Of a stretch of 64,000 nucleotides of DNA, positions 1 to 64,000 are shown piece after piece. Both the position numbers and the translations under genes were made by a program. This DNA is from a virus. The stretch's first letter is position 1; each line of letters begins with the position of its first letter. Under the pieces are notes generated by a model. That model was not told the DNA's origin. It did not search any database and saw nothing but the letters and a program-made list of their open reading frames with translations. The stretch covers positions 1-64,000 of IMG/VR virus record IMGVR_UViG_3300005337_000003. One strand, given 5' to 3'.

Positions 1-2
1 CT

Positions 3-134
3 GATGGGGATGGTCATGCGTATAAAGTTTATGGCGACGGTTATGACGCATACAATAGTGTTTGCAAGCCGGAAAACAAATATAGCCCTGCCGAATATGA
101 ATTTGAAAGAGGGTTGAACGGAATGGACTTTTAG
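3..134 (+). CDS. 3' end of a hypothetical protein entering from the window edge
   Basis: Open frame from position 3 (DGDGHAYKVYGDGY...GMDF) to TAG at 132-134. Confidence 0.5.
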   Translation, partial: DGDGHAYKVYGDGYDAYNSVCKPENKYSPAEYEFERGLNGMDF

Positions 135-199
135 CCATAATGAAAAGGTAGTAATATGAAAATCAAGATGAAAAAAATATAGATTTAAAAAATAAATTT

Positions 200-436
200 A
201 TGAAAGTTTGGATTACAAAGTATGCCATAACAAGAGGCATAGTCGAGGCGGAAAGCACCCCAATTGAGGGGGATGCGGTTGTTGCGAAAATACCTGACCA
301 ATGGGAAAATTATTTTCGCAAGCCATATTGGCACGAAACCAAAGAAGCAGCCATTGCCCAAGCCGAAACTATGCGCCAGAAAAAAATAAAGTCTTTGGAG
401 AGGGAGATAGAGAAAATAAAGAAACTAACATTTTAA
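200..436 (+). CDS. Hypothetical phage protein (78 aa)
   Basis: ATG after an A-rich leader; in the co-oriented gene run; MKVWITKYAITRGI N-terminus and basic coiled C-terminus. Confidence 0.75.
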   Translation: MKVWITKYAITRGIVEAESTPIEGDAVVAKIPDQWENYFRKPYWHETKEAAIAQAETMRQKKIKSLEREIEKIKKLTF

Positions 437-438
437 AT

Positions 439-681
439 ATGTGTTCAATGGAAATGAAATATTATAATCACTTGACTAAAAACGGATTTCTGGATTACGT
501 CGAATCACATTCTATTACGGAAAGGGCTTTATTCAACAGAGAACAGGTCGCGCAAGTACTCGACTTAGCCGGCTATCATGAGCGGGCAGAAGAGGTTGCC
601 CTATATACACAGAAGTGGTATTCGGTTGACTTGTCTGAATTCGTGGAAGCGGCGAGAAAGAGATCGGCCCTGAAAATATAG
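439..681 (+). CDS. Hypothetical protein (80 aa)
   Basis: Track ORF 301..681 re-started at ATG 439, just after the previous stop, removing a 136-nt overlap. Confidence 0.65.
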   Translation: MCSMEMKYYNHLTKNGFLDYVESHSITERALFNREQVAQVLDLAGYHERAEEVALYTQKWYSVDLSEFVEAARKRSALKI

Positions 682-702
682 TTTAAATATATATTATAAA
701 AA

Positions 703-1371
703 ATGACCCCAATCGAAATAACCACCAGTAAGGGCACATGGCTTTTCGTGCCGGTGCCGGAACCAGGGGAGTACGAATTACGTCACTTGGGATCGCCTCA
801 GATGTCCGGCAAGAACCAGCCAACTGTATGTCTTTTAAAGAATGGCGCAAGGCAAATAGTTTGCACACTACCAGCTGGTGAATACGAAATCATTAGCCTC
901 CTCTCCCAGCTCACCGAGGAACAGGCGGCGGGGATTGTTGAAAGCGGGGGCCATCCAGCCGAGAATAGTCCGTGTTACAAGGATTATAAAGATTCGCAAG
1001 ACTTTGTTTGTTCCGACGCTTTAACCTCCTTTCATTCCCTTCTGGCGGCCAATAAGTGCTATACGGAGAATCCGTACTGGCATCCTGGCACCGAAAAGCC
1101 ACTTGGCGAAGTGGAAGTAAGCTACGACGGCGGCAAGACTTGGGATAGTTCAGTAGAATGGACTGAAACCCGTACGTGCATGATGGCCGGCTCGGCTGGC
1201 GGCTTTGGTTATTTCGGAGAAGGCTGGGCCACCTCACGGGAAAGCGGAACGGATGTAGGGCTTATCTGTGATCCTCCCGATTATTGGCGGTATGCGGCAA
1301 ATGCCGAATATGCGGAGAAGGCCCAATCCCGCACCTCAAAGGAGCGGCTTATTCTGGAGGTGAAGAAATGA
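703..1371 (+). CDS. Hypothetical phage protein (222 aa)
   Basis: Long ORF with A-rich leader; TGA overlaps the next ATG. Confidence 0.8.
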   Translation: MTPIEITTSKGTWLFVPVPEPGEYELRHLGSPQMSGKNQPTVCLLKNGARQIVCTLPAGEYEIISLLSQLTEEQAAGIVESGGHPAENSPCYKDYKDSQDFVCSDALTSFHSLLAANKCYTENPYWHPGTEKPLGEVEVSYDGGKTWDSSVEWTETRTCMMAGSAGGFGYFGEGWATSRESGTDVGLICDPPDYWRYAANAEYAEKAQSRTSKERLILEVKK

Positions 1372-1637
1372 AAGACTGGATTAATAGTCACCTACACAAC
1401 AATAACGGCAAGCTGTTTGGTATAATACAGCTGTACAGAATAAGTGGGGTGTGCCGCGGAGAAATGGTTCGCAGGGTAAGTGAATATGAAAGTAATTGGA
1501 TGTGCCCTATATGTAAAGCTAACACTTATAACTGGAAATGGATGCTGTATAAGCCTAAACCGAAACGCAAATTTTATAAACCAGTATTTTTATTTGGAGT
1601 AATGCTTTCCGCATCTAGCGCTAAAAAATGCTCTTAA
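1368..1637 (+). CDS. Hypothetical protein (89 aa) with a CPIC motif
   Basis: ATGA coupling with the upstream stop at 1368-1371 (track start 1284 trimmed). Confidence 0.6.
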   Translation: MKDWINSHLHNNNGKLFGIIQLYRISGVCRGEMVRRVSEYESNWMCPICKANTYNWKWMLYKPKPKRKFYKPVFLFGVMLSASSAKKCS

Positions 1638-1929
1638 AAACACAACACCAAACATAAATAACCAACGAAACAAAACAGCCATTGACGGCGGAGGACTACG
1701 CAAAGAGGATATATGATGTGTGTCTATATAATTTTCCTTTAGTTCCATCAAAATCAGTTGCTATTAAAATAGTGGAGGCGCTCATAGAAGAATTTGTAAA
1801 TCAAAAAATAAATGAGTTACGCTGACTTTTTTATCAGGGCCAATGCATTGGACATATAACTAGCAGGTAAGAAGATCGGGCAGATGGTTCAATATTCTAT
1901 ACAACAACATTTACACCAATAAAAACACA

Positions 1930-2523
1930 ATGAAAACAATCGTAATATCAACCCCGAACGACCACACAAGATTTCACAATACCTGGCGGAGGTTCGGAGG
2001 GCAAACGCTGGAAGTAGATTATGAGTGTCTACCAGCCATTATGAACTACGAACAGCCTGCGGTGGGCATCATGCAGTCCTTTAAGAAGGCCATCCAAACC
2101 GCAATGGACAGCCTGGAGCCATCGGTTGCCATCTTCGAGGATGATCTCAGCTTTACCTCTCCTGATAGCCTGAAGCGCTTCTATGGGCTGTATAATGATT
2201 ACCATGTGGGAGAATTGGGCTTATTTCTGGGTGGGTTCTACCAGGGAGAACCCAAGGAACTAACCAATGAGATCGCGAGGGTGGAGGGCAAGGTATCGGG
2301 GCTCCACGCCCTGATAGTCGATCAAAAATGGTACGGCACTATATTGGAAGCTGAAGAACCCTACAACCTGGATCACTGGCTCTCAGTAGTTAAAAAAGTA
2401 CCTATATTCGCGGCCTACCCGATGCTGGTTATGCAGCAAGACGGGCTAATGTCCTATAACGCAAAGAAGGTAATGAACTACACCAAGGACCTACACCTAA
2501 AATATAAAATAGACGGCAAATGA
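1930..2523 (+). CDS. Glycosyltransferase family 25-like protein
   Basis: GIMQSF...AIFEDDL (DxD-type EDD motif), LHALIV, LDHWL and YPMLVMQ resemble GT25 motifs. Confidence 0.6.
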   Translation: MKTIVISTPNDHTRFHNTWRRFGGQTLEVDYECLPAIMNYEQPAVGIMQSFKKAIQTAMDSLEPSVAIFEDDLSFTSPDSLKRFYGLYNDYHVGELGLFLGGFYQGEPKELTNEIARVEGKVSGLHALIVDQKWYGTILEAEEPYNLDHWLSVVKKVPIFAAYPMLVMQQDGLMSYNAKKVMNYTKDLHLKYKIDGK

Positions 2524-2741
2524 TAATAACACTTGAAAACCTCGAATGCGAGTTGAAATACGATTATGAGCCCCCCACGATCGGGGGCTCACATCCTGAT
2601 GGGTCAGTAGAGCGCCTGGGCGCCAATGTATCGATATACTCGGCGATTTGTAAAGGGGTGGAGCTAGTTACGCTCATAGAGCACGAACAGCTGGAAGCTA
2701 TGGAAAGCAAGATTCTGGAGTCCCTGCAACGTGAGGCTTAA
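2520..2741 (+). CDS. Hypothetical protein (73 aa)
   Basis: ATGA overlap with the upstream gene. Confidence 0.7.
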   Translation: MIITLENLECELKYDYEPPTIGGSHPDGSVERLGANVSIYSAICKGVELVTLIEHEQLEAMESKILESLQREA

Positions 2742-3088
2742 TTTGGTTTTGGGAGCGGCCTTTCCTCCATCCATCCCTGGTTTTCGGCGTCTATTTCCAA
2801 CTGATACAAAAGGCCAGTAAGGGTGATTATATGTTCTTCAAATACAGACTCTGCGCCCCCGCCATTTCGAAGCTTTTCGACAGCCTTCATGGTCTTGGAC
2901 AAACGCTCAGCTCTTTTCGCGGCATAGATTTCGGCACCCTCTGGATCCCCAGACCCCGTTTCCGGAGTTGAGTCGGTGTTTTCAAAAAAATATATTAACA
3001 GGTATTGAAGACGGTCGTAGAAAGGTTTACTGATCTTTATGTCAATGATCGCATCTTCCTTTATGAATTTGTACAATTTGTCAGCCAT
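2738..3088 (-). CDS. Hypothetical protein (116 aa); the only minus-strand gene in the left arm
   Basis: Fills the gap between + genes; protein-like acidic/helical composition; 4-nt convergent overlap with 2520..2741. Confidence 0.7.
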   Translation of the reverse strand: MADKLYKFIKEDAIIDIKISKPFYDRLQYLLIYFFENTDSTPETGSGDPEGAEIYAAKRAERLSKTMKAVEKLRNGGGAESVFEEHIITLTGLLYQLEIDAENQGWMEERPLPKPN

Positions 3089-3707
3089 GAATCAAAATTA
3101 CGAAATATCCACAGATAAAATACATAAATACCTGAATGATCAACTTAAGGAAACGGATTGGTATAATGTGCTTCGATCTTTTGTTCGTTACCTGGAATTC
3201 GAGGAGATAATAGAAAAGCTCCGACACGAGGTTGGGCTGGGGTATAGGTTCACGCCTGCTATCCACCAGATTTTCCGACCTTTTGAGCTATGCGCTTTGA
3301 AAGACGTTAAAATGGTTCTATGTCGCAGGGGGCCTTACATCCATCCGTCTTATAATGACGGGCTGGCATTTTCAAGCACTGGCTACCCCAAGAACTGGGA
3401 ATTCAGGTTGTTTAGTGAGGCCACAGGCATTACTTCTCCAGACGGAGATCTGCAAAATTTTGCCAAGAGCGGAGTTTTGATGCTTAATACCTCCTTAACT
3501 ACTGAAATAGGATTGCCACATTCCCATGAGGCACTATGGACACCATTCGTACGGTTATTGATCAGCGTTATGCCTCCGGTTCCCTGGGTGTTTGTGGGGG
3601 ATAACCCCCATGCTCAGGATGTAGATAATGCACTCTTATTCCCTGAGTTTCAGCAACGTGATAACTATCAGAAGGAATTCAAAAAAATATTTGCAGATTT
3701 GCAATAA
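3087..3707 (+). CDS. Uracil-DNA glycosylase family 1-like protein with degenerate catalytic motifs
   Basis: IFRPFELC..DVKMVL, NDGLAFS, GVLMLNTSLT match the UNG scaffold; GQDPY is replaced by RRGPY; no HPSP motif; start ATG 3087 preferred. Confidence 0.8.
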   Translation: MNQNYEISTDKIHKYLNDQLKETDWYNVLRSFVRYLEFEEIIEKLRHEVGLGYRFTPAIHQIFRPFELCALKDVKMVLCRRGPYIHPSYNDGLAFSSTGYPKNWEFRLFSEATGITSPDGDLQNFAKSGVLMLNTSLTTEIGLPHSHEALWTPFVRLLISVMPPVPWVFVGDNPHAQDVDNALLFPEFQQRDNYQKEFKKIFADLQ

Positions 3708-3746
3708 AATTGCCACCTTGTGGCCACAATAGTAATAGACAAAAAC

Positions 3747-4103
3747 ATGACAACAACTTTCTTAATTCTACTAACACACTTTGTGTCTGATTTTATACTT
3801 CAGACTGACAAGCAGGCTGTGAACAAAGGCAAATCCGTTTATTGGCTTTCGATGCACGTTTTGACGTACACCTTAGGGTTTGCTGTATTTGTTCAGCTAT
3901 ATGTAGGCTGGAGCGTAAAGAGTCTGGATTGGTTACTCCTAAATTGCTTCCTGCACTGGACTGTTGATCTTGTAACCAGTCGTGTCAACTCTTACTTATG
4001 GAGTAAGAACTGGAGGCACTGGTTTTTTGTAGGCATCGGCGCTGATCAATTAATCCACTATGCTTGCCTGTTGTTCACATACGAGTGGCTTATCTTAAAA
4101 TAA
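3747..4103 (+). CDS. DUF3307-family membrane protein
   Basis: HFVSDFILQT, LSMHVLTY, HWTVD and GADQLIH motifs; four hydrophobic segments. Confidence 0.8.
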   Translation: MTTTFLILLTHFVSDFILQTDKQAVNKGKSVYWLSMHVLTYTLGFAVFVQLYVGWSVKSLDWLLLNCFLHWTVDLVTSRVNSYLWSKNWRHWFFVGIGADQLIHYACLLFTYEWLILK

Positions 4104-4114
4104 AATTAAACAAA

Positions 4115-4357
4115 ATGGGAAAATTATTATTCTGCAGGTGCGGCGATCTTATCGCAGACAGGAATATTGGATGGATTACTGGAAAGAATGAATATGGAGT
4201 TCGGTATACAGAGATAAGGGCTACCTGCGTTAAATGTGAACAAACATTTGAAACTGCCTGCTGGGGAGAACTTTATAGCCTAGAGGAAGCTAAACAGACG
4301 CTTGCGGGCTGGTCGGCTGAGAATAATCAGGGATTATTGTTGAGTGTTGAATCTTAG
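4115..4357 (+). CDS. Small putative Zn-binding protein (CxC...CxxC)
   Basis: ATG after AAAA leader; CRCG and CVKC. Confidence 0.65.
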   Translation: MGKLLFCRCGDLIADRNIGWITGKNEYGVRYTEIRATCVKCEQTFETACWGELYSLEEAKQTLAGWSAENNQGLLLSVES

Positions 4358-4367
4358 AATTATAAAT

Positions 4368-4529
4368 ATGGATTTTTGTTTATCAGTAAGTGTAATTATT
4401 TGCACTATAATATTTTCTATACGATCTGTAGATTTGGAAGGAAGAGAAAAGAGTAAAATTGCAATGTTTTTTTGGTTAGCTGTGCTGGGAATTATTGTTT
4501 CCGGAATATTATTAAAATTTAGATTATGA
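4368..4529 (+). CDS. Small two-TM membrane protein
   Basis: Two hydrophobic stretches; ATGA overlap with the kinase gene. Confidence 0.6.
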   Translation: MDFCLSVSVIICTIIFSIRSVDLEGREKSKIAMFFWLAVLGIIVSGILLKFRL

Positions 4530-5341
4530 TTATCGGAATATCAGGTAAAAAAGGTTGTGGAAAATCAACTGTGGGAAGAATAATACAATACCTAACACAG
4601 TATGAGAATGTAGGGTATTTAGACTTCAAAAATTTTGATGAATGTTATCAAGATAATAGCATTAATAAATATGCTACCTGGCGGATTAAAATGTTTGCGG
4701 GTAAATTGAAAGAGATCTGTTCATTACTCACAGGCATCCCGGTTGAAGATTTTGAGAAGGAGGAAGTCAAGAACCAAAAGCTGCCAGATTGCTGGAAGCG
4801 GTATCATGTGATACTAGAGGGGAAAACGATAAAAACTACGGCAAGTTGGATTAAGGCTCAGGAGCAGAGGGCTCTTTATATTCTATCACAACCTGACGAG
4901 ATTGTGCCAGTAACCATTGTAGAGTTCCAACCCACCGTTCGGTGGCTGCTACAGCATGTAGGAACAAATGCTATGCGTGATGTGATCCATGAGAATATCT
5001 GGCTGAATGCACTATTTGCAGACTATAAAAAATCAGAGACTACTTGGATCATCACTGACGTAAGATTCCCTAACGAGCTACTGTCCATTAAGGACAGAGG
5101 AGGTATAACTATAAGAATCAATAGACCTAAAGATAGGCAAATTGGAGCAACGGGTTTTATAGCGGAGCAAGCAGCAGCAAACAGCGCTTTAGACATGCAT
5201 CCATCGGAAACAGCTTTAGACAACGCACGGTTTGATCATGTGATTGATAATGATGGAACTACTGAAGACCTGGTAAAAAAAATCAGGACAGTACTTAATA
5301 TGGATGGAATTCCAACTAACTCTAATGTATTAGATTTTTAA
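4526..5341 (+). CDS. Deoxynucleoside monophosphate kinase
   Basis: P-loop IGISGKKGCGKST; FAGKLKE; LLQHVGT; ITDVRFPNE; HPSETALD. Confidence 0.9.
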   Translation: MIIGISGKKGCGKSTVGRIIQYLTQYENVGYLDFKNFDECYQDNSINKYATWRIKMFAGKLKEICSLLTGIPVEDFEKEEVKNQKLPDCWKRYHVILEGKTIKTTASWIKAQEQRALYILSQPDEIVPVTIVEFQPTVRWLLQHVGTNAMRDVIHENIWLNALFADYKKSETTWIITDVRFPNELLSIKDRGGITIRINRPKDRQIGATGFIAEQAAANSALDMHPSETALDNARFDHVIDNDGTTEDLVKKIRTVLNMDGIPTNSNVLDF

Positions 5342-5343
5342 TA

Positions 5344-5796
5344 ATGGATAAGCTGTATATAGGAATCGATATAGGCCAGAATGGAGGTATAGTGGTACTT
5401 GATAACACAGGAGGCGTCGTGGAGACTTTCAAGACTCCTTCCACCAGGATGGAATTCCACCAGGCACTATCAAAATATGCGAACGTGCCCTGCTTTTGTA
5501 TCCTGGAGAATGTACATTCTCAGCCTAAAAATGGAGGCAAGGCTAACTTTCAGTTTGGTATGACAAACGAACGCACCCTGTACTCACTAGAGGTCAATAG
5601 GATTCCATACCAGGCAGTAACGCCCCAGACCTGGATGAAGACCTATATGCTCAAAAAAGACAAGGGAGAGTCAAACACCAACTGGAAAAACAGGTTAAAA
5701 CAACGTGCCCAGCAGCTTTTTCCAAATGAGAAAGTAGTGCTCTGGTCAGCAGACGCTTTATTGATGGCTGAGTTTGCGAGAAGGCACTATAAATAA
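5344..5796 (+). CDS. RuvC-like Holliday junction resolvase
   Basis: YIGIDIG (catalytic D), ILENVH (E), VTPQTWMK and ADALLMA (D) pattern of phage RuvC-like proteins. Confidence 0.85.
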   Translation: MDKLYIGIDIGQNGGIVVLDNTGGVVETFKTPSTRMEFHQALSKYANVPCFCILENVHSQPKNGGKANFQFGMTNERTLYSLEVNRIPYQAVTPQTWMKTYMLKKDKGESNTNWKNRLKQRAQQLFPNEKVVLWSADALLMAEFARRHYK

Positions 5797-5814
5797 ACAA
5801 AAAAACAAAATTAA

Positions 5815-6633
5815 ATGTTAAACGATACATTAAATATGGTCTACGAGAACCGTTCGGATATTTTTTATAATCTATCTAAATATCCGGACGGTCAGCAACA
5901 GGTGGAACTGTTTCAGAAGTGCAATCCCGTAGTTACCATAAAGGCACGTCTTAATAACTTTAACGACCTGGAGAAAATAATCTGCGCTACCGCTTCTCTG
6001 CGTAATGCAGGTGCCAGGAGAATCACTTTATTTGTTCCTTATTTTTTAGGATCTAGGAGCGACCGCAAGTTCAACCCTTTTTCCAACAATTACCTGAAGG
6101 ACATTATAGGGCCAATAATTAATATGCAAAAATTTGATGCTGTCATTACTGCCGATCCGCACTCGCATGTTTTAGAGGCCTGTATAGATAAATTGAGTGT
6201 GGTAGATACGTCTTATCTACTTAGGTATGCACTGCACGATACAGGTGATGCGTCTACATACCTGGTAGCTCCAGATGCAGGAGCTGTGTCCAGAATTAAA
6301 AAAGCAGTTGAGGATTTGGTAATACCTAACGAAATTATATTTTGCTCTAAACACAGATTGCCGAGTGGGGACATTACCATAAAGCCAAACTCAGAACCTT
6401 CACGTGGCAGCAAGGTTTTTGTAGTAGATGATATATGTGATGGCGGAAAAACCTTCATAGAAGTAGCTAAGGCATTCAACAAACCTAAATCTCAGATGTT
6501 TTTAGTAGTAACGCATGGTATATTCTCTAAGGGATTTGAGGTATTACAAGAGTACTACCAGACAATCTATTGCACCAATAGTTACTCCGACATTTTCACC
6601 CAATCATCAGTTAAACAAATCAATATTTTTTAA
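5815..6633 (+). CDS. Ribose-phosphate pyrophosphokinase-like protein (probable Adps of NARP1)
   Basis: FVPYFLGSRSDRKF, DPHS, VAPDAGA and VVDDICDGGKTF (PRPP-binding loop), VTHGIFS. Confidence 0.9.
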   Translation: MLNDTLNMVYENRSDIFYNLSKYPDGQQQVELFQKCNPVVTIKARLNNFNDLEKIICATASLRNAGARRITLFVPYFLGSRSDRKFNPFSNNYLKDIIGPIINMQKFDAVITADPHSHVLEACIDKLSVVDTSYLLRYALHDTGDASTYLVAPDAGAVSRIKKAVEDLVIPNEIIFCSKHRLPSGDITIKPNSEPSRGSKVFVVDDICDGGKTFIEVAKAFNKPKSQMFLVVTHGIFSKGFEVLQEYYQTIYCTNSYSDIFTQSSVKQINIF

Positions 6634-6634
6634 T

Positions 6635-7063
6635 ATGGAGAAAGATAAATATACCCAAAGATTAATAAATGAATGGCGCCAATACGGAAAAATAATCATC
6701 TCCGTGGACTATGACTCTACCATTTCATACTGGCCGACTATAGACAATCGGGAAGATATTGACAGAGCTATCAGGCTGCTGCAAATTGCTAGAGAAACAG
6801 GCGCTTATATCACTATATTTACAGCTTCAGATATAGACAAATTCGAGGAAATACAAACGCACTGTGACAAGATAAAACTACCAATAGATAGTATTAATAA
6901 GAATGCGATACCGCTGCCTTACGGTAATCACGGGAAGATATATTACAATATTAATCTGTGTGATCGAAGTGGCCTCACACAGGCCCTGGATATGTTGGAA
7001 ACAGCTATATACGTCATCCGGGGAGAAAGGGCGGTAAAATTAACAGAAGGAGAATCAATTTAA
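6635..7063 (+). CDS. HAD-superfamily phosphatase-like protein
   Basis: IISVDYDSTI (DxD motif I), IFTAS (motif II), KIYYNINLCDRSG (motif III/IV-like); start ATG 6635. Confidence 0.65.
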   Translation: MEKDKYTQRLINEWRQYGKIIISVDYDSTISYWPTIDNREDIDRAIRLLQIARETGAYITIFTASDIDKFEEIQTHCDKIKLPIDSINKNAIPLPYGNHGKIYYNINLCDRSGLTQALDMLETAIYVIRGERAVKLTEGESI

Positions 7064-7076
7064 AAAAAAATAATTT

Positions 7077-8570
7077 ATGTTCAAACCAAACGCTTTATTT
7101 TATACAGACGGTTACAAAGTTGGCCATAAGCGAATGCTGGCTAAAGGCACTAAGAAGTTATATGGAACTTGGATACCCAGAAGTACTAAACACGCGCCAG
7201 CTAGCATAGATAAGATAGTGTCTTTTGGCCAGCAACTGGCAATCAGGTGGCTGCATGACCTATTTAAAGACAATTTTTTCGCATTAACCAAGGAAGAGGT
7301 GTCGGATTTCGGGAAAGACATGAGTCTGTACCTTACGCAAGAGTATAATGCAGACCATTTTTTGGCTCTTTATGATCTAGGGTATCTCCCCATCAAAATA
7401 AAGAGTTTGCCTGAGGGTATAGAGACTCCTCCTAATGTCCCACACATGACTTTTATTAATACGGTAGATGGTTTTGCTTGGCTGACACTATACCTGGAAA
7501 CTATTATCAGCAGCTTGGCCTGGAAGCCAAGCACAAGTGCAACGATTGCCCTTAAATATAGACGAGTAGCGAACGAATGGGTTAAAAAAACAGATATGTC
7601 TAATTTATGGCTTGTAGATTATATATGTCATGATTTCAGCGCCAGAGGGCTTTCGCCCTGGGATATGTTATCTAGTGGTCTAGGCCACTCAACCAGTTTC
7701 CGTGGATCAGATACTTTGATTGTAATACCGGCTGCCAGATATTACTACAATGAGCCACAGGACAAGACGTGCCTTAATTCGGTTAATGCCAGTGAACACT
7801 CGGTAAGTACTACCAAAATATTTACAGTGGGAGAACAAAATATGATATCTGATTGGTTGGAAGAATTTCCGACTGGAATATTATCAATAGTATCTGACAC
7901 TTTCGATTTGTGGAAACTTGTTACTGAGTATCTGCCAGCATTAAAACCAGAGATCATGGCTCGCGATGGGAAATTGGTGATTAGACCTGATTCTGGGGAT
8001 CCTTTAGATATTATTTGTGGAGAATTTGAAAGTGTAACAGATGGTGAAAGTGATAAGATGTTACCGTTAGAAAATGCCAAAACTCCCAAGGAAAAAGGCT
8101 TAATAGAATTACTGTGGAATATATTTGGAGGAACCGTTAATGAACAAGGTTATAAAGTTCTTGATCCACATATTGGTGCTATATATGGTGACTCTATCAA
8201 TTTAAACAGGCAGCTCGAAGTATACAAACGACTTGCCGCTAAGGGATTTGCAGCCACTAACATAGTGTTGGGGGTAGGGTCATTCACTTACCAATTTAAT
8301 ACCCGAGATACTTTCGGATGGGCGGCCAAAGGCACATGGTTCGAAACAGATGGAGGAACTTACGATATTTACAAAGATCCAGTAACAGATGATGGAACAA
8401 AAAAGTCATTAAAAGGACTTATCTGCATAGACGAAAACTGTCAAGTAAAGACTCAATGTACTATTGAGGAGGAAAACGAAGGTATATTGCAGGTAATTTA
8501 CGACAATGGTAAATTCCACAATGAAACATCCTTAGAATTAATCAGAAAACGCTTAGGCGAAATACTATAA
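7077..8570 (+). CDS. Nicotinamide phosphoribosyltransferase-like protein (probable Namat of NARP1)
   Basis: TDGYKVGH, HDFSARG, ASEHSV, SIVSDTFD, VIRPDSGDP, IYGDSI, GVGSF motifs. Confidence 0.92.
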   Translation: MFKPNALFYTDGYKVGHKRMLAKGTKKLYGTWIPRSTKHAPASIDKIVSFGQQLAIRWLHDLFKDNFFALTKEEVSDFGKDMSLYLTQEYNADHFLALYDLGYLPIKIKSLPEGIETPPNVPHMTFINTVDGFAWLTLYLETIISSLAWKPSTSATIALKYRRVANEWVKKTDMSNLWLVDYICHDFSARGLSPWDMLSSGLGHSTSFRGSDTLIVIPAARYYYNEPQDKTCLNSVNASEHSVSTTKIFTVGEQNMISDWLEEFPTGILSIVSDTFDLWKLVTEYLPALKPEIMARDGKLVIRPDSGDPLDIICGEFESVTDGESDKMLPLENAKTPKEKGLIELLWNIFGGTVNEQGYKVLDPHIGAIYGDSINLNRQLEVYKRLAAKGFAATNIVLGVGSFTYQFNTRDTFGWAAKGTWFETDGGTYDIYKDPVTDDGTKKSLKGLICIDENCQVKTQCTIEEENEGILQVIYDNGKFHNETSLELIRKRLGEIL

Positions 8571-8595
8571 CAGATATTAAAATTCACTTAAAAAC

Positions 8596-9012
8596 ATGGC
8601 AAATACTCTGGAAGAACTTCGCAAAGAAAAAATAACAAAAAATCCTTTTTACCATCCGATCTATCCACTAATTGAGCAAATTGAGAAAAAGGATGGAAAG
8701 TATACTACAATAAAAACTTATGCTAAATACAGGATATTAGTTGATGGAACATATCGGATATATCAGGCTAACTGGGAAGCTTGTTTAACTGATGAATACA
8801 TTGCTGATAAAAATAAAAACGGCGAAGATATAATGTCGGCAACCAAGTTAAAGCACATTAACGGTGTAATTAAGGTATGCCAAATCGTCTACATGTTGTC
8901 GCAGAAATATTCACAAGACTTTAATAACCTAGAATTAGATACAGATCAGACTCCTGAATTGGAACTTTGTGAAGAATCTGTTCGATGGGGATTAGCTGAT
9001 GGATTTATGTAA
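8596..9012 (+). CDS. Hypothetical protein (138 aa)
   Basis: ORF with A-rich leader; TAATG coupling to the polymerase. Confidence 0.75.
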   Translation: MANTLEELRKEKITKNPFYHPIYPLIEQIEKKDGKYTTIKTYAKYRILVDGTYRIYQANWEACLTDEYIADKNKNGEDIMSATKLKHINGVIKVCQIVYMLSQKYSQDFNNLELDTDQTPELELCEESVRWGLADGFM

Positions 9013-11009
9013 TGATCTACCTGGTAACAAATAACCCCGATTTCCCCCTGAACCCAGTCTATGAAGTGACTGGGCTTCAGACACTACTGGACTGGTTAAC
9101 CCCTCGACTAGACTCTGGATTTGACTTAGAAACCACTGGACTTGACCCGCGGGTGGATAAAATTATTTCCGCACAGCTGGGTGATGTAGACACCCAATTT
9201 GTGGTAGATGCTGCCACGGTAGATATCAGGCAGTTAAGAGACCACCTGCTGCGCCTGATCCTAGTAGGCCATAACCTTAAGTTCGACCTGCAGTTCCTGT
9301 TCGTTCTGGGAATCTACCCCTATAAAGTATATGACTCATTTGTAGCTGAGAAGGTGCTTAACTGCGGTCTTCCTCAACTCAGAGCATCCCTGGAAGCGGT
9401 AGCGCTTAGATATCTGCAAGTGCAGCTGAATAAGGATGTGCGAAATCACATCAGTAGGGAAGGACTCACACCGAGAGTCATCAAATACGGGGCAGATGAT
9501 GTTAAGCATCTATATCCAATAAAAGCTGCTCAGGCAAAAATTGCCCAGGAAAGAGACCTGGAAAAGACAATAAAACTGGAAAATGCCTTTACGCCCGCCC
9601 TAACTTATCTTGAATTTTCAGGTTTCCGGCTTAACAAAAAAGCATGGCTGGATAAAATGGCCAAGGATGAGGCAGAAATGCTCAAATGTAGAGAATTGCT
9701 GGATTCATGGGTAGCTGCAAATTGCTCCAAATACAATTCCGCCCAGGCAGACCTATTCTCCGACGTTGTTGAATCTTCGGTTGATTGGAACTCACCCAAG
9801 CAGGTAGTTCCCTTCATGGAGCACATTGGAGTTGACTGTAAAACTTATGTAAATGGCGAATACAAAAAATCAGTTGAGGAAAGTGTGATAGCTAAATTTA
9901 AGAAATCTCATCCAGCTGTAAACCTCTATCTGAACTATAAAGGAGCCCAGAAAAATGTATCTACTTACGGTCACGTATTCATTGATAGCATCCACCCAAA
10001 AACCGGTAAGATACACACCAGGTTTGATCAAATCAAAGATACCGGACGTATATCCTCTGGCGGCAAAGATGGGAAAAGGAGGAAGATTAATTTTCAAAAT
10101 ATCCCTAAAGACAAACATGTGCGGGCTTGTTTTGCGGCCTCTTCTGGACACAAACTGATTATTGCCGATTATACAGGACAGGAACAGATCGTTCTAGCTA
10201 ATTTTTCTATGGATCCAGGGCTTTTGCATTTCTATGATGAAGGCCTTGGCGATATGCACTCTTTTGTGGCTTCTAAAATGCCAATGTGGCCAGAACTGGT
10301 AGGAATGTCCTTAGCTGAGATTAAAGATAAACACGCAGACAAGAGAGACAAAGCTAAGACTGGTGCATTTGCGATCAACTACGGCGGAGACGGTGCGACT
10401 ATCGCGGAAAATATGGGAATATCCGAGGAGGAAGGAAATGCAATATATAACGCATATTTCGAAGCTTTTCCCGGTCTTAAAAAGTACTTTAATCAAGTAC
10501 AACAAGAAAACCTGAACAGAGGCTACATACTCATCAGTAATCTTACCGGACGCAAATGCTTCCTGCCATACTATGAAAAATTCCAAGCTTTGAGAAACCA
10601 AATGACCAAAGCTTTCTGGGCTAAATATCGGGAGATCAAACAGGAATGCGAGACACATGACTATTATTCTCCTGAATTTAAGAGCCTGAAAGCTAAGGTC
10701 AGGGAGTTTTTCAGTATGCAGGGGGAAATAGGGCGTATGTCACTTAATTACCCCATACAGGGCAGCAGCGCCGAGATTACCAAGATGGCAGCCATTTACT
10801 TCCTCCATTGGTTGATTGAGAAAAACTATATGGGGCTGGTGTGGATATGCAATATGGTACACGATGAGATTGTGCTTGATTGCCCTGAGGAACTGGTGGA
10901 AGAATCCAAAGCTAAATTGATCGAAGTCATGGAAAAAGCTGGTAGATTTTTCTGTAAACGTGTACCTTTAAAAGTGAGTGTAAAAGTTTCAGATGTATGG
11001 GAGAAATAG
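9012..11009 (+). CDS. polA: Family A DNA polymerase with 3'-5' exonuclease domain
   Basis: Exo I FDLETTGLD, Exo II HNLKFD, Exo III YGADDV; motif A ADYTGQE, motif B RDKAKTGAFAINYG, motif C VHDEIV. Confidence 0.97.
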   Translation: MIYLVTNNPDFPLNPVYEVTGLQTLLDWLTPRLDSGFDLETTGLDPRVDKIISAQLGDVDTQFVVDAATVDIRQLRDHLLRLILVGHNLKFDLQFLFVLGIYPYKVYDSFVAEKVLNCGLPQLRASLEAVALRYLQVQLNKDVRNHISREGLTPRVIKYGADDVKHLYPIKAAQAKIAQERDLEKTIKLENAFTPALTYLEFSGFRLNKKAWLDKMAKDEAEMLKCRELLDSWVAANCSKYNSAQADLFSDVVESSVDWNSPKQVVPFMEHIGVDCKTYVNGEYKKSVEESVIAKFKKSHPAVNLYLNYKGAQKNVSTYGHVFIDSIHPKTGKIHTRFDQIKDTGRISSGGKDGKRRKINFQNIPKDKHVRACFAASSGHKLIIADYTGQEQIVLANFSMDPGLLHFYDEGLGDMHSFVASKMPMWPELVGMSLAEIKDKHADKRDKAKTGAFAINYGGDGATIAENMGISEEEGNAIYNAYFEAFPGLKKYFNQVQQENLNRGYILISNLTGRKCFLPYYEKFQALRNQMTKAFWAKYREIKQECETHDYYSPEFKSLKAKVREFFSMQGEIGRMSLNYPIQGSSAEITKMAAIYFLHWLIEKNYMGLVWICNMVHDEIVLDCPEELVEESKAKLIEVMEKAGRFFCKRVPLKVSVKVSDVWEK

Positions 11010-11164
11010 CCAAACATAGTTTTAAACTGGATTTGGATACTGCCAGGCCCATCGATGAGCAAATGGAATATTTGCAACGATGCAGAGAAATAATTAATGA
11101 GAAGATCAATAAATTAAAAAAGAAACAAAAAATTAATAATCCTAATCAATTAAAAATAGAATGA
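10997..11164 (+). CDS. Small hypothetical protein (55 aa), not in the ORF track
   Basis: MGEIAKHSFKLDL...QLKIE*; fills the polA-DUF550 gap; its TGA overlaps the next ATG. Confidence 0.6.
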   Translation: MGEIAKHSFKLDLDTARPIDEQMEYLQRCREIINEKINKLKKKQKINNPNQLKIE

Positions 11165-11616
11165 TGAAACTTACTCTTATATTTACAGGACTGGCCGTGC
11201 TTATGCTCAGCACATCTGGATTTGTGGCCCTGGGACCTGATGTTATGTTGCCTCTCAGTTTGTTTGCGTTAGGGCTGGTAATCGTGGCCCATGGATGTTA
11301 TACTAGTGGAACAATTCAACAGGTAGAAAAAGAAAAGCTGAAATGGAGCAAAGAGATATTCCCGGAAGCCACTGCGCTAGGCTCTTTGAATAAACTCATA
11401 GGGGAGGCTCAGGAGATCAAACAAGATATCCAGGCAGGTAAAAGAAGACCTGAGGAATTTGCAGATGTTCTTATGTGTCTGTTTGATGTAGCTGGTCGCC
11501 TGGATAAACCCATTACACCCGATGAAATATTCTACGCTTTTGGTGAGAAACTCAAGGTGAACAAGAAAAGAAAGTGGAGTAAAAACGCTGATAATAGTTA
11601 TTCACATATAAAATAA
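11161..11616 (+). CDS. DUF550/MazG-like dNTP pyrophosphohydrolase with a hydrophobic N-terminal extension
   Basis: WSKEIF, KLIGEAQE, EEFADVLMCLFD, KLKVNKKRKW; first ~45 aa are two hydrophobic segments. Confidence 0.8.
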   Translation: MMKLTLIFTGLAVLMLSTSGFVALGPDVMLPLSLFALGLVIVAHGCYTSGTIQQVEKEKLKWSKEIFPEATALGSLNKLIGEAQEIKQDIQAGKRRPEEFADVLMCLFDVAGRLDKPITPDEIFYAFGEKLKVNKKRKWSKNADNSYSHIK

Positions 11617-11625
11617 ACCAACAAT

Positions 11626-12132
11626 ATGACAAAAAAACAAACCCCGACCCCCAAGCTGCCAGTAGGCGCAAGGATGATGACAGTTTATGGCACTACCCGT
11701 ACCGGCCAACCTACCTTCAAATTGATCCCTATACACAAAGACTGTCCCTATATGGAAGCTACGTTTAATCCCAGTTCCAACAGCCTGGAGTTGGTACACG
11801 AACTCACATTTAACCGCGTGACCTTCCTTCCGGAAGTTGACGAACGTGGCCAGATCGTATGGCCTAAAAAAGAAGACGGCACTGTGGATAATACCATGAC
11901 ACCAAGACAGGAACGGCGAACAGATCTCCCAGCTTTCTACGATTATGAGTTGTTGACGGAACCAGATATCGTGAATTTCATAATCCACTTCACAGGGCAG
12001 AGCTGGGACTGGGTACACAGCATGCTTGATAAATTCTGGACTAAGCCAGCTGAGCCAACTAAGAAAACTCCCGCCGAGCCAACACCGGATGCACCTCTGT
12101 CCATAGTTTCAGAAGATAACGAAAAAAAATAA
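11626..12132 (+). CDS. Conserved crAss-like hypothetical protein
   Basis: TFKLIPIHKDCPYMEATFNP; Pro-rich C-terminal tail (PAEPT twice). Confidence 0.75.
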   Translation: MTKKQTPTPKLPVGARMMTVYGTTRTGQPTFKLIPIHKDCPYMEATFNPSSNSLELVHELTFNRVTFLPEVDERGQIVWPKKEDGTVDNTMTPRQERRTDLPAFYDYELLTEPDIVNFIIHFTGQSWDWVHSMLDKFWTKPAEPTKKTPAEPTPDAPLSIVSEDNEKK

Positions 12133-12137
12133 AGAAG

Positions 12138-12614
12138 ATGAAAAATAGTCAATACATCTGCGTGGACTTTGATGGGACCTGTACTACACATGAATTTCCC
12201 CGGATTGGGCAGGATATCGGAGCCGTCCCGGTACTAAAACGCCTGGTAGAAGCTGGCCATCTTTTGATTCTTTTTACCATGCGATCGGATAAACACGACA
12301 ATACCGACTATTCCACAGAGGTTCCACAGGTACATAATGGCAACTTCCTGACCGATGCTGTCAACTGGTTTGTGGATAATGGCATCCCCCTTTACGGTAT
12401 ACAAATTAATCCGACCCAAAGCAGCTGGACTAACAGCAAGAAGGCGTATGGCCACCTTTATTTAGATGATGCCGCTATCGGGTGCCCATTGATTCTGGAC
12501 AAACATTCCAGACCTTATGTAGATTGGCAAGCAGTGGAGACGTGGTTGGAAAAGGAGGGATATTTGCCCCCTCGATATGTAGACGCACCTCCACCATGGA
12601 CTGAAAGTAAATAA
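12138..12614 (+). CDS. HAD-superfamily hydrolase
   Basis: CVDFDGT, LILFTMR, KAYGHLYLDD. Confidence 0.85.
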   Translation: MKNSQYICVDFDGTCTTHEFPRIGQDIGAVPVLKRLVEAGHLLILFTMRSDKHDNTDYSTEVPQVHNGNFLTDAVNWFVDNGIPLYGIQINPTQSSWTNSKKAYGHLYLDDAAIGCPLILDKHSRPYVDWQAVETWLEKEGYLPPRYVDAPPPWTESK

Positions 12615-12621
12615 ACCTAGT

Positions 12622-12804
12622 ATGGCAAAAGGAGATCTAAGAGCCCAGGACATGCTTAACCAGGTTAGCACGGCTGAAAAAATAGATAGATCAGATGTAT
12701 TGATCCTTATGCGCAAGTTTGCGCTGCAGGAAACAGCCTGGTGGCAAAAACAATGTGATAAGTGGGAGAAGGCATACGCTGAATTACTAAAATCGACAGA
12801 CTAA
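12622..12804 (+). CDS. Hypothetical protein (60 aa)
   Basis: Co-oriented ORF filling the gap. Confidence 0.65.
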   Translation: MAKGDLRAQDMLNQVSTAEKIDRSDVLILMRKFALQETAWWQKQCDKWEKAYAELLKSTD

Positions 12805-12820
12805 AACCAATAAAATAATT

Positions 12821-13357
12821 ATGGATTCCAAATACTCAATAAACTTTGAAGGGGTTTGTATCTATACTATAGATATGAATCCAGAAACCTATGACCGTAA
12901 AAGATTTGATATGGCTATAGGTACGGCCAAGACTTTTTTGAGCAACTACGAGCAGTTACAATTTCCTATTATTGACAAGGACAGGTTTGAGTATTGGAAC
13001 TCGGAAGGTTATTATATGGCACAGCGAACCTCTAAATTCCATGAAAAACAATATATATCCGAAGCATCTTTAAAAGGAGGACAAGCCAGTAGAAACGCCA
13101 GAAAATTGTTTGCTTTAGACATGGACCAAGGTAACCGGATCCAGTATATGATCAAGTCCGTAAGGGCAAAATTTGCAGCCAACACTTATTTAGCTAAAAA
13201 ATTAGAGGATACAGGAGAGACAGAGATTATTGAAAAGAACTGGTGGGGCGATGTATTTTTCGGAGTAGATGAAAAAACACTTATAGGCGCTAATATTCTG
13301 GGCAAAATTCTAATGGCCCTAAGAGAGGAACTAAAAACTAATCCGAAGTTATTATAA
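12821..13357 (+). CDS. NADAR (YbiA-like) family protein
   Basis: FLSNY, SEGYYMAQR, AKFAAN..L..KLEDTG, EKNWWGDVFFG, GANILGKILMALRE. Confidence 0.85.
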   Translation: MDSKYSINFEGVCIYTIDMNPETYDRKRFDMAIGTAKTFLSNYEQLQFPIIDKDRFEYWNSEGYYMAQRTSKFHEKQYISEASLKGGQASRNARKLFALDMDQGNRIQYMIKSVRAKFAANTYLAKKLEDTGETEIIEKNWWGDVFFGVDEKTLIGANILGKILMALREELKTNPKLL

Positions 13358-13358
13358 A

Positions 13359-13742
13359 ATGGACCCCAAACTTTTCATAAGCAAATGGCGCAAACGTAAT
13401 GGCAAGCTGGAGTTTAAAAACCCCAAGGATGCAACTATCTTCCAAACAATGATAGATGGATTACGTGATGGACAGGTAGTTGAGTTCGTGGTAGACTTCG
13501 AGCGCGACGATGGTAGGTTATCGCAAATCGCTAAGTTGAAGTCAGGTATCCGGACCCTATCCAGAGAGTCAGGTGTAACATTCAAAGTGATGGAAGATAG
13601 GGTCAAGACTGATGCTGGCCTCCACAAGATCCAGAACGACCAGGAGGTTAAAAGTTTTGCTGATTGTTCAAAGCAGGAATTGTCCGATGCCATCCAGGTT
13701 ATGATAGAGTTTGGGGATTTTTTAAATATTGATTTGAAATAA
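13359..13742 (+). CDS. Conserved hypothetical protein, possibly NinB-like
   Basis: DDGRLSQIAKL...IRTLSRESG, KSFADCSKQELSDAI. Confidence 0.6.
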   Translation: MDPKLFISKWRKRNGKLEFKNPKDATIFQTMIDGLRDGQVVEFVVDFERDDGRLSQIAKLKSGIRTLSRESGVTFKVMEDRVKTDAGLHKIQNDQEVKSFADCSKQELSDAIQVMIEFGDFLNIDLK

Positions 13743-14029
13743 TGGAATATACAGAAGAACAGATAGGGGACATCAAGGATTACTCCTATATTGAAGGTAG
13801 AAAGGCGTCTTTAATAGGGTTGTTAAGATATGTAATGCGCGAGTTGGGGCAAGAGGATTATGAAGCTTTAGATAAAGCTGTATTAGCCTTGGAACTGGAG
13901 GAAACTAAACAACAATTACGGAACATTTGTTATGATCTGGGTTGTAACAGTTGGCCTGATAATCTTTATCTGCCTGATGTGGTGGAAAAATATCTGGCCA
14001 GAACTATAAGAGAAGAATTAGATTTATAA
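13742..14029 (+). CDS. Hypothetical protein (95 aa)
   Basis: TAATG coupling. Confidence 0.7.
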   Translation: MEYTEEQIGDIKDYSYIEGRKASLIGLLRYVMRELGQEDYEALDKAVLALELEETKQQLRNICYDLGCNSWPDNLYLPDVVEKYLARTIREELDL

Positions 14030-14034
14030 ACGTT

Positions 14035-14265
14035 ATGAAAAGAATATTTCAAATTCTGGATGAGATGAATCAATCCGATTCGGATAATGATACATCCACC
14101 GTAGCCGTTAGTAATATTTTGCTAGGTGTAGACAAGGTTAAGCAAGGATGTAAGATAAGCATGGGAGCTGAGGAGAAGTACCTATATAATATTGCTGATG
14201 GCAGTAAGATCCCGCTTTTAATACTGGTAGACAAGGAGGCCTACAATAAACAAAAATCATTGTAA
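14035..14265 (+). CDS. Hypothetical protein (76 aa)
   Basis: Co-oriented ORF, tight spacing. Confidence 0.7.
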   Translation: MKRIFQILDEMNQSDSDNDTSTVAVSNILLGVDKVKQGCKISMGAEEKYLYNIADGSKIPLLILVDKEAYNKQKSL

Positions 14266-14269
14266 GAAA

Positions 14270-14584
14270 ATGAAAGCCATCTGTATTTATACAGGACAAA
14301 TTACATTACCTGTAGCTCCAGGTTATCCTAAAAGTCTGCCAGAAAATGGCAATATGTCGCTGCTATTCCTAACGGAATGTACCTACATGGGCTGTCCCGA
14401 TATGGAAGTAGGTGAAATATACGAGGTGATCGACCAGAAGATCAACTGGTATGGAGTTCACATGCTTTATTTTGACGGATTCTATGGCTGGAGACCTCGG
14501 GCATGCTTCGCAGACTGGGATGGCCTGGAGGAAATAGAAGAGGAACATACAAGCGTTCCTGATTTTTATATAAATAACCTATAA
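14270..14584 (+). CDS. Hypothetical protein (104 aa)
   Basis: Co-oriented ORF, tight spacing. Confidence 0.65.
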   Translation: MKAICIYTGQITLPVAPGYPKSLPENGNMSLLFLTECTYMGCPDMEVGEIYEVIDQKINWYGVHMLYFDGFYGWRPRACFADWDGLEEIEEEHTSVPDFYINNL

Positions 14585-14596
14585 AAAAATAAATAT

Positions 14597-15406
14597 ATGA
14601 AAAGACATTATGATAATCCGTGGATATCATTCCACCCTAAATTCAGCCACTTTCGATTTGTAGTGGGACCTGCCAGTTATTTTGACAACCGTTGGTACAT
14701 TAGTTGCTTTTTAACGCAACTGATTTCGATTGCTGCGATCATTACAAGTTACATGATGGGCTTAGGAAACGCTTCTCTTTTATTTCTATTATTATTTCTC
14801 ATACCTTGGGGCAATTTAAACTTCCATCTGCCTATTACCTCTAAATGGGATGATTGTGATCCGCCTGAGTATGGTATAGCTTATCATAGTAATAAAATTT
14901 GGATTTATAGAGGCGGAGAAGGTAATTTAAATGGAGGTAATAAGTGGTGGACAATAACGATGCCCTGGGACTATGATTGGGTACGCACCAGTAGGTTAAA
15001 ATCAACGGCTATAGAACCTAATCCAGATGGGCCAAGCAACTCTCAATTAAATTATGCCTTCTGGATTCATGAATCTAAAGGTAATCGTTTAGATACCTGG
15101 AAGGATGAGTTTAAATCCCAGTTATGGAGTAGGGATTATCCTTATGTGTACAGACTTAAGAGTGGAAAAATACAGGAAAGAATTGCGACGGTTAAAGTAG
15201 AAGAAAGAGAGTGGCGTATGAGATGGTTAAGGTGGACAACAAGATTTAATAAGGTACGCCGGGATATTGCTATAGATTTTAATGATGAAGTAGGAGAACG
15301 AACTGGTAGTTGGAAGGGCGGCTGCACAGGCTGTGGTTATAATCTAAATCCAGGTGAAACCCCACTGGAATGCCTACGCAGGATGGAAAAAGAAAGGAAG
15401 TTTTAG
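14597..15406 (+). CDS. Trp-rich hypothetical protein with one hydrophobic hairpin (269 aa)
   Basis: Long ORF; hydrophobic segment near aa 38-75; C-terminal WKGGCTGC. Confidence 0.8.
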   Translation: MKRHYDNPWISFHPKFSHFRFVVGPASYFDNRWYISCFLTQLISIAAIITSYMMGLGNASLLFLLLFLIPWGNLNFHLPITSKWDDCDPPEYGIAYHSNKIWIYRGGEGNLNGGNKWWTITMPWDYDWVRTSRLKSTAIEPNPDGPSNSQLNYAFWIHESKGNRLDTWKDEFKSQLWSRDYPYVYRLKSGKIQERIATVKVEEREWRMRWLRWTTRFNKVRRDIAIDFNDEVGERTGSWKGGCTGCGYNLNPGETPLECLRRMEKERKF

Positions 15407-15407
15407 C

Positions 15408-15779
15408 ATGTCCTGCCACAAAGTAAAATTTTATAACCCGGAATTTGCCAGGCAGCATGTAAAACGAATGTCAGCTGGAGACACAGATAAACAGCTGGAA
15501 ACCTTTGTGTATAAGTGTTCTATATGTCATTGCTGGCACCTGACATCCCTGCCAAAAGATCATCCGGTATTAGTGGAAAATACTGGATTGAAGGCCAGGA
15601 TAAGGAACCTGGAGGAAAGACTGGAGAGCTTCCAGTTTTTTGAGCTTGAAGGCATCAGCAGCAATACAAGTATTGCTGATAAGATAAGCAGTTACCGCAA
15701 AAAGATCAAGGACCTGGAGCACAGGCTAAAGTCAGCAGAAGAAATAAGAGATAAATTAATATCACAAAACAATCGTTAA
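15408..15779 (+). CDS. Zn-finger (C...YxCxxCxxWH) plus coiled-coil protein
   Basis: MSCHKVKF...VYKCSICHCWHLTS; start re-set to ATG 15408. Confidence 0.7.
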   Translation: MSCHKVKFYNPEFARQHVKRMSAGDTDKQLETFVYKCSICHCWHLTSLPKDHPVLVENTGLKARIRNLEERLESFQFFELEGISSNTSIADKISSYRKKIKDLEHRLKSAEEIRDKLISQNNR

Positions 15780-15781
15780 CA

Positions 15782-16473
15782 ATGGAGACAATTAACCAAC
15801 AACTCCCCGTAGAGGATTTACAACTAACAGCCATGCTGCCAGCCGAAATGCTTACAGCTCAGAATCAACTTATAGCCTGGAGTGGACGCAAGCAAGCTGC
15901 GTTGCTTACAGAAGCTGAGGAATTAAAGTTAGCATACGAACATGCTAAGAAGATGAAGTGGCGTTATACCACTCTACAGGCCCAATACAATAAGACAAAG
16001 AAACGTGCTGCTTATTATGAAAAGATGAAGGCAGCGCTGGAAGCTGGTTATACAATCGTACCTAATTTCCCAGTGCAGATGTTTGCCATACGCACCGACA
16101 AGGATAAGCCCAAAAAATACCTGAGTACTAGTAGGTGGCATGAGCCGAAGAGGGATGTGCAGGAATGCAGCGAACTTGACATGACTGTTGGGGACTATAA
16201 GAATCCAAGGCCATAGACGAAAAAACAAAGGAGTATTGGGCAGAAAACTGGAAGGATGAAATTGAGTTCCCTATTAATATGTGCAAACCTCAAATCATGG
16301 AAGCTACCTCCAGGGCTATGGCCTTGAAGATATTTGACCGGTTCGGAGTATTTCCCCCTACTCAAGATGATGACCCTGTTATCCTGGGGCAGATCGTGCA
16401 TAAGGCAGGTCAATACCGAACCAAGATCGTATCATTTTTGATAGCGTGGCACCTTAATACTAATGTTCTGTAA
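15782..16473 (+). pseudogene. Apparently single phage gene split by a frameshift (15782..16216 plus frame 16201..16473)
   Basis: Second frame is open from 16201, 78 nt before its first ATG, and encodes protein-like EYWAENWKDEIEFPINM; frames overlap by 16 nt. Confidence 0.5.
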
Positions 16474-16486
16474 AACTAAAACAAAA

Positions 16487-16774
16487 ATGGCATCAGCATA
16501 TAACGGAGGTTGGGACTTTGTAAAAATAGGCGCAATCTATCAGTATAAAGAAGGTAGTTTTATAGCTATGGTTAAAATCTTGGAGGATAATTCTAACGAC
16601 AAATATTACAAATTTAAAGTAAGGGTGGAGCAAGCCAATTATAAGCCTCCAGGGAGTGGAGAATTTGAAATAATAAATATTAAAGAAAATAATGACTACT
16701 ACTCTGGAATGCTGCAGCTTTACAAGTATCCGGCATACTTATGCAATTATTCGTGGGTTCGTATACATATTTAA
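16487..16774 (+). CDS. Hypothetical protein (95 aa)
   Basis: ATG 16487 after the AAAACAAAA leader. Confidence 0.65.
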   Translation: MASAYNGGWDFVKIGAIYQYKEGSFIAMVKILEDNSNDKYYKFKVRVEQANYKPPGSGEFEIINIKENNDYYSGMLQLYKYPAYLCNYSWVRIHI

Positions 16775-16788
16775 ATTATTAAAAATGG

Positions 16789-17337
16789 ATGGGATTCCTA
16801 TTCGATAATCAGCCTCCAGAATGTCGCCAGAAATTAGATATTTCTAAGGTTAGAGATTTTGATAAATTGCATGAGCAGATGCAAAAACTGGTCCTCTATG
16901 ACCCTTCCGAAGTCTACGAACGTTTAGATAAGCTGAAGTCCATAAATCCTTTTAAGAGATTTAACTCTATAGGTATGTGTTTTATCTTCCCGCCAAAAGG
17001 TAATGGTATTTGCAGTTGTGGTTGTGGTAAGCAATTGACTGGGCGCCAAAGTGTATGGGGAGGAAGCATCTGTAGAAGATTTCCACTAAATATCCAGGCA
17101 GTCTTGTCTGGACATTCCTTATTACGTTCAATCTGCACCAACATATTCAGTTCTGACTGTGTGGATTGTGGCATAAGCGAGTGGGAAAGCAAGGCTGTAC
17201 ACGAACTAGACCACATCTGTCCTGTTAAGCTGGGAGGAGGATGTAGCTGGCTGAATAATTACGAATTCAGGTGCAAGACCTGTCATCGTAAAAAGACAAA
17301 TAAAGATTTTGGATTTAAGGAATTTAAAAATAAATAA
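16789..17337 (+). CDS. HNH endonuclease
   Basis: CVDC...ELDHICPVKLGG..WLNNYEFRCKTCHRKKT; additional CSCGCG. Confidence 0.85.
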   Translation: MGFLFDNQPPECRQKLDISKVRDFDKLHEQMQKLVLYDPSEVYERLDKLKSINPFKRFNSIGMCFIFPPKGNGICSCGCGKQLTGRQSVWGGSICRRFPLNIQAVLSGHSLLRSICTNIFSSDCVDCGISEWESKAVHELDHICPVKLGGGCSWLNNYEFRCKTCHRKKTNKDFGFKEFKNK

Positions 17338-17514
17338 ATGGAAGACTGGGAGATTGAATTAAGGCAAAAACTTGAAGATGAGTTACCGGAAGGGATGTAT
17401 AATCTCAGGGTTATTTACTCTGGCAAAGCAGGATACATTGAACACGAAATAGCATTTAGAAGAGTGCTACGGGATCAACTTGCGAAAATGACAAAAAACG
17501 ATGGCAAGCACTGA
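17338..17514 (+). CDS. Small hypothetical protein (58 aa), not in the ORF track
   Basis: MEDWEIELRQKLEDELPEG...KNDGKH*; ATG directly follows the HNH stop. Confidence 0.65.
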   Translation: MEDWEIELRQKLEDELPEGMYNLRVIYSGKAGYIEHEIAFRRVLRDQLAKMTKNDGKH

Positions 17515-17548
17515 GGAATATCAACAATATAAATTCTGGAATAAATTA

Positions 17549-18085
17549 ATGAAAGAAAATAATTCAATAAACGGGAACAATCAGCAGGTAGAAAAAGGAG
17601 CGATCTTATCTGCCTGCAGTCAGTATCGTTATCAACTGTGGCGTAAATGGGATCCAGCCAAGCCAAATGTAGTGTTTATTATGCTCAACCCTTCCACTGC
17701 AGATGCCGATAATGATGATCCCACTATTCGAAGGTGCATAGGTTTCGCCAAGGATTGGAGATATGGCAGTCTCACCGTAGTGAATCTATTTGCCTTCAGA
17801 GCCACCAGGCCAGAGGATTTGTTGAAGGCTGAAGATCCGATTGGCCAGGAGAACTTAGAATGGATCGCACGGGCAACAGAAAAAGCATCAACCATAGTAT
17901 GTGCCTGGGGTAATGGAAAACTAATTAATAGGCTATTAAGAACCAGGTCTACATATCAACCCTTACGGCATATTAACTCACCTTTATGTTATTTGGAACT
18001 TTCCCAGGATGGAACTCCTAAGCATCCGCTTTACTTGATTAGAACCTTAAAGCCTAAACCTTATGAAATCAAAATACTTTTCTAA
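17549..18085 (+). CDS. DUF1643-family protein
   Basis: CSQYRYQLWRKW, FIMLNPSTAD, DDPTIRRC, VVNLFAFRAT, CAWG, PKHPLY. Confidence 0.9.
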   Translation: MKENNSINGNNQQVEKGAILSACSQYRYQLWRKWDPAKPNVVFIMLNPSTADADNDDPTIRRCIGFAKDWRYGSLTVVNLFAFRATRPEDLLKAEDPIGQENLEWIARATEKASTIVCAWGNGKLINRLLRTRSTYQPLRHINSPLCYLELSQDGTPKHPLYLIRTLKPKPYEIKILF

Positions 18086-18230
18086 AATATGGAAATGGCT
18101 CAAGGAATTACCATATTCTAGGTGTCATAAATGCAACAGGAAAGGAGTAATCTTCGATAGAGAAGATCACTTCACTCCTGGTTCTCCTAACATTTATGTG
18201 TGTAAATACTGTAAGGAAGAATTTATATGA
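18063..18230 (+). CDS. Small C4 Zn-finger protein (55 aa), not in the ORF track
   Basis: MKSKYFSKIW...RCHKC...VCKYCKEEFI*; last gene of the + arm. Confidence 0.6.
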   Translation: MKSKYFSKIWKWLKELPYSRCHKCNRKGVIFDREDHFTPGSPNIYVCKYCKEEFI

Positions 18231-18240
18231 ATGTAAAAAT

Positions 18241-21200
18241 TTAATGATCGCTCATTTGAGCATTCCGGATCGCAATCACCGGATCCAGGTTTGATGAGCT
18301 GAGCCCTAATATCTTACCCAGGTGATTCCACAACTTTAAACTGTCTTCGTCTTGCCACCTGTAGGCGCCAATCCGCTTTTGATAACGGGCTTTTTCATTA
18401 CCGGTAGTCATATACCAAAGATCATTAATTACATCCGAGCCGGAAGATAAAGTTGGGCCGAATACGACAGCCTTTATATCAAGCATGTCTTTGTAGTTGC
18501 CGAGTCCTAATCCGGGCCATGGCAAAAACTGATCATTCTCTGTCTTAAACGCGAGGAGTTGATAGAGCGCATGATTTGACACCCAGCCTCCAAAGGAGAA
18601 CGGCCTGCCCTTATCGTCGATTGTTATACCCGGGATCTGAAGAGCATCTGACTTAGCTTTTAGCTTCTTGAAACGGTCCTTGTCCTCCGGGTCAAAACCA
18701 AAAAGGTATGGGATCAGTAATGAGTAGATAAGCATCAGCGTACCAAGTTCCGTCATGACACGCATAAATGCAGCTTTTTCTTCAGCCTTCATATACGGCA
18801 GATTCTTGCCTCCGTTGCGAATGCTATCCCACAGCAGGTTGGCAAATGTAATGTACCAGCCCTGTTTTGTATTGCTCAGCGAGTAATCATACCGGTTCAC
18901 CGCGAACCTGTTCACCAGCATGCTGGTCAGAAAGCGGCGAAAAAAGCTGATATACCTAAAGGCTAAATAGCGGTCTGCCTCCGGCCTGAATTCCCGAGAC
19001 ATAGCACCGTTCAAGTTGTCAGATACCCTCTGAAACTCCAGGCGCTTCTCAATGAATTTCTTACCAACGACCTGGTTACCATCCTTATCATAGGTAATGC
19101 CCCATTCGGCAGGTACTGATGCTTTTGTCTGGATCTTACCATCCTTATTGATCTCCCAGGCATCCTTATACATGATGTTTGATCCATCGGACAAGAGAAT
19201 ACGTTGGGTGCGTAGCATACCGTATAATACCTGGATATTGGATTGCAGCTGCGTGGTGCGGCGGAAATCATTCATGCGACCCAGTATTCCCCAGGTATAA
19301 TCTTTTTGCACCGTCCTGGTGAGAGATTCGCCGTAACTATGGGCAAAACGGTCCCGCTCAGGGTCGAATATTTCCACCATCTGGAAGCCTAGTGATTTAG
19401 GCTCTGACTTGTAGATCTCTGTCATTATCTCAAATGTCACCTGGGAGGCATCATACTCGGCAGCGATAAAGTCCTTCCAGCGCATATGCTTGCCTGCAGA
19501 GGATTCGATCATCCCCTGAAACTTGGCCGACACAGCATTCTTAATCGCAGACGGAATATTAAGATTCAAGAAAGCGCCGGAAGCTGATTTGAACAGCAAG
19601 TTAGAGAAGTTCTGAATAGCCGGATTATCCGAGCCCCAGCCCTTATTCTCCACACCCTCCAGCATCCGTTCCACCAGGTTGTTCACGGCCTTGGCCCTCA
19701 TGTACTGGTCTTTCCTGCGGTTAGGATTAACGATCGTGTTATTCTTGAGCATGCGCTGGTAAAGCGGGGAATTGCGTTCATTGTTGAGTACCTGCTGGGT
19801 AGCACGGGCAACCGGGCTGATCTTGTGTAAAGTTCTGCTGCGCTCAGCTGAGTATGAATACCTAAGCATCGTATAGATCGCATCCGTTGACACCTCATCG
19901 ACAGGTATATCACTCAAGCCGGATATAGGAATACCTGAAGTATCGTCATCAAACATATCGACCGTGATCAGCTGCTTTGTGTCCTCGAAATTAAATCCAT
20001 GATCCCAGGAATCCCTAGCTTTCTGCCAGAAGGTCTTGGCCTTGTAGATCAGACGCTTCAGCAAGTTTCCTGATTGTAGCTTTTCGACCCCCCTTTTTTC
20101 GTACCGTGGCATATCCATCCAGAGCTTCTGACGGTCGGGTAAACCTACCTGATTTTCCACATGCAGCTGCTTCATTTTCTCAAGTAACTTAAAGGTGGAC
20201 GGATCAGACTGCTTTAGCCTTTCGTAGTCCTTATTGATGTAGCGGTCATCCGGTGCGCCTTGGGCTGCGGTGCGAGGTAACCAACGGCCCCGGTTATCGG
20301 CATTAACCCCAACCTCCTGCTTTACCCGGTAGGAGTCCTTGAGTAGCTTCTTGTAGTAACGCATGGAAGGAACCGCCTTGATGGGTACCGCATTACCATT
20401 TAAGTCTTTTACCGAGGAGTGCTCATAATGCTTATCCTGCAGGGGACGGATCACACTCCAGGCAGCCGTCCGGCGCCAGGTAGTATAATCCTCCGCTGTT
20501 TCATAGGAGAAGCTGTTTTTAGATGTGTGATTGCGTATGAACCAATCCTCAAAATCAGGACTAGCTCTCATTAATTGCTGAATATCAATATCGTTAATAA
20601 CCGTAAGATCCTCTGCTTCCAATTCGTATTTGTTGAATATACTGTAGACAACCGTAGGGTCCATAGCTGCCAGCAGATCGTTGAATGTATCCACATAGGC
20701 GTCAGTCGGCAGTTTATACTGGAGCTCGTCCAGCTCGTTGAATAGTGAGAATAGCTCCGCCCGTTCCACACTATCCAGCCCCATCGATCGCTGTTTATCA
20801 AATAACCTGGAAAGTCGTAGTTGTTCGTCGTTAGTTAGACCTGAACGGGCATTCTTAGCTAGTAACGTATGCATCTCATCGGATTCCTGTTTAGTGAGCC
20901 CTGAGAGGTTATTTAGCTGTTCCCGGGCTGCTGATAGCCGTTCCTCGGCATCGTGGATACGTTGCTGCTTTTCCGGAGTCATTTCGGTGCCCTGGGGTTG
21001 GCCTGATTCATCCCGGCTGGCCTTTAGTAGATCCTGGATCAACTTGGAATCTTCCTCTACCTTTTCTGTTAATTTGCCCTGGTTAGGAATACGTTTCATG
21101 AGCTCCGCGATATCCTCATAGATCTCTTTACGCTCCTGCCAGAACTCATCTGTTACCTTGATACGCGTGTTCTTATCCAGCCAGCGATCCATTAATTCCT

Positions 21201-24200
21201 GGAAGCGGGGGTCTCCTGCTTTTTTACCTTCGTCGAGCAGTTTCTGTTCATAAGCCGAATAGGCAGCCTGGAAAGCCCCAGGAATTTCCAGGGATTCATA
21301 CATATCGCGGCTGGCCTCCTGGTATTGCTGGATGCGCTCCGCGATATCGAATTCACGGCCAATTTTTGGCTGGCCCACAGCGTCGTATAAAGAGGACAAC
21401 TGTCTTAGTTCCCGCTGGATGGCCTCAGCTTGCTCTATTGCTTCCAACACATCTTCCGAAGATGCTGCAGCTATCTGACCGCTGACCTGGTTAAGCCGGT
21501 CGTATACGTCATTCATGGCCATACGGGCCTCTTTGCCTATCTCGTCCTTTTTGAAAAGATCCTGGGCTTTATAAAACTCTTCTGTGAATTCAGTGTGAAA
21601 GTATTTACGCCTATGCTGCTCCCATTCGGACTGGGTATCGGCCAGGGTTTGTTTATCCTGTAATGATCCTGTCTCGTGGTATTTTAGGGATGCCTGCCGG
21701 ATCTTGCTTAAGTATTGAGCACGAGCCAGATCAGCCCCCTGGAATTGGTTTAGGAATCTCCAGACCTTTTTCTCAGTCAATTCGCCGGTATTCTCATCCA
21801 CCACACCAACAGTCTCGATAAAACCTAGGCGTTCCCCGGATTCAGCTGGCTTATTCATATTGATATCAGCGTCGTCCAGCAAGGGCTTAAGCTGGATGGC
21901 CATTTCATTGTATCGTGCCTGGGCCTTTACTTCCATTTTGGAATACTCCTGCAACATATAAGTAGCCAATCCCCCCACTACAGGATCAGGGTTATAGGCA
22001 TAGCTTTCCAGGAATGCACCAGCCATATTCACATCCTTTAGTTTACCCTGTAATGCCTGGGATAGTTTCTCAGGTGTAAGCTTTTCCTCAGCATATTCCT
22101 TCTCAGCCTCCGCTATGACTTTGGCTGAGGCCTTCTTGGCTTTCAGCTCATTGATCCGGGATTGCCATTTCTGATCGATATTTTCGGCAGTGCCTTTGAT
22201 GGTGCTCCAGAGAGCCTTATGTGTAGCTTTCTCGTAAAATTTATCGAGCAAACTCTCGGTACGACGGATATTATCATTTATGGAGCTTATTGCCTTGATA
22301 TTTTTTACACCATTGGCTTCCAGCGTCTCATAAGCCTGATTAACAAAACCTCCCCAATAATTCATTACCTTCTGGAAATATAAAGCCTTCTGCACATTAT
22401 CAGGATCATTAATATCCTTCAATATGTTCTGCATTGCCTCGTGGATCTGTTGTGTCATATTATCAACAGTTCCCAGGCTATTAACAGCAGCCACTACACG
22501 TTGACGTGTCAGCTCCACTTCATCCTCTAAATCCTTAGTATGTTCAAGCAAAAGTGTCTGGTAGGAAGATAGGTTGGATTTTATTGTTTCCAAGGCCCCG
22601 GTTTTTAGGCGATTTTTGAGTATATCTGCCAGTTCTCCGAGGTCGGGCCGATGAGATACATTATAAAGGCCCTTGGCTGCTTTTTTATAGAAATCATTAA
22701 CTAGGTCTTCTATTTCCTTCGCATTCGCGTTCTGGGCTACAAATCCTCTTAAAGAACGATCGTAATCTTCCTTGTATGTGACCATTTCCTTGTCGCTCAT
22801 TATCTCTGGATCCAGTTGGAATACTCCCCCTTCTTTTAATATATCACTTAGCTGCTCTAAGGTAGTGGACGGATTTATAGTCTCAGCTTTGATACCTGAG
22901 CCAAATACTTTCCTTAATACTTTACGGATCGCATACAGCAGGTTATCGATAAATTTCCTAAAGGCGTCAGTAGATTCAAGGCCTTGATTGTTTAGATCCT
23001 GGATGGCCGTTAGGCCCCTTACAAGCGCTTCTTCCTTGAAGAGGTCAGAGCTTTCATCCAGGTTCGGGTAGAGTTGCCTCATGTCTTCCAGAATCTTAGC
23101 GCCTTCCTGGGTGGTAGTTAGTTTGGCGTACAGATTATCAAATAATTCACGGTTCTGTTTTGAGATAGCCCGTAGCAGGGGGTGTACAAATTCGTGTAGT
23201 ACGTCATCAGGTGTTATGGCGCTGCCGACAAAATAGACCGAATCCTTGTAGAAGAAGGCGCTCTGTCCATTCCAGGGATTTGGACTGCCTTTAGTAATAT
23301 CTGCAGCCTCTTCGGGCGTGATTGTCTGGTAGTCTACTCCCAGCTGTGTCTTTAAAGCATCCGCATATTTACGGATCATTTCCTGGGAGTAATTCTTCCT
23401 TGTATCTTCTGCAGATAGATAGGTATCTGATCTGCCCAGGTTTTTGAAAGCTATAAATTCTGTTGCGTGTTTGGGATCTATTAATACCTCATTCCAGTCG
23501 TTACCATGCTCATCTGTGGTTTTTGTGGGTTTGAAGCCTTGTTTTTTCAGGATATTGGTTATGGTTTCGTCGTAGAATTTATAAATAGGCCTTAAAGCAG
23601 CAAATCCTTCAGTTTCTGCTCTCTTTAATTCTAGTTTAATTTGGTTTATTTCATTAAGTACATTTTTTTTCTCTTGTTGTAAAACTAATTGAGCTTCTTC
23701 CTTTGTAGGTTTTATAGCTATAAGCTCATCTGTATAACCTAATCTATAAACTCTCCATTCTTTAATGAAATTTCCATTTTCATCTAGTGCGGGTTCATCT
23801 GCTAAGAATCCTTCTTTTGTACCTTCTTTTATATCAAATACTACATTATTTAAATTATTAAGTCGATCTTCTTTATGTCTTCTAAATTCTTCTAATGTGG
23901 TATGTCCTTCAATTTTACTAATAGTGTCTCCCAATGGAAATAGAACCTTCTCATAACCCTTCTTAGCAGAATCTTGCATAATAGATTTAATAAAGAATGA
24001 TACCCAGTTATTGTCTTTGTTTAGAAGTTGAAGAAAATTATTTTTCTCATGATTAATTTCTGGACCTAATCCTTTCCTTTCATTTGTTAAAAAATCAATA
24101 TTTCTACCTTTCTGAAATAGATCAGATTGTACTTCAAGTATTCTACGACTCTTAGAATTAGATATTAATTCATTTTTTCCTACAAATCTATTCTCATCAG

Positions 24201-25284
24201 GATAGTGAGCTTGTTCATCACTTCTAAACCATCCCATGCCCTCAGAAGTAGAAAATCCGGCATGCCCCTGAATACTCGGAGTAATTCCGGGAATCTTAAT
24301 TTCATTCTCAGTGTAGTTAATTCCCCCAAGCACCGTCATGTTAGCATAGTTGTCACTATTCACCTCTATAGAGCTTATGTTGAATTCTTCTCTGGCCTGT
24401 GCTATTGCATCATCTAATTTCATACCCCCCTCTCCTAGCTCTTCCACTCGCTTTTGATAGCTAATCATTACTCCAAGTCCATGGGCCTCGGGACCTGGCA
24501 GGCTTTTTTTGACTGTATTTATCTCAATAGTATAACTATAGTCAGCTAGTAAGCTGGTAAGCAAGTTCTCCCTATTGTATGGATTTTCCACCTGCAGGCT
24601 TTTGAGGATTTCCACTTGTTCTTTGGGAATTTGCAGATCCTGATTAAGCTTGTTCCAGAACACATCATCCCGCCACTGGTTCTTGTCTGCTTTTTTGAAC
24701 CAGTCTATTGCCTGCTGGGAGGCTAATATAAATGAAGCCTTCAGCCCGTATTTAATAGCTTTTTCGTTTTTATATGCAACAAACTCCGGACTTATACTGG
24801 TAGGCGAAGGTAGGCGATTAGCATCATAATTAGCTGCTTGTTGACGTTCCTGCTTGGCAGCTGTGTCCAGCCTACCTTTCTCCTGCCATACCTTCCAGGT
24901 AAAATTATCTGACTGGCCTACCTGCTTCCTTTCAAAGCGCAGCACCTTATTGATATCTTTCCTGGCGTACTCGTTGTTTTTTATCCCGATCTGCTTCATG
25001 ATGATCTGCGCCTGGGCATCGGATATCTGGGATTTAGGGACAGCGCGGCCTAGTTCTTTGAAGAATTGTGCTTTAGTAATTGGTATAATCCTGGAAGCTA
25101 AATCAGAACTAGTAATAACCACAGGGCCTATCAGACCGTAAAATTCATCAGGCGTAGGAAAACGGTCAGTTATCCCCTTATGAGTTTGCCATACACCTAT
25201 CTTGGCAGCTACAATGGCAGGATGCAAATCAAACTGATCTGCCAGTTTAATTACCTCGAAGTGGTTTATATTTATACAATTCAT
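18241..25284 (-). CDS. Giant virion cargo protein (2347 aa) with a zincin-like HEFVH motif and a C-terminal hydrophobic helix
   Basis: Uninterrupted ORF; lies after the vRNAP as in crAss-like phages; HEFVH at 23182-23196; hydrophobic LGTLMLIYSLLIPYLFG near the C-terminus. Confidence 0.85.
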   Translation of the reverse strand: MNCININHFEVIKLADQFDLHPAIVAAKIGVWQTHKGITDRFPTPDEFYGLIGPVVITSSDLASRIIPITKAQFFKELGRAVPKSQISDAQAQIIMKQIGIKNNEYARKDINKVLRFERKQVGQSDNFTWKVWQEKGRLDTAAKQERQQAANYDANRLPSPTSISPEFVAYKNEKAIKYGLKASFILASQQAIDWFKKADKNQWRDDVFWNKLNQDLQIPKEQVEILKSLQVENPYNRENLLTSLLADYSYTIEINTVKKSLPGPEAHGLGVMISYQKRVEELGEGGMKLDDAIAQAREEFNISSIEVNSDNYANMTVLGGINYTENEIKIPGITPSIQGHAGFSTSEGMGWFRSDEQAHYPDENRFVGKNELISNSKSRRILEVQSDLFQKGRNIDFLTNERKGLGPEINHEKNNFLQLLNKDNNWVSFFIKSIMQDSAKKGYEKVLFPLGDTISKIEGHTTLEEFRRHKEDRLNNLNNVVFDIKEGTKEGFLADEPALDENGNFIKEWRVYRLGYTDELIAIKPTKEEAQLVLQQEKKNVLNEINQIKLELKRAETEGFAALRPIYKFYDETITNILKKQGFKPTKTTDEHGNDWNEVLIDPKHATEFIAFKNLGRSDTYLSAEDTRKNYSQEMIRKYADALKTQLGVDYQTITPEEAADITKGSPNPWNGQSAFFYKDSVYFVGSAITPDDVLHEFVHPLLRAISKQNRELFDNLYAKLTTTQEGAKILEDMRQLYPNLDESSDLFKEEALVRGLTAIQDLNNQGLESTDAFRKFIDNLLYAIRKVLRKVFGSGIKAETINPSTTLEQLSDILKEGGVFQLDPEIMSDKEMVTYKEDYDRSLRGFVAQNANAKEIEDLVNDFYKKAAKGLYNVSHRPDLGELADILKNRLKTGALETIKSNLSSYQTLLLEHTKDLEDEVELTRQRVVAAVNSLGTVDNMTQQIHEAMQNILKDINDPDNVQKALYFQKVMNYWGGFVNQAYETLEANGVKNIKAISSINDNIRRTESLLDKFYEKATHKALWSTIKGTAENIDQKWQSRINELKAKKASAKVIAEAEKEYAEEKLTPEKLSQALQGKLKDVNMAGAFLESYAYNPDPVVGGLATYMLQEYSKMEVKAQARYNEMAIQLKPLLDDADINMNKPAESGERLGFIETVGVVDENTGELTEKKVWRFLNQFQGADLARAQYLSKIRQASLKYHETGSLQDKQTLADTQSEWEQHRRKYFHTEFTEEFYKAQDLFKKDEIGKEARMAMNDVYDRLNQVSGQIAAASSEDVLEAIEQAEAIQRELRQLSSLYDAVGQPKIGREFDIAERIQQYQEASRDMYESLEIPGAFQAAYSAYEQKLLDEGKKAGDPRFQELMDRWLDKNTRIKVTDEFWQERKEIYEDIAELMKRIPNQGKLTEKVEEDSKLIQDLLKASRDESGQPQGTEMTPEKQQRIHDAEERLSAAREQLNNLSGLTKQESDEMHTLLAKNARSGLTNDEQLRLSRLFDKQRSMGLDSVERAELFSLFNELDELQYKLPTDAYVDTFNDLLAAMDPTVVYSIFNKYELEAEDLTVINDIDIQQLMRASPDFEDWFIRNHTSKNSFSYETAEDYTTWRRTAAWSVIRPLQDKHYEHSSVKDLNGNAVPIKAVPSMRYYKKLLKDSYRVKQEVGVNADNRGRWLPRTAAQGAPDDRYINKDYERLKQSDPSTFKLLEKMKQLHVENQVGLPDRQKLWMDMPRYEKRGVEKLQSGNLLKRLIYKAKTFWQKARDSWDHGFNFEDTKQLITVDMFDDDTSGIPISGLSDIPVDEVSTDAIYTMLRYSYSAERSRTLHKISPVARATQQVLNNERNSPLYQRMLKNNTIVNPNRRKDQYMRAKAVNNLVERMLEGVENKGWGSDNPAIQNFSNLLFKSASGAFLNLNIPSAIKNAVSAKFQGMIESSAGKHMRWKDFIAAEYDASQVTFEIMTEIYKSEPKSLGFQMVEIFDPERDRFAHSYGESLTRTVQKDYTWGILGRMNDFRRTTQLQSNIQVLYGMLRTQRILLSDGSNIMYKDAWEINKDGKIQTKASVPAEWGITYDKDGNQVVGKKFIEKRLEFQRVSDNLNGAMSREFRPEADRYLAFRYISFFRRFLTSMLVNRFAVNRYDYSLSNTKQGWYITFANLLWDSIRNGGKNLPYMKAEEKAAFMRVMTELGTLMLIYSLLIPYLFGFDPEDKDRFKKLKAKSDALQIPGITIDDKGRPFSFGGWVSNHALYQLLAFKTENDQFLPWPGLGLGNYKDMLDIKAVVFGPTLSSGSDVINDLWYMTTGNEKARYQKRIGAYRWQDEDSLKLWNHLGKILGLSSSNLDPVIAIRNAQMSDH

Positions 25285-25637
25285 TTTAAAAATCTCAACT
25301 TGTACTCAACACCATAAATAAACTCAAGGATATTATCAATCAGTTGCTGAATATATCCTTCTGTTTGGGTGGATCTATATTCCTTTATAGCAATGCATTG
25401 TTTACGTAAATATCCCACCATGTCAATGCCTTCCTGTATCGGTATACTTTTATAGCCTTTGATTATGTCATACTGGCCTTGATATGCTTCACAAAAAGCA
25501 TCTCGAAGTTCTGGCATACCTTTATATAGCTCATCGAGAGCTGCATGCTGAGCAAATGAAGTTGTTTGGAGGTGCGCAATATGCCCCATTACTTCTATTT
25601 CGAATAATGCGCTTACGAATTCACTGGTGCTTTTCAT
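25281..25637 (-). CDS. Ferritin/Dps-like four-helix protein
   Basis: HIAHLQTTSFAQHAALDELY...DAFCEAYQG...YKLRFL pattern. Confidence 0.7.
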   Translation of the reverse strand: MKSTSEFVSALFEIEVMGHIAHLQTTSFAQHAALDELYKGMPELRDAFCEAYQGQYDIIKGYKSIPIQEGIDMVGYLRKQCIAIKEYRSTQTEGYIQQLIDNILEFIYGVEYKLRFLK

Positions 25638-25638
25638 G

Positions 25639-28600
25639 TTATAAACAGTCTATTAGTTGTTTAGTTTCTTCCTCGGAAAGAGAGTCGAATTGTTCTTTGG
25701 TTAGGTCCGGATATTTTTGAAGAATGGCAGTGTGGTGCCTTTCCCATAAGTCAACCTCATTGTCGGCTGAATCTGAATATTCCAATTCGGGTAATTCCAA
25801 CTGTTGATCTTCCGTGCCCAATTTTTCCCTATCTATCCTATCATTTATCATATAATCCTTGAACCGGTTACGGTCCGAAATATCTGAATTAACGACCAGG
25901 AACTTACCGGCAAATTCCGCCAGGTATTTAGCGTCAATAGTTTTACCCAACCTTTGCACATCCTCCCCTATCAACCTCTGGATCCTTTGTACCGGGATCA
26001 CCCGGGCAAATGAGAAAGGATTACGGGTATTAGGCCCTGATTGCATATACAAGTATAGTGGTAATTTTTTAAAGAATGTGGCAATATAATCCGCATCTTT
26101 CTGATCAATGCCTGAAATTTTCAACAATTCATTAGAATTAGCCAACTGCTTGAGGTTCTGGTGGAATCTATCTACCTCGGCTGAAGATAACTTGGTTGTT
26201 GATAGCATTAAGTTAGTTAGTCCAGACGAAGTAGACTGCTTAATATTACCCAGTATAGAAAACTGGGTCTTCAACTGAGGGTATTTAAACAACAACGCTT
26301 CATATTTAGCAGCCACATTCCTTGGCGCTTTAAGTAATTGATAGGGACTGAATATATCAAACAAGGCCTGCTCATTCAGCCATTCCTTATAACTCTTCTC
26401 ACGCATCCGGATATCAAAATCCACATCGGTTTCGTCAGATAACCTAATATTATCAGTGGCCTTATTCTGCGACAGGATATCCTGGTAATCGAAATTATCA
26501 ATTATCGAATCCATCGGATACATGCCTTTGAGTTCATCCCGTTTATCAACAAAGTAAGCACGTTCATTATCGCTGGAGAATTCAACGCCCTCAGCATCCT
26601 CTACTGAAGCAATAGCCTTGTCATAACCTCGTAACTTTTGTTGGAAGATATAATAGATCAGGTCGCTCTTGAAAACCCGGGCGGTCTGCACCGGATCCCC
26701 ACCAAATAGCCCTTTAGCTTCGCTATCCTGCATAAAGTTAAAGAGAAACTTATTCAGCTCTGGATTGTTAAGCAGTGTCATCAATCTTCCGAAGACATCC
26801 GTTACGAATTTGTGCACGTAGAATGGCCCTATTGCTGAGTTATTAAGGATTGATTTAACGTATTTGTCAGAAATTAACGTGTTTTGCTCGGCATCCTCTA
26901 TTTCCTGGGTCTTAGCTGCGAATTCAAACACAGTCTGTGCTTTGTTAGTGTCTACATTAAAGGCCCGCTGCAATTTATCCAATCCTGCCACTATATTCTC
27001 AATTTCCAGGAAATGTAGGAATACAGCCAGGTCCGGATTACGGACAACAGCTTTCTTAATAGGCTTATCAAAGTCTTTAACTCCTTCAGGATCCTGCCTG
27101 TATTCGTCCAGTGCAGCATTCAGCGCCTGTGATAGCGGTAACTTACCTCCCTTATCCGGATGGGTAAGCAACGTGAACTTACGGTGCAGGAATTTAACCT
27201 CTTCGGGGGATCCGGCATTTTGGAATAATCCCAGAACCCGCCGTTTGAATTCCTCGGGATCAATGTCGTTTTTGATATCGTCCTGGAGCGCACGAGCACC
27301 TCCAAAGCTCCTAAGAGGCTCGGCAGCTTTAGTTTCACCAGAAGCAACCTGATTACCCATTAAGTCAGTAATATCGGTAATGCCTTCGGTGTAGATCAAC
27401 GCCAGCTCTGCCAGATCACCCGGCTTTGGCTTAATGATTCCGAATCTGCGCAGTATATTACGCTGGGCTGGGCGTCGATAATTCCTGTAATTGCCCGCAG
27501 CTCCAAATATTCCACCTACAGGGCTTTTTTGCAGTCGTTGCTGTTTAACATATTCCTGGATGATCGGGTGCCTGAGAAAGGTTACGGCCTTTTTCAGGGG
27601 GACTCCGGATCTAACCAGAAACAGCAAAACCGGGGCTAGTTCCTTATTGCCCTGTATATAGCTGATCCAGTCATCCTTCTCCACATCAACCCAGCCATTG
27701 ATCAGCTGGCTGACCACCTCCGATATGGAGTTGCCATCAGTGTCTTTAAGTCCGGAAAGCGATATACCTCCAGGTGTGGAATTGTGAGGCATAAGTATGG
27801 TAGCACGACCTGCATCAAAGCTTGGTGCCAATTCCAGGCCGATCGCTTGCGACACGGCATTGAATGTATTATTAATAGCACCAATCCCAAGGGCATCCTT
27901 ACCCACAGAGTTAGCTTGCTGCACCTCGATACTACGCAAGGGCTCATACATTCGGGTGCCCTGGTTATTATGCTTCTGATCCCCGCGTATTCCCTCAGCG
28001 ATGGGCTTGGCTATATCCACGTCATTAGGTCGTACCAGGTTTTCAAAATTGTCAGGCCTTTCCATCATGGCCCGCATGGTCTGGATAATGTTATTCTCCA
28101 GCACGGGACTGCCATTCAGTTCCGAATAATACTCATCAAAAGGCTTTTTGCCCTGATCGCGCAATATGTCACGGATCTCATCATCAGTATAATCCAGATC
28201 CCAGTTAGCCCCAAATATATCGCCTAATAACTTATCGGCGGCAGCATCTTTCTTCCACTGTAATTTACCCTGGCTATTGATTAATTCGTCCTTCTGGATA
28301 GCTGTTTTTATAATCTCATCATGCAGCTGCTTGGCTTTTTTCTTAGAAATAGCTGAGGCGTATGTAGGCTCACCATCTACCATACGGATATGAGGCATAA
28401 GCATCGGCAGTTTGTCATAATCAAAGTCACCTCCGGTCTTGGCTGTGATCTCTGGCGGGGCCAGCAGTATATTACCTACATATTCAGGCAAAAACTCATA
28501 AACCTCTACAAAATCGGTGGAGTTAGGTCCCTGGGTGGGGACACGGGCACCCACCATCGTTACCATCTGCCGGTGATTATTCTCATCCAGCCATGCCTCA

Positions 28601-31600
28601 TCCTTGAGCAATATATTCAAGGCATCAAGCCGGGACATTTTCTGGCTTTTTGATTTCTCAATAACGGAAGGGAGTTGCATGAGTTGTTTAAAGTCTCCCT
28701 GGATCGCTATCTTGATCTTGGCTGCGGTTATCTTGCCGTTACGGATATGATAGGTAGGCAGATCGTTAGTGCCATACCTGGCTACCTGTTCGGCAGTGGG
28801 TTTATCGAACTTACGAGGCTCTGAATAAGCGAAGGCTTTATTTTCGAAAAGAGTGGAGGGAACAAGCACAAATTGTTCACCCTTAACCTTTGGCGTTACC
28901 AGGCGCTTATTGGCCAGTGCCACTATGGTCTTCTCAATTATCTCAGCAGAAGGTGACACATCCAACGGATTTTTTATGGTGTCCCGGCGGATGGTTTGGA
29001 TATAGTTCCATTCATGCTCCCCCACATCGGAACGTTGCAGCTCATCAGATATCAAAGCCAATAACTTATCCAGCTTAATATCCTTGGTTGATCCCCCATC
29101 CTTAACTCCCAATTCGTAAAGCAATTCCTGCTTTTTATAAGCCACAAACTTATCCATGGCGCCTATATAGGCACGGTAATTTTTATAGTTGTCTGAAGCC
29201 TTAAGCTTCTGCTCTTCCGTCAGACTATTCCAATCCGATCCTTTATAATCCACTGGTATCCCCTGATCGAACATGCCAACAGATACCAATTTACGCAGCT
29301 GGGAGATCAGCGTTACCTTTCCCTTATATTTAGGTGAGGCTTTCACCTGGTACTTTAAAAAGTCAGTATGGATTAAATTAGGCACAAACGGCTTGTCTGA
29401 TAAAGTACGGGTTTGCACATCGCTATATAACTGCTGGGGCCCTGGCCACTCGGATATAGTAGATATCTTGGAGCCGGATACATAGGTGAGGTAATCGATA
29501 CCCTCCGACATCATCTTATGATGTAGCGCGTCCATATTTTCGGAAAGTCCAGGTATAATGGGCATCATGGCGAACTTGTGCAGTGCAGTCATCGGCACCG
29601 GCTGGCCCAGGAGCGGGCCAGCATACCCCATCTTGAATACCGGTGGGAACTGCCCCTTATAGGCAGGCTTATCTCCCCGGACAAAAGACTGGAAAAGCCC
29701 TTCCTGCTCATCGGACCATTCACCCAGGCCTTTTGCCAGGATCCTATAGGTATCAAAAGCCACTAAACAAGAAGCGTCCGTCTCATTGACCTTAGAGTAC
29801 GCTTTAGCAGTAGAATCGGCACTAGTGGCTTTAGTATATTGATCAAGATAGGCCGATACCGACTTTACATCGTCCACGACGGCAGTCCTGAAGATGCTAT
29901 TAAATGGCTCCGGTTTTAGACCTTGTGAAGTTGCCAGGGGTTTGCCAACCTTGTTATTTATGTAGTTCACGAAAGTTTGATCAGAGGGCATTACATCCCC
30001 TGGGGAAGCCATCGAGGCATTACGCTTGAAGAAATCACTGTACTGGGCAACATCCCCATAGATAACTATCATCTCCTCAAAGTGGTGGATCCAGTTATTG
30101 GCAACAAAGGAAGATATAACTGCGGCCCTGGCTTGTTCTGGCGTTATAGTTTTACCGTCGAGGGTTGCCAGTCCCTGCAGCTGATTGATCAGCGTGGGAC
30201 TTATAAAGCTGCCACCAAGCTCTGCGCTGCGGTTATTAACCTGCTGTACCAGACCAGAGAAGTATTCCACAATTTCCCTGGTTATAATGTCTTCCAGTTT
30301 GGGATTTATTTTACCTTCCAGTAGTGCCTGTTTTGTTTGATCGCTTAGAACCCCTGCAAAGGAATGGAACTGTGTTGCCCTTTCCAGGTACTTAAAATCC
30401 GTCTGTTTTAATTCTCCGGAATCCAGAAGCTTCTTAACGTAATTGATCCGGTCCAGTTCACCTGACAGGTAGTTGCGCAGGATTTCCACGTATTTGAATA
30501 CGCCCGACACATAACCGTTGGATTCTGGAATGAATGATTCGGTATCAATATAAAGCCGTGGATTCTTTGCACCAGTCTTATAATTACTCAGCGTTACAGA
30601 AAAAGATGCACTCTTGCCCGCATGTCGGGTAAGCTCGGGCGTAAATCCCATGACCTGCTGGTGAATATCAGAGATCAGGCGTGTCAGCTCGTCAGAGCCT
30701 GCCTGTGATAGGCCTTGTGTAAATCTGCCATTGATTGAAGGGATGGTCCCTGATAAGTTATCAACCTGCATGGTATTACCCGGATACCTCGGGCCATCAG
30801 GCCTGTTCCTATCATATAGAGCATTGATCCAAATTGATCTATCGGTGTAATAATTATAGGGTCGTCCCGGTTGATCCGGTGTGGGACTAAAGTGAGCTGT
30901 CTGCGGCTGGCTTAATAAGTTATTAAAGTTACCGGTACGATTAAATAGCGACACGATCTGTGTGATGGAACTTTGCTGATTATACTCGGATTGCTGCTCC
31001 CCTTCAGCATTCGCTACCATGAAATCCGAATACCTGCCGCTGTATTGACTCTCAAGCTGCAGTATCTTACCATAGTTTCCTTTAGGCCCTACCTGGCCGG
31101 TAACTCCCATCTCGGAGTTGTGTCGTGTAAATTGGCCTATACCCCGGATTATAAAGTTTCGCTCCTGTAGGTTACGGATATTATCGTAAATACCACTCAA
31201 CCGGATGTTTCCGGATTTTACTTCTTTTTCCAGCTGACTTTTGATCACTGGCAGATTGCTCAACGACATTCCTATATCCTGAAGGAACTCAAAAGGGTTG
31301 GCGTTTACTTCCTGTATGGTTTGGTATTTATCCAATAATGACTTTGCATCCAGGTAATTCCCGTGGATATCGTTACGCATGAATGGGCCTCCTGATTTGA
31401 AAAACTCATTCTTCCAGGTACGGTCTATTTTCTTGATCTCGGATATCGCGTTACCTATCCGGATATCATAGTTCGACTCACCGGTATTGTCATCGCGCTG
31501 CTCAGCAATCTCTGTCTGACGGAGCAGGATCCGGTATTTATTGGCACTGTGGTAGAATTTAAGCCACAATCCAGACTCCTTATCGGTCTGACCCTCATAC

Positions 31601-34600
31601 GATAGCGGTCCCAGCTTTCTCAACAGCTGGTCAATCGGCGGGTAGTTGATGCGTTCAGATTTGAGCCTTTGGTACATGTCCTCAAGACCTGTGCTGTTCT
31701 GAACGGTCTGCATGATATATGCCCAAGATTGCCTAAAATCCACCAGCGTGGGAAAGCCCAGCGCATTAGGCTGCACCTGCCGGTTAACATCTGGCTGATA
31801 TAAGCTGCTGACAATGGCTTTGATCTCCTCGGATACCAGGTCGTAAATAATGGTATCATTAGACTTATTTTCAAAGAAATTTTTACCTGCCATCTCCCGG
31901 GCCTCATGCTCCACATCATCAGATACCTCTGACTGGAATTGTGAGACAGCGTCCTTAATACGACTACTGATCAACTGTGATCGCTGCAGATGATACCCAA
32001 TAACGCCTTTATCTTTAAGGGAGAGTTCCGGGTGGGTCGCATCCCCAAAGTTATCGACAGCATATTGCAGCGTCTGCAGCGTCTTCTGTAAATCAGCACT
32101 TGGATTAACTTTAAACTGCTCCTGTACATCTGATAGCCTCTCTTCGAACTTTAGCTGGGCGTACCGATACAAACTGGCAACACCTTTCAGCTTAGACAAT
32201 ATCACCGCAGTGTAGGAAGATGTATATTGGGCCTGCAGGTTTTCCAACTCTTCTTTTTCTTCCGGTGTCAGATTTGGCTTCTGCTCAAGATCTCGTTTAC
32301 GGTTACCTGCCTGTAGATTGGCCGCATTCATCTCATCCAAGGCTTCGGAGAACAACGCATCCACACTGTCTGATATTAAGTCGGAGGTTTCAAAGCTCAG
32401 CTCTATTCCGCCCTTTACCGGCTGCATGGCTTTATTGAGCGTATTGAATTCAGCATTTTCAGCTGAGAAGCTATAGGTGGCCAAATCCCCTACTCGCAAT
32501 CTCTGGTAAAGTTCAGCAACTTTTTGGTTAACCCGCTCGTCTATCACGGATTCGCGAACCGTTGCCGATCCGAATAATTCTTTTAAAAAGTTCAGGATGC
32601 GGCGGAATAAAGTATTCCGTTTTGGTGCCTTATCCATCACTAACTTTCCACCGGATAACATATAAGCCCTGAAATCCTCTGCCAGATATTCCTCCAACTG
32701 CTTATTAGTAGCGTCGGAGAATTTAACGGTATTGCCCTGGAAGTCAATGAATGTTCCGGACTTAGTTCTCACCTCACGATATAAGCCCTCCCTATCTTCC
32801 CGAGGTAATAGTCCCTGAGTGAACCCGTGCCATGCCTCATGGTATAAATCTGACGCATCGGCGCCCTTGTATAATTTTACACAGTTAATGGCCCAATTGG
32901 CAATTACATTCGAATCTTCCGCGTTGACTTTTTCGAACATTGCCTGGAATGGAAAATGTTTTGAGAGTGGGCTTTGACTGTACCATTTCTCAGCCTCTTC
33001 GATCTGCGCCTCCATGGCCTTGATGCTCCCTTGGCCTGCGATCTTGTTCCATTTGTCCGGATTTTGTCCCTTAAGGGATGCCAGGTAATCCTTGGCAGAC
33101 ATTTTTGGTTTATCATATTCAGGCCTGATAAAACCGTTTTCATCAAACAGTGTGGGTTGTGACACCTCAACCTTAGGTTTATCAATAATATCCACATTAG
33201 CGGCTGGGCTGATGGTGAATTCCAGATTAGAACCAGCGCTCTGCAACCCTCCTTGGGAATCTACAGCATATGGTACAGTAAAATTATCTTGGATAAAACC
33301 AAAATACTTCCTGGTGGTTGTCGTTAAGGTGTTGCCGTTAATCTCGAAATCCTCATAAGAGTTACTATTAAACAGTGTCTTATTAATGCTTAACTTGATA
33401 GTATCTATCCTGTAATATTTTACACTTCCGTCAGGTTGAGGAAACTCATACACATCATCGAACTGAGCAGTTTCCAGGTTTGTCACTTTGTTGCTACGCC
33501 CCCCATACATCGCCTGGGCCTTAGCCGGTGTTAATTCCTCCGCAGGAATACGGCGGGTAAACATGGTACGCAATGCCTGACCCATCTCCTCCTTGCTGGC
33601 GTAACTCTGTGGTTGGCCCATCCGGTAGACCACAAGTTCACCACCAACAACCCGTATGTCAAGCGCTTTTGGATCAGTATATAAAAACTGACGGAGTAAC
33701 TTAAGCTTATTCTCTGGTGTAACTGCAAACGTCTGGCCTCCCCTGGTGAATGTAAGGTCAGTAGTGATAAGAGATACTAGTTTATTCACCATCTCGGGGG
33801 TAAACTCTTTCCGGTTAACAGATACAGACATCTCAGTGCCTGGAAGATCGAAATAGTAGACGTTGGGCCTTTGGTTCCTGGCCGGGATGCCCCGGTAAAA
33901 ATTAATAGGCGCTACGATCTTGAGGGCTGATACTGGTGAGGCTCCCTTCTTTATCGGAGGTACGTAGCGGATTTGGCCTCCTTTTATATCAACCTGCAGG
34001 GATTTCCCTGTCTGGTGGATATACTTGCGGGCGTCGGCCAATAGTTTTAATTTGCGGGTAGTGACGGCCAGTGCCTGCTCATACGTCATGCCTTGAGATT
34101 CCAGCTGTTTGAGCTGTCGCAGATCGGTTTCGAGCAAGGGCCTGCCTTCCACAGGATTGCGGAAGTTGTAGTGTATGAGCGATCCTTCGTCAGATTTTAC
34201 CAAATCAGCTGTAAATCGGATAGGTTTTCCTTCCGGGTCCGTTACCAGCAGCACAATGCCTTTATTGGCATTTTCCAATTTGGTGGGATCAGCTTGTATT
34301 TCAGCCTGGGTATCCGGGTAAAAATCCTCCACTTTAAAGTCTTTGGTTAGCGACATGGTAAGCCTTACCGGTACACCGTTGATAATGCTTGAGCCGTCCG
34401 GCTGCACGTTTTTTATTATCTGTGTCTTAGCGTCAGCATAGATTTTCATGCCGGGCCGGATCTGGCCGGTATTGATATCAGTATCCATCACTAAGTCCGA
34501 GAGGATCAACGCGGGGTTAGCCTTAAACTCCGGGACTTTATCTACCGGGATTTCTTGCTGTGCTGGAGGATTGATTTGCGAATCCTTAATAATATTCTCC

Positions 34601-34938
34601 TTAACAACGTTGGCCTCTTGAGTCTGTGTATTGAAGCCGTTAACGTACTCTTGCACCTTATCGAAATTTTCAAAGGCAGCTTCCTTTCCGGAAACGACTG
34701 CGGCGGAAGAGGCAAGCTTGGAGAATACATCCCGGTTGATTCCCATCACGGCGCGGATGTTTGCAGGTAGCAGTCCAACATATGTCATTGCCAATACCGG
34801 ATCACCGGTCTTGGTGCGGATCAAATCATGGAACTTTCTGGCATAATCGTCAAACTGAAAATCTTTGGCCTTGTTAAGGTCGATAGCTACTTTGCCGAAA
34901 AGCAGTCGCTGCTGTTGGGGAGTTAATGTACAATTCAT
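25639..34938 (-). CDS. Virion-packaged DNA-dependent RNA polymerase (crAss-like, 3099 aa)
   Basis: Catalytic loop GGDFDYDK at 28414-28428, preceded by RVPTQG; zincin HEAWH at 32827-32841; true start is probably ATG 34938 (ATGA overlap), not TTG 34944. Confidence 0.92.
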   Translation of the reverse strand: MNCTLTPQQQRLLFGKVAIDLNKAKDFQFDDYARKFHDLIRTKTGDPVLAMTYVGLLPANIRAVMGINRDVFSKLASSAAVVSGKEAAFENFDKVQEYVNGFNTQTQEANVVKENIIKDSQINPPAQQEIPVDKVPEFKANPALILSDLVMDTDINTGQIRPGMKIYADAKTQIIKNVQPDGSSIINGVPVRLTMSLTKDFKVEDFYPDTQAEIQADPTKLENANKGIVLLVTDPEGKPIRFTADLVKSDEGSLIHYNFRNPVEGRPLLETDLRQLKQLESQGMTYEQALAVTTRKLKLLADARKYIHQTGKSLQVDIKGGQIRYVPPIKKGASPVSALKIVAPINFYRGIPARNQRPNVYYFDLPGTEMSVSVNRKEFTPEMVNKLVSLITTDLTFTRGGQTFAVTPENKLKLLRQFLYTDPKALDIRVVGGELVVYRMGQPQSYASKEEMGQALRTMFTRRIPAEELTPAKAQAMYGGRSNKVTNLETAQFDDVYEFPQPDGSVKYYRIDTIKLSINKTLFNSNSYEDFEINGNTLTTTTRKYFGFIQDNFTVPYAVDSQGGLQSAGSNLEFTISPAANVDIIDKPKVEVSQPTLFDENGFIRPEYDKPKMSAKDYLASLKGQNPDKWNKIAGQGSIKAMEAQIEEAEKWYSQSPLSKHFPFQAMFEKVNAEDSNVIANWAINCVKLYKGADASDLYHEAWHGFTQGLLPREDREGLYREVRTKSGTFIDFQGNTVKFSDATNKQLEEYLAEDFRAYMLSGGKLVMDKAPKRNTLFRRILNFLKELFGSATVRESVIDERVNQKVAELYQRLRVGDLATYSFSAENAEFNTLNKAMQPVKGGIELSFETSDLISDSVDALFSEALDEMNAANLQAGNRKRDLEQKPNLTPEEKEELENLQAQYTSSYTAVILSKLKGVASLYRYAQLKFEERLSDVQEQFKVNPSADLQKTLQTLQYAVDNFGDATHPELSLKDKGVIGYHLQRSQLISSRIKDAVSQFQSEVSDDVEHEAREMAGKNFFENKSNDTIIYDLVSEEIKAIVSSLYQPDVNRQVQPNALGFPTLVDFRQSWAYIMQTVQNSTGLEDMYQRLKSERINYPPIDQLLRKLGPLSYEGQTDKESGLWLKFYHSANKYRILLRQTEIAEQRDDNTGESNYDIRIGNAISEIKKIDRTWKNEFFKSGGPFMRNDIHGNYLDAKSLLDKYQTIQEVNANPFEFLQDIGMSLSNLPVIKSQLEKEVKSGNIRLSGIYDNIRNLQERNFIIRGIGQFTRHNSEMGVTGQVGPKGNYGKILQLESQYSGRYSDFMVANAEGEQQSEYNQQSSITQIVSLFNRTGNFNNLLSQPQTAHFSPTPDQPGRPYNYYTDRSIWINALYDRNRPDGPRYPGNTMQVDNLSGTIPSINGRFTQGLSQAGSDELTRLISDIHQQVMGFTPELTRHAGKSASFSVTLSNYKTGAKNPRLYIDTESFIPESNGYVSGVFKYVEILRNYLSGELDRINYVKKLLDSGELKQTDFKYLERATQFHSFAGVLSDQTKQALLEGKINPKLEDIITREIVEYFSGLVQQVNNRSAELGGSFISPTLINQLQGLATLDGKTITPEQARAAVISSFVANNWIHHFEEMIVIYGDVAQYSDFFKRNASMASPGDVMPSDQTFVNYINNKVGKPLATSQGLKPEPFNSIFRTAVVDDVKSVSAYLDQYTKATSADSTAKAYSKVNETDASCLVAFDTYRILAKGLGEWSDEQEGLFQSFVRGDKPAYKGQFPPVFKMGYAGPLLGQPVPMTALHKFAMMPIIPGLSENMDALHHKMMSEGIDYLTYVSGSKISTISEWPGPQQLYSDVQTRTLSDKPFVPNLIHTDFLKYQVKASPKYKGKVTLISQLRKLVSVGMFDQGIPVDYKGSDWNSLTEEQKLKASDNYKNYRAYIGAMDKFVAYKKQELLYELGVKDGGSTKDIKLDKLLALISDELQRSDVGEHEWNYIQTIRRDTIKNPLDVSPSAEIIEKTIVALANKRLVTPKVKGEQFVLVPSTLFENKAFAYSEPRKFDKPTAEQVARYGTNDLPTYHIRNGKITAAKIKIAIQGDFKQLMQLPSVIEKSKSQKMSRLDALNILLKDEAWLDENNHRQMVTMVGARVPTQGPNSTDFVEVYEFLPEYVGNILLAPPEITAKTGGDFDYDKLPMLMPHIRMVDGEPTYASAISKKKAKQLHDEIIKTAIQKDELINSQGKLQWKKDAAADKLLGDIFGANWDLDYTDDEIRDILRDQGKKPFDEYYSELNGSPVLENNIIQTMRAMMERPDNFENLVRPNDVDIAKPIAEGIRGDQKHNNQGTRMYEPLRSIEVQQANSVGKDALGIGAINNTFNAVSQAIGLELAPSFDAGRATILMPHNSTPGGISLSGLKDTDGNSISEVVSQLINGWVDVEKDDWISYIQGNKELAPVLLFLVRSGVPLKKAVTFLRHPIIQEYVKQQRLQKSPVGGIFGAAGNYRNYRRPAQRNILRRFGIIKPKPGDLAELALIYTEGITDITDLMGNQVASGETKAAEPLRSFGGARALQDDIKNDIDPEEFKRRVLGLFQNAGSPEEVKFLHRKFTLLTHPDKGGKLPLSQALNAALDEYRQDPEGVKDFDKPIKKAVVRNPDLAVFLHFLEIENIVAGLDKLQRAFNVDTNKAQTVFEFAAKTQEIEDAEQNTLISDKYVKSILNNSAIGPFYVHKFVTDVFGRLMTLLNNPELNKFLFNFMQDSEAKGLFGGDPVQTARVFKSDLIYYIFQQKLRGYDKAIASVEDAEGVEFSSDNERAYFVDKRDELKGMYPMDSIIDNFDYQDILSQNKATDNIRLSDETDVDFDIRMREKSYKEWLNEQALFDIFSPYQLLKAPRNVAAKYEALLFKYPQLKTQFSILGNIKQSTSSGLTNLMLSTTKLSSAEVDRFHQNLKQLANSNELLKISGIDQKDADYIATFFKKLPLYLYMQSGPNTRNPFSFARVIPVQRIQRLIGEDVQRLGKTIDAKYLAEFAGKFLVVNSDISDRNRFKDYMINDRIDREKLGTEDQQLELPELEYSDSADNEVDLWERHHTAILQKYPDLTKEQFDSLSEEETKQLIDCL

Positions 34939-37900
34939 ACGCAACCTAGTGTTTCTTCGAACTCTTTCTCAAATTTCTCAGGATCAGCCAATGCCTCTTC
35001 CATTGTCTTCTCAAGCACCTGACGGCTACTATTAATGAAATTAGTCACCTGTTCACTACTCTGAGTTGCCAGTTCTTTTTCCTTATCTGTTGGCTGCGTA
35101 TCCTGTGCTGCTTCGGATTGTATACCCAAAACAGTATCCTTTAAGTCTTTTTCTTCCACGGTTATCTTGAGGTTTTTATTAAGGAGATCAATGGTTAATT
35201 TTTTACCTGTATTTTGCGACACCATACCTTTGTCATGCTCTTTGTTAGTCAGCTGCACTACAGTACCTACTGGCAGATTAGACATACTGATAACATTGTG
35301 AAATTCCTGACGACGCGCTTCCAGGCCTTTGAGTATTTTATTAGCGGTTAAATTCATCCGCTTACGGGTCCTGCGGTCAAACAGCCTAAACATGGTCTCA
35401 AATTCAGCTTTAAGCGCGTCCAGTTCGTCCAGGTTCTTAACACCAGGAATGCGCTCCAATACATCCTCAGCCTGGACATCCTCCTTGGTTTTACCTTGTT
35501 CCTGTGCAACTTCTGGCTGCTCGACTTGTTCTTCAGTAACTACCTCTTCCTCCGGCTTGGTAACATTGAGATAATTATCTACAATGTCTTTAAATTTTTG
35601 ATATCTCGGATCCCTGGCATCTATGGCTTGTTTGGCATTAATATCAAAAAAGCGCTCAGGCACAGCCTTGTCATTAATCAGCTTATCTACACTCTGCGGA
35701 GATAGTACAAATCCCCTATCATACAAAGTCTGTAAGATCGAATTGTCTTCAGTGGATTTCTGAGCTAATTCGATACCCTTCTTGATTATATCGCCTTTAG
35801 AATTATAAAGATCCGTAAATGCACTATTAAGTCTTTCATAATAATTTAAAAATCCTTGAGGATCAGCCAGCGTATTTACTGTTTCAGTTGTAATAACGTT
35901 CTCTATTCCCAACTCATGCAGATCCAGCAATTCATCAAATGATTTACGTAATTCCACATTAGACACGCTGGAAGATGGGTTGAGGGATTTAAGGTAGTTT
36001 GAGTATGATTTGAACAGTTTGTTTTGATCTGTCCGTTTCTGTTTGTCCAGAGATAGCGCCTTTTTTGCTTCCGGCGATAGTCCTTCCAGGTCCTGGTGCA
36101 GGTATAGACCTGTTAATGTGGTATTAAAATCCTCCAGGTGTTTTAAGGTATTTTTTTTGGCCTTAAGCTCCTCGCGGTTATTATTGTATTCCAGTACCTC
36201 GATCTCATCTTTTAGTAGACCTATTTCCTTTTGAAGCTGTATAGGGCTTGTCAGGGCATTAAAATAATTGGAAGGAATCTTATTGGTTCCGGCCTGGGCC
36301 AGCAGGCCGGAAGCGATGTTTTTGATCCTTGTTGCATTGTCCTCGACTTTGGCACTATCGAATATCGCCCTCGACTTGGCTTGTTCCCAGGCTGAATACC
36401 CTATGGCTTCCCGGGTATATTCCGGGGTATCCTTGTGGTACATTGTAGGACTGAAAGGGTTCTGTAGCCTGAGATTCCACTCCTCGTATTTTTGTTTGAC
36501 AGTCTCGGCCCGGGAGATCAGCGAATCGACCTTTGAAAGAATCTCCTGCCCGTCCCGACCGAATGTTTCCTTTATGGCCTCTGGCGTCATGCTTCGGATA
36601 TCGCGCAGTTTATCTAAGAACAGATCATAGGATCCGGTATCAAGAGCCAGTTTGGTATTGCTTGCCAAATTCTCAAATTCGTTATCCAACCACTTCTTCT
36701 TATCATTCTCATCAAGAGCTTCGTATTGGCCTTTTACCGCTTCAGCGCTGGTAGTGTAGTTGATATCGCGGGAGGAAAAGAATCTCAAAGGGTCTTTATA
36801 ATACTCATTAAGAGTTGCAAGGGTCTTCTGTGTATAGTCATTCTTGGTCTTACGATAGCCTGCTATTTTTTCAATACCTGCACTTACTGGTGATACCAAG
36901 CCCCCCATGAAAAATCCGGAGGCAAACGTTTCAAATCCCTTGCCGCTGAGCTGATCCACGGTGTTCTTGGCTAAGGCATCCCACATGCTGTCATTTGTAT
37001 ATTCTCCCCTACCGTGGTCTAGTCCGCTCCTGGTCTTGGAGCCGTATAAATTGGCATAGTAATCCACAGCGGTACCTGCCGTGATGTCCTGCAACGACTC
37101 CTGCAACCCTTCCGAAAGGTTGCCCCTGAAGTATTTAACAGCGCCTATTCCCCAGTTTTTAGGCTTGAACGCTGCGCGGGTCCGATTCATAAAAGTGGCC
37201 TCAACAAGCTTGTCCCCCTGCCTCATGAACCGGGCTCCATTACGCAGCGTATATTCTGTTGGTTGGGCAAATGATTTCAGCAACGGATCAAACGTCAGCT
37301 TATTGGTGAGGAATATCACCGGAATGTTAGCAATCATGTTAGATGTGCCGGCATCCTTGGCATTCTCTTTTAACGTAGCATATTCCTGGTCATCCGGATA
37401 ACGACCACCGTGCTCTTCACGGAACTTGGCCAGCATCCGCTCCTCGGCATCCCGCTGGGCTGCTGCTCCTTCCATACGGGCCTCCGATACGGTAAAATTG
37501 GCTGCCTGTATGTCTTGGTAAAGGGCGCCGGCTGTCTTATAGGAAGCCACGGCTGCATTCACACTGCCTGATTTGCTGGCCTGATATATATCCTTAGCGG
37601 CTTCAAACGTATTGGCCAGGGGCGTAATACTTTTAGCTGCATTCCAGAGCTTCTCTGCAGCTGAGTAATTATTGATTTCCTTCAGGGTGCCTAATGCCGC
37701 CTCGTATTTGCCCAGGTCTTTGGTGAACTTGCCTACTTGTAAAGCTCCCTGCGTACCCTTGAAGGCACTCCCTATTCCTGAGGTAAGATAATTTTCCAGC
37801 ACCAGTTCACCTATCATACCTACAGTGTAGCCTGAATTACTCATAAGGTTAGAGGCAAAACCGCTCACACCTCCCCTGGTTGATGAACCTACGGCATTAT

Positions 37901-38291
37901 AGTAATTCATCTCGTCGGCACTATCGTAATCCAGGCCCGTGAAATCTCCTGTAAGGGCTGCGCCGTAGGAACGGATCGGGGCTTTAAAGCCTGTAGCAGC
38001 CAGCTTACCTGCTGTCTTTATTGCCCGCCACATATCTCCCAGGCCTGAACTATTGTTGTTATACAACGATTCGTTATCTACCCATGGGTTGAACCCCAGT
38101 TTAGAAAAAGACGGATGAGAATAATAACGCTCAAAGTTCTTATTTTGGTCTGTGGTGCTACGGGGATCATAGCTGAAAGAGGCTGCACTTACATACGGAC
38201 TGAATACCTGCTTAGATACCCGGTCAGGAATAGAAGAGACAGCAGCTTCCTGCTGCGCTATCAATTCATCGAGTTTTGGGTCCCGTGGCAT
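34935..38291 (-). CDS. Large virion cargo protein (1118 aa)
   Basis: Long helical Ala/Gly-rich ORF directly upstream of the vRNAP; EGLQESLQ and GFFMGGL segments. Confidence 0.8.
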   Translation of the reverse strand: MPRDPKLDELIAQQEAAVSSIPDRVSKQVFSPYVSAASFSYDPRSTTDQNKNFERYYSHPSFSKLGFNPWVDNESLYNNNSSGLGDMWRAIKTAGKLAATGFKAPIRSYGAALTGDFTGLDYDSADEMNYYNAVGSSTRGGVSGFASNLMSNSGYTVGMIGELVLENYLTSGIGSAFKGTQGALQVGKFTKDLGKYEAALGTLKEINNYSAAEKLWNAAKSITPLANTFEAAKDIYQASKSGSVNAAVASYKTAGALYQDIQAANFTVSEARMEGAAAQRDAEERMLAKFREEHGGRYPDDQEYATLKENAKDAGTSNMIANIPVIFLTNKLTFDPLLKSFAQPTEYTLRNGARFMRQGDKLVEATFMNRTRAAFKPKNWGIGAVKYFRGNLSEGLQESLQDITAGTAVDYYANLYGSKTRSGLDHGRGEYTNDSMWDALAKNTVDQLSGKGFETFASGFFMGGLVSPVSAGIEKIAGYRKTKNDYTQKTLATLNEYYKDPLRFFSSRDINYTTSAEAVKGQYEALDENDKKKWLDNEFENLASNTKLALDTGSYDLFLDKLRDIRSMTPEAIKETFGRDGQEILSKVDSLISRAETVKQKYEEWNLRLQNPFSPTMYHKDTPEYTREAIGYSAWEQAKSRAIFDSAKVEDNATRIKNIASGLLAQAGTNKIPSNYFNALTSPIQLQKEIGLLKDEIEVLEYNNNREELKAKKNTLKHLEDFNTTLTGLYLHQDLEGLSPEAKKALSLDKQKRTDQNKLFKSYSNYLKSLNPSSSVSNVELRKSFDELLDLHELGIENVITTETVNTLADPQGFLNYYERLNSAFTDLYNSKGDIIKKGIELAQKSTEDNSILQTLYDRGFVLSPQSVDKLINDKAVPERFFDINAKQAIDARDPRYQKFKDIVDNYLNVTKPEEEVVTEEQVEQPEVAQEQGKTKEDVQAEDVLERIPGVKNLDELDALKAEFETMFRLFDRRTRKRMNLTANKILKGLEARRQEFHNVISMSNLPVGTVVQLTNKEHDKGMVSQNTGKKLTIDLLNKNLKITVEEKDLKDTVLGIQSEAAQDTQPTDKEKELATQSSEQVTNFINSSRQVLEKTMEEALADPEKFEKEFEETLGCV

Positions 38292-41200
38292 TGTTCTGTT
38301 TTTTATAATTTGATACGTTCAGGTATTGCTGGTAAGCCTGGTTAAGGTTAGCTGTCGTTACCTTTACGTAATCTGAAAAACTGAGCTGATCATCCTGTCC
38401 AAGCTGACTGACATTGATCAACGGCTTGCTTTCTGTCCACCGCCATTGGGTGATCAGGTTACCGTTATCGTCTTGAACATAAGTAGGAGAATAGGTCTTC
38501 ATGACAAATCCATTGCCTGCATTTTCTATTACTGCCTTTCCCTTGTAACCAAGATCAATGGTAGTGGAGGCGTTGGGCTGATTCATATACACAGAGGCCG
38601 GAGGACGTGTAAGCTTCTGCGCCAGGGGCACCACCGCCGGATTATCAGCGGACGTCACTACCCGCACAGTCCTATCTTCCAGTGTTACTTCATCGGATTT
38701 TTTCAAACCTTTGAACTTACGATAAGCATCCTCTGATATGGTAAAGTCAGTTGCAATTCTGGGCTCAACCATCTGGCCAGGCAATTGCACATTCTCACCA
38801 TATACATTACGTTCTCCCGTCTGAATAGCGTAATCAATGCTGGAAGAAGAGGCTAAGGCGTCTGCATCAAACCATTGTGGTATGTTGTGTACCTGCATGT
38901 CTACCTTCACTCCCTTAGTGCCTATGTTGTCCCTGATCAGATCGAATAGTTCAGCCTTTTCTGGAGCCGTCTGGGGTGTAGCTGGTAGTTCCCGGTTGGT
39001 AGAGAATATAAATGCCAGGGTTTTGTTTTCCGGATTTTCCGAGAGGCTGTTCAGGGTTTTTTTGATCATCTGGTAATCCGGATGTAGGGGGGCAGATGCA
39101 TCCCCAGACAGCGATACCGATGTTTTTGCGTTTTGAGCTCCGCCGGCTCCTGAAGCACCTACCGGATTGTTTATAGACGAAAGCTGGGTATTGATCTGCT
39201 TGCTAAAGCGGGCGTAATTCTCATCAAATGCTTTCGTGATTGCGGTTGTGTTAGGCGTATATCCTGTACTTATTTGCCTGGCTACTTCGCGGTCATAATA
39301 ACGTTGGTAGGCTTCTGTGGGAGGCAATAACCTGCCGTTATCCACCATAGAGTACAATACGCCACCAGTCAGATCATTCGGCGATACACCTGCACGGACC
39401 CTGCGGAAAGCCTCATTTACCTGCTTGGTATTTATGTCTTGAAGTCCTTTTGCTGCCTGTATATCTAATTGCAGTTGGGCCATTGATGCATCATCCCATC
39501 CATCCTGGTAGATGCGAGATCCTGCATTGTTGTTACGAATATTCATGGCATTGCCTGCGGCATCTCCCACATTCGAGATATTATTAACCACATCCAGAGG
39601 CAATTCCCCATTCAGTAATTTATTATAATCAACCCCAGTACCCTTTAAGATAGCTACGGTGTCAAGGAGAATCTTAACTTTTTTAGCCTGCGCATCCTTA
39701 CCATTCTCTACATCTGCCTGCCTGTAGGCCTTAACCATAGAGCCCAGCATATCTTTAAGAAAGGCATTGGCCCCCACTACAGACCTGTTAACAGCATCTG
39801 TTTCCAATTTTTTATTCTCAATGTAGGTATTCTCAAATGGATAGGAAGATGTATTGGGTGGTAGGGTTTGGGCAGCCTTGGCTTCTTCAGGAGAAAACAA
39901 TCCTGCCTGTTTTAATTTCAGAATATCTTTCTTTTGTATGTTGTCAGGGTCCACACCTATTTTTACCAATTCCTGTGGGTCTATACCCTTTTGGGCTAAA
40001 AAATTACCGATTGATTGTGCATCATATCCTTTCGCTGTATTAGCCTGCATGTCTAGGTTATGCTTATACAATAGCGTCTCCAGTTCGTATTGGTGGTCCT
40101 GGGCTTTGAGCCTGGAGGCATTGGAGTAGGATAATTTGCTATTAAATGCGGCCAGAGAATAAGGATCAGCTTTTAGTTCCTGTTTTGCGGTCCCCATTGC
40201 GTACGTATAAGCAGCCCGGCCTAGATCCTCCTGCATAAACATACCAGCCATAATTTGTTGAGCTCTGGCCTTTAGTCCCTGAGCGTTGTCAATATTAGGA
40301 GCGGTGCGTATCAGATTCTGTTGCCGCTGGTGTACTGTCTCTGCATTCTTAGAGTGATCAATAAGGGCCATAAGCCGATCGTAATCATTTGTAGTTCCGT
40401 CACCTTCCGCTATCTTACCCTGCTTATCGGCCAGCTCAATAGCAGCTGTTTCAGTACTCAGCCTTTCCATCATCTGATCGTAAGCTGCCTTGGATCTGTT
40501 GGCAGAAATCACAGCCGGGGCAATAAAAGTATTCACATACTGGCTCTCAGCTGTATTCCGATCGACGCCGTGGGTTGCCATATACTGATCTATAAATTCA
40601 TTCTGGTGTACATACGCCCGCGTCTGGTACATAGCCTGCACTGCAGAGTCGTTACCAAACATACCTAAAAGAAATTGAGGCAACACGCCTCCACCTTCTT
40701 TATCATACAGCAACGTACCGTTGGTATTGGTAACGATATAGCCGTCTTTAATGTAATCCATCGATACATTAAAACCAGCTTTTTTCATCGCCTCCATTGA
40801 TTTCCCGAACACATCCTGGTCTGGCACATAGTCAGGTCCTCGCATACCCAGTGATTGCTCTGGGGAAGCTTCTTGGAATTCCCGGGCTCTGTAGCCCAGT
40901 GCCTTTAAACCGGCCTCTGAAAACTTACCCCCACACTTGTCCGGATCTGTGCAGTATCGGTATTGATCTGCATTCTTATAGGAATTTTGTAGCTTCTTGG
41001 TAAAGGCAATGTCATTGATAAGGTATTTATCCTTCAATATAGGTTCGAACAGCTTCTGGGCGGCAGATACATTCTGATCGATAGAAAGATCGGTGGTGGC
41101 TATTCGCTTCCGCTCTGAGTCGATAGTCTTAAAGTAGTCCTCTCGCCTTTGGATATTATCCTCCCGGGTAAGAGGGGAATTAAATGTGCTGGTGTATAGT

Positions 41201-41331
41201 GAGTTGATCCTCTGCAGTCCTTGGTTATATTGCTGTTGCTTTACACCCAAGATATTACTGTAATAATTAAAATCAGGCTGGAACGGTTGAAACTGTGTGA
41301 CCGTATCGCCTATGCCGAGATAATCCGCCAT
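38266..41331 (-). CDS. Virion cargo-type protein (1021 aa)
   Basis: Long ORF in the cargo block; QPFQPDFNYY N-terminus. Confidence 0.75.
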   Translation of the reverse strand: MADYLGIGDTVTQFQPFQPDFNYYSNILGVKQQQYNQGLQRINSLYTSTFNSPLTREDNIQRREDYFKTIDSERKRIATTDLSIDQNVSAAQKLFEPILKDKYLINDIAFTKKLQNSYKNADQYRYCTDPDKCGGKFSEAGLKALGYRAREFQEASPEQSLGMRGPDYVPDQDVFGKSMEAMKKAGFNVSMDYIKDGYIVTNTNGTLLYDKEGGGVLPQFLLGMFGNDSAVQAMYQTRAYVHQNEFIDQYMATHGVDRNTAESQYVNTFIAPAVISANRSKAAYDQMMERLSTETAAIELADKQGKIAEGDGTTNDYDRLMALIDHSKNAETVHQRQQNLIRTAPNIDNAQGLKARAQQIMAGMFMQEDLGRAAYTYAMGTAKQELKADPYSLAAFNSKLSYSNASRLKAQDHQYELETLLYKHNLDMQANTAKGYDAQSIGNFLAQKGIDPQELVKIGVDPDNIQKKDILKLKQAGLFSPEEAKAAQTLPPNTSSYPFENTYIENKKLETDAVNRSVVGANAFLKDMLGSMVKAYRQADVENGKDAQAKKVKILLDTVAILKGTGVDYNKLLNGELPLDVVNNISNVGDAAGNAMNIRNNNAGSRIYQDGWDDASMAQLQLDIQAAKGLQDINTKQVNEAFRRVRAGVSPNDLTGGVLYSMVDNGRLLPPTEAYQRYYDREVARQISTGYTPNTTAITKAFDENYARFSKQINTQLSSINNPVGASGAGGAQNAKTSVSLSGDASAPLHPDYQMIKKTLNSLSENPENKTLAFIFSTNRELPATPQTAPEKAELFDLIRDNIGTKGVKVDMQVHNIPQWFDADALASSSSIDYAIQTGERNVYGENVQLPGQMVEPRIATDFTISEDAYRKFKGLKKSDEVTLEDRTVRVVTSADNPAVVPLAQKLTRPPASVYMNQPNASTTIDLGYKGKAVIENAGNGFVMKTYSPTYVQDDNGNLITQWRWTESKPLINVSQLGQDDQLSFSDYVKVTTANLNQAYQQYLNVSNYKKQNNATGPKTR

Positions 41332-41397
41332 TTTTGGAATTGTGTGAGTATTTTACAAAACTAATTAAATAGTATTTCAGTACCAATTCCTATACAA

Positions 41398-41416
41398 CTT
41401 TACTTTTTTAGTAAAG
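41398..41416. promoter_or_regulatory. Palindromic element CTTTAC-N7-GTAAAG upstream of the 1021-aa gene
   Basis: Intergenic; 41398-41415 is the exact reverse complement of 59852-59869. Confidence 0.5.
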
Positions 41417-41418
41417 TA

Positions 41419-43329
41419 CTAAAGTTTTACACCCATATTGGCCAGATAAGCTTTCATAAGCATAGCTGCATGTTCCGGATTCTTCTGCAGGTTAGGGTTC
41501 TTCATCAGTTCGTTATAATAATCCTGGGCATTCTCATTAACATCAGGAACGGTGCCCATCTCTCCCGGCACTCCAGTGAAATGAACATAGCCTGTACGGG
41601 AATCCACGTTATACTGCTTGTTGATGGAGTTGAGCCCCTGGGTTTGACCTCTGTTAGTCCATGCTTGATTAAAAGCATCCCGAATGTTCCTGCGGGCCAT
41701 TGCACGGGAATTGTCAAAAGTCTGGTTAGCCCTCACTGTGTTGTCGTACAGGTTAGTCGCCTGGGCAGCCCGAGTGCGGCTGGCCTCATTAAGAATAGCG
41801 CTGTTCTGCGCCTGGGTCTGGTTGGCTACCCCCACATTGAGATTGTTGTAGCGGCCCATGATATCAGCCGCATTGCTCAATGCCTGTCCAGACACCTGAG
41901 AAGCGCGGGAACTTAACGATTGGGGATCTGCAAAGGCTCCCAGAACCGACATAGTGGCATTAGACTGTTCATTATTACTTGCCAGCTCCCGGGTAGGGTC
42001 ATAATAAGTAGGAGTATTGGTGAAGGTTTCAAATCCTGCCTGCCAGGGAAGATACTTATTAATGTGGGAATAATCACTGGCAGCACCGGCCAGGTTAACT
42101 ATGTCCTGGGTCCAGAATGGGGTATCTGAAGGCGCAGTAGCCGGGGCTCCCCTTTGCGGGATCTGAATCACAGGAGCAGCTGCGGGGGATGTTTGGTTCT
42201 GCGGGGTTACTTCAACCTCATCCAGTTGCACCTCCATAGGATCTCTAAAACCCATAGCGTAGGCAGTATGCGCTCCCCACTGACTATCAATATCATTCAC
42301 AGTCTTATTTTTGCCTTGTGGTACAAAATACGGTGTATATCCGCGCTTAATAGATTCATTACGATGCCAGGTCTGAAAGTCTTTAACATCTGCCGGATTA
42401 TGGGGATCAAAGTCGGGATTCTGCTTAAGGTAGTCTTTGGCAAAGCGCTGCTTGAAGTCTTCAAGGACTTGCGGACTATCTAAATTCTCATAACCGAACA
42501 CATTGGTTTTACCTCTGATTTGGCCTTGCTTGACAGGAACTTGTCCTTTGTCTGCACCATACGCTGTAGGGTAAGTATATTTGGTAGGGTCGAAAAATTC
42601 ATCCCCTGTCTCAAAGCCAGGCCTTAAGTAGAATTTAGCACTGGCCGCATTGCTTGACTTTTTTTCTTTTCCCTTCTGGGCTTTAGGCAGGGCGGCAATC
42701 TTGATCTTCATCTTCACAGCTCCTCCTCTTTTCATTTCCGAAACTGAAGGTACAGCTGGCTGCTCAGGGTTAACACCGTCAACAATGCTCGACACATCAA
42801 TACCCATATCAGTAAGGTAAGGAACAGCCACCATGGGAATACCGTCAGGGAACCCCTTCATGGATTCCTGGACAAGTGATAATTTACCCAGCTTATGGTT
42901 CATATTCTGCATCATGGTCTTAGCAGTCTTTTTCTGCAAAGCATCCGAGTTTTTGTCCTGGAAGATAGCCTTGAATTTGTTCAGGTCGTATTGTTTGGCA
43001 AGTTCGGCCATGGTGTACCCGGAGGCTTTAGCTTTTTTACCAAAACTGGTCTGCAGGTTTTCATCGGCTAACTTAAGTGTCTTGTCCTTTGAAAAAAAGA
43101 ACGAGTTATCAGGGACGTTAAGCGGCGTTCCACCCTGACTATGGGGTTTGCCTCCAATGTTATATAGCTCAGGTATGCCGTCGAATGACATGGGCCCAAG
43201 CAGGATTTCCGAACGCTCGGCTTCAATGTTTGCAGCATGTTTGTCCTTACCCTTCAGCGGCTGAATTGTTTTTTTAGGCTTTGGGTTTTTGTCCTCTTCC
43301 GGTACAGTTATAATCTTGATCTTGCTCAT
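41419..43329 (-). CDS. Virion cargo-type protein (636 aa)
   Basis: IEAERSE...GGKPHSQGG N-terminal motif; Gln/Asn/Ala-rich C-terminal half. Confidence 0.75.
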   Translation of the reverse strand: MSKIKIITVPEEDKNPKPKKTIQPLKGKDKHAANIEAERSEILLGPMSFDGIPELYNIGGKPHSQGGTPLNVPDNSFFFSKDKTLKLADENLQTSFGKKAKASGYTMAELAKQYDLNKFKAIFQDKNSDALQKKTAKTMMQNMNHKLGKLSLVQESMKGFPDGIPMVAVPYLTDMGIDVSSIVDGVNPEQPAVPSVSEMKRGGAVKMKIKIAALPKAQKGKEKKSSNAASAKFYLRPGFETGDEFFDPTKYTYPTAYGADKGQVPVKQGQIRGKTNVFGYENLDSPQVLEDFKQRFAKDYLKQNPDFDPHNPADVKDFQTWHRNESIKRGYTPYFVPQGKNKTVNDIDSQWGAHTAYAMGFRDPMEVQLDEVEVTPQNQTSPAAAPVIQIPQRGAPATAPSDTPFWTQDIVNLAGAASDYSHINKYLPWQAGFETFTNTPTYYDPTRELASNNEQSNATMSVLGAFADPQSLSSRASQVSGQALSNAADIMGRYNNLNVGVANQTQAQNSAILNEASRTRAAQATNLYDNTVRANQTFDNSRAMARRNIRDAFNQAWTNRGQTQGLNSINKQYNVDSRTGYVHFTGVPGEMGTVPDVNENAQDYYNELMKNPNLQKNPEHAAMLMKAYLANMGVKL

Positions 43330-45596
43330 GTGAACTGTATTTTGTATCCCTGTTTGATAAGTGAAAGTAATTCATCGTGGTCCACGTCGTAACTACCGCC
43401 TGCCTTATAGCAATTCTTAGTTCCTCCCATCCTGTAAACTTTGGAGGTCATTTGATCCGGCCTGAAAAATCCCTGATTAGGATCGTAGTCGCCCCGGCTT
43501 CCATACGATGTAGGGGCGGAATTTTCTATAGTCTGCTGCTGTTTTAGCTTCTGCTCTTGGCGGAACGAATCCGCCTGGCTTCCAGCCATGTTAATCAGGT
43601 TAAGTATAGCGCTGGGGATCTGAGAAGCTACATTTCCATCCATGCCGACAATTCCTTGCTGCATTGGTGGGGAGCTGGTTGAAGCTCCTGGTCTGAGTAC
43701 ATTTCCGAATGACATGCCGGCATTGCCTTGAACAGGCACAAACTGCTTCATAGCCGTTGAGTTTAATCCAGGAGACTGAGGCGGCGGCTGCTTAAGGCCC
43801 TGGTTGCCCCAGGCGCCGAATGGTCCGTTATAATAACCCGGCTGAGACGGAGACCCTAACGGATGCTGAGGCGCAGAGATCTGTTGGCCATCTCCTCCTC
43901 CCGACATGTCGGATGTATCAATACCCATACTCTGTAAAAAGAAAGGGTCATCTATAGCGAACTCCCCCCCATCCTGAAACATATTGATGTCATTTCGATA
44001 CATATTAGTTTTCAAATTGCCGGACAGGTAATTAATGAAGTCTGCATTCAATTGTTTACGATAACCATCGCTGCTAACTCCTTGTAGGTTTTTACCTGTA
44101 GTATATGGTATTTTAAACTTTACATCTCCGCCAAACTGTTTGGCGAAGTTCCTGGCAAAATTTGCCTTCTTAACCATCTTTGGAGTAAACTTCTCCTTAT
44201 TGGCTAGTACGTGGCTGGCAAATTCCTGAACCCCCATTTTATGTTTACTGGCCGCTGCGGTAAAGGTTCCTTTCTTGGCGGGATCCAGATGAATGCCTCC
44301 GTATTTCATAGGCTTTATTTCATTTCCCTGGGAGTCGTAAGTGATCACTCTGCCATCATCATATTGATAGGTAGTGGAATTCTCACTGAAGTTAATAGCC
44401 TTGCGGCCCGAATTTGGAATGACTAAGCCTTTTTTAGGGGCTTTGAATGTCTCTGGTGCCTTGTACTCTATGAAGGGGTTATAATTAGCGTCTCCGTATT
44501 TTAAACCTGGGTTCTTAAGATTTACATACCCGGTATCAGTAGGGGAATACTCGTTAGGATTATAAAAAGAAGGGTACTTACCAACCGAGAGCAATTCCTG
44601 CGTATTAGTACCTTCCCCGTACTGAGAAGCAGGCTTATACCCTGCCGCTACATTTTGATCATACCACTGTTGAGGTGTCAGCTTCTTAGGAGTTCCTCCC
44701 AATTGGAAAGTACGTCCTCCATATCTCGCATAGCCATTAGGGCTGTATTTCGAATTATCCATAGCAATGTTATTCATCATATAAATAAACTGTTGTTTCT
44801 TATCCTCATCACTACCCTTTAATGAATCAAAAATATCCTTAAAGTGCGAGTTGTTTTTGATCTTGTCAGACTTAAACATTTTATCGTAATGGGACTTATC
44901 GAAGGTTTGAGTTTTTGCATCATAGATCTTCTCTTGGTTCAAAAGGTAACGAATTGGCTGCAACCTGTTCACAAACTCTGTCGGGGAATTATAGTAGCCA
45001 AACTCCAGACCTCCCACAGTCCTATCCGGACGATTAGCAACAGTATTTGAATGTATATTTTTAACGGTAGTAGCTGGAATCCTTTTACCTCCCTCATCTA
45101 GCACATGGCCAAACTCATGCACAGGAATAGTCTCAAATCCTGGAAAACCAGAACCGTGCTGGTACTCATTCTCCAGGTAAACATTCCCGTTCACATGCTC
45201 TCCGGATATCACACCTGGCCTTTTGCCTATAGACTTTTTATAGATAACTTTCGCATTATCAAGATTCTTTAATCTAGCAACCTGTTCTTTTTTAGGGTCT
45301 GTGAACCCCTCTGACTGCAATCGCTCTAAATATTTAGGGGAATTAACGTAAGCTCGTAGCCATTCCCGCTGCTTATTAGTCTCTCCTCCATCCTGTTTCA
45401 AAGGATACTCATTCACATAATCACCACTGAATTCATAATCTTCTCCAGGAAACATCAACTTGACATTACCATTATTATCTACTCCCACAACGGGGTGATC
45501 AACCCCCCTCATAGTGATACTGGAAGATGGGATCCTGAGCGCAGGCTCATTTCTGTCTTTTGAATTTCGCTTATATCCCGTCTTACTGACTTTCAT
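43326..45596 (-). CDS. Modular cargo-type protein (756 aa) with a zincin-like domain and GG-punctuated modules
   Basis: HEFGH at 45105-45119; eight x-[KQR]-x-GG motifs. Confidence 0.75.
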   Translation of the reverse strand: MKVSKTGYKRNSKDRNEPALRIPSSSITMRGVDHPVVGVDNNGNVKLMFPGEDYEFSGDYVNEYPLKQDGGETNKQREWLRAYVNSPKYLERLQSEGFTDPKKEQVARLKNLDNAKVIYKKSIGKRPGVISGEHVNGNVYLENEYQHGSGFPGFETIPVHEFGHVLDEGGKRIPATTVKNIHSNTVANRPDRTVGGLEFGYYNSPTEFVNRLQPIRYLLNQEKIYDAKTQTFDKSHYDKMFKSDKIKNNSHFKDIFDSLKGSDEDKKQQFIYMMNNIAMDNSKYSPNGYARYGGRTFQLGGTPKKLTPQQWYDQNVAAGYKPASQYGEGTNTQELLSVGKYPSFYNPNEYSPTDTGYVNLKNPGLKYGDANYNPFIEYKAPETFKAPKKGLVIPNSGRKAINFSENSTTYQYDDGRVITYDSQGNEIKPMKYGGIHLDPAKKGTFTAAASKHKMGVQEFASHVLANKEKFTPKMVKKANFARNFAKQFGGDVKFKIPYTTGKNLQGVSSDGYRKQLNADFINYLSGNLKTNMYRNDINMFQDGGEFAIDDPFFLQSMGIDTSDMSGGGDGQQISAPQHPLGSPSQPGYYNGPFGAWGNQGLKQPPPQSPGLNSTAMKQFVPVQGNAGMSFGNVLRPGASTSSPPMQQGIVGMDGNVASQIPSAILNLINMAGSQADSFRQEQKLKQQQTIENSAPTSYGSRGDYDPNQGFFRPDQMTSKVYRMGGTKNCYKAGGSYDVDHDELLSLIKQGYKIQFT

Positions 45597-45614
45597 GGTA
45601 TGAAGATACAGATT

Positions 45615-48600
45615 TTATCGGTTAGAATAAAGTGTCTTGTTAACTGCAAAAATCATGACAAAGCGTTTATCTCCACACACTTTACGGCGTAGGAAGACAT
45701 ATCCCAGGTAACCACGAAAAGCTTTTTGCTCTGTCTGATCCTTATTATAATTTATATTAGCATTATTCAGATCCATAATATACCCATTCGGTTCTGTGTT
45801 CCATATAGGCCTGTAGGCTGTAGATACCCTGTTAAGGGTTAAGTCGTAGAACATATTAATCCTGAACTTATTCTCCTTCATCTCATAAAGAACCTTGGTA
45901 TGGTCGGAAGCTACTATCGGATACTGAAGATCGTCCCACGGGGAGTCCGGCGAACTTAAAACCAGTTTTAAAAGTCCTGAACACTGCTCGTTGTTATAAA
46001 CCACTACCTCGTCAAATGTTTCATTTAAAAACATATATCGGTCATAGCAATTATCGGCATATTTATATACCTCCTGGTAGTACTCAAGGCTCTTGGTAAT
46101 ATTAACCACACCTTTATCATCATTCAGATATTCCAGCTCAAATGGATAATCTACACCATAATAATTACAAAATAAATCACACCTATTGTTATGTCGCCAT
46201 ATACCATTACCTTTTATGGTATTAAAGTTTTTAAGCGAAGGCATAACAAGATCCGGATGCCAGTCATTAGCACTTAACCATTTTTTCTCACGTATATCAT
46301 AGCTTATTGTCCACGAAGCTGGTTGGAAGAATTGAGTATCCTCAAGGGTAAAAGTAAATAGCAGCGGGCCTTGCGGTTGGTCATCTCCTGTATCTTCAGC
46401 TGGGTAATAACCAAAAACATTACCGGAAATGTGATTTACGAATTTGAGCTCGACTACGTTTGTAAATTTATAATCTTTTTTGGTAAAATACACAACATGG
46501 TTCTCGCCGTCATATACTGCCTGGTAACCTATGCCTATCACGGGGTTATTCCGGTGTGGAAAATCAGGAAAATCTACCAGTAGATTATAGGGCATATAGA
46601 TGGAAAACCACCACAGTCTTTCAGGCATTATAAGATCTATAAGTCCCCCGGTAATAGTAAATATTCTGAGCTGCTCAGGGCATACCCAATAAATGCCGGA
46701 TGGAGTATTAACGACACTGAGACTCTCCTGAGTAGCTCCCACCTGATAGGATCGATCAGCGTTACTTAGAGACTGGGCCTCTCGACTTAAGAAAGATCCG
46801 CTGCCAATAGTAATAGAAGTGACTGACAACTCTAACTGTTCATTACCCTGGATCATTACCGGGTTATCCGATTTAAATATAACAATGGCACCAGTCGCCC
46901 CTATGGATTTAATAGTAGAAATATTAGATTTAAATTCCCGGTAATCATTGGCCTTAAATATCGTCCAGGCATTTACAACTGATCCATTCTGCTGAGGCAG
47001 TGAGTAAATTACCCTCCTTGGGTGGTAGACATAACAATTCTCAGCGACTATAGGATCATAATAAACAGGCTGACCATAAGACCATGAAACCATATTGACA
47101 AACGACCTGGAAGCACTTAAAGAATAGTCATACTTATAAAAATTATCCGACTTGATCACATCTGGATCAGCCTTAAACATAGCCACTGTATTAGTGTAGG
47201 TCTCCGAATCATAATGTCTTTTCTGTACAGGTTCATCCCAATCTCTATAACCCAGGTTAATCTCAGACTCAACGTAAAAATCACGCACACTGGAAACAAA
47301 CAAATAAAAATAAGCATTCTTCACAATGAAATAAGATTGGGTCTTAGTAGCATCGTTTATGAAAGTGTCGGAAGTGGATGGTTTACGATCCAGGGCCCTA
47401 AAGCCTGTGGGGAGCCAGGGTGAGGCGCTATAGTTATTCAGTTGCGTGTTGCCTGCTTTGCCTCCACCAGTGGTTAATCCTACGATTGAGCCGCCCAGGT
47501 TGTTAGCAATACCCTTAGTCATATCCGATACATCGAATTTTTTAGTATTAGCCCAGTATGAAGGATATTGTAACATACGAGCTTTGAGATAGTCAAACTC
47601 AAATCCGTCAAATTGCTTATACAGCCAGTCATAGAAAAAATACATAGTGTTCTTTTCCGTATACCTGGTTATATATACATCCCCACAAAAGATTACAGGA
47701 GAGGTGAAAGCATCGTTTACGCTAGATATTTCTATGTAGTTTACACAGCCTGTGGGAACCTTCTTAGTGCTGCCGGGTTGTCCATATTGGTTTCGCAGCC
47801 TCTCCTTAAGGGAAGCATACAGGGAGCTGGCAGTAGTGACTACATTATATGTAGTAGGGGAGTAATGGATATCTGAAGCCCCTGAAAACCCAGCCTGAAC
47901 AGTTCCTACAGTCTGCTTTGTATTATCTATGGCCAACGCACTCAGATCGGTAGGTATTGCCATGTCCACAGTCGTCTGAACTGCTACTGTTGAACTGCGA
48001 TAAAAATTGTTTATCCTTTTATTGCCATCAAATTCCTGAAAGGTGGGGCCTAGGTAAACACTACGGTTAATTCGATACCTGAGTGGGTAGGCATTAAAAT
48101 ACTTGTTGTAAAAACAATGCGATATCTGCTGCAGGGCATATTGTTGATATTGCGACATGTGTAATATCGCATCCATCACATTATCTATGCCTTCGCCCCA
48201 GAATTGTACAAACATGGATAAGCCTCCCATGGCGGCGCCCCGCAAGAAACCGCCGATAGATTTGCCTAATCCTCCAACAAGCTGGCTGACTTTTCCCCCG
48301 CCTCCGAATATTCCGTCCAGTACATTGCCCGATGAAATATTGGCTCGTTCCTGTTGCTCTATGGGAGTAACTGTCATATCCCTGGCCTCCACAATGTCAC
48401 CGCTATCTGCCTCCACATTCTCTATAGAGTCGTGGTCGTCTATTTTGCTGGAAAGAGCTCCAAGTATACCTGAAATGCCAATAGCTGTAGCTCCAGCAAC
48501 CGTCAACGCACTAGAGCCCGGTATGATGCTATTAGCTACTGAACTGGATCTGGAGCCTACCAGTTTTGAAACCCCTATGCCTATGCCCACAATAGTGGCT

Positions 48601-50540
48601 ATGAACCAGGCAGCATTAGTGGGTAATCTATGCATAGGATGTTCCTGAGGCTGATAAAATTTCAAAACTGCTTCCCCCTGGACAGCGCCATCAACTGCAA
48701 TTTCCTGCATTGATAAAAATGTCCTCCTAAACATCGTATCCGGAGAATGGAAAGTCACCAGATCCTTATTATAACTGGTGTTAGGATTTAGATTCGCAGT
48801 AACACCAGTAATAGCTGTAGTAGTAGTCGGAGTTGTGGAAATATAGGGATCAGCCCCTAGGTCATTATAAGGAAAGTTAGGGTAAACACCTTGTTTTCCT
48901 GAACTATCCAACAGGTTATAATTGAATGTATTGTTTACAATTCCTTTAGCTATTACGGTTTTATTTCCCTCTCGACTGGCTACCAGTATTTCGTATCCTA
49001 CAATATTTGGTATTAAGTTGCCGTCATTATCTACAGGAGGCTTAATATTTGAAAATTTTACTCCCAAAATGCGAATAACCGGAACGGTCAGTGGCGATAT
49101 AGGTGTTTCAGAATAAATATCTGTATAATTTAAAGCAGTGGACCTTAATGGGAATTTATGGTGCCTTACTTTTTTACCGCATAAATTTCCCCACACTTCG
49201 GGCTTATTTGTTGGGTACCTTTCTTCCGTCTCATAATAACCCATTTCCCCTTCGGCTATCTGATATCCTCCATCCCCCAATGCTGTTATGGTTGTGTTAG
49301 TAATTGTAGCAGTATTCAAATTCTCAAAGAAGAAGGTGTCATCGAATATCCCGGTAGCCGCGTCATCCTCCCCAGAATAAGGAGCCCTACCAGGTATATC
49401 AAAATCAGGACTCCTGTCTGAATCAGCATATACAAGCCGGATAGACAAATTGTAATTTTCATCCCGCATAGCTGACAGGTTAGTACCTCCATTACGGTAA
49501 TAATCGGCCGGGTACTCCACGATAGTAAAATGAGTAATGATCTGGTTAGCTAACGGCTGATAATTAAAATCAAATTTACTTTTAGGCCCAATGCGTAATA
49601 AACGATCTGATAATTCTACCATTGAGTTGGAACTTACCATGAGGGGATTGGTAATGGGAATAAATTCCAGGGGCACAACCACTAAGGTTTCAGGCAAAAT
49701 ATCCACCAGGATAGAAGTTTGAGTGATAGAGAATAATCCGTATCTTCTAGCAACAGGCTGTTGGTTTACAATAGCAATTACAACAAATTCATACTGATCA
49801 TAAGACTGGTCCAAATCGGATAGCAGAAATTCCACTGATCCTGACAAATTCTCATGGGAAAATAATGATATAGGTTTAGTAGGCACTGAATAATTTGTCA
49901 CCTTTTGACCATTCGCAGTGTACGCTGCAAGCCCATAATAAGTACCGTTTGGAAGGTTGCCTCCACTGCTTCCTTTATGTGCTGAGATGCATGGCAGTTT
50001 ACTGGGAGGATGGAGCTTGATCTTATCTGTATCCAGGGTTAACGGATTGTCGGGAACGAATACCCGGCAGCCGTTCGTGTCAGTTGTGTAGGTTCCCTTA
50101 TAGGGAATATTTGAAGGATTTATCTGCCTATCGGGGTTGCGGTGATTATCGGATATGTAAATGCTCCAGGAACAATCAAAATTCATCTTGGCCACTCCCG
50201 TGATCAAGTTTTGACGATTCCAGTTCAGACCCCGATCGTTCACTGCCTTGGTATAGGTCGCAGACATATCCCGAAAAAGTCCTAACTCTGAATCAATATC
50301 ATCTGTTGAACAGATAGCCCATAGATCTTCGTACATATAGACCATCCCGATTATCTGATATGGCGCCTCTATAAGCTTGTAATTTGCAGGCTCGTTTAGT
50401 CGAGCCCCTCCGTCCCCACTGCTCCAACCAGTAGTTGCGTTTCGGGCATGGGTGTATTCCCCCGAGACAGTAAAGCCCGTAGCGCCGTTGTCAGTTAAGC
50501 CCCCGGAAAAGGTATTAATATCCCCAGGATTGCCAGCCAT
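45615..50540 (-). CDS. Tail muzzle/stabilization protein (crAss-like)
   Basis: Size (~1640 aa) and position after the ring proteins; beta-rich; C-terminal WTISY...WLSANDW...YGVDYPF; start re-set to MAGNPG at 50540. Confidence 0.75.
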   Translation of the reverse strand: MAGNPGDINTFSGGLTDNGATGFTVSGEYTHARNATTGWSSGDGGARLNEPANYKLIEAPYQIIGMVYMYEDLWAICSTDDIDSELGLFRDMSATYTKAVNDRGLNWNRQNLITGVAKMNFDCSWSIYISDNHRNPDRQINPSNIPYKGTYTTDTNGCRVFVPDNPLTLDTDKIKLHPPSKLPCISAHKGSSGGNLPNGTYYGLAAYTANGQKVTNYSVPTKPISLFSHENLSGSVEFLLSDLDQSYDQYEFVVIAIVNQQPVARRYGLFSITQTSILVDILPETLVVVPLEFIPITNPLMVSSNSMVELSDRLLRIGPKSKFDFNYQPLANQIITHFTIVEYPADYYRNGGTNLSAMRDENYNLSIRLVYADSDRSPDFDIPGRAPYSGEDDAATGIFDDTFFFENLNTATITNTTITALGDGGYQIAEGEMGYYETEERYPTNKPEVWGNLCGKKVRHHKFPLRSTALNYTDIYSETPISPLTVPVIRILGVKFSNIKPPVDNDGNLIPNIVGYEILVASREGNKTVIAKGIVNNTFNYNLLDSSGKQGVYPNFPYNDLGADPYISTTPTTTTAITGVTANLNPNTSYNKDLVTFHSPDTMFRRTFLSMQEIAVDGAVQGEAVLKFYQPQEHPMHRLPTNAAWFIATIVGIGIGVSKLVGSRSSSVANSIIPGSSALTVAGATAIGISGILGALSSKIDDHDSIENVEADSGDIVEARDMTVTPIEQQERANISSGNVLDGIFGGGGKVSQLVGGLGKSIGGFLRGAAMGGLSMFVQFWGEGIDNVMDAILHMSQYQQYALQQISHCFYNKYFNAYPLRYRINRSVYLGPTFQEFDGNKRINNFYRSSTVAVQTTVDMAIPTDLSALAIDNTKQTVGTVQAGFSGASDIHYSPTTYNVVTTASSLYASLKERLRNQYGQPGSTKKVPTGCVNYIEISSVNDAFTSPVIFCGDVYITRYTEKNTMYFFYDWLYKQFDGFEFDYLKARMLQYPSYWANTKKFDVSDMTKGIANNLGGSIVGLTTGGGKAGNTQLNNYSASPWLPTGFRALDRKPSTSDTFINDATKTQSYFIVKNAYFYLFVSSVRDFYVESEINLGYRDWDEPVQKRHYDSETYTNTVAMFKADPDVIKSDNFYKYDYSLSASRSFVNMVSWSYGQPVYYDPIVAENCYVYHPRRVIYSLPQQNGSVVNAWTIFKANDYREFKSNISTIKSIGATGAIVIFKSDNPVMIQGNEQLELSVTSITIGSGSFLSREAQSLSNADRSYQVGATQESLSVVNTPSGIYWVCPEQLRIFTITGGLIDLIMPERLWWFSIYMPYNLLVDFPDFPHRNNPVIGIGYQAVYDGENHVVYFTKKDYKFTNVVELKFVNHISGNVFGYYPAEDTGDDQPQGPLLFTFTLEDTQFFQPASWTISYDIREKKWLSANDWHPDLVMPSLKNFNTIKGNGIWRHNNRCDLFCNYYGVDYPFELEYLNDDKGVVNITKSLEYYQEVYKYADNCYDRYMFLNETFDEVVVYNNEQCSGLLKLVLSSPDSPWDDLQYPIVASDHTKVLYEMKENKFRINMFYDLTLNRVSTAYRPIWNTEPNGYIMDLNNANINYNKDQTEQKAFRGYLGYVFLRRKVCGDKRFVMIFAVNKTLYSNR

Positions 50541-51516
50541 AGAAATAACGTTTAACAAACATATCCACGTACCGGGCATTAAATGCCTTCCGGTTAAGCG
50601 CCCAGGTATCCTGAATCTCTTTGAAGTTAGGCATACGGACAATACTGATCGCTTCGACCCTGGCCCTGCGGAGTTCCTCTTTTATATATCCCAACTTCTG
50701 ACCTACATCTTCTCCGTTCAAATACAGGTTCTCCAGGATCCGGTGCTTGACCTTATATTCGTAATACTCAGTAATCTTGGGCCTGTCCACAACCAACAGA
50801 TTACCCTCAGAGTCTTCGAGTATTCCTTCATAGTTAATATAAAGCTGGCCGCAGTTGAGATTAGAATATAGGAAGTCATCCTTGATCCATATCTTATCAG
50901 AACAATGTACATGTCTGTTTGGGCATGTTCCCGGTATGTTAAGCGACTCCACCAATCTGACTGGTATTAGTCGGTGCCATTTATGTATCTGTGTCTGCAG
51001 TATCTGAACCAACTCAAAAGCTTCCCCTTTACAGTTCATAAACACCCTGGGCTTAACACACGGATCTCCCATGAGGTGCAAAGGATTAAAACCTGGGACC
51101 GGCGTAAGGGTAGGAGTACACTCACCGCAATTACCACAGCCTCCACAACTCGATACGGACTGCGGACAGCTGGAACTATTGCAATTTTCCGTTACTGGCG
51201 GTGCGTCGCTATACTGCGGATACGGCACGACGTCTGTACGTATACCTTGCGGCGGAATGATGGTCCTGGAACCCTGATCGATTAAAAGTCCAAAGTTAAA
51301 AGCATAGTAGTCTCTGGGAAGCCGGCAATGGCCATTATTAATTTCAAGTATCTCCTCCTTTGTTTGGAATATCCTCAAGCCCAGGTCTTGGGTAACCCAC
51401 CGGACTACCCGTATAAGCTCCTGTGGATCTATCAGGCTGGCCTGGGCGTAACTCCTGAAATCCACCATGACGTCAGCCATCAAGGAATCGAATGTCTTAT
51501 ACTTTAAATTATTCAC
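50515..51516 (-). CDS. Tail ring/tubular protein with a Cys-rich insertion
   Basis: YKTFDSLMADV...LGLRI and ITEYYEYKVKHRILENLY; synteny just upstream of the muzzle gene. Confidence 0.65.
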   Translation of the reverse strand: MNNLKYKTFDSLMADVMVDFRSYAQASLIDPQELIRVVRWVTQDLGLRIFQTKEEILEINNGHCRLPRDYYAFNFGLLIDQGSRTIIPPQGIRTDVVPYPQYSDAPPVTENCNSSSCPQSVSSCGGCGNCGECTPTLTPVPGFNPLHLMGDPCVKPRVFMNCKGEAFELVQILQTQIHKWHRLIPVRLVESLNIPGTCPNRHVHCSDKIWIKDDFLYSNLNCGQLYINYEGILEDSEGNLLVVDRPKITEYYEYKVKHRILENLYLNGEDVGQKLGYIKEELRRARVEAISIVRMPNFKEIQDTWALNRKAFNARYVDMFVKRYFYGWQSWGY

Positions 51517-52187
51517 GACCTGAGTATGCTTTGGTTATCTACGTTATTATCTTTGGGGATCTGTATCATACCCAAAAGATCGTTCTTTAAAACTCCTTCT
51601 ATTTGAGCAAATAAATCATCCGGCACATTAGTGGGCTCAGTCAAACGATCCACACAACAATCTTCCGCATCACAAAAAAACTCCGAAATATCATCTTCCC
51701 ACATAGCATCTACATCTGCAGAATCCCAAGGGATATCTGGAAGATAGGTATATCCGTTCATGTACCAGTAATATTTTGTTTTATTGTATTTAAAAGTCGA
51801 GCTGCGGGTCATATATGACCAGGTTTTAGGGTCAGTTCTTTTTACCTCGGTAGACCCATCTACAGACGTTACACTTCTAATAATGGGCCCAAAGGCGCCT
51901 TCCAGTATTTTGGGCAGCCTATCCTTGCTTCTTTTCATTGTACAACAGACATTGATATCCACGCAGCCTGCTTCTATCGGGCTCACCTCTATTAAAGGAA
52001 CAGCCGGGAATTTTTGAAACATAGAACTATACCTGGTCATTTTGTTTCCATCATCTTTCTGTTTTATGTACAGTCTGGCGTATTTCATTACCTGGGAATA
52101 CAAAAACCTATCGGTAAGAAATGCATCCAGCTTATCTCCTTTAACTAACCTTCTTACACGGGATATTGTATCTGATTTGGTAGTCAT
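51513..52187 (-). CDS. Tail ring protein (crAss-like)
   Basis: ISRVRRLVK..DAFLTDRFLY; KYYWYMNGYTY; synteny. Confidence 0.6.
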   Translation of the reverse strand: MTTKSDTISRVRRLVKGDKLDAFLTDRFLYSQVMKYARLYIKQKDDGNKMTRYSSMFQKFPAVPLIEVSPIEAGCVDINVCCTMKRSKDRLPKILEGAFGPIIRSVTSVDGSTEVKRTDPKTWSYMTRSSTFKYNKTKYYWYMNGYTYLPDIPWDSADVDAMWEDDISEFFCDAEDCCVDRLTEPTNVPDDLFAQIEGVLKNDLLGMIQIPKDNNVDNQSILRS

Positions 52188-52735
52188 ATCATTTCAAATT
52201 CATCGTAGTTTTTTAAAAATTCTTCCAGTCTTCCCCGCTCCATATCATCTATCTTACTGAGTATTAAGCGATACTCTGCCTCCTTGCGGTCCTGGTGGAA
52301 TATGTATTTATTAAAGTCCTCCGCATAGGCTTTAGATACAATCTTAGACATATTCTTGGAAGACTTCAATTCCCAAACATACCTGTCCTTTAAGTGGTAT
52401 CTTTTAGAATGGTTACTATACATTATTCTGCATTTAAGTCCATCTGTATGCAGGTTAAGGTGCGGCATCTTTTGACCTAGCTTGAGCTTGTGAAAGTTAT
52501 AATATACTTTTTTAGGCCTGTAGCTGGCCACGTATAAATGCCCCAATCGCAGGGGAAGTTCTGCTCCGTACCTGTTCAGTGCTATTTCCTCAGCCATTAC
52601 ATCATGAAATGCTTTGAAAATATTACTATGGCCGCCCAGAGAGTCGGTAGAGAATTTGCGCCAGTGCGGGTACTTGTTGAAAAACACCGTGGCGTTATTC
52701 TGGTTCTTAAAAAGAGATTTAGTGTTTATCTTCAT
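52184..52735 (-). CDS. IHF/HU-like protein of crAss-like phages
   Basis: FHDVMAEEI...ELPLRLGHLYV (helix then LPxxLG beta pattern); position among the tail genes. Confidence 0.55.
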   Translation of the reverse strand: MKINTKSLFKNQNNATVFFNKYPHWRKFSTDSLGGHSNIFKAFHDVMAEEIALNRYGAELPLRLGHLYVASYRPKKVYYNFHKLKLGQKMPHLNLHTDGLKCRIMYSNHSKRYHLKDRYVWELKSSKNMSKIVSKAYAEDFNKYIFHQDRKEAEYRLILSKIDDMERGRLEEFLKNYDEFEMI

Positions 52736-52751
52736 TTTTCTGTTATCTAGT

Positions 52752-52780
52752 AAAAAACCCCCGCCATTAGCGGACGGGGG
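52752..52780 (-). terminator. Intrinsic terminator
   Basis: On the - strand: CCCCCGTCCGC-TAAT-GGCGGGGG hairpin followed by TTTTTT. Confidence 0.8.
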
Positions 52781-52835
52781 CCTGTTGTCGCCACTTAACC
52801 AACAACCAGAAAGTGGACGCTAACTTCACTTATTA

Positions 52836-53993
52836 TCATCCACATGACGGCCCATATTCAGCGTCTATAGTAGTTCCGGGAGTAATGGGCAGGTACGCTA
52901 AACTTCCAGGAACAATACATGCTACCACACTCGATGGGGAGCCTCCTACGGTTAATATACCGGTCTGGGGCTCTCCGCCACAGCTTGTATAATAATACCT
53001 TGCCTGGTCCTCTACATCTCCTGAAACACTGAAACTGGCGGTAGTACAATCACATATACAATTGCCGCTCTGCACGACAGTGTATGCTGTATCAATAGTT
53101 GGCGCTTCCGGGGCACAGATTACCATGGAATCTCCCAAACTCAAAGTGCCTGCTGATATATCCTCATCAGCGCCGATACAACCCGGCGAGTTAAATGTAG
53201 GACAATCCTCAAGAACGGCTACTGCAGTTGCTGGTGTTGTGCCCGGGGCAATTGCAATATCTGGAAGACTTTCGAATTGAGTCGAGCTGATTACAGACAC
53301 GGACGTTACTTTACCATAATTAGTAGTAAAATTAAAAACTGCGTCTACAAGCGGACTTCCCATGCCACTCGGATTGATTCCAAGCCCAGTGCCGCTTGTG
53401 AATCCTGAACCTGCGGCAGTAATGGTTATGCTGGTCACCTGACCTCCGGAAACAACTACTGTGGCATAAGCTCCAACGCCGCTGCCGCCCGTAATGGGCA
53501 CGGTCGTATAAGTGCCACTATTATAGCCTGCGCCAGGATTAGTAATAGTTCCTCCTGACAGGCCGCCAGAGCCTACAATAGCCTGAAGAACGGCGCTGCC
53601 TCCTCCGCCTATAGCATTTACATTAGGAGGAGATCCGGGATTATAACCACTGCCTCCATCAGTAACAGTTACGGAAGCCAACTCCAAGTGTGTACATGTC
53701 ACAGTGTAGGACTTACATGTGGGGTTGGGTGTAAATGTCGCAGTGAACGCCACACGATCCTGTGTCGAATCTTCTGCTATGCAGGCTGCCTGTACATACC
53801 CAGTGTAAGTGACGTCATCGCATGTTTCATCATCTACAAATATCGGACAAGATGCAATGCAGGCTCCGAGAGTATTACAAGTGGTCTCTACACAAGTATA
53901 AGGGCCGCTAGACCCCAACCGATAGCATACTCTATGTATACCTATGTAATTAGCGGTAAATGTTACCTGTATGTTTGCTGGGGATTGGCTCAT
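52836..53993 (-). CDS. Cys-rich virion fibre/spike-type protein with Gly-rich GSGY repeats
   Basis: Cys-rich termini flank VTDGGSGY / ITNPGAGY / ITAAGSGF repeats. Confidence 0.65.
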   Translation of the reverse strand: MSQSPANIQVTFTANYIGIHRVCYRLGSSGPYTCVETTCNTLGACIASCPIFVDDETCDDVTYTGYVQAACIAEDSTQDRVAFTATFTPNPTCKSYTVTCTHLELASVTVTDGGSGYNPGSPPNVNAIGGGGSAVLQAIVGSGGLSGGTITNPGAGYNSGTYTTVPITGGSGVGAYATVVVSGGQVTSITITAAGSGFTSGTGLGINPSGMGSPLVDAVFNFTTNYGKVTSVSVISSTQFESLPDIAIAPGTTPATAVAVLEDCPTFNSPGCIGADEDISAGTLSLGDSMVICAPEAPTIDTAYTVVQSGNCICDCTTASFSVSGDVEDQARYYYTSCGGEPQTGILTVGGSPSSVVACIVPGSLAYLPITPGTTIDAEYGPSCG

Positions 53994-54523
53994 TGTATTT
54001 TAGTCTTTATTTTTAACGTTACTGAAAAACATGGATCTAAATCGGGACATATACTCGCGATTTTTATCTCATAATATGTGTCAGGTTCTAACCCGGCAGC
54101 AGTATCCGTGTTAACTGTGGAAGATACGGCTGTGTTTAAACTGAAATTAACTGTTCCTGTCTTACGATAGTAAATCTGAAAATTTCCCGAAAATCCGGAA
54201 GGTATTCCCCACTTAACCCTGATGGTAGTTGGAGTAATATAGTCTGAATTGAAGATAACGGCTGAGCATGGTGAATTCGGGCTGTTGCATCCCGGATTGG
54301 TAATCATGCCTACCAGTTTCTGAATTATTTCATTGAATCTGGCGCCTTGCGGTACGGCAATATTAACTATCTCATCGCCGGTATAGATCAGGCATTTTCC
54401 GTCCTGGGTCTCAAAGCACTGTTCCACCTCAGAGCATGAAGGATATCCAGAACAAGCGCTTCCCTGTGAGATAACGTTATCTCCGCATTGACAAGGTTTA
54501 TTACAGCCGCATTTCTTTTTCAT
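53990..54523 (-). CDS. Cys-rich protein with a C-terminal FN3-like domain
   Basis: KCLIYTG N-terminal module; IRVKW...IYYRK...GLEPDTYYEIKI..IC. Confidence 0.7.
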   Translation of the reverse strand: MKKKCGCNKPCQCGDNVISQGSACSGYPSCSEVEQCFETQDGKCLIYTGDEIVNIAVPQGARFNEIIQKLVGMITNPGCNSPNSPCSAVIFNSDYITPTTIRVKWGIPSGFSGNFQIYYRKTGTVNFSLNTAVSSTVNTDTAAGLEPDTYYEIKIASICPDLDPCFSVTLKIKTKIQ

Positions 54524-54524
54524 A

Positions 54525-55709
54525 TCATTCTATAATTATTTCGGCACTTACGCCATTAGGGGCTGGACAAACCGCTGGTAATGTGTCCACCATAGCAAAG
54601 GGACAACTCCGGGTGATCTCAGGAGTAATCATTTGTACCCTTATCTTGTAGGTGGTGCCTGGAGTTAAACCGGTAAACTGACCAGTTACAGTAATAGGCC
54701 CACTAACACCAGTATTAAATGCCTGCAATTGAACATTATTGACAGAGTATAGCTGTGTTGAGTATGTAAGAGTACCTACAGTATGATTGAAAGAGTAGGA
54801 AAGACTGGTATACCCTGCACTAATAGTGACTGTCGGACAGGCTGAGTTGTTAACTATATCTAATTCCAGGAATTTCTGACAAGTGGTTCCACTTAATGGA
54901 TTAGTGAGACTGTTAACTCCTGATATAGAAAGATCGTCAGCAAAATTAAGGTTAGCTCCCGTCAGATCCAGTGATATTCCTGCGGTATTATTTAAGTTGC
55001 CTTTTATATCAACTCTGGAATTCAAAAAGCCGCCAGATTGATCTTCTATACGAAATAACACCCCTCCGGATTCGGTATTTACAAGTTCTGATGGAATAGT
55101 ACCGGTAAAGAATAAAGTGAGTATACGATTGCTGAATGTACCGGACATAGCAATCTCTACGCTGTTACATAGATTGGAGCCAAAATTCAACTGCAGGTTA
55201 GTGACAGCACTCCGGAGATCTTTTACCATTACCAGTAAATTAGTTATACCCTGTGGCATTTTAGCTACCTGTGAAATCCAGGAAGGAAGAGCACTCAGGT
55301 TACCTCCACTGGTACCAACACTGGGCAGTGAATTCAAGGCAGTAAAAGCAGCCAGCGAATCAGAAATGTCATTAACATTACCTGTAGCTAACCTTAGCTC
55401 ACCAAATTGTTTTTCCAGAAGAGCTGTAAAATCATTCAATACCAGAGCAGTGGTGGGACTTGCAATATATTTAGGGTAAAGGGACGGTAACGTGTAAGGC
55501 TGCAGGTTATTAAACTGGGCCTCTAAGCTAGTCACCCTTCCTGCTAATTGAGTAGTAGCTTGTTGGTATGTACTAACAGTAGTAACCAAACTACAAACTC
55601 TCTTACCTATCAACGATACGTAATTATTAATAGGCAGTGTAGTGACTTGATCTCCCGTAGAAGGATCTGAGTATTGAAAACATTGGGCTAATAAAATCAA
55701 GTCAGCCAT
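54525..55709 (-). CDS. Fibre-type protein: coiled coil plus FN3-like domain
   Basis: LAGRVTSLEAQ coiled coil; FTGLTPGTTYKIRV. Confidence 0.7.
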   Translation of the reverse strand: MADLILLAQCFQYSDPSTGDQVTTLPINNYVSLIGKRVCSLVTTVSTYQQATTQLAGRVTSLEAQFNNLQPYTLPSLYPKYIASPTTALVLNDFTALLEKQFGELRLATGNVNDISDSLAAFTALNSLPSVGTSGGNLSALPSWISQVAKMPQGITNLLVMVKDLRSAVTNLQLNFGSNLCNSVEIAMSGTFSNRILTLFFTGTIPSELVNTESGGVLFRIEDQSGGFLNSRVDIKGNLNNTAGISLDLTGANLNFADDLSISGVNSLTNPLSGTTCQKFLELDIVNNSACPTVTISAGYTSLSYSFNHTVGTLTYSTQLYSVNNVQLQAFNTGVSGPITVTGQFTGLTPGTTYKIRVQMITPEITRSCPFAMVDTLPAVCPAPNGVSAEIIIE

Positions 55710-55975
55710 TATTCACAGGTTTTAGTTATAAGGGCATTAATAAGATCCTTAAAGTCACTGATTTCTCCGACAGAAGTGAGACACCCCAAGTCATAATTAT
55801 CCAACTTCACAATATCTTCCAGGGCTAATACCTTAGTGGCTAATTTGTACATTGCCGGTGAGATCTCCTGTCCCCTGCATAAACCAACATCCTCTATGTC
55901 AGGACCATCCCAAATGACACAATTTACACTGATAGCAGTGCAGTTGCCGGTCTTATAATTCGTAGGTTTGCCCAT
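55709..55975 (-). CDS. Small Cys-containing virion protein
   Basis: NCVIWDGPDI...YDLGCL; TAATG coupling to the next gene. Confidence 0.7.
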   Translation of the reverse strand: MGKPTNYKTGNCTAISVNCVIWDGPDIEDVGLCRGQEISPAMYKLATKVLALEDIVKLDNYDLGCLTSVGEISDFKDLINALITKTCE

Positions 55976-55995
55976 TGTGTGTTATACAAAAATAG

Positions 55996-56391
55996 TTAAT
56001 TTGTTTGATAAGTTAAAACCGCAGTTACCTCTGTTGGCTTGTCGCAGGGGGTAATGACCTGCACAATAACAGCACTGACATTCCTGGCCTTTTCACAGCT
56101 GATCGACCCGAAAACCTGCAACACCGCAGTCACGCCACATGGCGCACAACAGGATACCGGCACGGTAAGACATACTGAAGGATCATAAATCAGTTCCAGA
56201 TCCATCAAATTCTTTTTTATCAACCACTTATTAAAATTCGGCTCAATACAACTCCTTACTCCCCATTTAGCTTCCAGGAACTTGCTATATACCTGATCGG
56301 CAAAATTGGTAAATACCTGGTAAAGACGCTCCTTAGAGATCCGGCCAGTGTCGTAAAGCGGCTGTATGTGCTTTTTTCTTATGTACGGCAT
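55996..56391 (-). CDS. Hypothetical virion-module protein
   Basis: Start re-set to ATG 56391; C-terminal PCxxPxxVxA repeats. Confidence 0.6.
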   Translation of the reverse strand: MPYIRKKHIQPLYDTGRISKERLYQVFTNFADQVYSKFLEAKWGVRSCIEPNFNKWLIKKNLMDLELIYDPSVCLTVPVSCCAPCGVTAVLQVFGSISCEKARNVSAVIVQVITPCDKPTEVTAVLTYQTN

Positions 56392-57695
56392 TGTTCGCAA
56401 GTTTCATAATCACTAGTAACCACCACGTCCCGTACCACTTCTACCCTGCTCCACCTGGTAACCTGCCAGCATACATTATAACCGGTAATTCTCACCGACC
56501 TATTTTCATAACTAGAAAGGTCTGTGGTAGTATAAATAGGAGTTGCGGTGCCGATACAATCTGTAAGCTTCCAATATACAGTGGCGCATTCAGCACAGCT
56601 GTCAAATTGCTCGTCTACTACAACACTTATGGGGGAAGGACACGGCGAAGTGCTGTTAAGCTGGACCACATAACATCCTGTATGCCCCACAAGGGTAAGG
56701 ATTTTATTTTCCACCCCGGTCAGATTTGTATTCGTCACAATATTGGGACCTCCTGAACAATTCACAAGCGTGAAACAACATGTGCCAGGAGATACCCTTA
56801 AAACAGTCTTGCAAAATAATTCGCCATCCATACAAAATTCATGATAATCTGAACAATCGTAATAACCGTTCACCCCGGTATCCGTAGGGTTAGCCCTGGA
56901 AATGAGAGTGGTTGTGTATTGGCCTTGGGCATTGCAGCAAGCTGTGGCGTATAGATTGTTGAGGTTTGCCTGATCCTGGGTATCGCTGAGTATCTGAGGC
57001 GTCACGTTCTTGTAAATTTCAGCCACGAAAACGCCCAGGTTAGGACAGGTTGGAGATGGAAAAAGGGCATAACTGCTATTGCAATTCACTGTCCCTCCCC
57101 ATTCATCTATGCAACCTTCACTTCCACAAAGGGTGCCTGATCTGGCCTCTATCAGTATGTTGTATTTACCCTCTTCAAGGTCCAGGGGAAACACTTGTAA
57201 GTACTGGCTCGGCAGATTCGGCGGAATTGGTGAAGACTCAATAGCCAATACGCCATTAATCTTAATCCGGAATGCAAATGTAGCCGTTACTGCCACACTA
57301 TATATGTCGCCGTTAGTTACAGTAACGCAGTAATTATAACCCTGCCAGTCGTTTAAGGGAGGCGAAAGACCTATTCCTCCCTGATTGAGACGTCCCCTTG
57401 ATGTTGAGTTATGACTGATCCATAAATCTCCGCTCACCAGTATAGCGATCGGCTGCAATATAGCACCCAAAACATCCCTATAAGCTAACGTATAACCATC
57501 CAGGTATGATAACGGGTATTGTACAGGTGAGATAGAATCAAAGCATGCTGTGCCGCCAGACATATAACTTCCATCCGGCACAATGGCAGGGGGCCGGGCT
57601 GACAATCTCTTGGGCACAAGAGGTGTAAACTCGGTATGCTCACACAGACCAGTGTCGGGGTTTAGTAAATAATCTGGAGGGCATCCGCAGCTCAT
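56379..57695 (-). CDS. Cys-rich protein (25 Cys in 438 aa) with two tandem ~65-aa C-terminal repeats
   Basis: Manual Cys count; repeats at about 56586-56780 and 56385-56585. Confidence 0.75.
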   Translation of the reverse strand: MSCGCPPDYLLNPDTGLCEHTEFTPLVPKRLSARPPAIVPDGSYMSGGTACFDSISPVQYPLSYLDGYTLAYRDVLGAILQPIAILVSGDLWISHNSTSRGRLNQGGIGLSPPLNDWQGYNYCVTVTNGDIYSVAVTATFAFRIKINGVLAIESSPIPPNLPSQYLQVFPLDLEEGKYNILIEARSGTLCGSEGCIDEWGGTVNCNSSYALFPSPTCPNLGVFVAEIYKNVTPQILSDTQDQANLNNLYATACCNAQGQYTTTLISRANPTDTGVNGYYDCSDYHEFCMDGELFCKTVLRVSPGTCCFTLVNCSGGPNIVTNTNLTGVENKILTLVGHTGCYVVQLNSTSPCPSPISVVVDEQFDSCAECATVYWKLTDCIGTATPIYTTTDLSSYENRSVRITGYNVCWQVTRWSRVEVVRDVVVTSDYETCEQCRT

Positions 57696-57874
57696 GTTTT
57701 TCCTGTATAGACCGCGTTAACGTTAGTGGGGGCCTGGGGAGATGACGGGATACTGGAAGCCGGCTTTATTGTCTTATGTACACATTGTGTGCAGCCGGTT
57801 ACTCCGTTTTTTATTCTGGCTGCACAGCTACAACCATGTACGGCTTGACATTGTGGGCATGTCCATTTACTCAT
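57692..57874 (-). CDS. Small Cys-rich protein (CPQC..GCSC...CTQC)
   Basis: ATGA coupling; AC-rich leader. Confidence 0.7.
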   Translation of the reverse strand: MSKWTCPQCQAVHGCSCAARIKNGVTGCTQCVHKTIKPASSIPSSPQAPTNVNAVYTGKT

Positions 57875-57895
57875 TGTTGTTGGTTTTTAATTGGT

Positions 57896-58441
57896 TTAAC
57901 AAAGTCTGCAGGTTATTTTGCTGAGCAATTCCCAGGCATAATTATACAGGGCTAATCCCGCCTTCACATCCCTTCCGGGATCTACTTTAGCCTGGGCAGC
58001 CTTTAATAGATTCTGTATCCACACCAGCTGGTCCAACCTTGACTGCTGGGAGGAGGAAGGCTCGCAGGTACCCAGATCCAGCTCACAGTACAGGTTGCGG
58101 ATCTTGTTAAGGGCCTTGGTAATCCGCAGGTAGTTGTATTCCACGTAGACCTGATCATTCGGTGATACACTATAGGTTATGACGTATACTTTATCCGGCA
58201 GTTCATTGAATTCCGTTCCGCAATTCACAGTCTGTACCTTCAGGTTGCAGGCGCTCAGGTTAAGTGCAAACCCGGGCTCTATGTCATCCACAAAAAAAGA
58301 ATTGGTAAATCCCGGAACTGTGATCTGAAGCCTGGCGCATTTTGTTGGTATCAAATCGTCATATATGGACATATCCACCACACGCAATACACATGTGTTC
58401 AGGGTATCCGGTATCTCTAAGCCTAATTTGTGTGATCCCAT
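57896..58441 (-). CDS. Conserved crAss-like structural-module protein
   Basis: CVLRVVDMS.Y, YSVSPND.VYVEYNYLR. Confidence 0.75.
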   Translation of the reverse strand: MGSHKLGLEIPDTLNTCVLRVVDMSIYDDLIPTKCARLQITVPGFTNSFFVDDIEPGFALNLSACNLKVQTVNCGTEFNELPDKVYVITYSVSPNDQVYVEYNYLRITKALNKIRNLYCELDLGTCEPSSSQQSRLDQLVWIQNLLKAAQAKVDPGRDVKAGLALYNYAWELLSKITCRLC

Positions 58442-58453
58442 TTCTCAGAAAAC

Positions 58454-58490
58454 AAAAAAGGGAGAGAAGGCGTAAGCCTACCTCCCCTTC
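58454..58490 (-). terminator. Intrinsic terminator
   Basis: GGGGAGGTAGGC-TTAC-GCCTTCTCTCCC hairpin followed by a T6 tract on the - strand. Confidence 0.7.
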
Positions 58491-58518
58491 TCGCGTGTTT
58501 AGTTGTGTGTTGTGTCTA

Positions 58519-59808
58519 TTAAGGTGTCATGGGGGTGCAGGCGCCGCAGGAGAATGTCTCCAGCGAGACCCCACTACCCGCGTTGCTCAGCCAGGTGGAA
58601 ATAAAAGTCTCCAAGGTTGAGTTAGCTGCTGTCGATATGATGTTCAGCGAGAACTGGTCATTCGAATAGGAATTCGTATTGTTATCCAGCCTGGGAACAT
58701 TGTGTGTCAATGAATACCGATAGTACTGAGTGGTACGACTGATTGCAGCCAGCACATCATCGCCTCCGATGATCTCACGAACACGCGGATCATTTACATA
58801 AGGCTGCTGACGGTAAAGCTCTGTTAAGATCTCCTCACGAAGAATAGTTTCGCCAAAACCGGTGCCTTCGCGGCCTTCACACTCTGTTTTCACACAGATG
58901 CCTGTAAAGGCACACTGATCACCAGTAAAGTCTATCATACCCACCAGAATATCTACAGGTACAATGTTGTAGTAATCGGTAGGCTCAAAAGAACAGTTGC
59001 CAAAAACAGTCTCAACGTAAGCACCCTGAATGCGCATACCGGCTGAAGCACCGATCGTGTGGCCGGGAGATACGTAATTATCCCAGGTATTTACGCTGGC
59101 CGTACCAGGAGGATATAAAGGCAGGCCTGCCTCACTGTATACGATAATACTAACAAATGGATTAAGTTCCACATCGTCAGTAATCTGCTGAGCCCAGTCA
59201 ATAAACGCCAGTGTACTGTCGATAGGCTGGCCCGGTGCATTATCCGCACAGCAGGGGGCTTTGAACGTATATAAGGCATAGGCGTCGCGGTTTAGATACC
59301 TACGAACAGGATCGTTACGCACTTCAAGGCGCATTGTGTAGGCCTCACCACAAGCGAACTCGAAGTTACATGCAGTATCGTAAGGGCTGGCTGCATGAGT
59401 ATAATTAGTCTTACCGAAGTGTACGGTTTTATTACGTGCAGTACAAGGGACATACTTCTGCCAGGAACTGACCAGTCTAGCATTGATCTCCTTGGATTTG
59501 TTAGTCTCCTTCAGACCACCGTAAAAGGGATTCAGTTGGTCTTTAAGCCTGAGAGAAGCAGCTGCAAGCACCAGATTTGGTGCACTAGAGCTGATGCTGG
59601 CGGTTGTTACTGATTTAAAGGTTTTGGCATCAAAGAAGCCATAGCTTCCAACTCCGTAAGTGGTTGATGCGGTGCCAGTGTTAATGTTAAGCACATCAGT
59701 GCCTAAACCTGCGGTTACCAAAAAACCCTGGACCTGGTTAGTGTTGGCCGTGGTCGCTTTGGTTCCGATGAAGGTGCGTGGATACGCGTCCCTGAAAAAT
59801 GTTCCCAT
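58519..59808 (-). CDS. Conserved crAss-like structural protein (possibly auxiliary capsid protein)
   Basis: Third conserved gene after the MCP; AC-rich leader and own terminator suggest high expression; assignment by synteny. Confidence 0.6.
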   Translation of the reverse strand: MGTFFRDAYPRTFIGTKATTANTNQVQGFLVTAGLGTDVLNINTGTASTTYGVGSYGFFDAKTFKSVTTASISSSAPNLVLAAASLRLKDQLNPFYGGLKETNKSKEINARLVSSWQKYVPCTARNKTVHFGKTNYTHAASPYDTACNFEFACGEAYTMRLEVRNDPVRRYLNRDAYALYTFKAPCCADNAPGQPIDSTLAFIDWAQQITDDVELNPFVSIIVYSEAGLPLYPPGTASVNTWDNYVSPGHTIGASAGMRIQGAYVETVFGNCSFEPTDYYNIVPVDILVGMIDFTGDQCAFTGICVKTECEGREGTGFGETILREEILTELYRQQPYVNDPRVREIIGGDDVLAAISRTTQYYRYSLTHNVPRLDNNTNSYSNDQFSLNIISTAANSTLETFISTWLSNAGSGVSLETFSCGACTPMTP

Positions 59809-59851
59809 GTTGTGTGTGTTGTGTGTTTATAAAATAAATAATTATAACAAA

Positions 59852-59869
59852 TTTACTAAAAAAGTAAAG
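59852..59869. promoter_or_regulatory. Second copy of the TTTAC-N7-GTAAAG element
   Basis: Intergenic, upstream of the 429-aa gene; reverse complement of 41398-41415. Confidence 0.5.
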
Positions 59870-59883
59870 CTTTTTGACTGCCG

Positions 59884-60597
59884 TTAGTTATTTTTTTCAA
59901 CATCAGTGCCCAATCTATTAACTTGTTGCCAATTCTCATCATCCCCTGCCAATACTTTGGCAGCTCCTGCGCAAAATAATTCAGCCAGGTCTTCCTTGAA
60001 TTCACACTCCACTTCCTCTCCGATAACCGGCGTGGTACCATCATACACATCCTGGATGCCCACACTACGAACACGGCGAGGTTGACGATAATAGATCAAG
60101 CTACATGAATCCACCAGGAACTCATCATGATAAATCTTCACGGTATTGCCAAAAATAACACCAAAGGTTTCCCCCCAGGCATAGTCTGGTCTGATATGAT
60201 CATCCCGCCTGTAGATATCAACATTAGATGCCTCGCCCAGGTAAACGATCATGGGCTTAGGGGTTTTGCAACACTCCTTTGTAACGTAAAGCTCAACACG
60301 CTTGTGTCGCAAATAATTGACAGGCCAATCAGTAACCAAACTCTCAAAATAAGGCCCTTTATCCACCATATTCAAGGATTGAGGGGTCAACAATATCTGC
60401 AAATCGTCAATACGGGAAGTGGAGGCTTCATCTCCTTCCCGGTATGCATTTCCGCCGTGGGAATTCTCCCGGCACCAGTCATACTGGTACTTGTTGAATG
60501 CCTCCAGGATCTGCCAGGGCTTGATGTTCTGGAAATCCTGGGAGTCTATCTTGTTGAGCCTCTCCTTGACCTTGATAAGTATAGTGTTGTTTTTCAT
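59884..60597 (-). CDS. Conserved crAss-like ring/head-tail protein
   Basis: VKERLNKIDSQD, SRIDDLQILL, WGETF, YYRQP; synteny. Confidence 0.7.
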   Translation of the reverse strand: MKNNTILIKVKERLNKIDSQDFQNIKPWQILEAFNKYQYDWCRENSHGGNAYREGDEASTSRIDDLQILLTPQSLNMVDKGPYFESLVTDWPVNYLRHKRVELYVTKECCKTPKPMIVYLGEASNVDIYRRDDHIRPDYAWGETFGVIFGNTVKIYHDEFLVDSCSLIYYRQPRRVRSVGIQDVYDGTTPVIGEEVECEFKEDLAELFCAGAAKVLAGDDENWQQVNRLGTDVEKNN

Positions 60598-60604
60598 GGC
60601 TATT

Positions 60605-60636
60605 AAAAAACCGCAGGGCTTTGATTGCGCTGCGGT
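60605..60636 (-). terminator. Intrinsic terminator
   Basis: ACCGCAG...CTGCGGT stem followed by TTTTT on the - strand. Confidence 0.7.
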
Positions 60637-60666
60637 CTATGGTTTGTTGTGAGCATTGTTATGGTG

Positions 60667-61668
60667 TCAGTTTTTCCAGGTTGACTCTACCTCCTTGCTT
60701 ATCGCATCGCAAACATCGGCATTTGTGGGATTGCCTAGGTATGCCCAGACATCCTCTATGGTTCGACCCAGCTTAGCATTGGTCTTGGAGTGATAGATGC
60801 AGCCATCGGCCTTTGTCACGATAAACTGCTGCAGGGCGGCGTCTGCCGTGATAGCCCGGATACGTAGGTCTGCATGTTTCTGCGCGGCCAGGGAATTGAA
60901 ATTAATAGAAGCCCGCTTGGCAGTTTCCGCCCCCAGGCCTTCGATATAATCGTCCAGGTACGCATAGATTACTTCCTGCGAGGTATTCTTGGTGTATTTT
61001 ACAGAGCTCTTATCCACACACTTAACGATGCAGAACAATTTGCCAGGATCTTTTTCTGAGAGCTCCTGCAATGATGCCTTGGCTTTGTTTTTAATGCGCT
61101 TAAGTTCATTGTGGCTCACGGTTGTGTCCTCGCCCAGATCCAGGTAGAATTTAGGTGGTTTTGCGGAAGCCATAGCTGTGTCATAAGAGGGAGATACACT
61201 GCTAAACCCCCCGGCACGGATCGCGCACAGGAGCAGTAACTTCTCAGGATCCGTTGGGTCCAGGAAAACAGGCTCATTAGATACCACCAGTTCCTTAGTA
61301 GACCAGAATTCATCATTTTCCGGACGGCATATCTTCACCTTAGCCCAAAAATCCTTATCGTCAGGATCGATCACGTTCGCCACAAGTGACTGCTCCAGGA
61401 ATGCGACATTCCTGCGAATCTCCGCAATAGCGGCATTCTTCTCCTTTTCAGGCAGGTTCTGCACGTCCGATGAGAATTCGTTAAGTCCTGTCACCCACCG
61501 CCTGATGCCATTTTTCTCCAGGCAGGCCAGGCGCTCGGTGTGCTCAGCCCCCTCGTGTATGGCGAAGCCATATTTGGCCAGGCCGTTGTTAACCTTGGGA
61601 TCCCTGTTAGGCACAAAGGGCAGTATCCTGGGGATGACTTTCCTGTTTGTTTTTGTTGCTGTTGTCAT
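60667..61668 (-). CDS. Conserved crAss-like protein encoded after the MCP
   Basis: TGLNEF, FWAKVKI, FLDPTDP, KPPKFYLD; synteny. Confidence 0.75.
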   Translation of the reverse strand: MTTATKTNRKVIPRILPFVPNRDPKVNNGLAKYGFAIHEGAEHTERLACLEKNGIRRWVTGLNEFSSDVQNLPEKEKNAAIAEIRRNVAFLEQSLVANVIDPDDKDFWAKVKICRPENDEFWSTKELVVSNEPVFLDPTDPEKLLLLCAIRAGGFSSVSPSYDTAMASAKPPKFYLDLGEDTTVSHNELKRIKNKAKASLQELSEKDPGKLFCIVKCVDKSSVKYTKNTSQEVIYAYLDDYIEGLGAETAKRASINFNSLAAQKHADLRIRAITADAALQQFIVTKADGCIYHSKTNAKLGRTIEDVWAYLGNPTNADVCDAISKEVESTWKN

Positions 61669-62503
61669 TGTTTTTAGTTGTTGGTTTTTTTAATATTTCC
61701 TGGTACTTATCGTATTTTCTGTCAAGGTATGTGGCAGCTCCCTCGTAAAGTATTCTCAAGCTTGAGACTGCCTTATGTGAGTGTATTTCACAATACCACA
61801 GGTGTTTAGATTTTTTACTTCTCAGTGCTGTGGTTTTCGTATCTACGCCGCATTTTCGGATAAATTCCAAAAATGATTTTACTGTGTTCTCGTGGCCACA
61901 TATTCCCACACCGTTTACTTTTTCTTGACAAATTACCCATCCGTCTCCATCAATTACTCCTCGCCAAAAGTCTCTTGAATTGATTAGAAGTTCGTGTGGT
62001 GTAATGTCGTAAGTTTTCCGGCTAGTAAACCCAAGTGACTTTAATACACTCCAAATTTTTGAAGAACTAAAAGTCACCCTGTAAGACGGATTGCCCATAT
62101 AACCATCCTGCGTTTTTTGAGGCTTGATATAAGTAGCATCAACAGTATTAAAGAACTTAGAGTACTTGGATAAATGAGCCTTATCTATTTCACTTAATGT
62201 TAAGGACATTCTGGGTCGATCTTTAGACACACTACCATCTGCATATAAAAAACCAATCCAGTATAAAGCGTCAGGTGTTAAAACATCTAGCGCATCATCG
62301 TTTAAAAACACTCCGCCAGATTTACCTTTCCTGATAGATTCAGATAGCGGTCTGAATATACCATGAACCTTAAATAGATTAGCAATTGTTTCCGGATCCA
62401 TCCGCAGAAGCTTGCAGAATTTTGGGATCGACATACCAGACTTGTAAAGAACGATAGCTCTTTTCACTCGGAAGTCTGTGATTAGCAGTTTTTTCTTTTT
62501 CAT
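61607..62503 (-). mobile_element. Free-standing double-motif LAGLIDADG homing endonuclease gene
   Basis: YWIGFLYADGSV and FWRGVIDGDGWV; ends YLDRKYDKY; lower GC than flanks. Confidence 0.9.
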
Positions 62504-62537
62504 ACTGCTAAACTACAAACTTTGAATTTTAAGAACC

Positions 62538-62569
62538 AAAAAATGGGCAAAAATAAATCGCCCATTTTT
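62538..62569 (-). terminator. Intrinsic terminator after the MCP
   Basis: AAAAATGGGC...GCCCATTTTTT inverted repeat. Confidence 0.75.
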
Positions 62570-62579
62570 CGTAAGTGCT

Positions 62580-64000
62580 TCAGAGTGAATTACCTGTGAC
62601 AGGATTACGCATAACCACCTTGAGTAATTTTGTAGCGTCGCGAACCCACAACATTGGGTACATCTGCTCCATAAAGCATGTCCAGCCGTTGGTACGGTCG
62701 CCCTGGAACCCGGAACGTTTACCGGTATAATCCATGCTGCCGTTCTTATACCACCACCTGAAGCCTGGATCCCACTTGAATTTCTTCAGGCGGATATTCT
62801 CCTTAGAGGTATCGATATCCTGGATGATGTAGCTGTATGAACTCAACGGATAACCATCCACGATCGGGTTCTCAATGGTGTTCATTTCCACCGGATCGAA
62901 TGCGGGGTTAATACGGAACCGTAGCACAGCGTAGTGTGGTATAATGATCTCCCGGAAGTAGTAACCAAAGCCCAGGTCCATGCCGGTACCTGACACAGTG
63001 TTAGTGCCGGACTTGTCAGCGTTGACGATCCAGCCCAGACCAGCCAATTCTTTAGAGATCAGGCTGTTCACCTGTTGTGAACCTGCAACACCTGTCCATA
63101 CCTCCAGGATCCTGGTAGGCATAGCGGGCTGTGTTGCTTCCTTGTTGGTGAAATATTTGTAGATCGCGGTGCGCAGCAGATCCAGGCTAAAATAACCACG
63201 GTTATAGATAAACTTGTAAGAGCTATCCAGCTGCTTCCACATACCTGTAGCCATGCGGGCATCGTCAGGGCCACTGCCTCTTACGGTACCGCCCTTACCC
63301 CATATACAATAGTTCTCAATGTCGAGAGCGATCTTGTTCATGTGAGCTGCCTCCATCTTGGTGAGAAATGTCATATTCAGAGTGCCATTCTCGCGGGCTT
63401 TCTTTACATAATCAGCACCCATGATAGTGGCCATGTCCTCAATACTTTTCACTGAAGGATCCACATTCTCCATATCGTTATGGCGCCAGATCTGTGTAAT
63501 ATTGATGCGGCCATCGCTGGTGATGCCATTGCGGGCAATCAAATCAGCCCGTGAACTTACACTGAACTCCACGTTAGCTGTTGCGGTAGGCAGTAAGTTG
63601 AAGAACTCGCGATATCCTGCCTGGATGGTAAGCTTTGAGAAATTCTGCTCGTATTCACCCTTGGCTGAACCGACACGGAAGTACTTGGTACCACCTGCCA
63701 GGTAGCGGTTGTCCAGGTATTGAACATCGTCGTTGTTGACCAACTGCACCCAATAAATGGCATTGTCGCCATTATTGATGATGTCGCGATCCGGCAGAAT
63801 ATAGAGCTCAAGGCCGGAATACTTGTCGTACGTAATGATATCGGTCTTGCCAAACTCAAGACGTGACAATTTGATCTGGAAGGGTTGACCATCAATGCCC
63901 TTAGTGGTGTTTGACGGATCAATGTCCTCCACAATAAATGGAAGATCGTACTGGGCTGGGATTTGCCAGGTGAATCTGCCGTCCAGGTTTTCTACATAAT
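62580..64000 (-). CDS. Major capsid protein (crAss-like), 5'-truncated by the window edge
   Basis: Frame stays open past the track GTG (63932) to the edge (...YVENLDGRFTWQIP...); GSAKGEY, IWGKGG, GMWKQL, RNPVTG C-terminus. Confidence 0.85.
   Translation of the reverse strand, partial: YVENLDGRFTWQIPAQYDLPFIVEDIDPSNTTKGIDGQPFQIKLSRLEFGKTDIITYDKYSGLELYILPDRDIINNGDNAIYWVQLVNNDDVQYLDNRYLAGGTKYFRVGSAKGEYEQNFSKLTIQAGYREFFNLLPTATANVEFSVSSRADLIARNGITSDGRINITQIWRHNDMENVDPSVKSIEDMATIMGADYVKKARENGTLNMTFLTKMEAAHMNKIALDIENYCIWGKGGTVRGSGPDDARMATGMWKQLDSSYKFIYNRGYFSLDLLRTAIYKYFTNKEATQPAMPTRILEVWTGVAGSQQVNSLISKELAGLGWIVNADKSGTNTVSGTGMDLGFGYYFREIIIPHYAVLRFRINPAFDPVEMNTIENPIVDGYPLSSYSYIIQDIDTSKENIRLKKFKWDPGFRWWYKNGSMDYTGKRSGFQGDRTNGWTCFMEQMYPMLWVRDATKLLKVVMRNPVTGNSL

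Follow-up and report, generated by a model that had tools for sequence, protein, structure and literature searches.

How podoviruses bring several giant proteins, correctly ordered and in the proper stoichiometry, through their narrow tail is an open question. Crassviruses are the most abundant phages of the human gut. For crAss001, the virion atlas describes the order of ejection as 'controlled by packing and interactions'. The DNA analysed here (64,000 nucleotides, positions 1 to 64,000 of the IMG/VR record IMGVR_UViG_3300005337_000003; in the following the window) encodes three giant proteins, A, B and C, with cysteines at their very ends, and raises the question of whether these cysteines tie the three proteins into one chain, as a sequence-only reading had proposed. 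The phage is an uncultured IMG/VR genome.

Results

Cysteines of A, B and C are concentrated at the inner termini

The cysteine positions named in the earlier reading were confirmed by counting (Table 1): A has a single cysteine as its penultimate residue, B starts with MNC, ends with LIDCL-stop and has two internal cysteines in its 3099 residues, and C has one, at residue 3 of 2347. Four of the six cysteines in 6564 residues are thus located within three residues of the four inner termini, which under uniform placement has a probability of P ~1.7e-10 for this window alone. The two internal cysteines of B (686 and 1724) are not conserved. The stop codon of A and the start codon of B overlap (ATGA), and the cysteine codons are at most 10 nt away from this junction. 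ATG 34938 is likely the start of B, since the relatives begin with MNC; an in-frame TTG is present upstream of it at 34944. B and C had been described as neighbours in gene order, which does not apply, as a 118-aa ORF separates them. This DUF5856 gene is no chain link, neither of its cysteines being at a tip.

Table 1. Positions of the cargo genes, tip cysteines and further features in the window
Feature	Position	Strand	Remarks
Protein A, first link of the proposed chain	34935..38291	(-)	1118 aa; all-alpha; sole Cys 1117 (...TLGCV-stop)
A Cys1117 codon (TGC), C-terminal tip	34941..34943	(-)	invariant column in the 32-sequence alignment A2
Protein B, virion RNA polymerase (vRNAP), middle link of the proposed chain	25639..34938	(-)	3099 aa; Cys 3, 686, 1724, 3098 (MNC... 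/ ...LIDCL-stop)
B Cys3 codon (TGT), N-terminal tip	34930..34932	(-)	invariant in alignment A1
B Cys3098 codon (TGT), C-terminal tip	25645..25647	(-)	invariant in alignment A1
B catalytic DFDYD motif, aa 2171-2175	28414..28428	(-)	
B HEAWH (HExxH), aa 700-704	32827..32841	(-)	putative zincin-like site, on the basis of the motif
118-aa gene between B and C, DUF5856 / phrog_858	25281..25637	(-)	Cys 49 and 81
Protein C, last link of the proposed chain	18241..25284	(-)	2347 aa; sole Cys 3 (MNCINI)
C Cys3 codon (TGT), N-terminal tip	25276..25278	(-)	
Major head protein match (phrog_11589)	62580..63932	(-)	

At the cysteine frequency of the window's replication genes (1.76%), A, B and C together would be expected to contain ~116 cysteines. 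Over the whole cargo block, g756 to C, there are 9 cysteines in 8977 aa (0.10%), whereas the window's replication genes reach 1.76% and its structural and tail genes 3.05%. The block forms the end of the structural module, on the same strand and downstream of the capsid and tail genes; upstream of the cysteine-poor part, tail-like proteins and a cysteine-rich protein of 1675 aa are encoded, likewise all on the minus strand. A CX5C pair occurs in g1021, another cargo protein of the window. A search of the phage's own 129.8-kb genome for a thioredoxin found none; one for an Erv1/Alr sulfhydryl oxidase also gave no match, but carries no weight, as its control matched nowhere either.

The block resembles the RNA polymerase cargo of crAss-like phages

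B matches phi14:2 gp66 (PDB 6VR4) with a phmmer E-value of 1.8e-22 across the GxDFDxDK motif, GGDFDYDK of B being aligned with GSDFDIDK, by which homology B is a genuine crAss-type vRNAP of the two-barrel type with the DxDxD motif. Its HEAWH motif is invariant throughout the vRNAP family and has no protein-family match. C shows weak BLAST matches to phi14:2 gp65 and crAss001 gp49 (E about 4e-6). A has no BLAST match to the corresponding gp67 and gp47, the common ground being gene position and the cysteine grammar. No family was found for A, B, C and the neighbouring large proteins in PHROGs or Pfam, searching PDB sequences with A and C, by profile as well as by sequence, returned noise only, and neither megablast of the region nor tblastn of A matched any of the phage records. 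The AF2 model of A is helical (mean pLDDT 68.9) with a last predicted helix at 1104-1114 followed by a disordered LGCV tail; a Foldseek search with this model gave no match in the PDB at E <= 1e-3. For a J-domain-like insert, the single-sequence AF2 model (pLDDT 50.5) was too poor for fold comparison.

Proteins of the gp67/66/65 type were detected by mass spectrometry as packed in phi14:2 and crAss001 virions (bioRxiv 10.1101/2020.03.07.982082; PMC10172136). A, B and C are probably the RNA polymerase cargo set of a crAss-like phage, most likely packed and injected.

Tip cysteines are conserved at inner but not at outer termini

We surveyed 77 IMG/VR loci, counting over assessable termini. The four inner termini carry a cysteine in 62/63, 68/68, 69/69 and 69/69 cases, compared to 1/51 and 1/64 for the outer ones (N-terminal in the first protein, C-terminal in the last), both exceptions being split pieces. 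Altogether 270 terminal cysteines are opposed to 29 internal ones in 532,082 aa, and in most assessable termini at most about 5 residues separate the cysteine from the chain end, across very divergent lineages. The protein families give the same picture. All 55 homologues of A have a cysteine among the last 1-5 residues and none of the 55 has an N-terminal one, with one internal cysteine in 71,289 aa. In the B family, the C-terminal cysteine is present in 103 and the N-terminal one in 75 of 107 homologues, those lacking a tip cysteine being largely fused or apparently truncated, and 115/120 C homologues among the matches listed have a cysteine within the first 8 residues. In an alignment of 24 vRNAPs sharing 23-48% identity (A1), C3 and C3098 of B are as invariant as the catalytic D2171, D2173 and D2175. 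The conservation of the terminal cysteines across orthologous trios, which the sequence-only reading had put forward as a check, is observed both in the 77 loci and in the family alignments, in favour of that reading. Around the tips only the cysteine is conserved, with no accompanying His, Asp or second Cys.

The cultured phages phi14:2 and crAss001 follow the rule with an identical tip grammar. The cysteines are located at 1797/1797 in phi14:2 gp67, 3 and 2179/2180 in gp66 and 3 in gp65, and at 2339/2341 in crAss001 gp47, 5 and 2404/2412 in gp50 and 5 in gp49. Homology links B to gp66 and gp50 and, weakly, C to gp65 and gp49; the window differs by its larger proteins and by the DUF5856 gene inserted between B and C. 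The papers on both phages (PMC10172136; bioRxiv 10.1101/2020.03.07.982082) do not mention tip cysteines. In crAss001 the gene of the A protein gp47 lies on the other strand, and the C-terminal cysteine of gp47 is still present; in the window, B and C are separated by a gene that is no link. Facing in gene order, as supposed earlier, is thus not the operative feature. Junctions are spaced by -11 to +2134 nt, and the cysteines are encoded by TGT as well as TGC. p-crAssphage and gut Suoliviridae follow the rule as well, with relaxation in some gut lineages: p-crAssphage gp44 has 7 internal cysteines, p-crAssphage gp47 has an unpaired C-terminal cysteine with the next protein lacking one, and the last B cysteine of cr273_1 is found 50 residues from the end. 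In locus L079, the A cysteine is 18 residues away from the end. Correlations of the cysteine offsets between tips (A C-terminus and B N-terminus, rho -0.37; B N-terminus and C N-terminus, rho 0.31) are weak and confounded by phylogeny, and we therefore set them aside as evidence.

Tip cysteines follow gene fusion and fission

The tip cysteines co-vary with gene architecture: both are absent upon fusion and both are present at each new junction created by a split or an insert. Giant A::B ORFs occur in loci L083/L085 (4560 aa, mapped to A and B by BLAST) and L086 (4770 aa), having a single, C-terminal cysteine and being followed by a C protein with an N-terminal cysteine only. p-crAssphage gp44 is a B::C fusion, which keeps the MSC start and has no C-terminal cysteine. 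Conversely, the insertion of a GIY-YIG nuclease ORF splits C of L082 into a 700-aa piece with cysteines at 4 and 699 and a 1762-aa piece with a cysteine at 3, compared to the unsplit relative in L084 with 2307 aa and Cys 4 only. Further split pieces with cysteines at both ends are found in L029 and L041, and we identified eight extra links of 165-583 aa, each with exactly two cysteines, one per tip. At the level of sequence, this tracking shows that inner termini need a cysteine, and it leaves the atom bonded to that cysteine unspecified.

The tips being the relic of a polyprotein cleavage site was considered and rejected, as fused forms have no cysteine at the junction. An artefact of translational coupling was likewise rejected, given A of crAss001 on the opposite strand and the spacing of -11 to +2134 nt.

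Discussion

Comparison with known ejection systems

A structurally defined example of such an arrangement is provided by the cyanopodophage A4 (Anabaena phage A-4L), for which cryo-EM of the pre-ejectosome revealed a disulfide bond between gp27 Cys1715 and gp26 Cys5, formed in the virion after docking of the C-terminal helix (PNAS 2025, PMC12002296). Checking the sequences, we found the bonded cysteines to be the sole cysteines of both proteins, that of gp27 being residue 1715 of 1717. As in the window, a sole or tip cysteine close to the C-terminus of one protein is combined with one close to the N-terminus of the next, which in the window is the case at both junctions. A4 belongs to the Saffermanviridae and has no vRNAP, and BLASTP of A-4L gp25-gp29 against A, B and C yielded nothing below E 0.1; the likeness concerns the working principle and not the family. 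Moreover, A4 has one junction, whereas crassviruses would have a chain of 2-5 links, and fusion/fission tracking is not described there.

Within crassviruses, virions of crAss001 have intersubunit disulfides, and the cargo must partly unfold for tail passage; gp47, gp49 and gp50 are not resolved in the maps (PMC10172136). Some crAss-like phages encode fused cargo polyproteins, for which later proteolytic cleavage was suggested (bioRxiv 10.1101/2020.03.07.982082). These, i.e. p-crAssphage gp44 and the giant ORFs of Suoliviridae, contain the same modules in the same N-to-C order within one peptide chain and are linked by peptide bonds, whereas the window has separate genes, whose products would be linked by reducible S-S bonds. 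The ejection proteins of Schitoviridae (N4 gp50 vRNAP; DEV gp71-gp73) are cysteine-free, the proposed reason being their passage through the periplasm with its disulfide-forming enzymes (PMC11445570). They share with the window the giant virion RNA polymerases and companions with strong cysteine suppression; in Schitoviridae, however, practically all cysteines are suppressed and no conserved terminal one is reported, whereas the window retains one strongly conserved cysteine per inner terminus. Cysteine suppression in N4-like ejected proteins and a disulfide from the C-terminus of one ejection protein to the N-terminus of another in A4 are already known; for the terminal-cysteine rule of crAss-like phages we found no describing paper in the literature searched, the coverage of which was not exhaustive.

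A proposed reducible chain and its alternatives

These data make it probable that A, B and C are joined head to tail by two intermolecular disulfides into a threadable chain released by reduction. According to this model, internal cysteines would have been purged from A, B and C, as in other ejected phage proteins, and one cysteine retained at each terminus adjoining the next protein. In the mature virion, disulfides from A-Cys1117 to B-Cys3 and from B-Cys3098 to C-Cys3 would connect the three proteins, N to C, into a single unbranched chain of ~6,560 residues. Such a chain would correspond, at the post-translational level, to the fused polyproteins found in other crassviruses. As each link would lie only a few residues from a chain end, the concatenate would stay threadable through portal and tail. 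The chain would fix the stoichiometry as well as the order of packaging and ejection, and would fall apart into active subunits in the reducing cytoplasm. We infer the disulfide chemistry in crassviruses, the fixed-order threading through the tail and the reductive release in the cytoplasm.

The bonds could also form and staple a folded internal complex, similar to the A4 pre-ejectosome, fixing assembly and stoichiometry in the capsid, with the proteins parting before or during ejection. The A4 disulfide is part of a pentameric ring with defined structure, in which gp26 provides the cleft where the gp27 C-terminal helix docks (PMC12002296), and the model of A likewise has a predicted terminal helix ahead of the cysteine. 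A staple, however, could occupy any position of an interface, while the cysteines are found close to the chain ends and peptide-bond fusions are interchangeable with the cysteine pair, both of which fit a linear, threadable topology better; the capsid also offers no reductant for opening the bond before ejection. We regard this explanation as unlikely. What speaks against a disulfide in general is that virion assembly happens in the reducing cytoplasm and that many hosts are anaerobes, conditions under which metal bridges form readily; the lack of a thioredoxin match in this genome also counts against it. Tip cysteines might instead be joined by a bridging metal ion, e.g. Cu(I), or Zn together with water or further ligands, or strengthen a non-covalent dock, to which the same logic of fusion and fission applies. 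Metal bridges were already named as an option in the earlier reading. A four-ligand metal site is unsupported, as each tip has one conserved cysteine and no neighbouring His, Asp or second Cys, and the only structure solved for this grammar shows a disulfide (PMC12002296); we consider such bridging improbable.

Equally improbable in our view is that each tip cysteine acts alone, by contacting another partner such as portal, capsid or other cargo, by homodimerization or by being modified, leaving the three proteins unlinked. The unpaired C-terminal cysteine of p-crAssphage gp47 and the CX5C pair of g1021 are in line with independent roles. Independent tips would explain neither the absence of cysteines from the outer ends nor the pairing of C- and N-terminal cysteines at every new junction nor the joint loss of both upon fusion. 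Finally, chance, composition or a constraint at the nucleotide level, for example overlapping stop and start codons or the ribosome-binding context of coupled genes, might be invoked for the A/B junction with its ATGA overlap and nearby cysteine codons. The probability calculated for the window, the persistence of the rule in the 77 loci, at all spacings, with both codons and with A on the opposite strand in crAss001 refute this explanation, to which we assign next to no likelihood.

Implications for crassvirus biology

Beyond the proposed disulfide-linked chain of A, B and C, a wider and more tentative view, possible but rather less likely than not to hold in full, is that crassviruses carry their cargo as a reducible 'polyprotein', with chain ends joined by S-S bonds in place of peptide bonds. 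The cysteine-tipped junction would act as a portable connector, by which gene splits, including those by homing-endonuclease cassettes, could be tolerated in a manner resembling inteins and introns, extra modules could be spliced into the chain and genes could be re-fused with function kept. The chain would be pulled through the tail N to C as one thread, and reduction in the cytoplasm would release and switch on the RNA polymerase.

One thiol per inner chain end offers a concrete and cheaply testable mechanism for the ejection of several giant proteins, for which phi14:2 and crAss001 are available as cultured models. The rule would connect cysteine suppression in ejected proteins, the puzzle of why cargo genes are now split, now fused, and the single disulfide of A4. 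The cysteine-tip signature helps annotators to spot members of the cargo chain, small ones included, in uncultured phages.

Cysteines at the inner termini of the predicted cargo proteins

A run of large genes on the minus strand of the window includes those of three giant predicted cargo proteins of crAss-like phages, termed A, B (the virion RNA polymerase, vRNAP) and C. Translation reproduced all cysteine counts of the sequence-only reading: four of the six cysteines in 6564 aa sit three residues or fewer from one of the four inner termini, i.e. the C-terminus of A, both termini of B and the N-terminus of C (P ~1.7e-10 under uniform placement, window alone). The cargo block (g756, g636, g1021, A, B, C) contains 9 Cys in 8977 aa (0.10%), while the replication genes (1.76%) and the structural and tail genes (3.05%) show the background not being Cys-poor. 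B likely starts at its ATG, as relatives begin with MNC; an in-frame TTG lies two codons upstream.

The proposal that these termini face each other in gene order holds for the A/B junction and fails for B/C, where a DUF5856 ORF intervenes, starting one base past the B stop and overlapping the C start with its own stop (ATGA). Being neither Cys-tipped nor Cys-poor, it is probably not cargo and, without the two-tip signature, is judged from its sequence to be no chain link.

Features of the window and of related loci (L numbers)
Feature	Position	Strand	Properties
A	34935-38291	minus	1118 aa; Cys 1117; C-terminus ...TLGCV*
B (from ATG)	25639-34938	minus	3099 aa; Cys 3, 686, 1724, 3098; MNC... / ...LIDCL*
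C	18241-25284	minus	2347 aa; Cys 3; N-terminus MNCINI...
DUF5856 / phrog_858 ORF	25281-25637	minus	118 aa; Cys 49, 81
J-domain-like insert of B	27103-27246	minus	aa 2565-2612; ...FLHRKFTLLTHPDKGG...
HPD of this insert	27154-27162	minus	
HEAWH (HExxH) of B	32827-32841	minus	aa 700-704
g1021, upstream of A	38266-41331	minus	CX5C pair at 127/133
g1021 homologue, L057	767-3622		CX5C pair at 128/134
g1021 homologue, L073	2638-5574		CX5C pair at 128/134
Tail/structural proteins	50515-62503	minus	unusually Cys-rich
Cys-rich product	53990-54523		177 aa; 12 Cys
Cys-rich product	56379-57695		438 aa; 25 Cys; N-terminus MSCGC
Nicotinamide phosphoribosyltransferase gene	7077-8570	plus	phrog_448, E 4e-159
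GIY-YIG ORF, L050	19165-19758		
GIY-YIG ORF, L061	12361-13050		
GIY-YIG ORF, L064	10024-10641		
GIY-YIG ORF, L082	26831-27616		
Long ORF, L034	7386-25919		>6177 aa; single Cys (N-terminal)
vRNAP gene break, cr108_1 (L089)	15707-15998		~290 nt

The CX5C pair of g1021 is kept in two IMG/VR homologues, most others having no Cys at all. The Cys-rich tail and structural proteins are the reverse of the cargo block and would fit a tail stabilised by disulfides or metal, like that of crAss001.

Identity of the proteins and of the genome

PHROGs and Pfam recognised none of A, B or C. B is by sequence a crAss-type virion RNA polymerase, matching phi14:2 gp66 (PDB 6VR4) over the catalytic region (E 1.8e-22; GGDFDYDK aligned to GSDFDIDK), with three catalytic Asp invariant among 24 aligned vRNAPs (23-48% identity). 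C shows weak similarity to phi14:2 gp65 and crAss001 gp49. For A no named relative was found; its AF2 model, all-alpha plus a small beta domain, ends with helix 1104-1114 and a disordered LGCV tail and has no fold match in the PDB. The genome, a complete IMG/VR record of 129,798 bp with terminal repeats, is distant from named crassviruses (23-25% identity where B is best conserved). It also encodes a nicotinamide phosphoribosyltransferase, an NAD-salvage auxiliary gene.

The HEAWH sequence, invariant across the 24 divergent vRNAPs, suggests a zincin-like site within B itself; for phi14:2 the zincin domain was placed in gp65 (bioRxiv 10.1101/2020.03.07.982082). Common only to B and its nearest relative in this alignment is an insert resembling a J-domain (TIM14, PDB 2guz, E 0.0017; Pfam DnaJ, E 0.0048, 17.4 bits, under the cut-off of 27.8). 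Should it be genuine, host DnaK might be recruited by the injected polymerase to aid its pulling or refolding.

Conservation of the terminal cysteines

All 55 homologues of A, down to 25% identity, carry Cys within the last 1-5 residues and none at the N-terminus, with one internal Cys in 71,289 aa. For C, whose C-terminus is outside the rule, 115 of the 120 listed homologues have Cys within the first 8 residues, in most the sole Cys (19 internal in 285,754 aa). The 107 homologues of B show 75 N-terminal, 103 C-terminal and 28 internal Cys (401,818 aa). The tips form invariant columns beside catalytic residues in the vRNAP alignment and in a 32-sequence alignment covering A.

We analysed 77 IMG/VR loci with 10-kb flanks by ORF, counting assessable cases. 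Cys was present at the C-terminus of A in 62/63, the exception having it 18 residues from the end, at the N- and C-termini of B in 68/68 and 69/69, and at the N-terminus of C in 69/69; the outer termini of A and C had it in 1/51 and 1/64. Altogether, 270 terminal and 29 internal Cys occur in 532,082 aa. Conservation and co-variation of the termini, the check proposed beforehand, are supported, the co-variation being with gene fusions and fissions.

Long vRNAPs without N-terminal Cys have an N-terminal region homologous to A. In L083/L085 a single 4560-aa ORF matches A (residues 63-918, E 1e-59) and B (1572-3414) and has one Cys only, at 4559, with no separate A gene upstream and a downstream C with Cys 4 only; by length and Cys content, L086 resembles it (4770 aa, its one Cys being the final residue). 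C is unsplit in L084 (2307 aa, Cys 4 only). Its counterpart in the closely related L082, 88% identical across the C-terminal 1,730 residues, is interrupted by a GIY-YIG endonuclease ORF and divided into pieces of 700 aa (Cys 4, 699) and 1762 aa (Cys 3). A is in two pieces in L041, with Cys on both sides of the break, a double-tipped 655-aa piece in L029 corresponds to a module inside B of L028, and eight more small proteins (165-583 aa) between main members have exactly two Cys, one per tip. These patterns support a rule of one Cys per chain end having a neighbour, the first N-terminus and last C-terminus having none.

GIY-YIG homing-endonuclease ORFs occur at chain junctions of four loci; such sites may be favoured for insertion, or the tips may arrive with the cassettes themselves. 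The L034 ORF, open at the contig end, combines a C-like module with two RNAP-like regions.

Named and cultured phages

In phi14:2, the A-type gp67 (1797 aa) has one Cys as last residue, gp66 (B-type, 2180 aa) Cys 3 and 2179, and gp65 (C-type, 1421 aa) one at 3. In crAss001, gp47 (A-type, 2341 aa) has one at 2339, gp50 (B-type, 2412 aa) Cys 5, 1334 and 2404, and gp49 (C-type, 1349 aa) one at 5; the gp47 gene lies on the other strand from those of gp50 and gp49, so this grammar belongs to the proteins and not to gene adjacency. In p-crAssphage, A-type gp45 ends ...SCM*, and gp44, a B::C fusion, starts MSC and is without a C-terminal Cys. The B/C pair is kept in gut Suoliviridae and Steigviridae MAGs (cr10_1, cr118_1, cr52_1, cr108_1), with looser suppression of internal Cys; B of cr273_1 has its last Cys 50 residues short of the C-terminus. 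The vRNAP gene of cr108_1 is broken inside the catalytic GSDFDxDK motif, one ORF ending ...AGSD and the next starting LYDIDKMY, which may reflect an intron.

Interpretation

Both Cys codons are used at the tips, and spacing varies from -11 to +1541 nt (A to B) and -10 to +2134 nt (B to C). We rejected the tip Cys as cleavage-site relics, since the junction is free of Cys in fused proteins.

Our literature search found no paper describing a terminal-Cys rule in crassviruses; neither the crAss001 cargo paper (PMC10172136) nor the phi14:2 preprint mentions cysteines. Cys suppression in ejected proteins is known from Schitoviridae, N4 gp50 and DEV gp71-73 being essentially Cys-free, for which passage through the periplasm was proposed as cause (PMC11445570). 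For crAss001 virions, intersubunit disulfides are described in both the tail and the portal vertex, and the cargo (gp45, gp46, gp47, gp49, gp50) must partly unfold for constrictions <50 A (PMC10172136). In cyanophage A4 (Anabaena phage A-4L), gp27 docks by its C-terminal helix into gp26, where a Cys1715-Cys5 disulfide fixes the helix (PMC12002296); these are the sole Cys of gp27 (1717 aa) and gp26 (1114 aa) in the A-4L record, both proteins lacking sequence similarity to those of the window.

We consider it very probable that A, B and C are linked end to end through thiols in some way. Two disulfides are the simplest reading considering conservation, cultured phages, gene architecture, the exclusion of trivial causes and the precedents, and we lean, with reasonable rather than strong confidence, toward a head-to-tail disulfide chain. 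The link may instead be a metal bridge; around the tips no conserved His, Asp or second Cys was found, the Cys alone being conserved. The bond may also serve chiefly as a staple in assembly, the role the A4 authors assign to theirs (PMC12002296), rather than as a tow-rope for ordered ejection.

In the disulfide chain, the tips would form two intermolecular bonds, A-B and B-C, joining the products of separate genes into one linear chain that runs N to C, the counterpart of the fused polyproteins. Placement of the cysteines at the very ends would suit a need for the cross-linked product to remain unbranched and threadable.

Follow-up and report, generated by a model that had tools for sequence, protein, structure and literature searches.

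The RNA polymerases that crassviruses and N4-like phages inject measure 250-380 kDa, and the channels that they pass through are narrower than the folded enzymes. The structural papers on N4 and on crassviruses both require these proteins to unfold and refold, in a manner that is not known, and neither mentions chaperones: the paper on the N4 virion RNA polymerase (vRNAP) states the unfolding and refolding of the enzyme as an open question, and the crassvirus paper describes cargo proteins, RNA polymerase proteins included, that must lose part of their fold to pass the tail and regain it in the cytoplasm. The gp66 paper reports that the gp66-type RNA polymerase of phage phi14:2 is packaged in the virion, ejected and transcribes the early genes, and that it was crystallised in a self-inhibited state, as a sequence-only reading of the DNA analysed here had stated.

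Several known J-domain proteins invite comparison. Tim14/Pam18, the DNAJC19-type protein of the mitochondrial import motor, is small and membrane-anchored, has Tim16 as its partner and works in trans, on substrates that pass by. Tim14 switches on Hsp70 where the channel through which unfolded protein is threaded ends. The large and small T antigens of polyomaviruses show a viral J-domain, with an HPDKGG loop, on a large multifunctional enzyme. This J-domain is N-terminal on a helicase of a eukaryotic virus and has Hsc70 as its partner; its presumed action is in cis, on complexes to which T antigen itself is bound. HopI1-type effectors are delivered unfolded through a narrow conduit, and their J-domain engages the Hsp70 of the recipient; HopI1 is a type III secretion effector that acts on plant Hsp70 and is compared here by function. 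Among phages, J-proteins that use host DnaK are known as Rki (gene 057w) of the T4-like phage RB43 and as the DnaJ-domain proteins of jumbo phages (PMC3486835, PMC7824862). These are small, stand-alone and made after infection, whereas the J-domain reported here sits in a virion protein.

The window, a stretch of 64,000 nucleotides (positions 1 to 64,000 of the IMG/VR record IMGVR_UViG_3300005337_000003), contains on its minus strand an open reading frame of 3,101 aa, counted from TTG 34944. Its polymerase features are as follows:

25639 to 34944, minus strand: giant virion RNA polymerase gene, from the list of open reading frames and the translation
28414 to 28428, minus strand: catalytic DFDYD motif, aa 2173-2177, which aligns to DFDID 1361-1365 of gp66
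27661 to 27711, minus strand: homologous counterpart of the C-terminal half of the gp66 trigger loop (SQLINGWVDVEKDDWIS, aa 2412-2428), from the HMM alignment to residues ~1618-1636 of 6VR4_A

A profile of six orthologues matched the phi14:2 gp66 DNA-dependent RNA polymerase 6VR4_A (E = 7.1e-32) over gp66 residues 1331-1786, and tblastn with the polymerase matched phi14:2 g066 and the crAssphage RNA polymerase subunit. The product has the DxDxD motif, and its homology to gp66 takes in the DPBB, the bridge helix and the trigger loop; the gp66 paper sets the limits of the trigger loop at 1598-1636. Judged by its sequence, it falls within the phi14:2 gp66 family of crAss-like virion RNA polymerases, and the earlier naming of the carrier thus proved right. 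It shares the DxDxD motif and the trigger-loop segment with gp66 (PDB 6VR4), but the fourth catalytic position is Tyr here, not Ile or Val. The coding sequence likely starts at ATG 34938, which gives 3,099 aa; this ATG overlaps the stop of the upstream gene as ATGA, and the database copy of the protein (P0002) is 3,099 aa long, in agreement with this start. The polymerase gene belongs to a group of adjoining giant genes (2,347, 1,118 and 1,021 aa) that resembles the crassvirus cargo block. By analogy with gp66 and crAss001, virions would carry the polymerase and deliver it into the host. Pfam detected no domain in the polymerase besides the J-like site described below, an NCBIfam search gave no match, and PHROGs returned only two weak families, both of unknown function.

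Downstream of the catalytic region, the polymerase contains the peptide SPEEVKFLHRKFTLLTHPDKGGKLPLSQALNAALDEY (aa 2579-2615, nt 27100-27210, minus strand), which lies in an inserted module with the following parts:

27037 to 27354, minus strand: whole inserted module, aa 2531-2636, comprising N-linker, J-domain and C-linker, from a MAFFT alignment of 26 homologues
27094 to 27258, minus strand: J-domain core, aa 2563-2617, with helix I (2563-2576), helix II (2580-2594), the HPD loop and helix III (2602-2617), from AF2, PDB phmmer and Foldseek
27154 to 27162, minus strand: HPD tripeptide, aa 2595-2597, read as cat-ccg-gat at 27162-27154 and invariant in all eight carriers of the module
26995 to 27021, minus strand: conserved block FLHFLEIEN, aa 2642-2650, where the common vRNAP sequence resumes past the insertion (invariant columns F2642 to E2649 in the 26-homologue alignment)

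The sequence-only reading had placed the HPD at 27154-27162, its His at about aa 2593 and the motif about 420 aa past the catalytic loop. The codons are indeed read there on the minus strand, the His is residue 2595 from TTG 34944 and exactly 2593 from ATG 34938, and the distance from the DFDYD motif is 420 aa. This is the single HPD in the 3,101 aa of the polymerase, and a degenerate DNA pattern that describes helix II and HPDK had one match in the window and none in 100 shuffles.

When a 120-aa stretch was compared with the PDB by phmmer, the best match was the J-domain of Tim14/Pam18 (2GUZ_A; 27.6 bits, E = 2.5e-5), and 17 of the 18 proteins matched were J-domains, among them auxilin, DNAJB8, large T antigen (PDB 1FAF; E = 0.093), DNAJB6 and DNAJC5. 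The single HPD, the absence of the pattern from the shuffles and the significant match to solved J-domains together place the site above chance. Furthermore, an exhaustive phmmer search of 1.84e9 representative proteins matched P0031 at E = 5.4e-6; with 89.5 bits for Pfam DnaJ, P0031 is an authentic DnaJ protein, and it shares 41% identity with the polymerase stretch over 46 aa. Two other proteins from that search, P0030 and P0033, were discarded as false positives caused by repeat or low-complexity sequence. Among 30 language-model neighbours, 18 were in clusters with a DnaJ annotation, and in the best such cluster only 15% of the members were annotated in this way.

The Pfam check proposed earlier gave a divided answer. 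DnaJ (PF00226) was the top match at the equivalent site in three orthologues (16.2 bits in the window, 18.3 in P0006 and 20.2 in P0007), but no polymerase J stretch reached the gathering cut-off of 27.8 bits, and Pfam gave no DnaJ match in the carriers P0003-P0005, P0029 and P0032. The sub-threshold score is probably why the domain has gone unannotated. A tblastn search with 300 aa around the module found no match in 50,697 phage records, and the degenerate helix II and HPDK pattern had no match in collections of contigs from metagenomes, genomes and viruses. A related-locus search of IMG/VR with the J region found none, the same search with an alignment as query found one locus (L002) that has no J-domain, and a protein homologue search for shorter proteins also found none.

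The predicted fold agrees with the sequence matches. AF2, run on a 73-aa core with an alignment of eight sequences, gave a model with mean pLDDT 79.7 and helices at residues 8-21, 25-39 and 47-62, and placed the HPD (residues 40-42) within the loop that joins helix II to helix III. In this model, which is a prediction only, the core spans about 70 aa and is helical, with helices II and III packed as an antiparallel hairpin; it has no helix IV and so takes the compact three-helix form. Foldseek against the PDB ranked Tim14 first (probability 1.00, TM 0.59/0.61) and the polyomavirus T-antigen J-domain second, and the majority of the top 50 matches in a viral library were named T-antigen, DnaJ or J-domain; all Foldseek E-values were above 0.001. 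VIA-align found J-domains at Z 4.4-5.5, not above the generic helical background, and its wide search yielded nothing beyond generic helical matches (Z ~7). The sub-threshold Pfam scores, these Foldseek E-values and Z-scores and the missing helix IV weigh against the reading. The description of a helix II-HPD-helix III J-domain of the compact HPDKGG type was borne out by PDB phmmer, exhaustive phmmer, AF2 and Foldseek alike.

Tim14 is the best match to the polymerase domain in both sequence and fold, with HRK...HPDKGG in helix II and the loop, IN.A.D in helix III and three helices without a helix IV in common. However, Tim14/Pam18 proteins are small and membrane-anchored, with a C-terminal J-domain and a Tim16/Pam16 partner, whereas the polymerase J-domain is internal to a translocated protein of 3,101 aa and has no known Tim16-like partner. 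Only the J-domain itself is Tim14-like, and the resemblance lies in a possible working mode, not in family membership. With T antigen the domain shares the HPDKGG loop and a large enzyme as carrier, but there the J-domain is terminal and here it is internal to a virion RNA polymerase.

The module is an insertion of about 105 aa into a variable loop, about 100 aa past the trigger loop. Both of its linkers are variable in sequence, with pLDDT below 50, and are probably flexible. A survey of crAss-like vRNAPs for the insertion, as had been suggested, found the module in eight related enzymes and its clean absence from 20. Those 20, among the 26 full-length homologues, include close relatives and have only a short loop at the site, as does gp66. 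Presence of the module is patchy on the tree of the polymerase core. Since it is missing from 20 homologues, close relatives included, the module is accessory and dispensable for polymerase function. With 48.4% GC in the insertion and 45.8% (sd 3.2) on average in the gene, composition gave no support to recent horizontal acquisition.

Across the eight carriers, identity in the J-domain core ranges from 33 to 75%, and the only invariant columns are K2584, K2589, H2595, P2596, D2597, K2598, G2600, N2609 and D2613; position 2588 is R or K in every carrier. Matching by hand from the HPD register, we take K2584, position 2588 and K2589 to correspond to R22, K26 and R27 of DnaJ. The invariant basic residues of helix II and the HPD correspond, again by hand mapping, to the Hsp70 contacts in PDB 5NRO. 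That HPDK and the helix-II lysines are kept at 33% identity points to selection on exactly the Hsp70-contact signature. This conservation bears on whether the stretch is instead a helical spacer, J-like by descent or chance, which has lost Hsp70 activity or never had it. Such a spacer would fit the sub-threshold Pfam scores, the structural Z-scores within helical background and the relatives that manage without the module. Yet the few positions that stay invariant in eight sequences are those named above, the stretch has significant sequence matches to true J-domains, and it retains the HPD. Inactive J-like domains, such as Pam16/Tim16, typically have no HPD. We regard a spacer as very unlikely, and we are highly confident that the stretch is a genuine J-domain.

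No Hsp70 gene was found in the genome, and the only DnaJ-like site in the genome is the one in the polymerase; any partner of the J-domain must therefore be the host's. We consider it probable that the domain engages host DnaK and, with somewhat less assurance, favour its working through DnaK on its own carrier polymerase. As the sequence-only reading proposed, DnaK recruited in cis could help the ejected enzyme to refold, to be drawn in or to escape autoinhibition, which is a sound inference. As proposed here, the inserted stretch would act as a functional J-domain of class III (J-domain-only) and of the compact HPDKGG type known from Tim14/Pam18 and T antigens, which would dock on ATP-bound host DnaK and trigger ATP hydrolysis, upon which DnaK would clamp nearby unfolded segments of the same polypeptide. 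The most likely moment for this would be just past ejection, with the polymerase squeezed through the tail and partly unfolded, when it would have to refold and shed its self-inhibition before transcribing the early genes. DnaK at the exit could also serve as a ratchet that draws in the remaining chain. Against this stands the position of the domain, about 2,590 residues from the N-terminus of the polymerase: if ejection runs from N to C, as is proposed for crAss001 gp45, the J-domain would be late to arrive and could assist the import of no more than the last ~500 residues. That refolding or entry after ejection is the main role of the domain is a tentative proposal.

In a stronger form, the J-domain would make the ejected polymerase the substrate of its own import motor: on emerging, it would fire DnaK onto the adjoining chain, and Hsp70 would ratchet the polymerase, possibly with a trailing DNA end, inward and refold it, as a cis counterpart of the motor of Tim14/Pam18 and mtHsp70. 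We think this unlikely. It takes the J-domain as small and fast-folding, and as acting once it has left the phage channel for the cytoplasm.

The same activity could instead be used late in infection, with DnaK folding the nascent 340-kDa polymerase or holding a self-inhibited or loosely folded, packaging-competent state for capsid loading. Any folded J-domain is active, so newly made polymerase would attract DnaK too; the gp66 paper proposes a self-inhibited form before packaging, kept from transcription, a loosely folded state within the capsid is proposed for N4 vRNAP, and jumbo-phage DnaJ proteins are predicted to help folding and assembly (PMC7824862). Against this, 20 homologues of comparable size manage to fold, and presumably to be packaged, with no such module. 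The sequence does not separate a late role from one after ejection, and both can coexist; as the main role of the domain, the late one seems rather improbable to us.

Alternatively, the J-domain could be an injected, host-directed effector of a polyvalent protein that captures or redirects DnaK on entry, for instance to change the sigma-32 heat-shock circuit, as RB43 Rki does, or to dampen a host response that depends on DnaK. Rki, a J-protein that stands alone, binds DnaK and thereby belongs to the phage factors that stabilise sigma-32 (PMC3486835), and vRNAP homologues carry diverse accessory domains of the sort typical for polyvalent injected proteins: Kinase-PolyVal, NADAR, a PIF1-like helicase, a zeta-toxin-like kinase and RNase H. 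In Iyer et al. 2017, a paper without mention of DnaJ, J domain or Hsp70, polyvalent proteins are giant proteins delivered together with DNA that unite several effector domains; in the window polymerase Pfam shows just the J-like site. Accessory conflict modules typically have such a patchy presence, and the J-domain of the injected HopI1 does engage host Hsp70. However, the other accessory domains that we located are terminal fusions, whereas the J module is internal and borne on linkers, which favours action on its carrier. DnaK is abundant in the bacterial cell, and with about six polymerase copies per crAss001 virion its titration is implausible. We therefore hold an effector role to be distinctly unlikely.

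No fusion of a vRNAP with a J-domain was found in the published literature, in keeping with the earlier statement that none was known. A J-domain hard-wired in a vRNAP is the first sequence-level pointer to host Hsp70 in the unfolding and refolding step of these injected enzymes. It also indicates that true J-domains can hide below the Pfam threshold, unannotated, in giant phage proteins, and it adds a chaperone-recruiting module to the accessory domains of injected phage proteins. The embedded J-domain thus suggests a route by which an injected, partly unfolded enzyme may obtain help from the host in refolding or entry.

The longest gene considered here is, by its sequence, that of a crAss-like virion RNA polymerase (vRNAP). 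The virus record is 129,798 bp long and has direct terminal repeats; the window is its first 64 kb, and the features concerned are as follows (vRNAP residues are numbered from TTG 34944).

25639-34944, minus strand, vRNAP gene, ORF of 3,101 aa
28414-28428, minus strand, catalytic motif DFDYD, aa 2173-2177
27037-27354, minus strand, inserted module, aa 2531-2636, about 105 aa
25281-25637, minus strand, 118-aa gene directly downstream of vRNAP, with a 4-nt overlap with the next giant gene
18241-25284, minus strand, giant gene of 2,347 aa flanking vRNAP
34935-38291, minus strand, giant gene of 1,118 aa flanking vRNAP
38266-41331, minus strand, giant gene of 1,021 aa flanking vRNAP

The vRNAP core matched phi14:2 g066 and the crAssphage RNAP subunit by tblastn, and a profile of six vRNAP orthologues matched the phi14:2 virion RNA polymerase gp66 (6VR4_A) at E 7.1e-32 over a span that takes in both the catalytic DFDYD and the trigger-loop segment. 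The ORF finder placed the start at TTG 34944 (window 34935-34944, minus strand); the likely start is ATG 34938, giving 3,099 aa, the same length as the database copy P0002. This ATG and the stop codon of the 1,118-aa gene lying upstream overlap in the sequence ATGA (...GGT TGC GTA TGA / ATG AAT TGT), an arrangement that points to translational coupling and to a product of 3,099 aa. The fourth catalytic residue is aromatic (DFDYD, some DFDFD) throughout the clade of the 17 closest homologues; the gp66 paper reports Ile or Val there in all crAss-like RNAPs, and the more distant homologues in the present set carry Ile or Val.

The sequence-only reading had proposed a DnaJ-type J-domain embedded in this polymerase. 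Its helix II-HPD-helix III peptide was found exactly at vRNAP aa 2579-2615, with the HPD at 27154-27162 (minus strand), 420 residues downstream of DFDYD. The Pfam DnaJ model was indeed the sole match in the region, but its 16.2 bits fell below the cut-off of 27.8 bits; DnaJ was again the top match at the equivalent site in two orthologues (18.3 and 20.2 bits). When a 120-aa stretch was compared with all PDB sequences (phmmer), the Tim14/Pam18 J-domain 2GUZ_A was matched at 27.6 bits (E 2.5e-5), and J-domains made up 17 of the 18 matches listed, including auxilin, DNAJB8, polyomavirus large T antigen, DNAJB6, DNAJC5, DNAJB12, HSP40 and DNAJA1. Apart from gp66, nearly all whole-protein profile matches were J-domain chains, aligned to identical profile columns. 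Furthermore, exhaustive phmmer against 1.84 billion representatives matched P0031, which Pfam clearly identifies as a DnaJ protein (89.5 bits), at E 5.4e-6 with 41% identity over 46 aa; hhalign of the module alignment against P0031 gave E 8.1e-5. Among 30 language-model neighbours, 18 lay in DnaJ-annotated clusters, the best of which bears the annotation on only 15% of its members.

The expected fold was also predicted: AlphaFold2, run on an eight-sequence alignment, confidently modelled a domain of three helices (mean pLDDT 79.7) with the HPD in the loop joining the second and third helices. Tim14 was the top Foldseek match in the PDB (probability 1.00, TM 0.59/0.61), followed by the J-domain of murine polyomavirus T antigen, and in a viral structure library most of the first 50 matches (polyomaviruses, phages, giant viruses) bore T-antigen, DnaJ or J-domain names. 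Because every Foldseek E-value exceeded 0.001 and VIA-align Z for J-domains (4.4-5.5) was no higher than for generic helical matches, the fold evidence is consistent rather than decisive, and the sequence comparisons carry the case. Taken together, it is very likely that the module contains a genuine J-domain; it belongs to the compact class III type (J-only) and has no helix IV.

Among 26 full-length vRNAP homologues (2,825-4,532 aa), the HPD was present at the equivalent place in five (P0003-P0007), and the exhaustive search added two HPD-bearing fragments, P0029 and P0032. With the catalytic motif as anchor of the alignment, no part of the module is present in the remaining 20 homologues. 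Since these 20 have just a short loop between the conserved blocks '...GI..DF' and 'FLHFLEIEN', the module is a discrete insertion (about 105 aa), lying about 100 residues downstream of the segment aligned to the gp66 trigger loop. On either side of the J core the sequence varies and pLDDT is < 50, so the J-domain is probably tethered by flexible linkers. A 162-aa ORF antisense to this region (26864-27352, plus strand) is most probably an artefact of the long coding sequence on the other strand and not itself a gene.

J-core identity among the eight carriers (two of them fragments, all from uncultured material) falls to 33-35%, and the sole invariant columns are K2584, K2589, H2595, P2596, D2597, K2598, G2600, N2609 and D2613. 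From the HPD register, mapped by hand, we take K2584 and K2589 to be the helix-II basic residues that touch DnaK alongside the HPD in the solved structure of a DnaK-J-domain complex, PDB 5NRO. Conservation of this kind indicates that engagement of Hsp70 has been under selection, as opposed to a mere spacer function; that the module is a non-functional J-like spacer is highly improbable. When the polymerase core was analysed by maximum likelihood, the carriers all fell inside one clade of 16 (support 100/100) without forming one group there; no bootstrap tree united them, and well-supported branches force at least three gains or losses. J-core and polymerase-core identities were out of step among carrier pairs (P0001-P0003, 60% and 50%; P0001-P0006, 35% and 57%), a hint, from just 55 columns, of module exchange. 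The base composition of the insertion is unremarkable. The module is therefore accessory, selectively kept where present and dispensable to the polymerase itself.

The phage genome has no Hsp70 gene and a single DnaJ-like site, the vRNAP module, so any partner must be host DnaK, which the J-domain probably engages. According to the gp66 paper, gp66 is packaged, moved into the cell and transcribes early genes, and it crystallised in a self-inhibited state requiring relief after entry. RNAP-associated cargo proteins of crAss001 must partially unfold to get through tail constrictions and must refold in the cytoplasm, and for N4 vRNAP the unfolding/refolding route was termed an open question; the crAss001 and N4 structural papers do not mention chaperones. 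As the mechanism with most support, a role after ejection can be advanced tentatively: the tethered J-domain would stimulate ATP hydrolysis by host DnaK beside unfolded parts of its own polypeptide, and this would favour capture, refolding and activation of the ejected vRNAP. DnaK might also ratchet the chain inward, although, if ejection is N-to-C as proposed for crAss001 gp45, a J-domain preceded by about 2,590 residues would enter late, which argues against a strong pulling role. Folding or holding of the vRNAP before packaging would call on the same domain and is an unlikely alternative.

Elsewhere in vRNAP, an HExxH motif (LYHEAWHGFTQG; 32827-32841, minus strand, aa 702-706) lies in a block invariant in six orthologues and looks like a zinc-metallopeptidase signature. 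The motif deserves notice, as the gp66 paper raises the question of whether proteolysis is needed for activation; the surrounding 261 aa had no significant match in Pfam or PDB sequences. The 118-aa gene matches DUF5856 (68 bits) and phrog_858, labelled 'starvation-inducible transcriptional regulator' (83.5 bits). The three giant flanking genes had no PHROG match, and their position suggests counterparts of crassvirus RNAP-associated and cargo proteins.

Tim14/Pam18 of the mitochondrial import motor has the J-domain nearest to this one in sequence and predicted fold, but vRNAP, not being a small membrane-anchored protein, falls outside that family. In architecture it comes closest to polyomavirus T antigen, in which a large enzyme bears a viral J-domain of the HPDKGG type. 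Known phage J-domain proteins, Rki of RB43 (PMC3486835) and jumbo-phage DnaJ proteins (PMC7824862), stand alone, whereas that of vRNAP is built in. As the sequence-only reading had supposed, full-text literature searches yielded no published account of a J-domain either in virion RNA polymerases or in crAss-like phages; the terms DnaJ, J domain and Hsp70 are absent from a polyvalent-protein survey, and tblastn with 300 aa around the module detected copies in 0 of 50,697 deposited phage genomes. Giant homologues (P0004, P0005, P0008, P0011, P0018, P0023, P0024, P0026) bear differing accessory domains: Kinase-PolyVal, NADAR, PIF1-like helicase, zeta-toxin-like kinase and RNase H. This variety favours reading the J-domain as a host-directed effector, like RB43 Rki or HopI1, which we nevertheless hold to be distinctly improbable. 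It also means that the polymerase seems to act as a vehicle for injected accessory modules, much as polyvalent proteins do. The J-domain itself is of a known kind, but its location is new and suggestive of mechanism.
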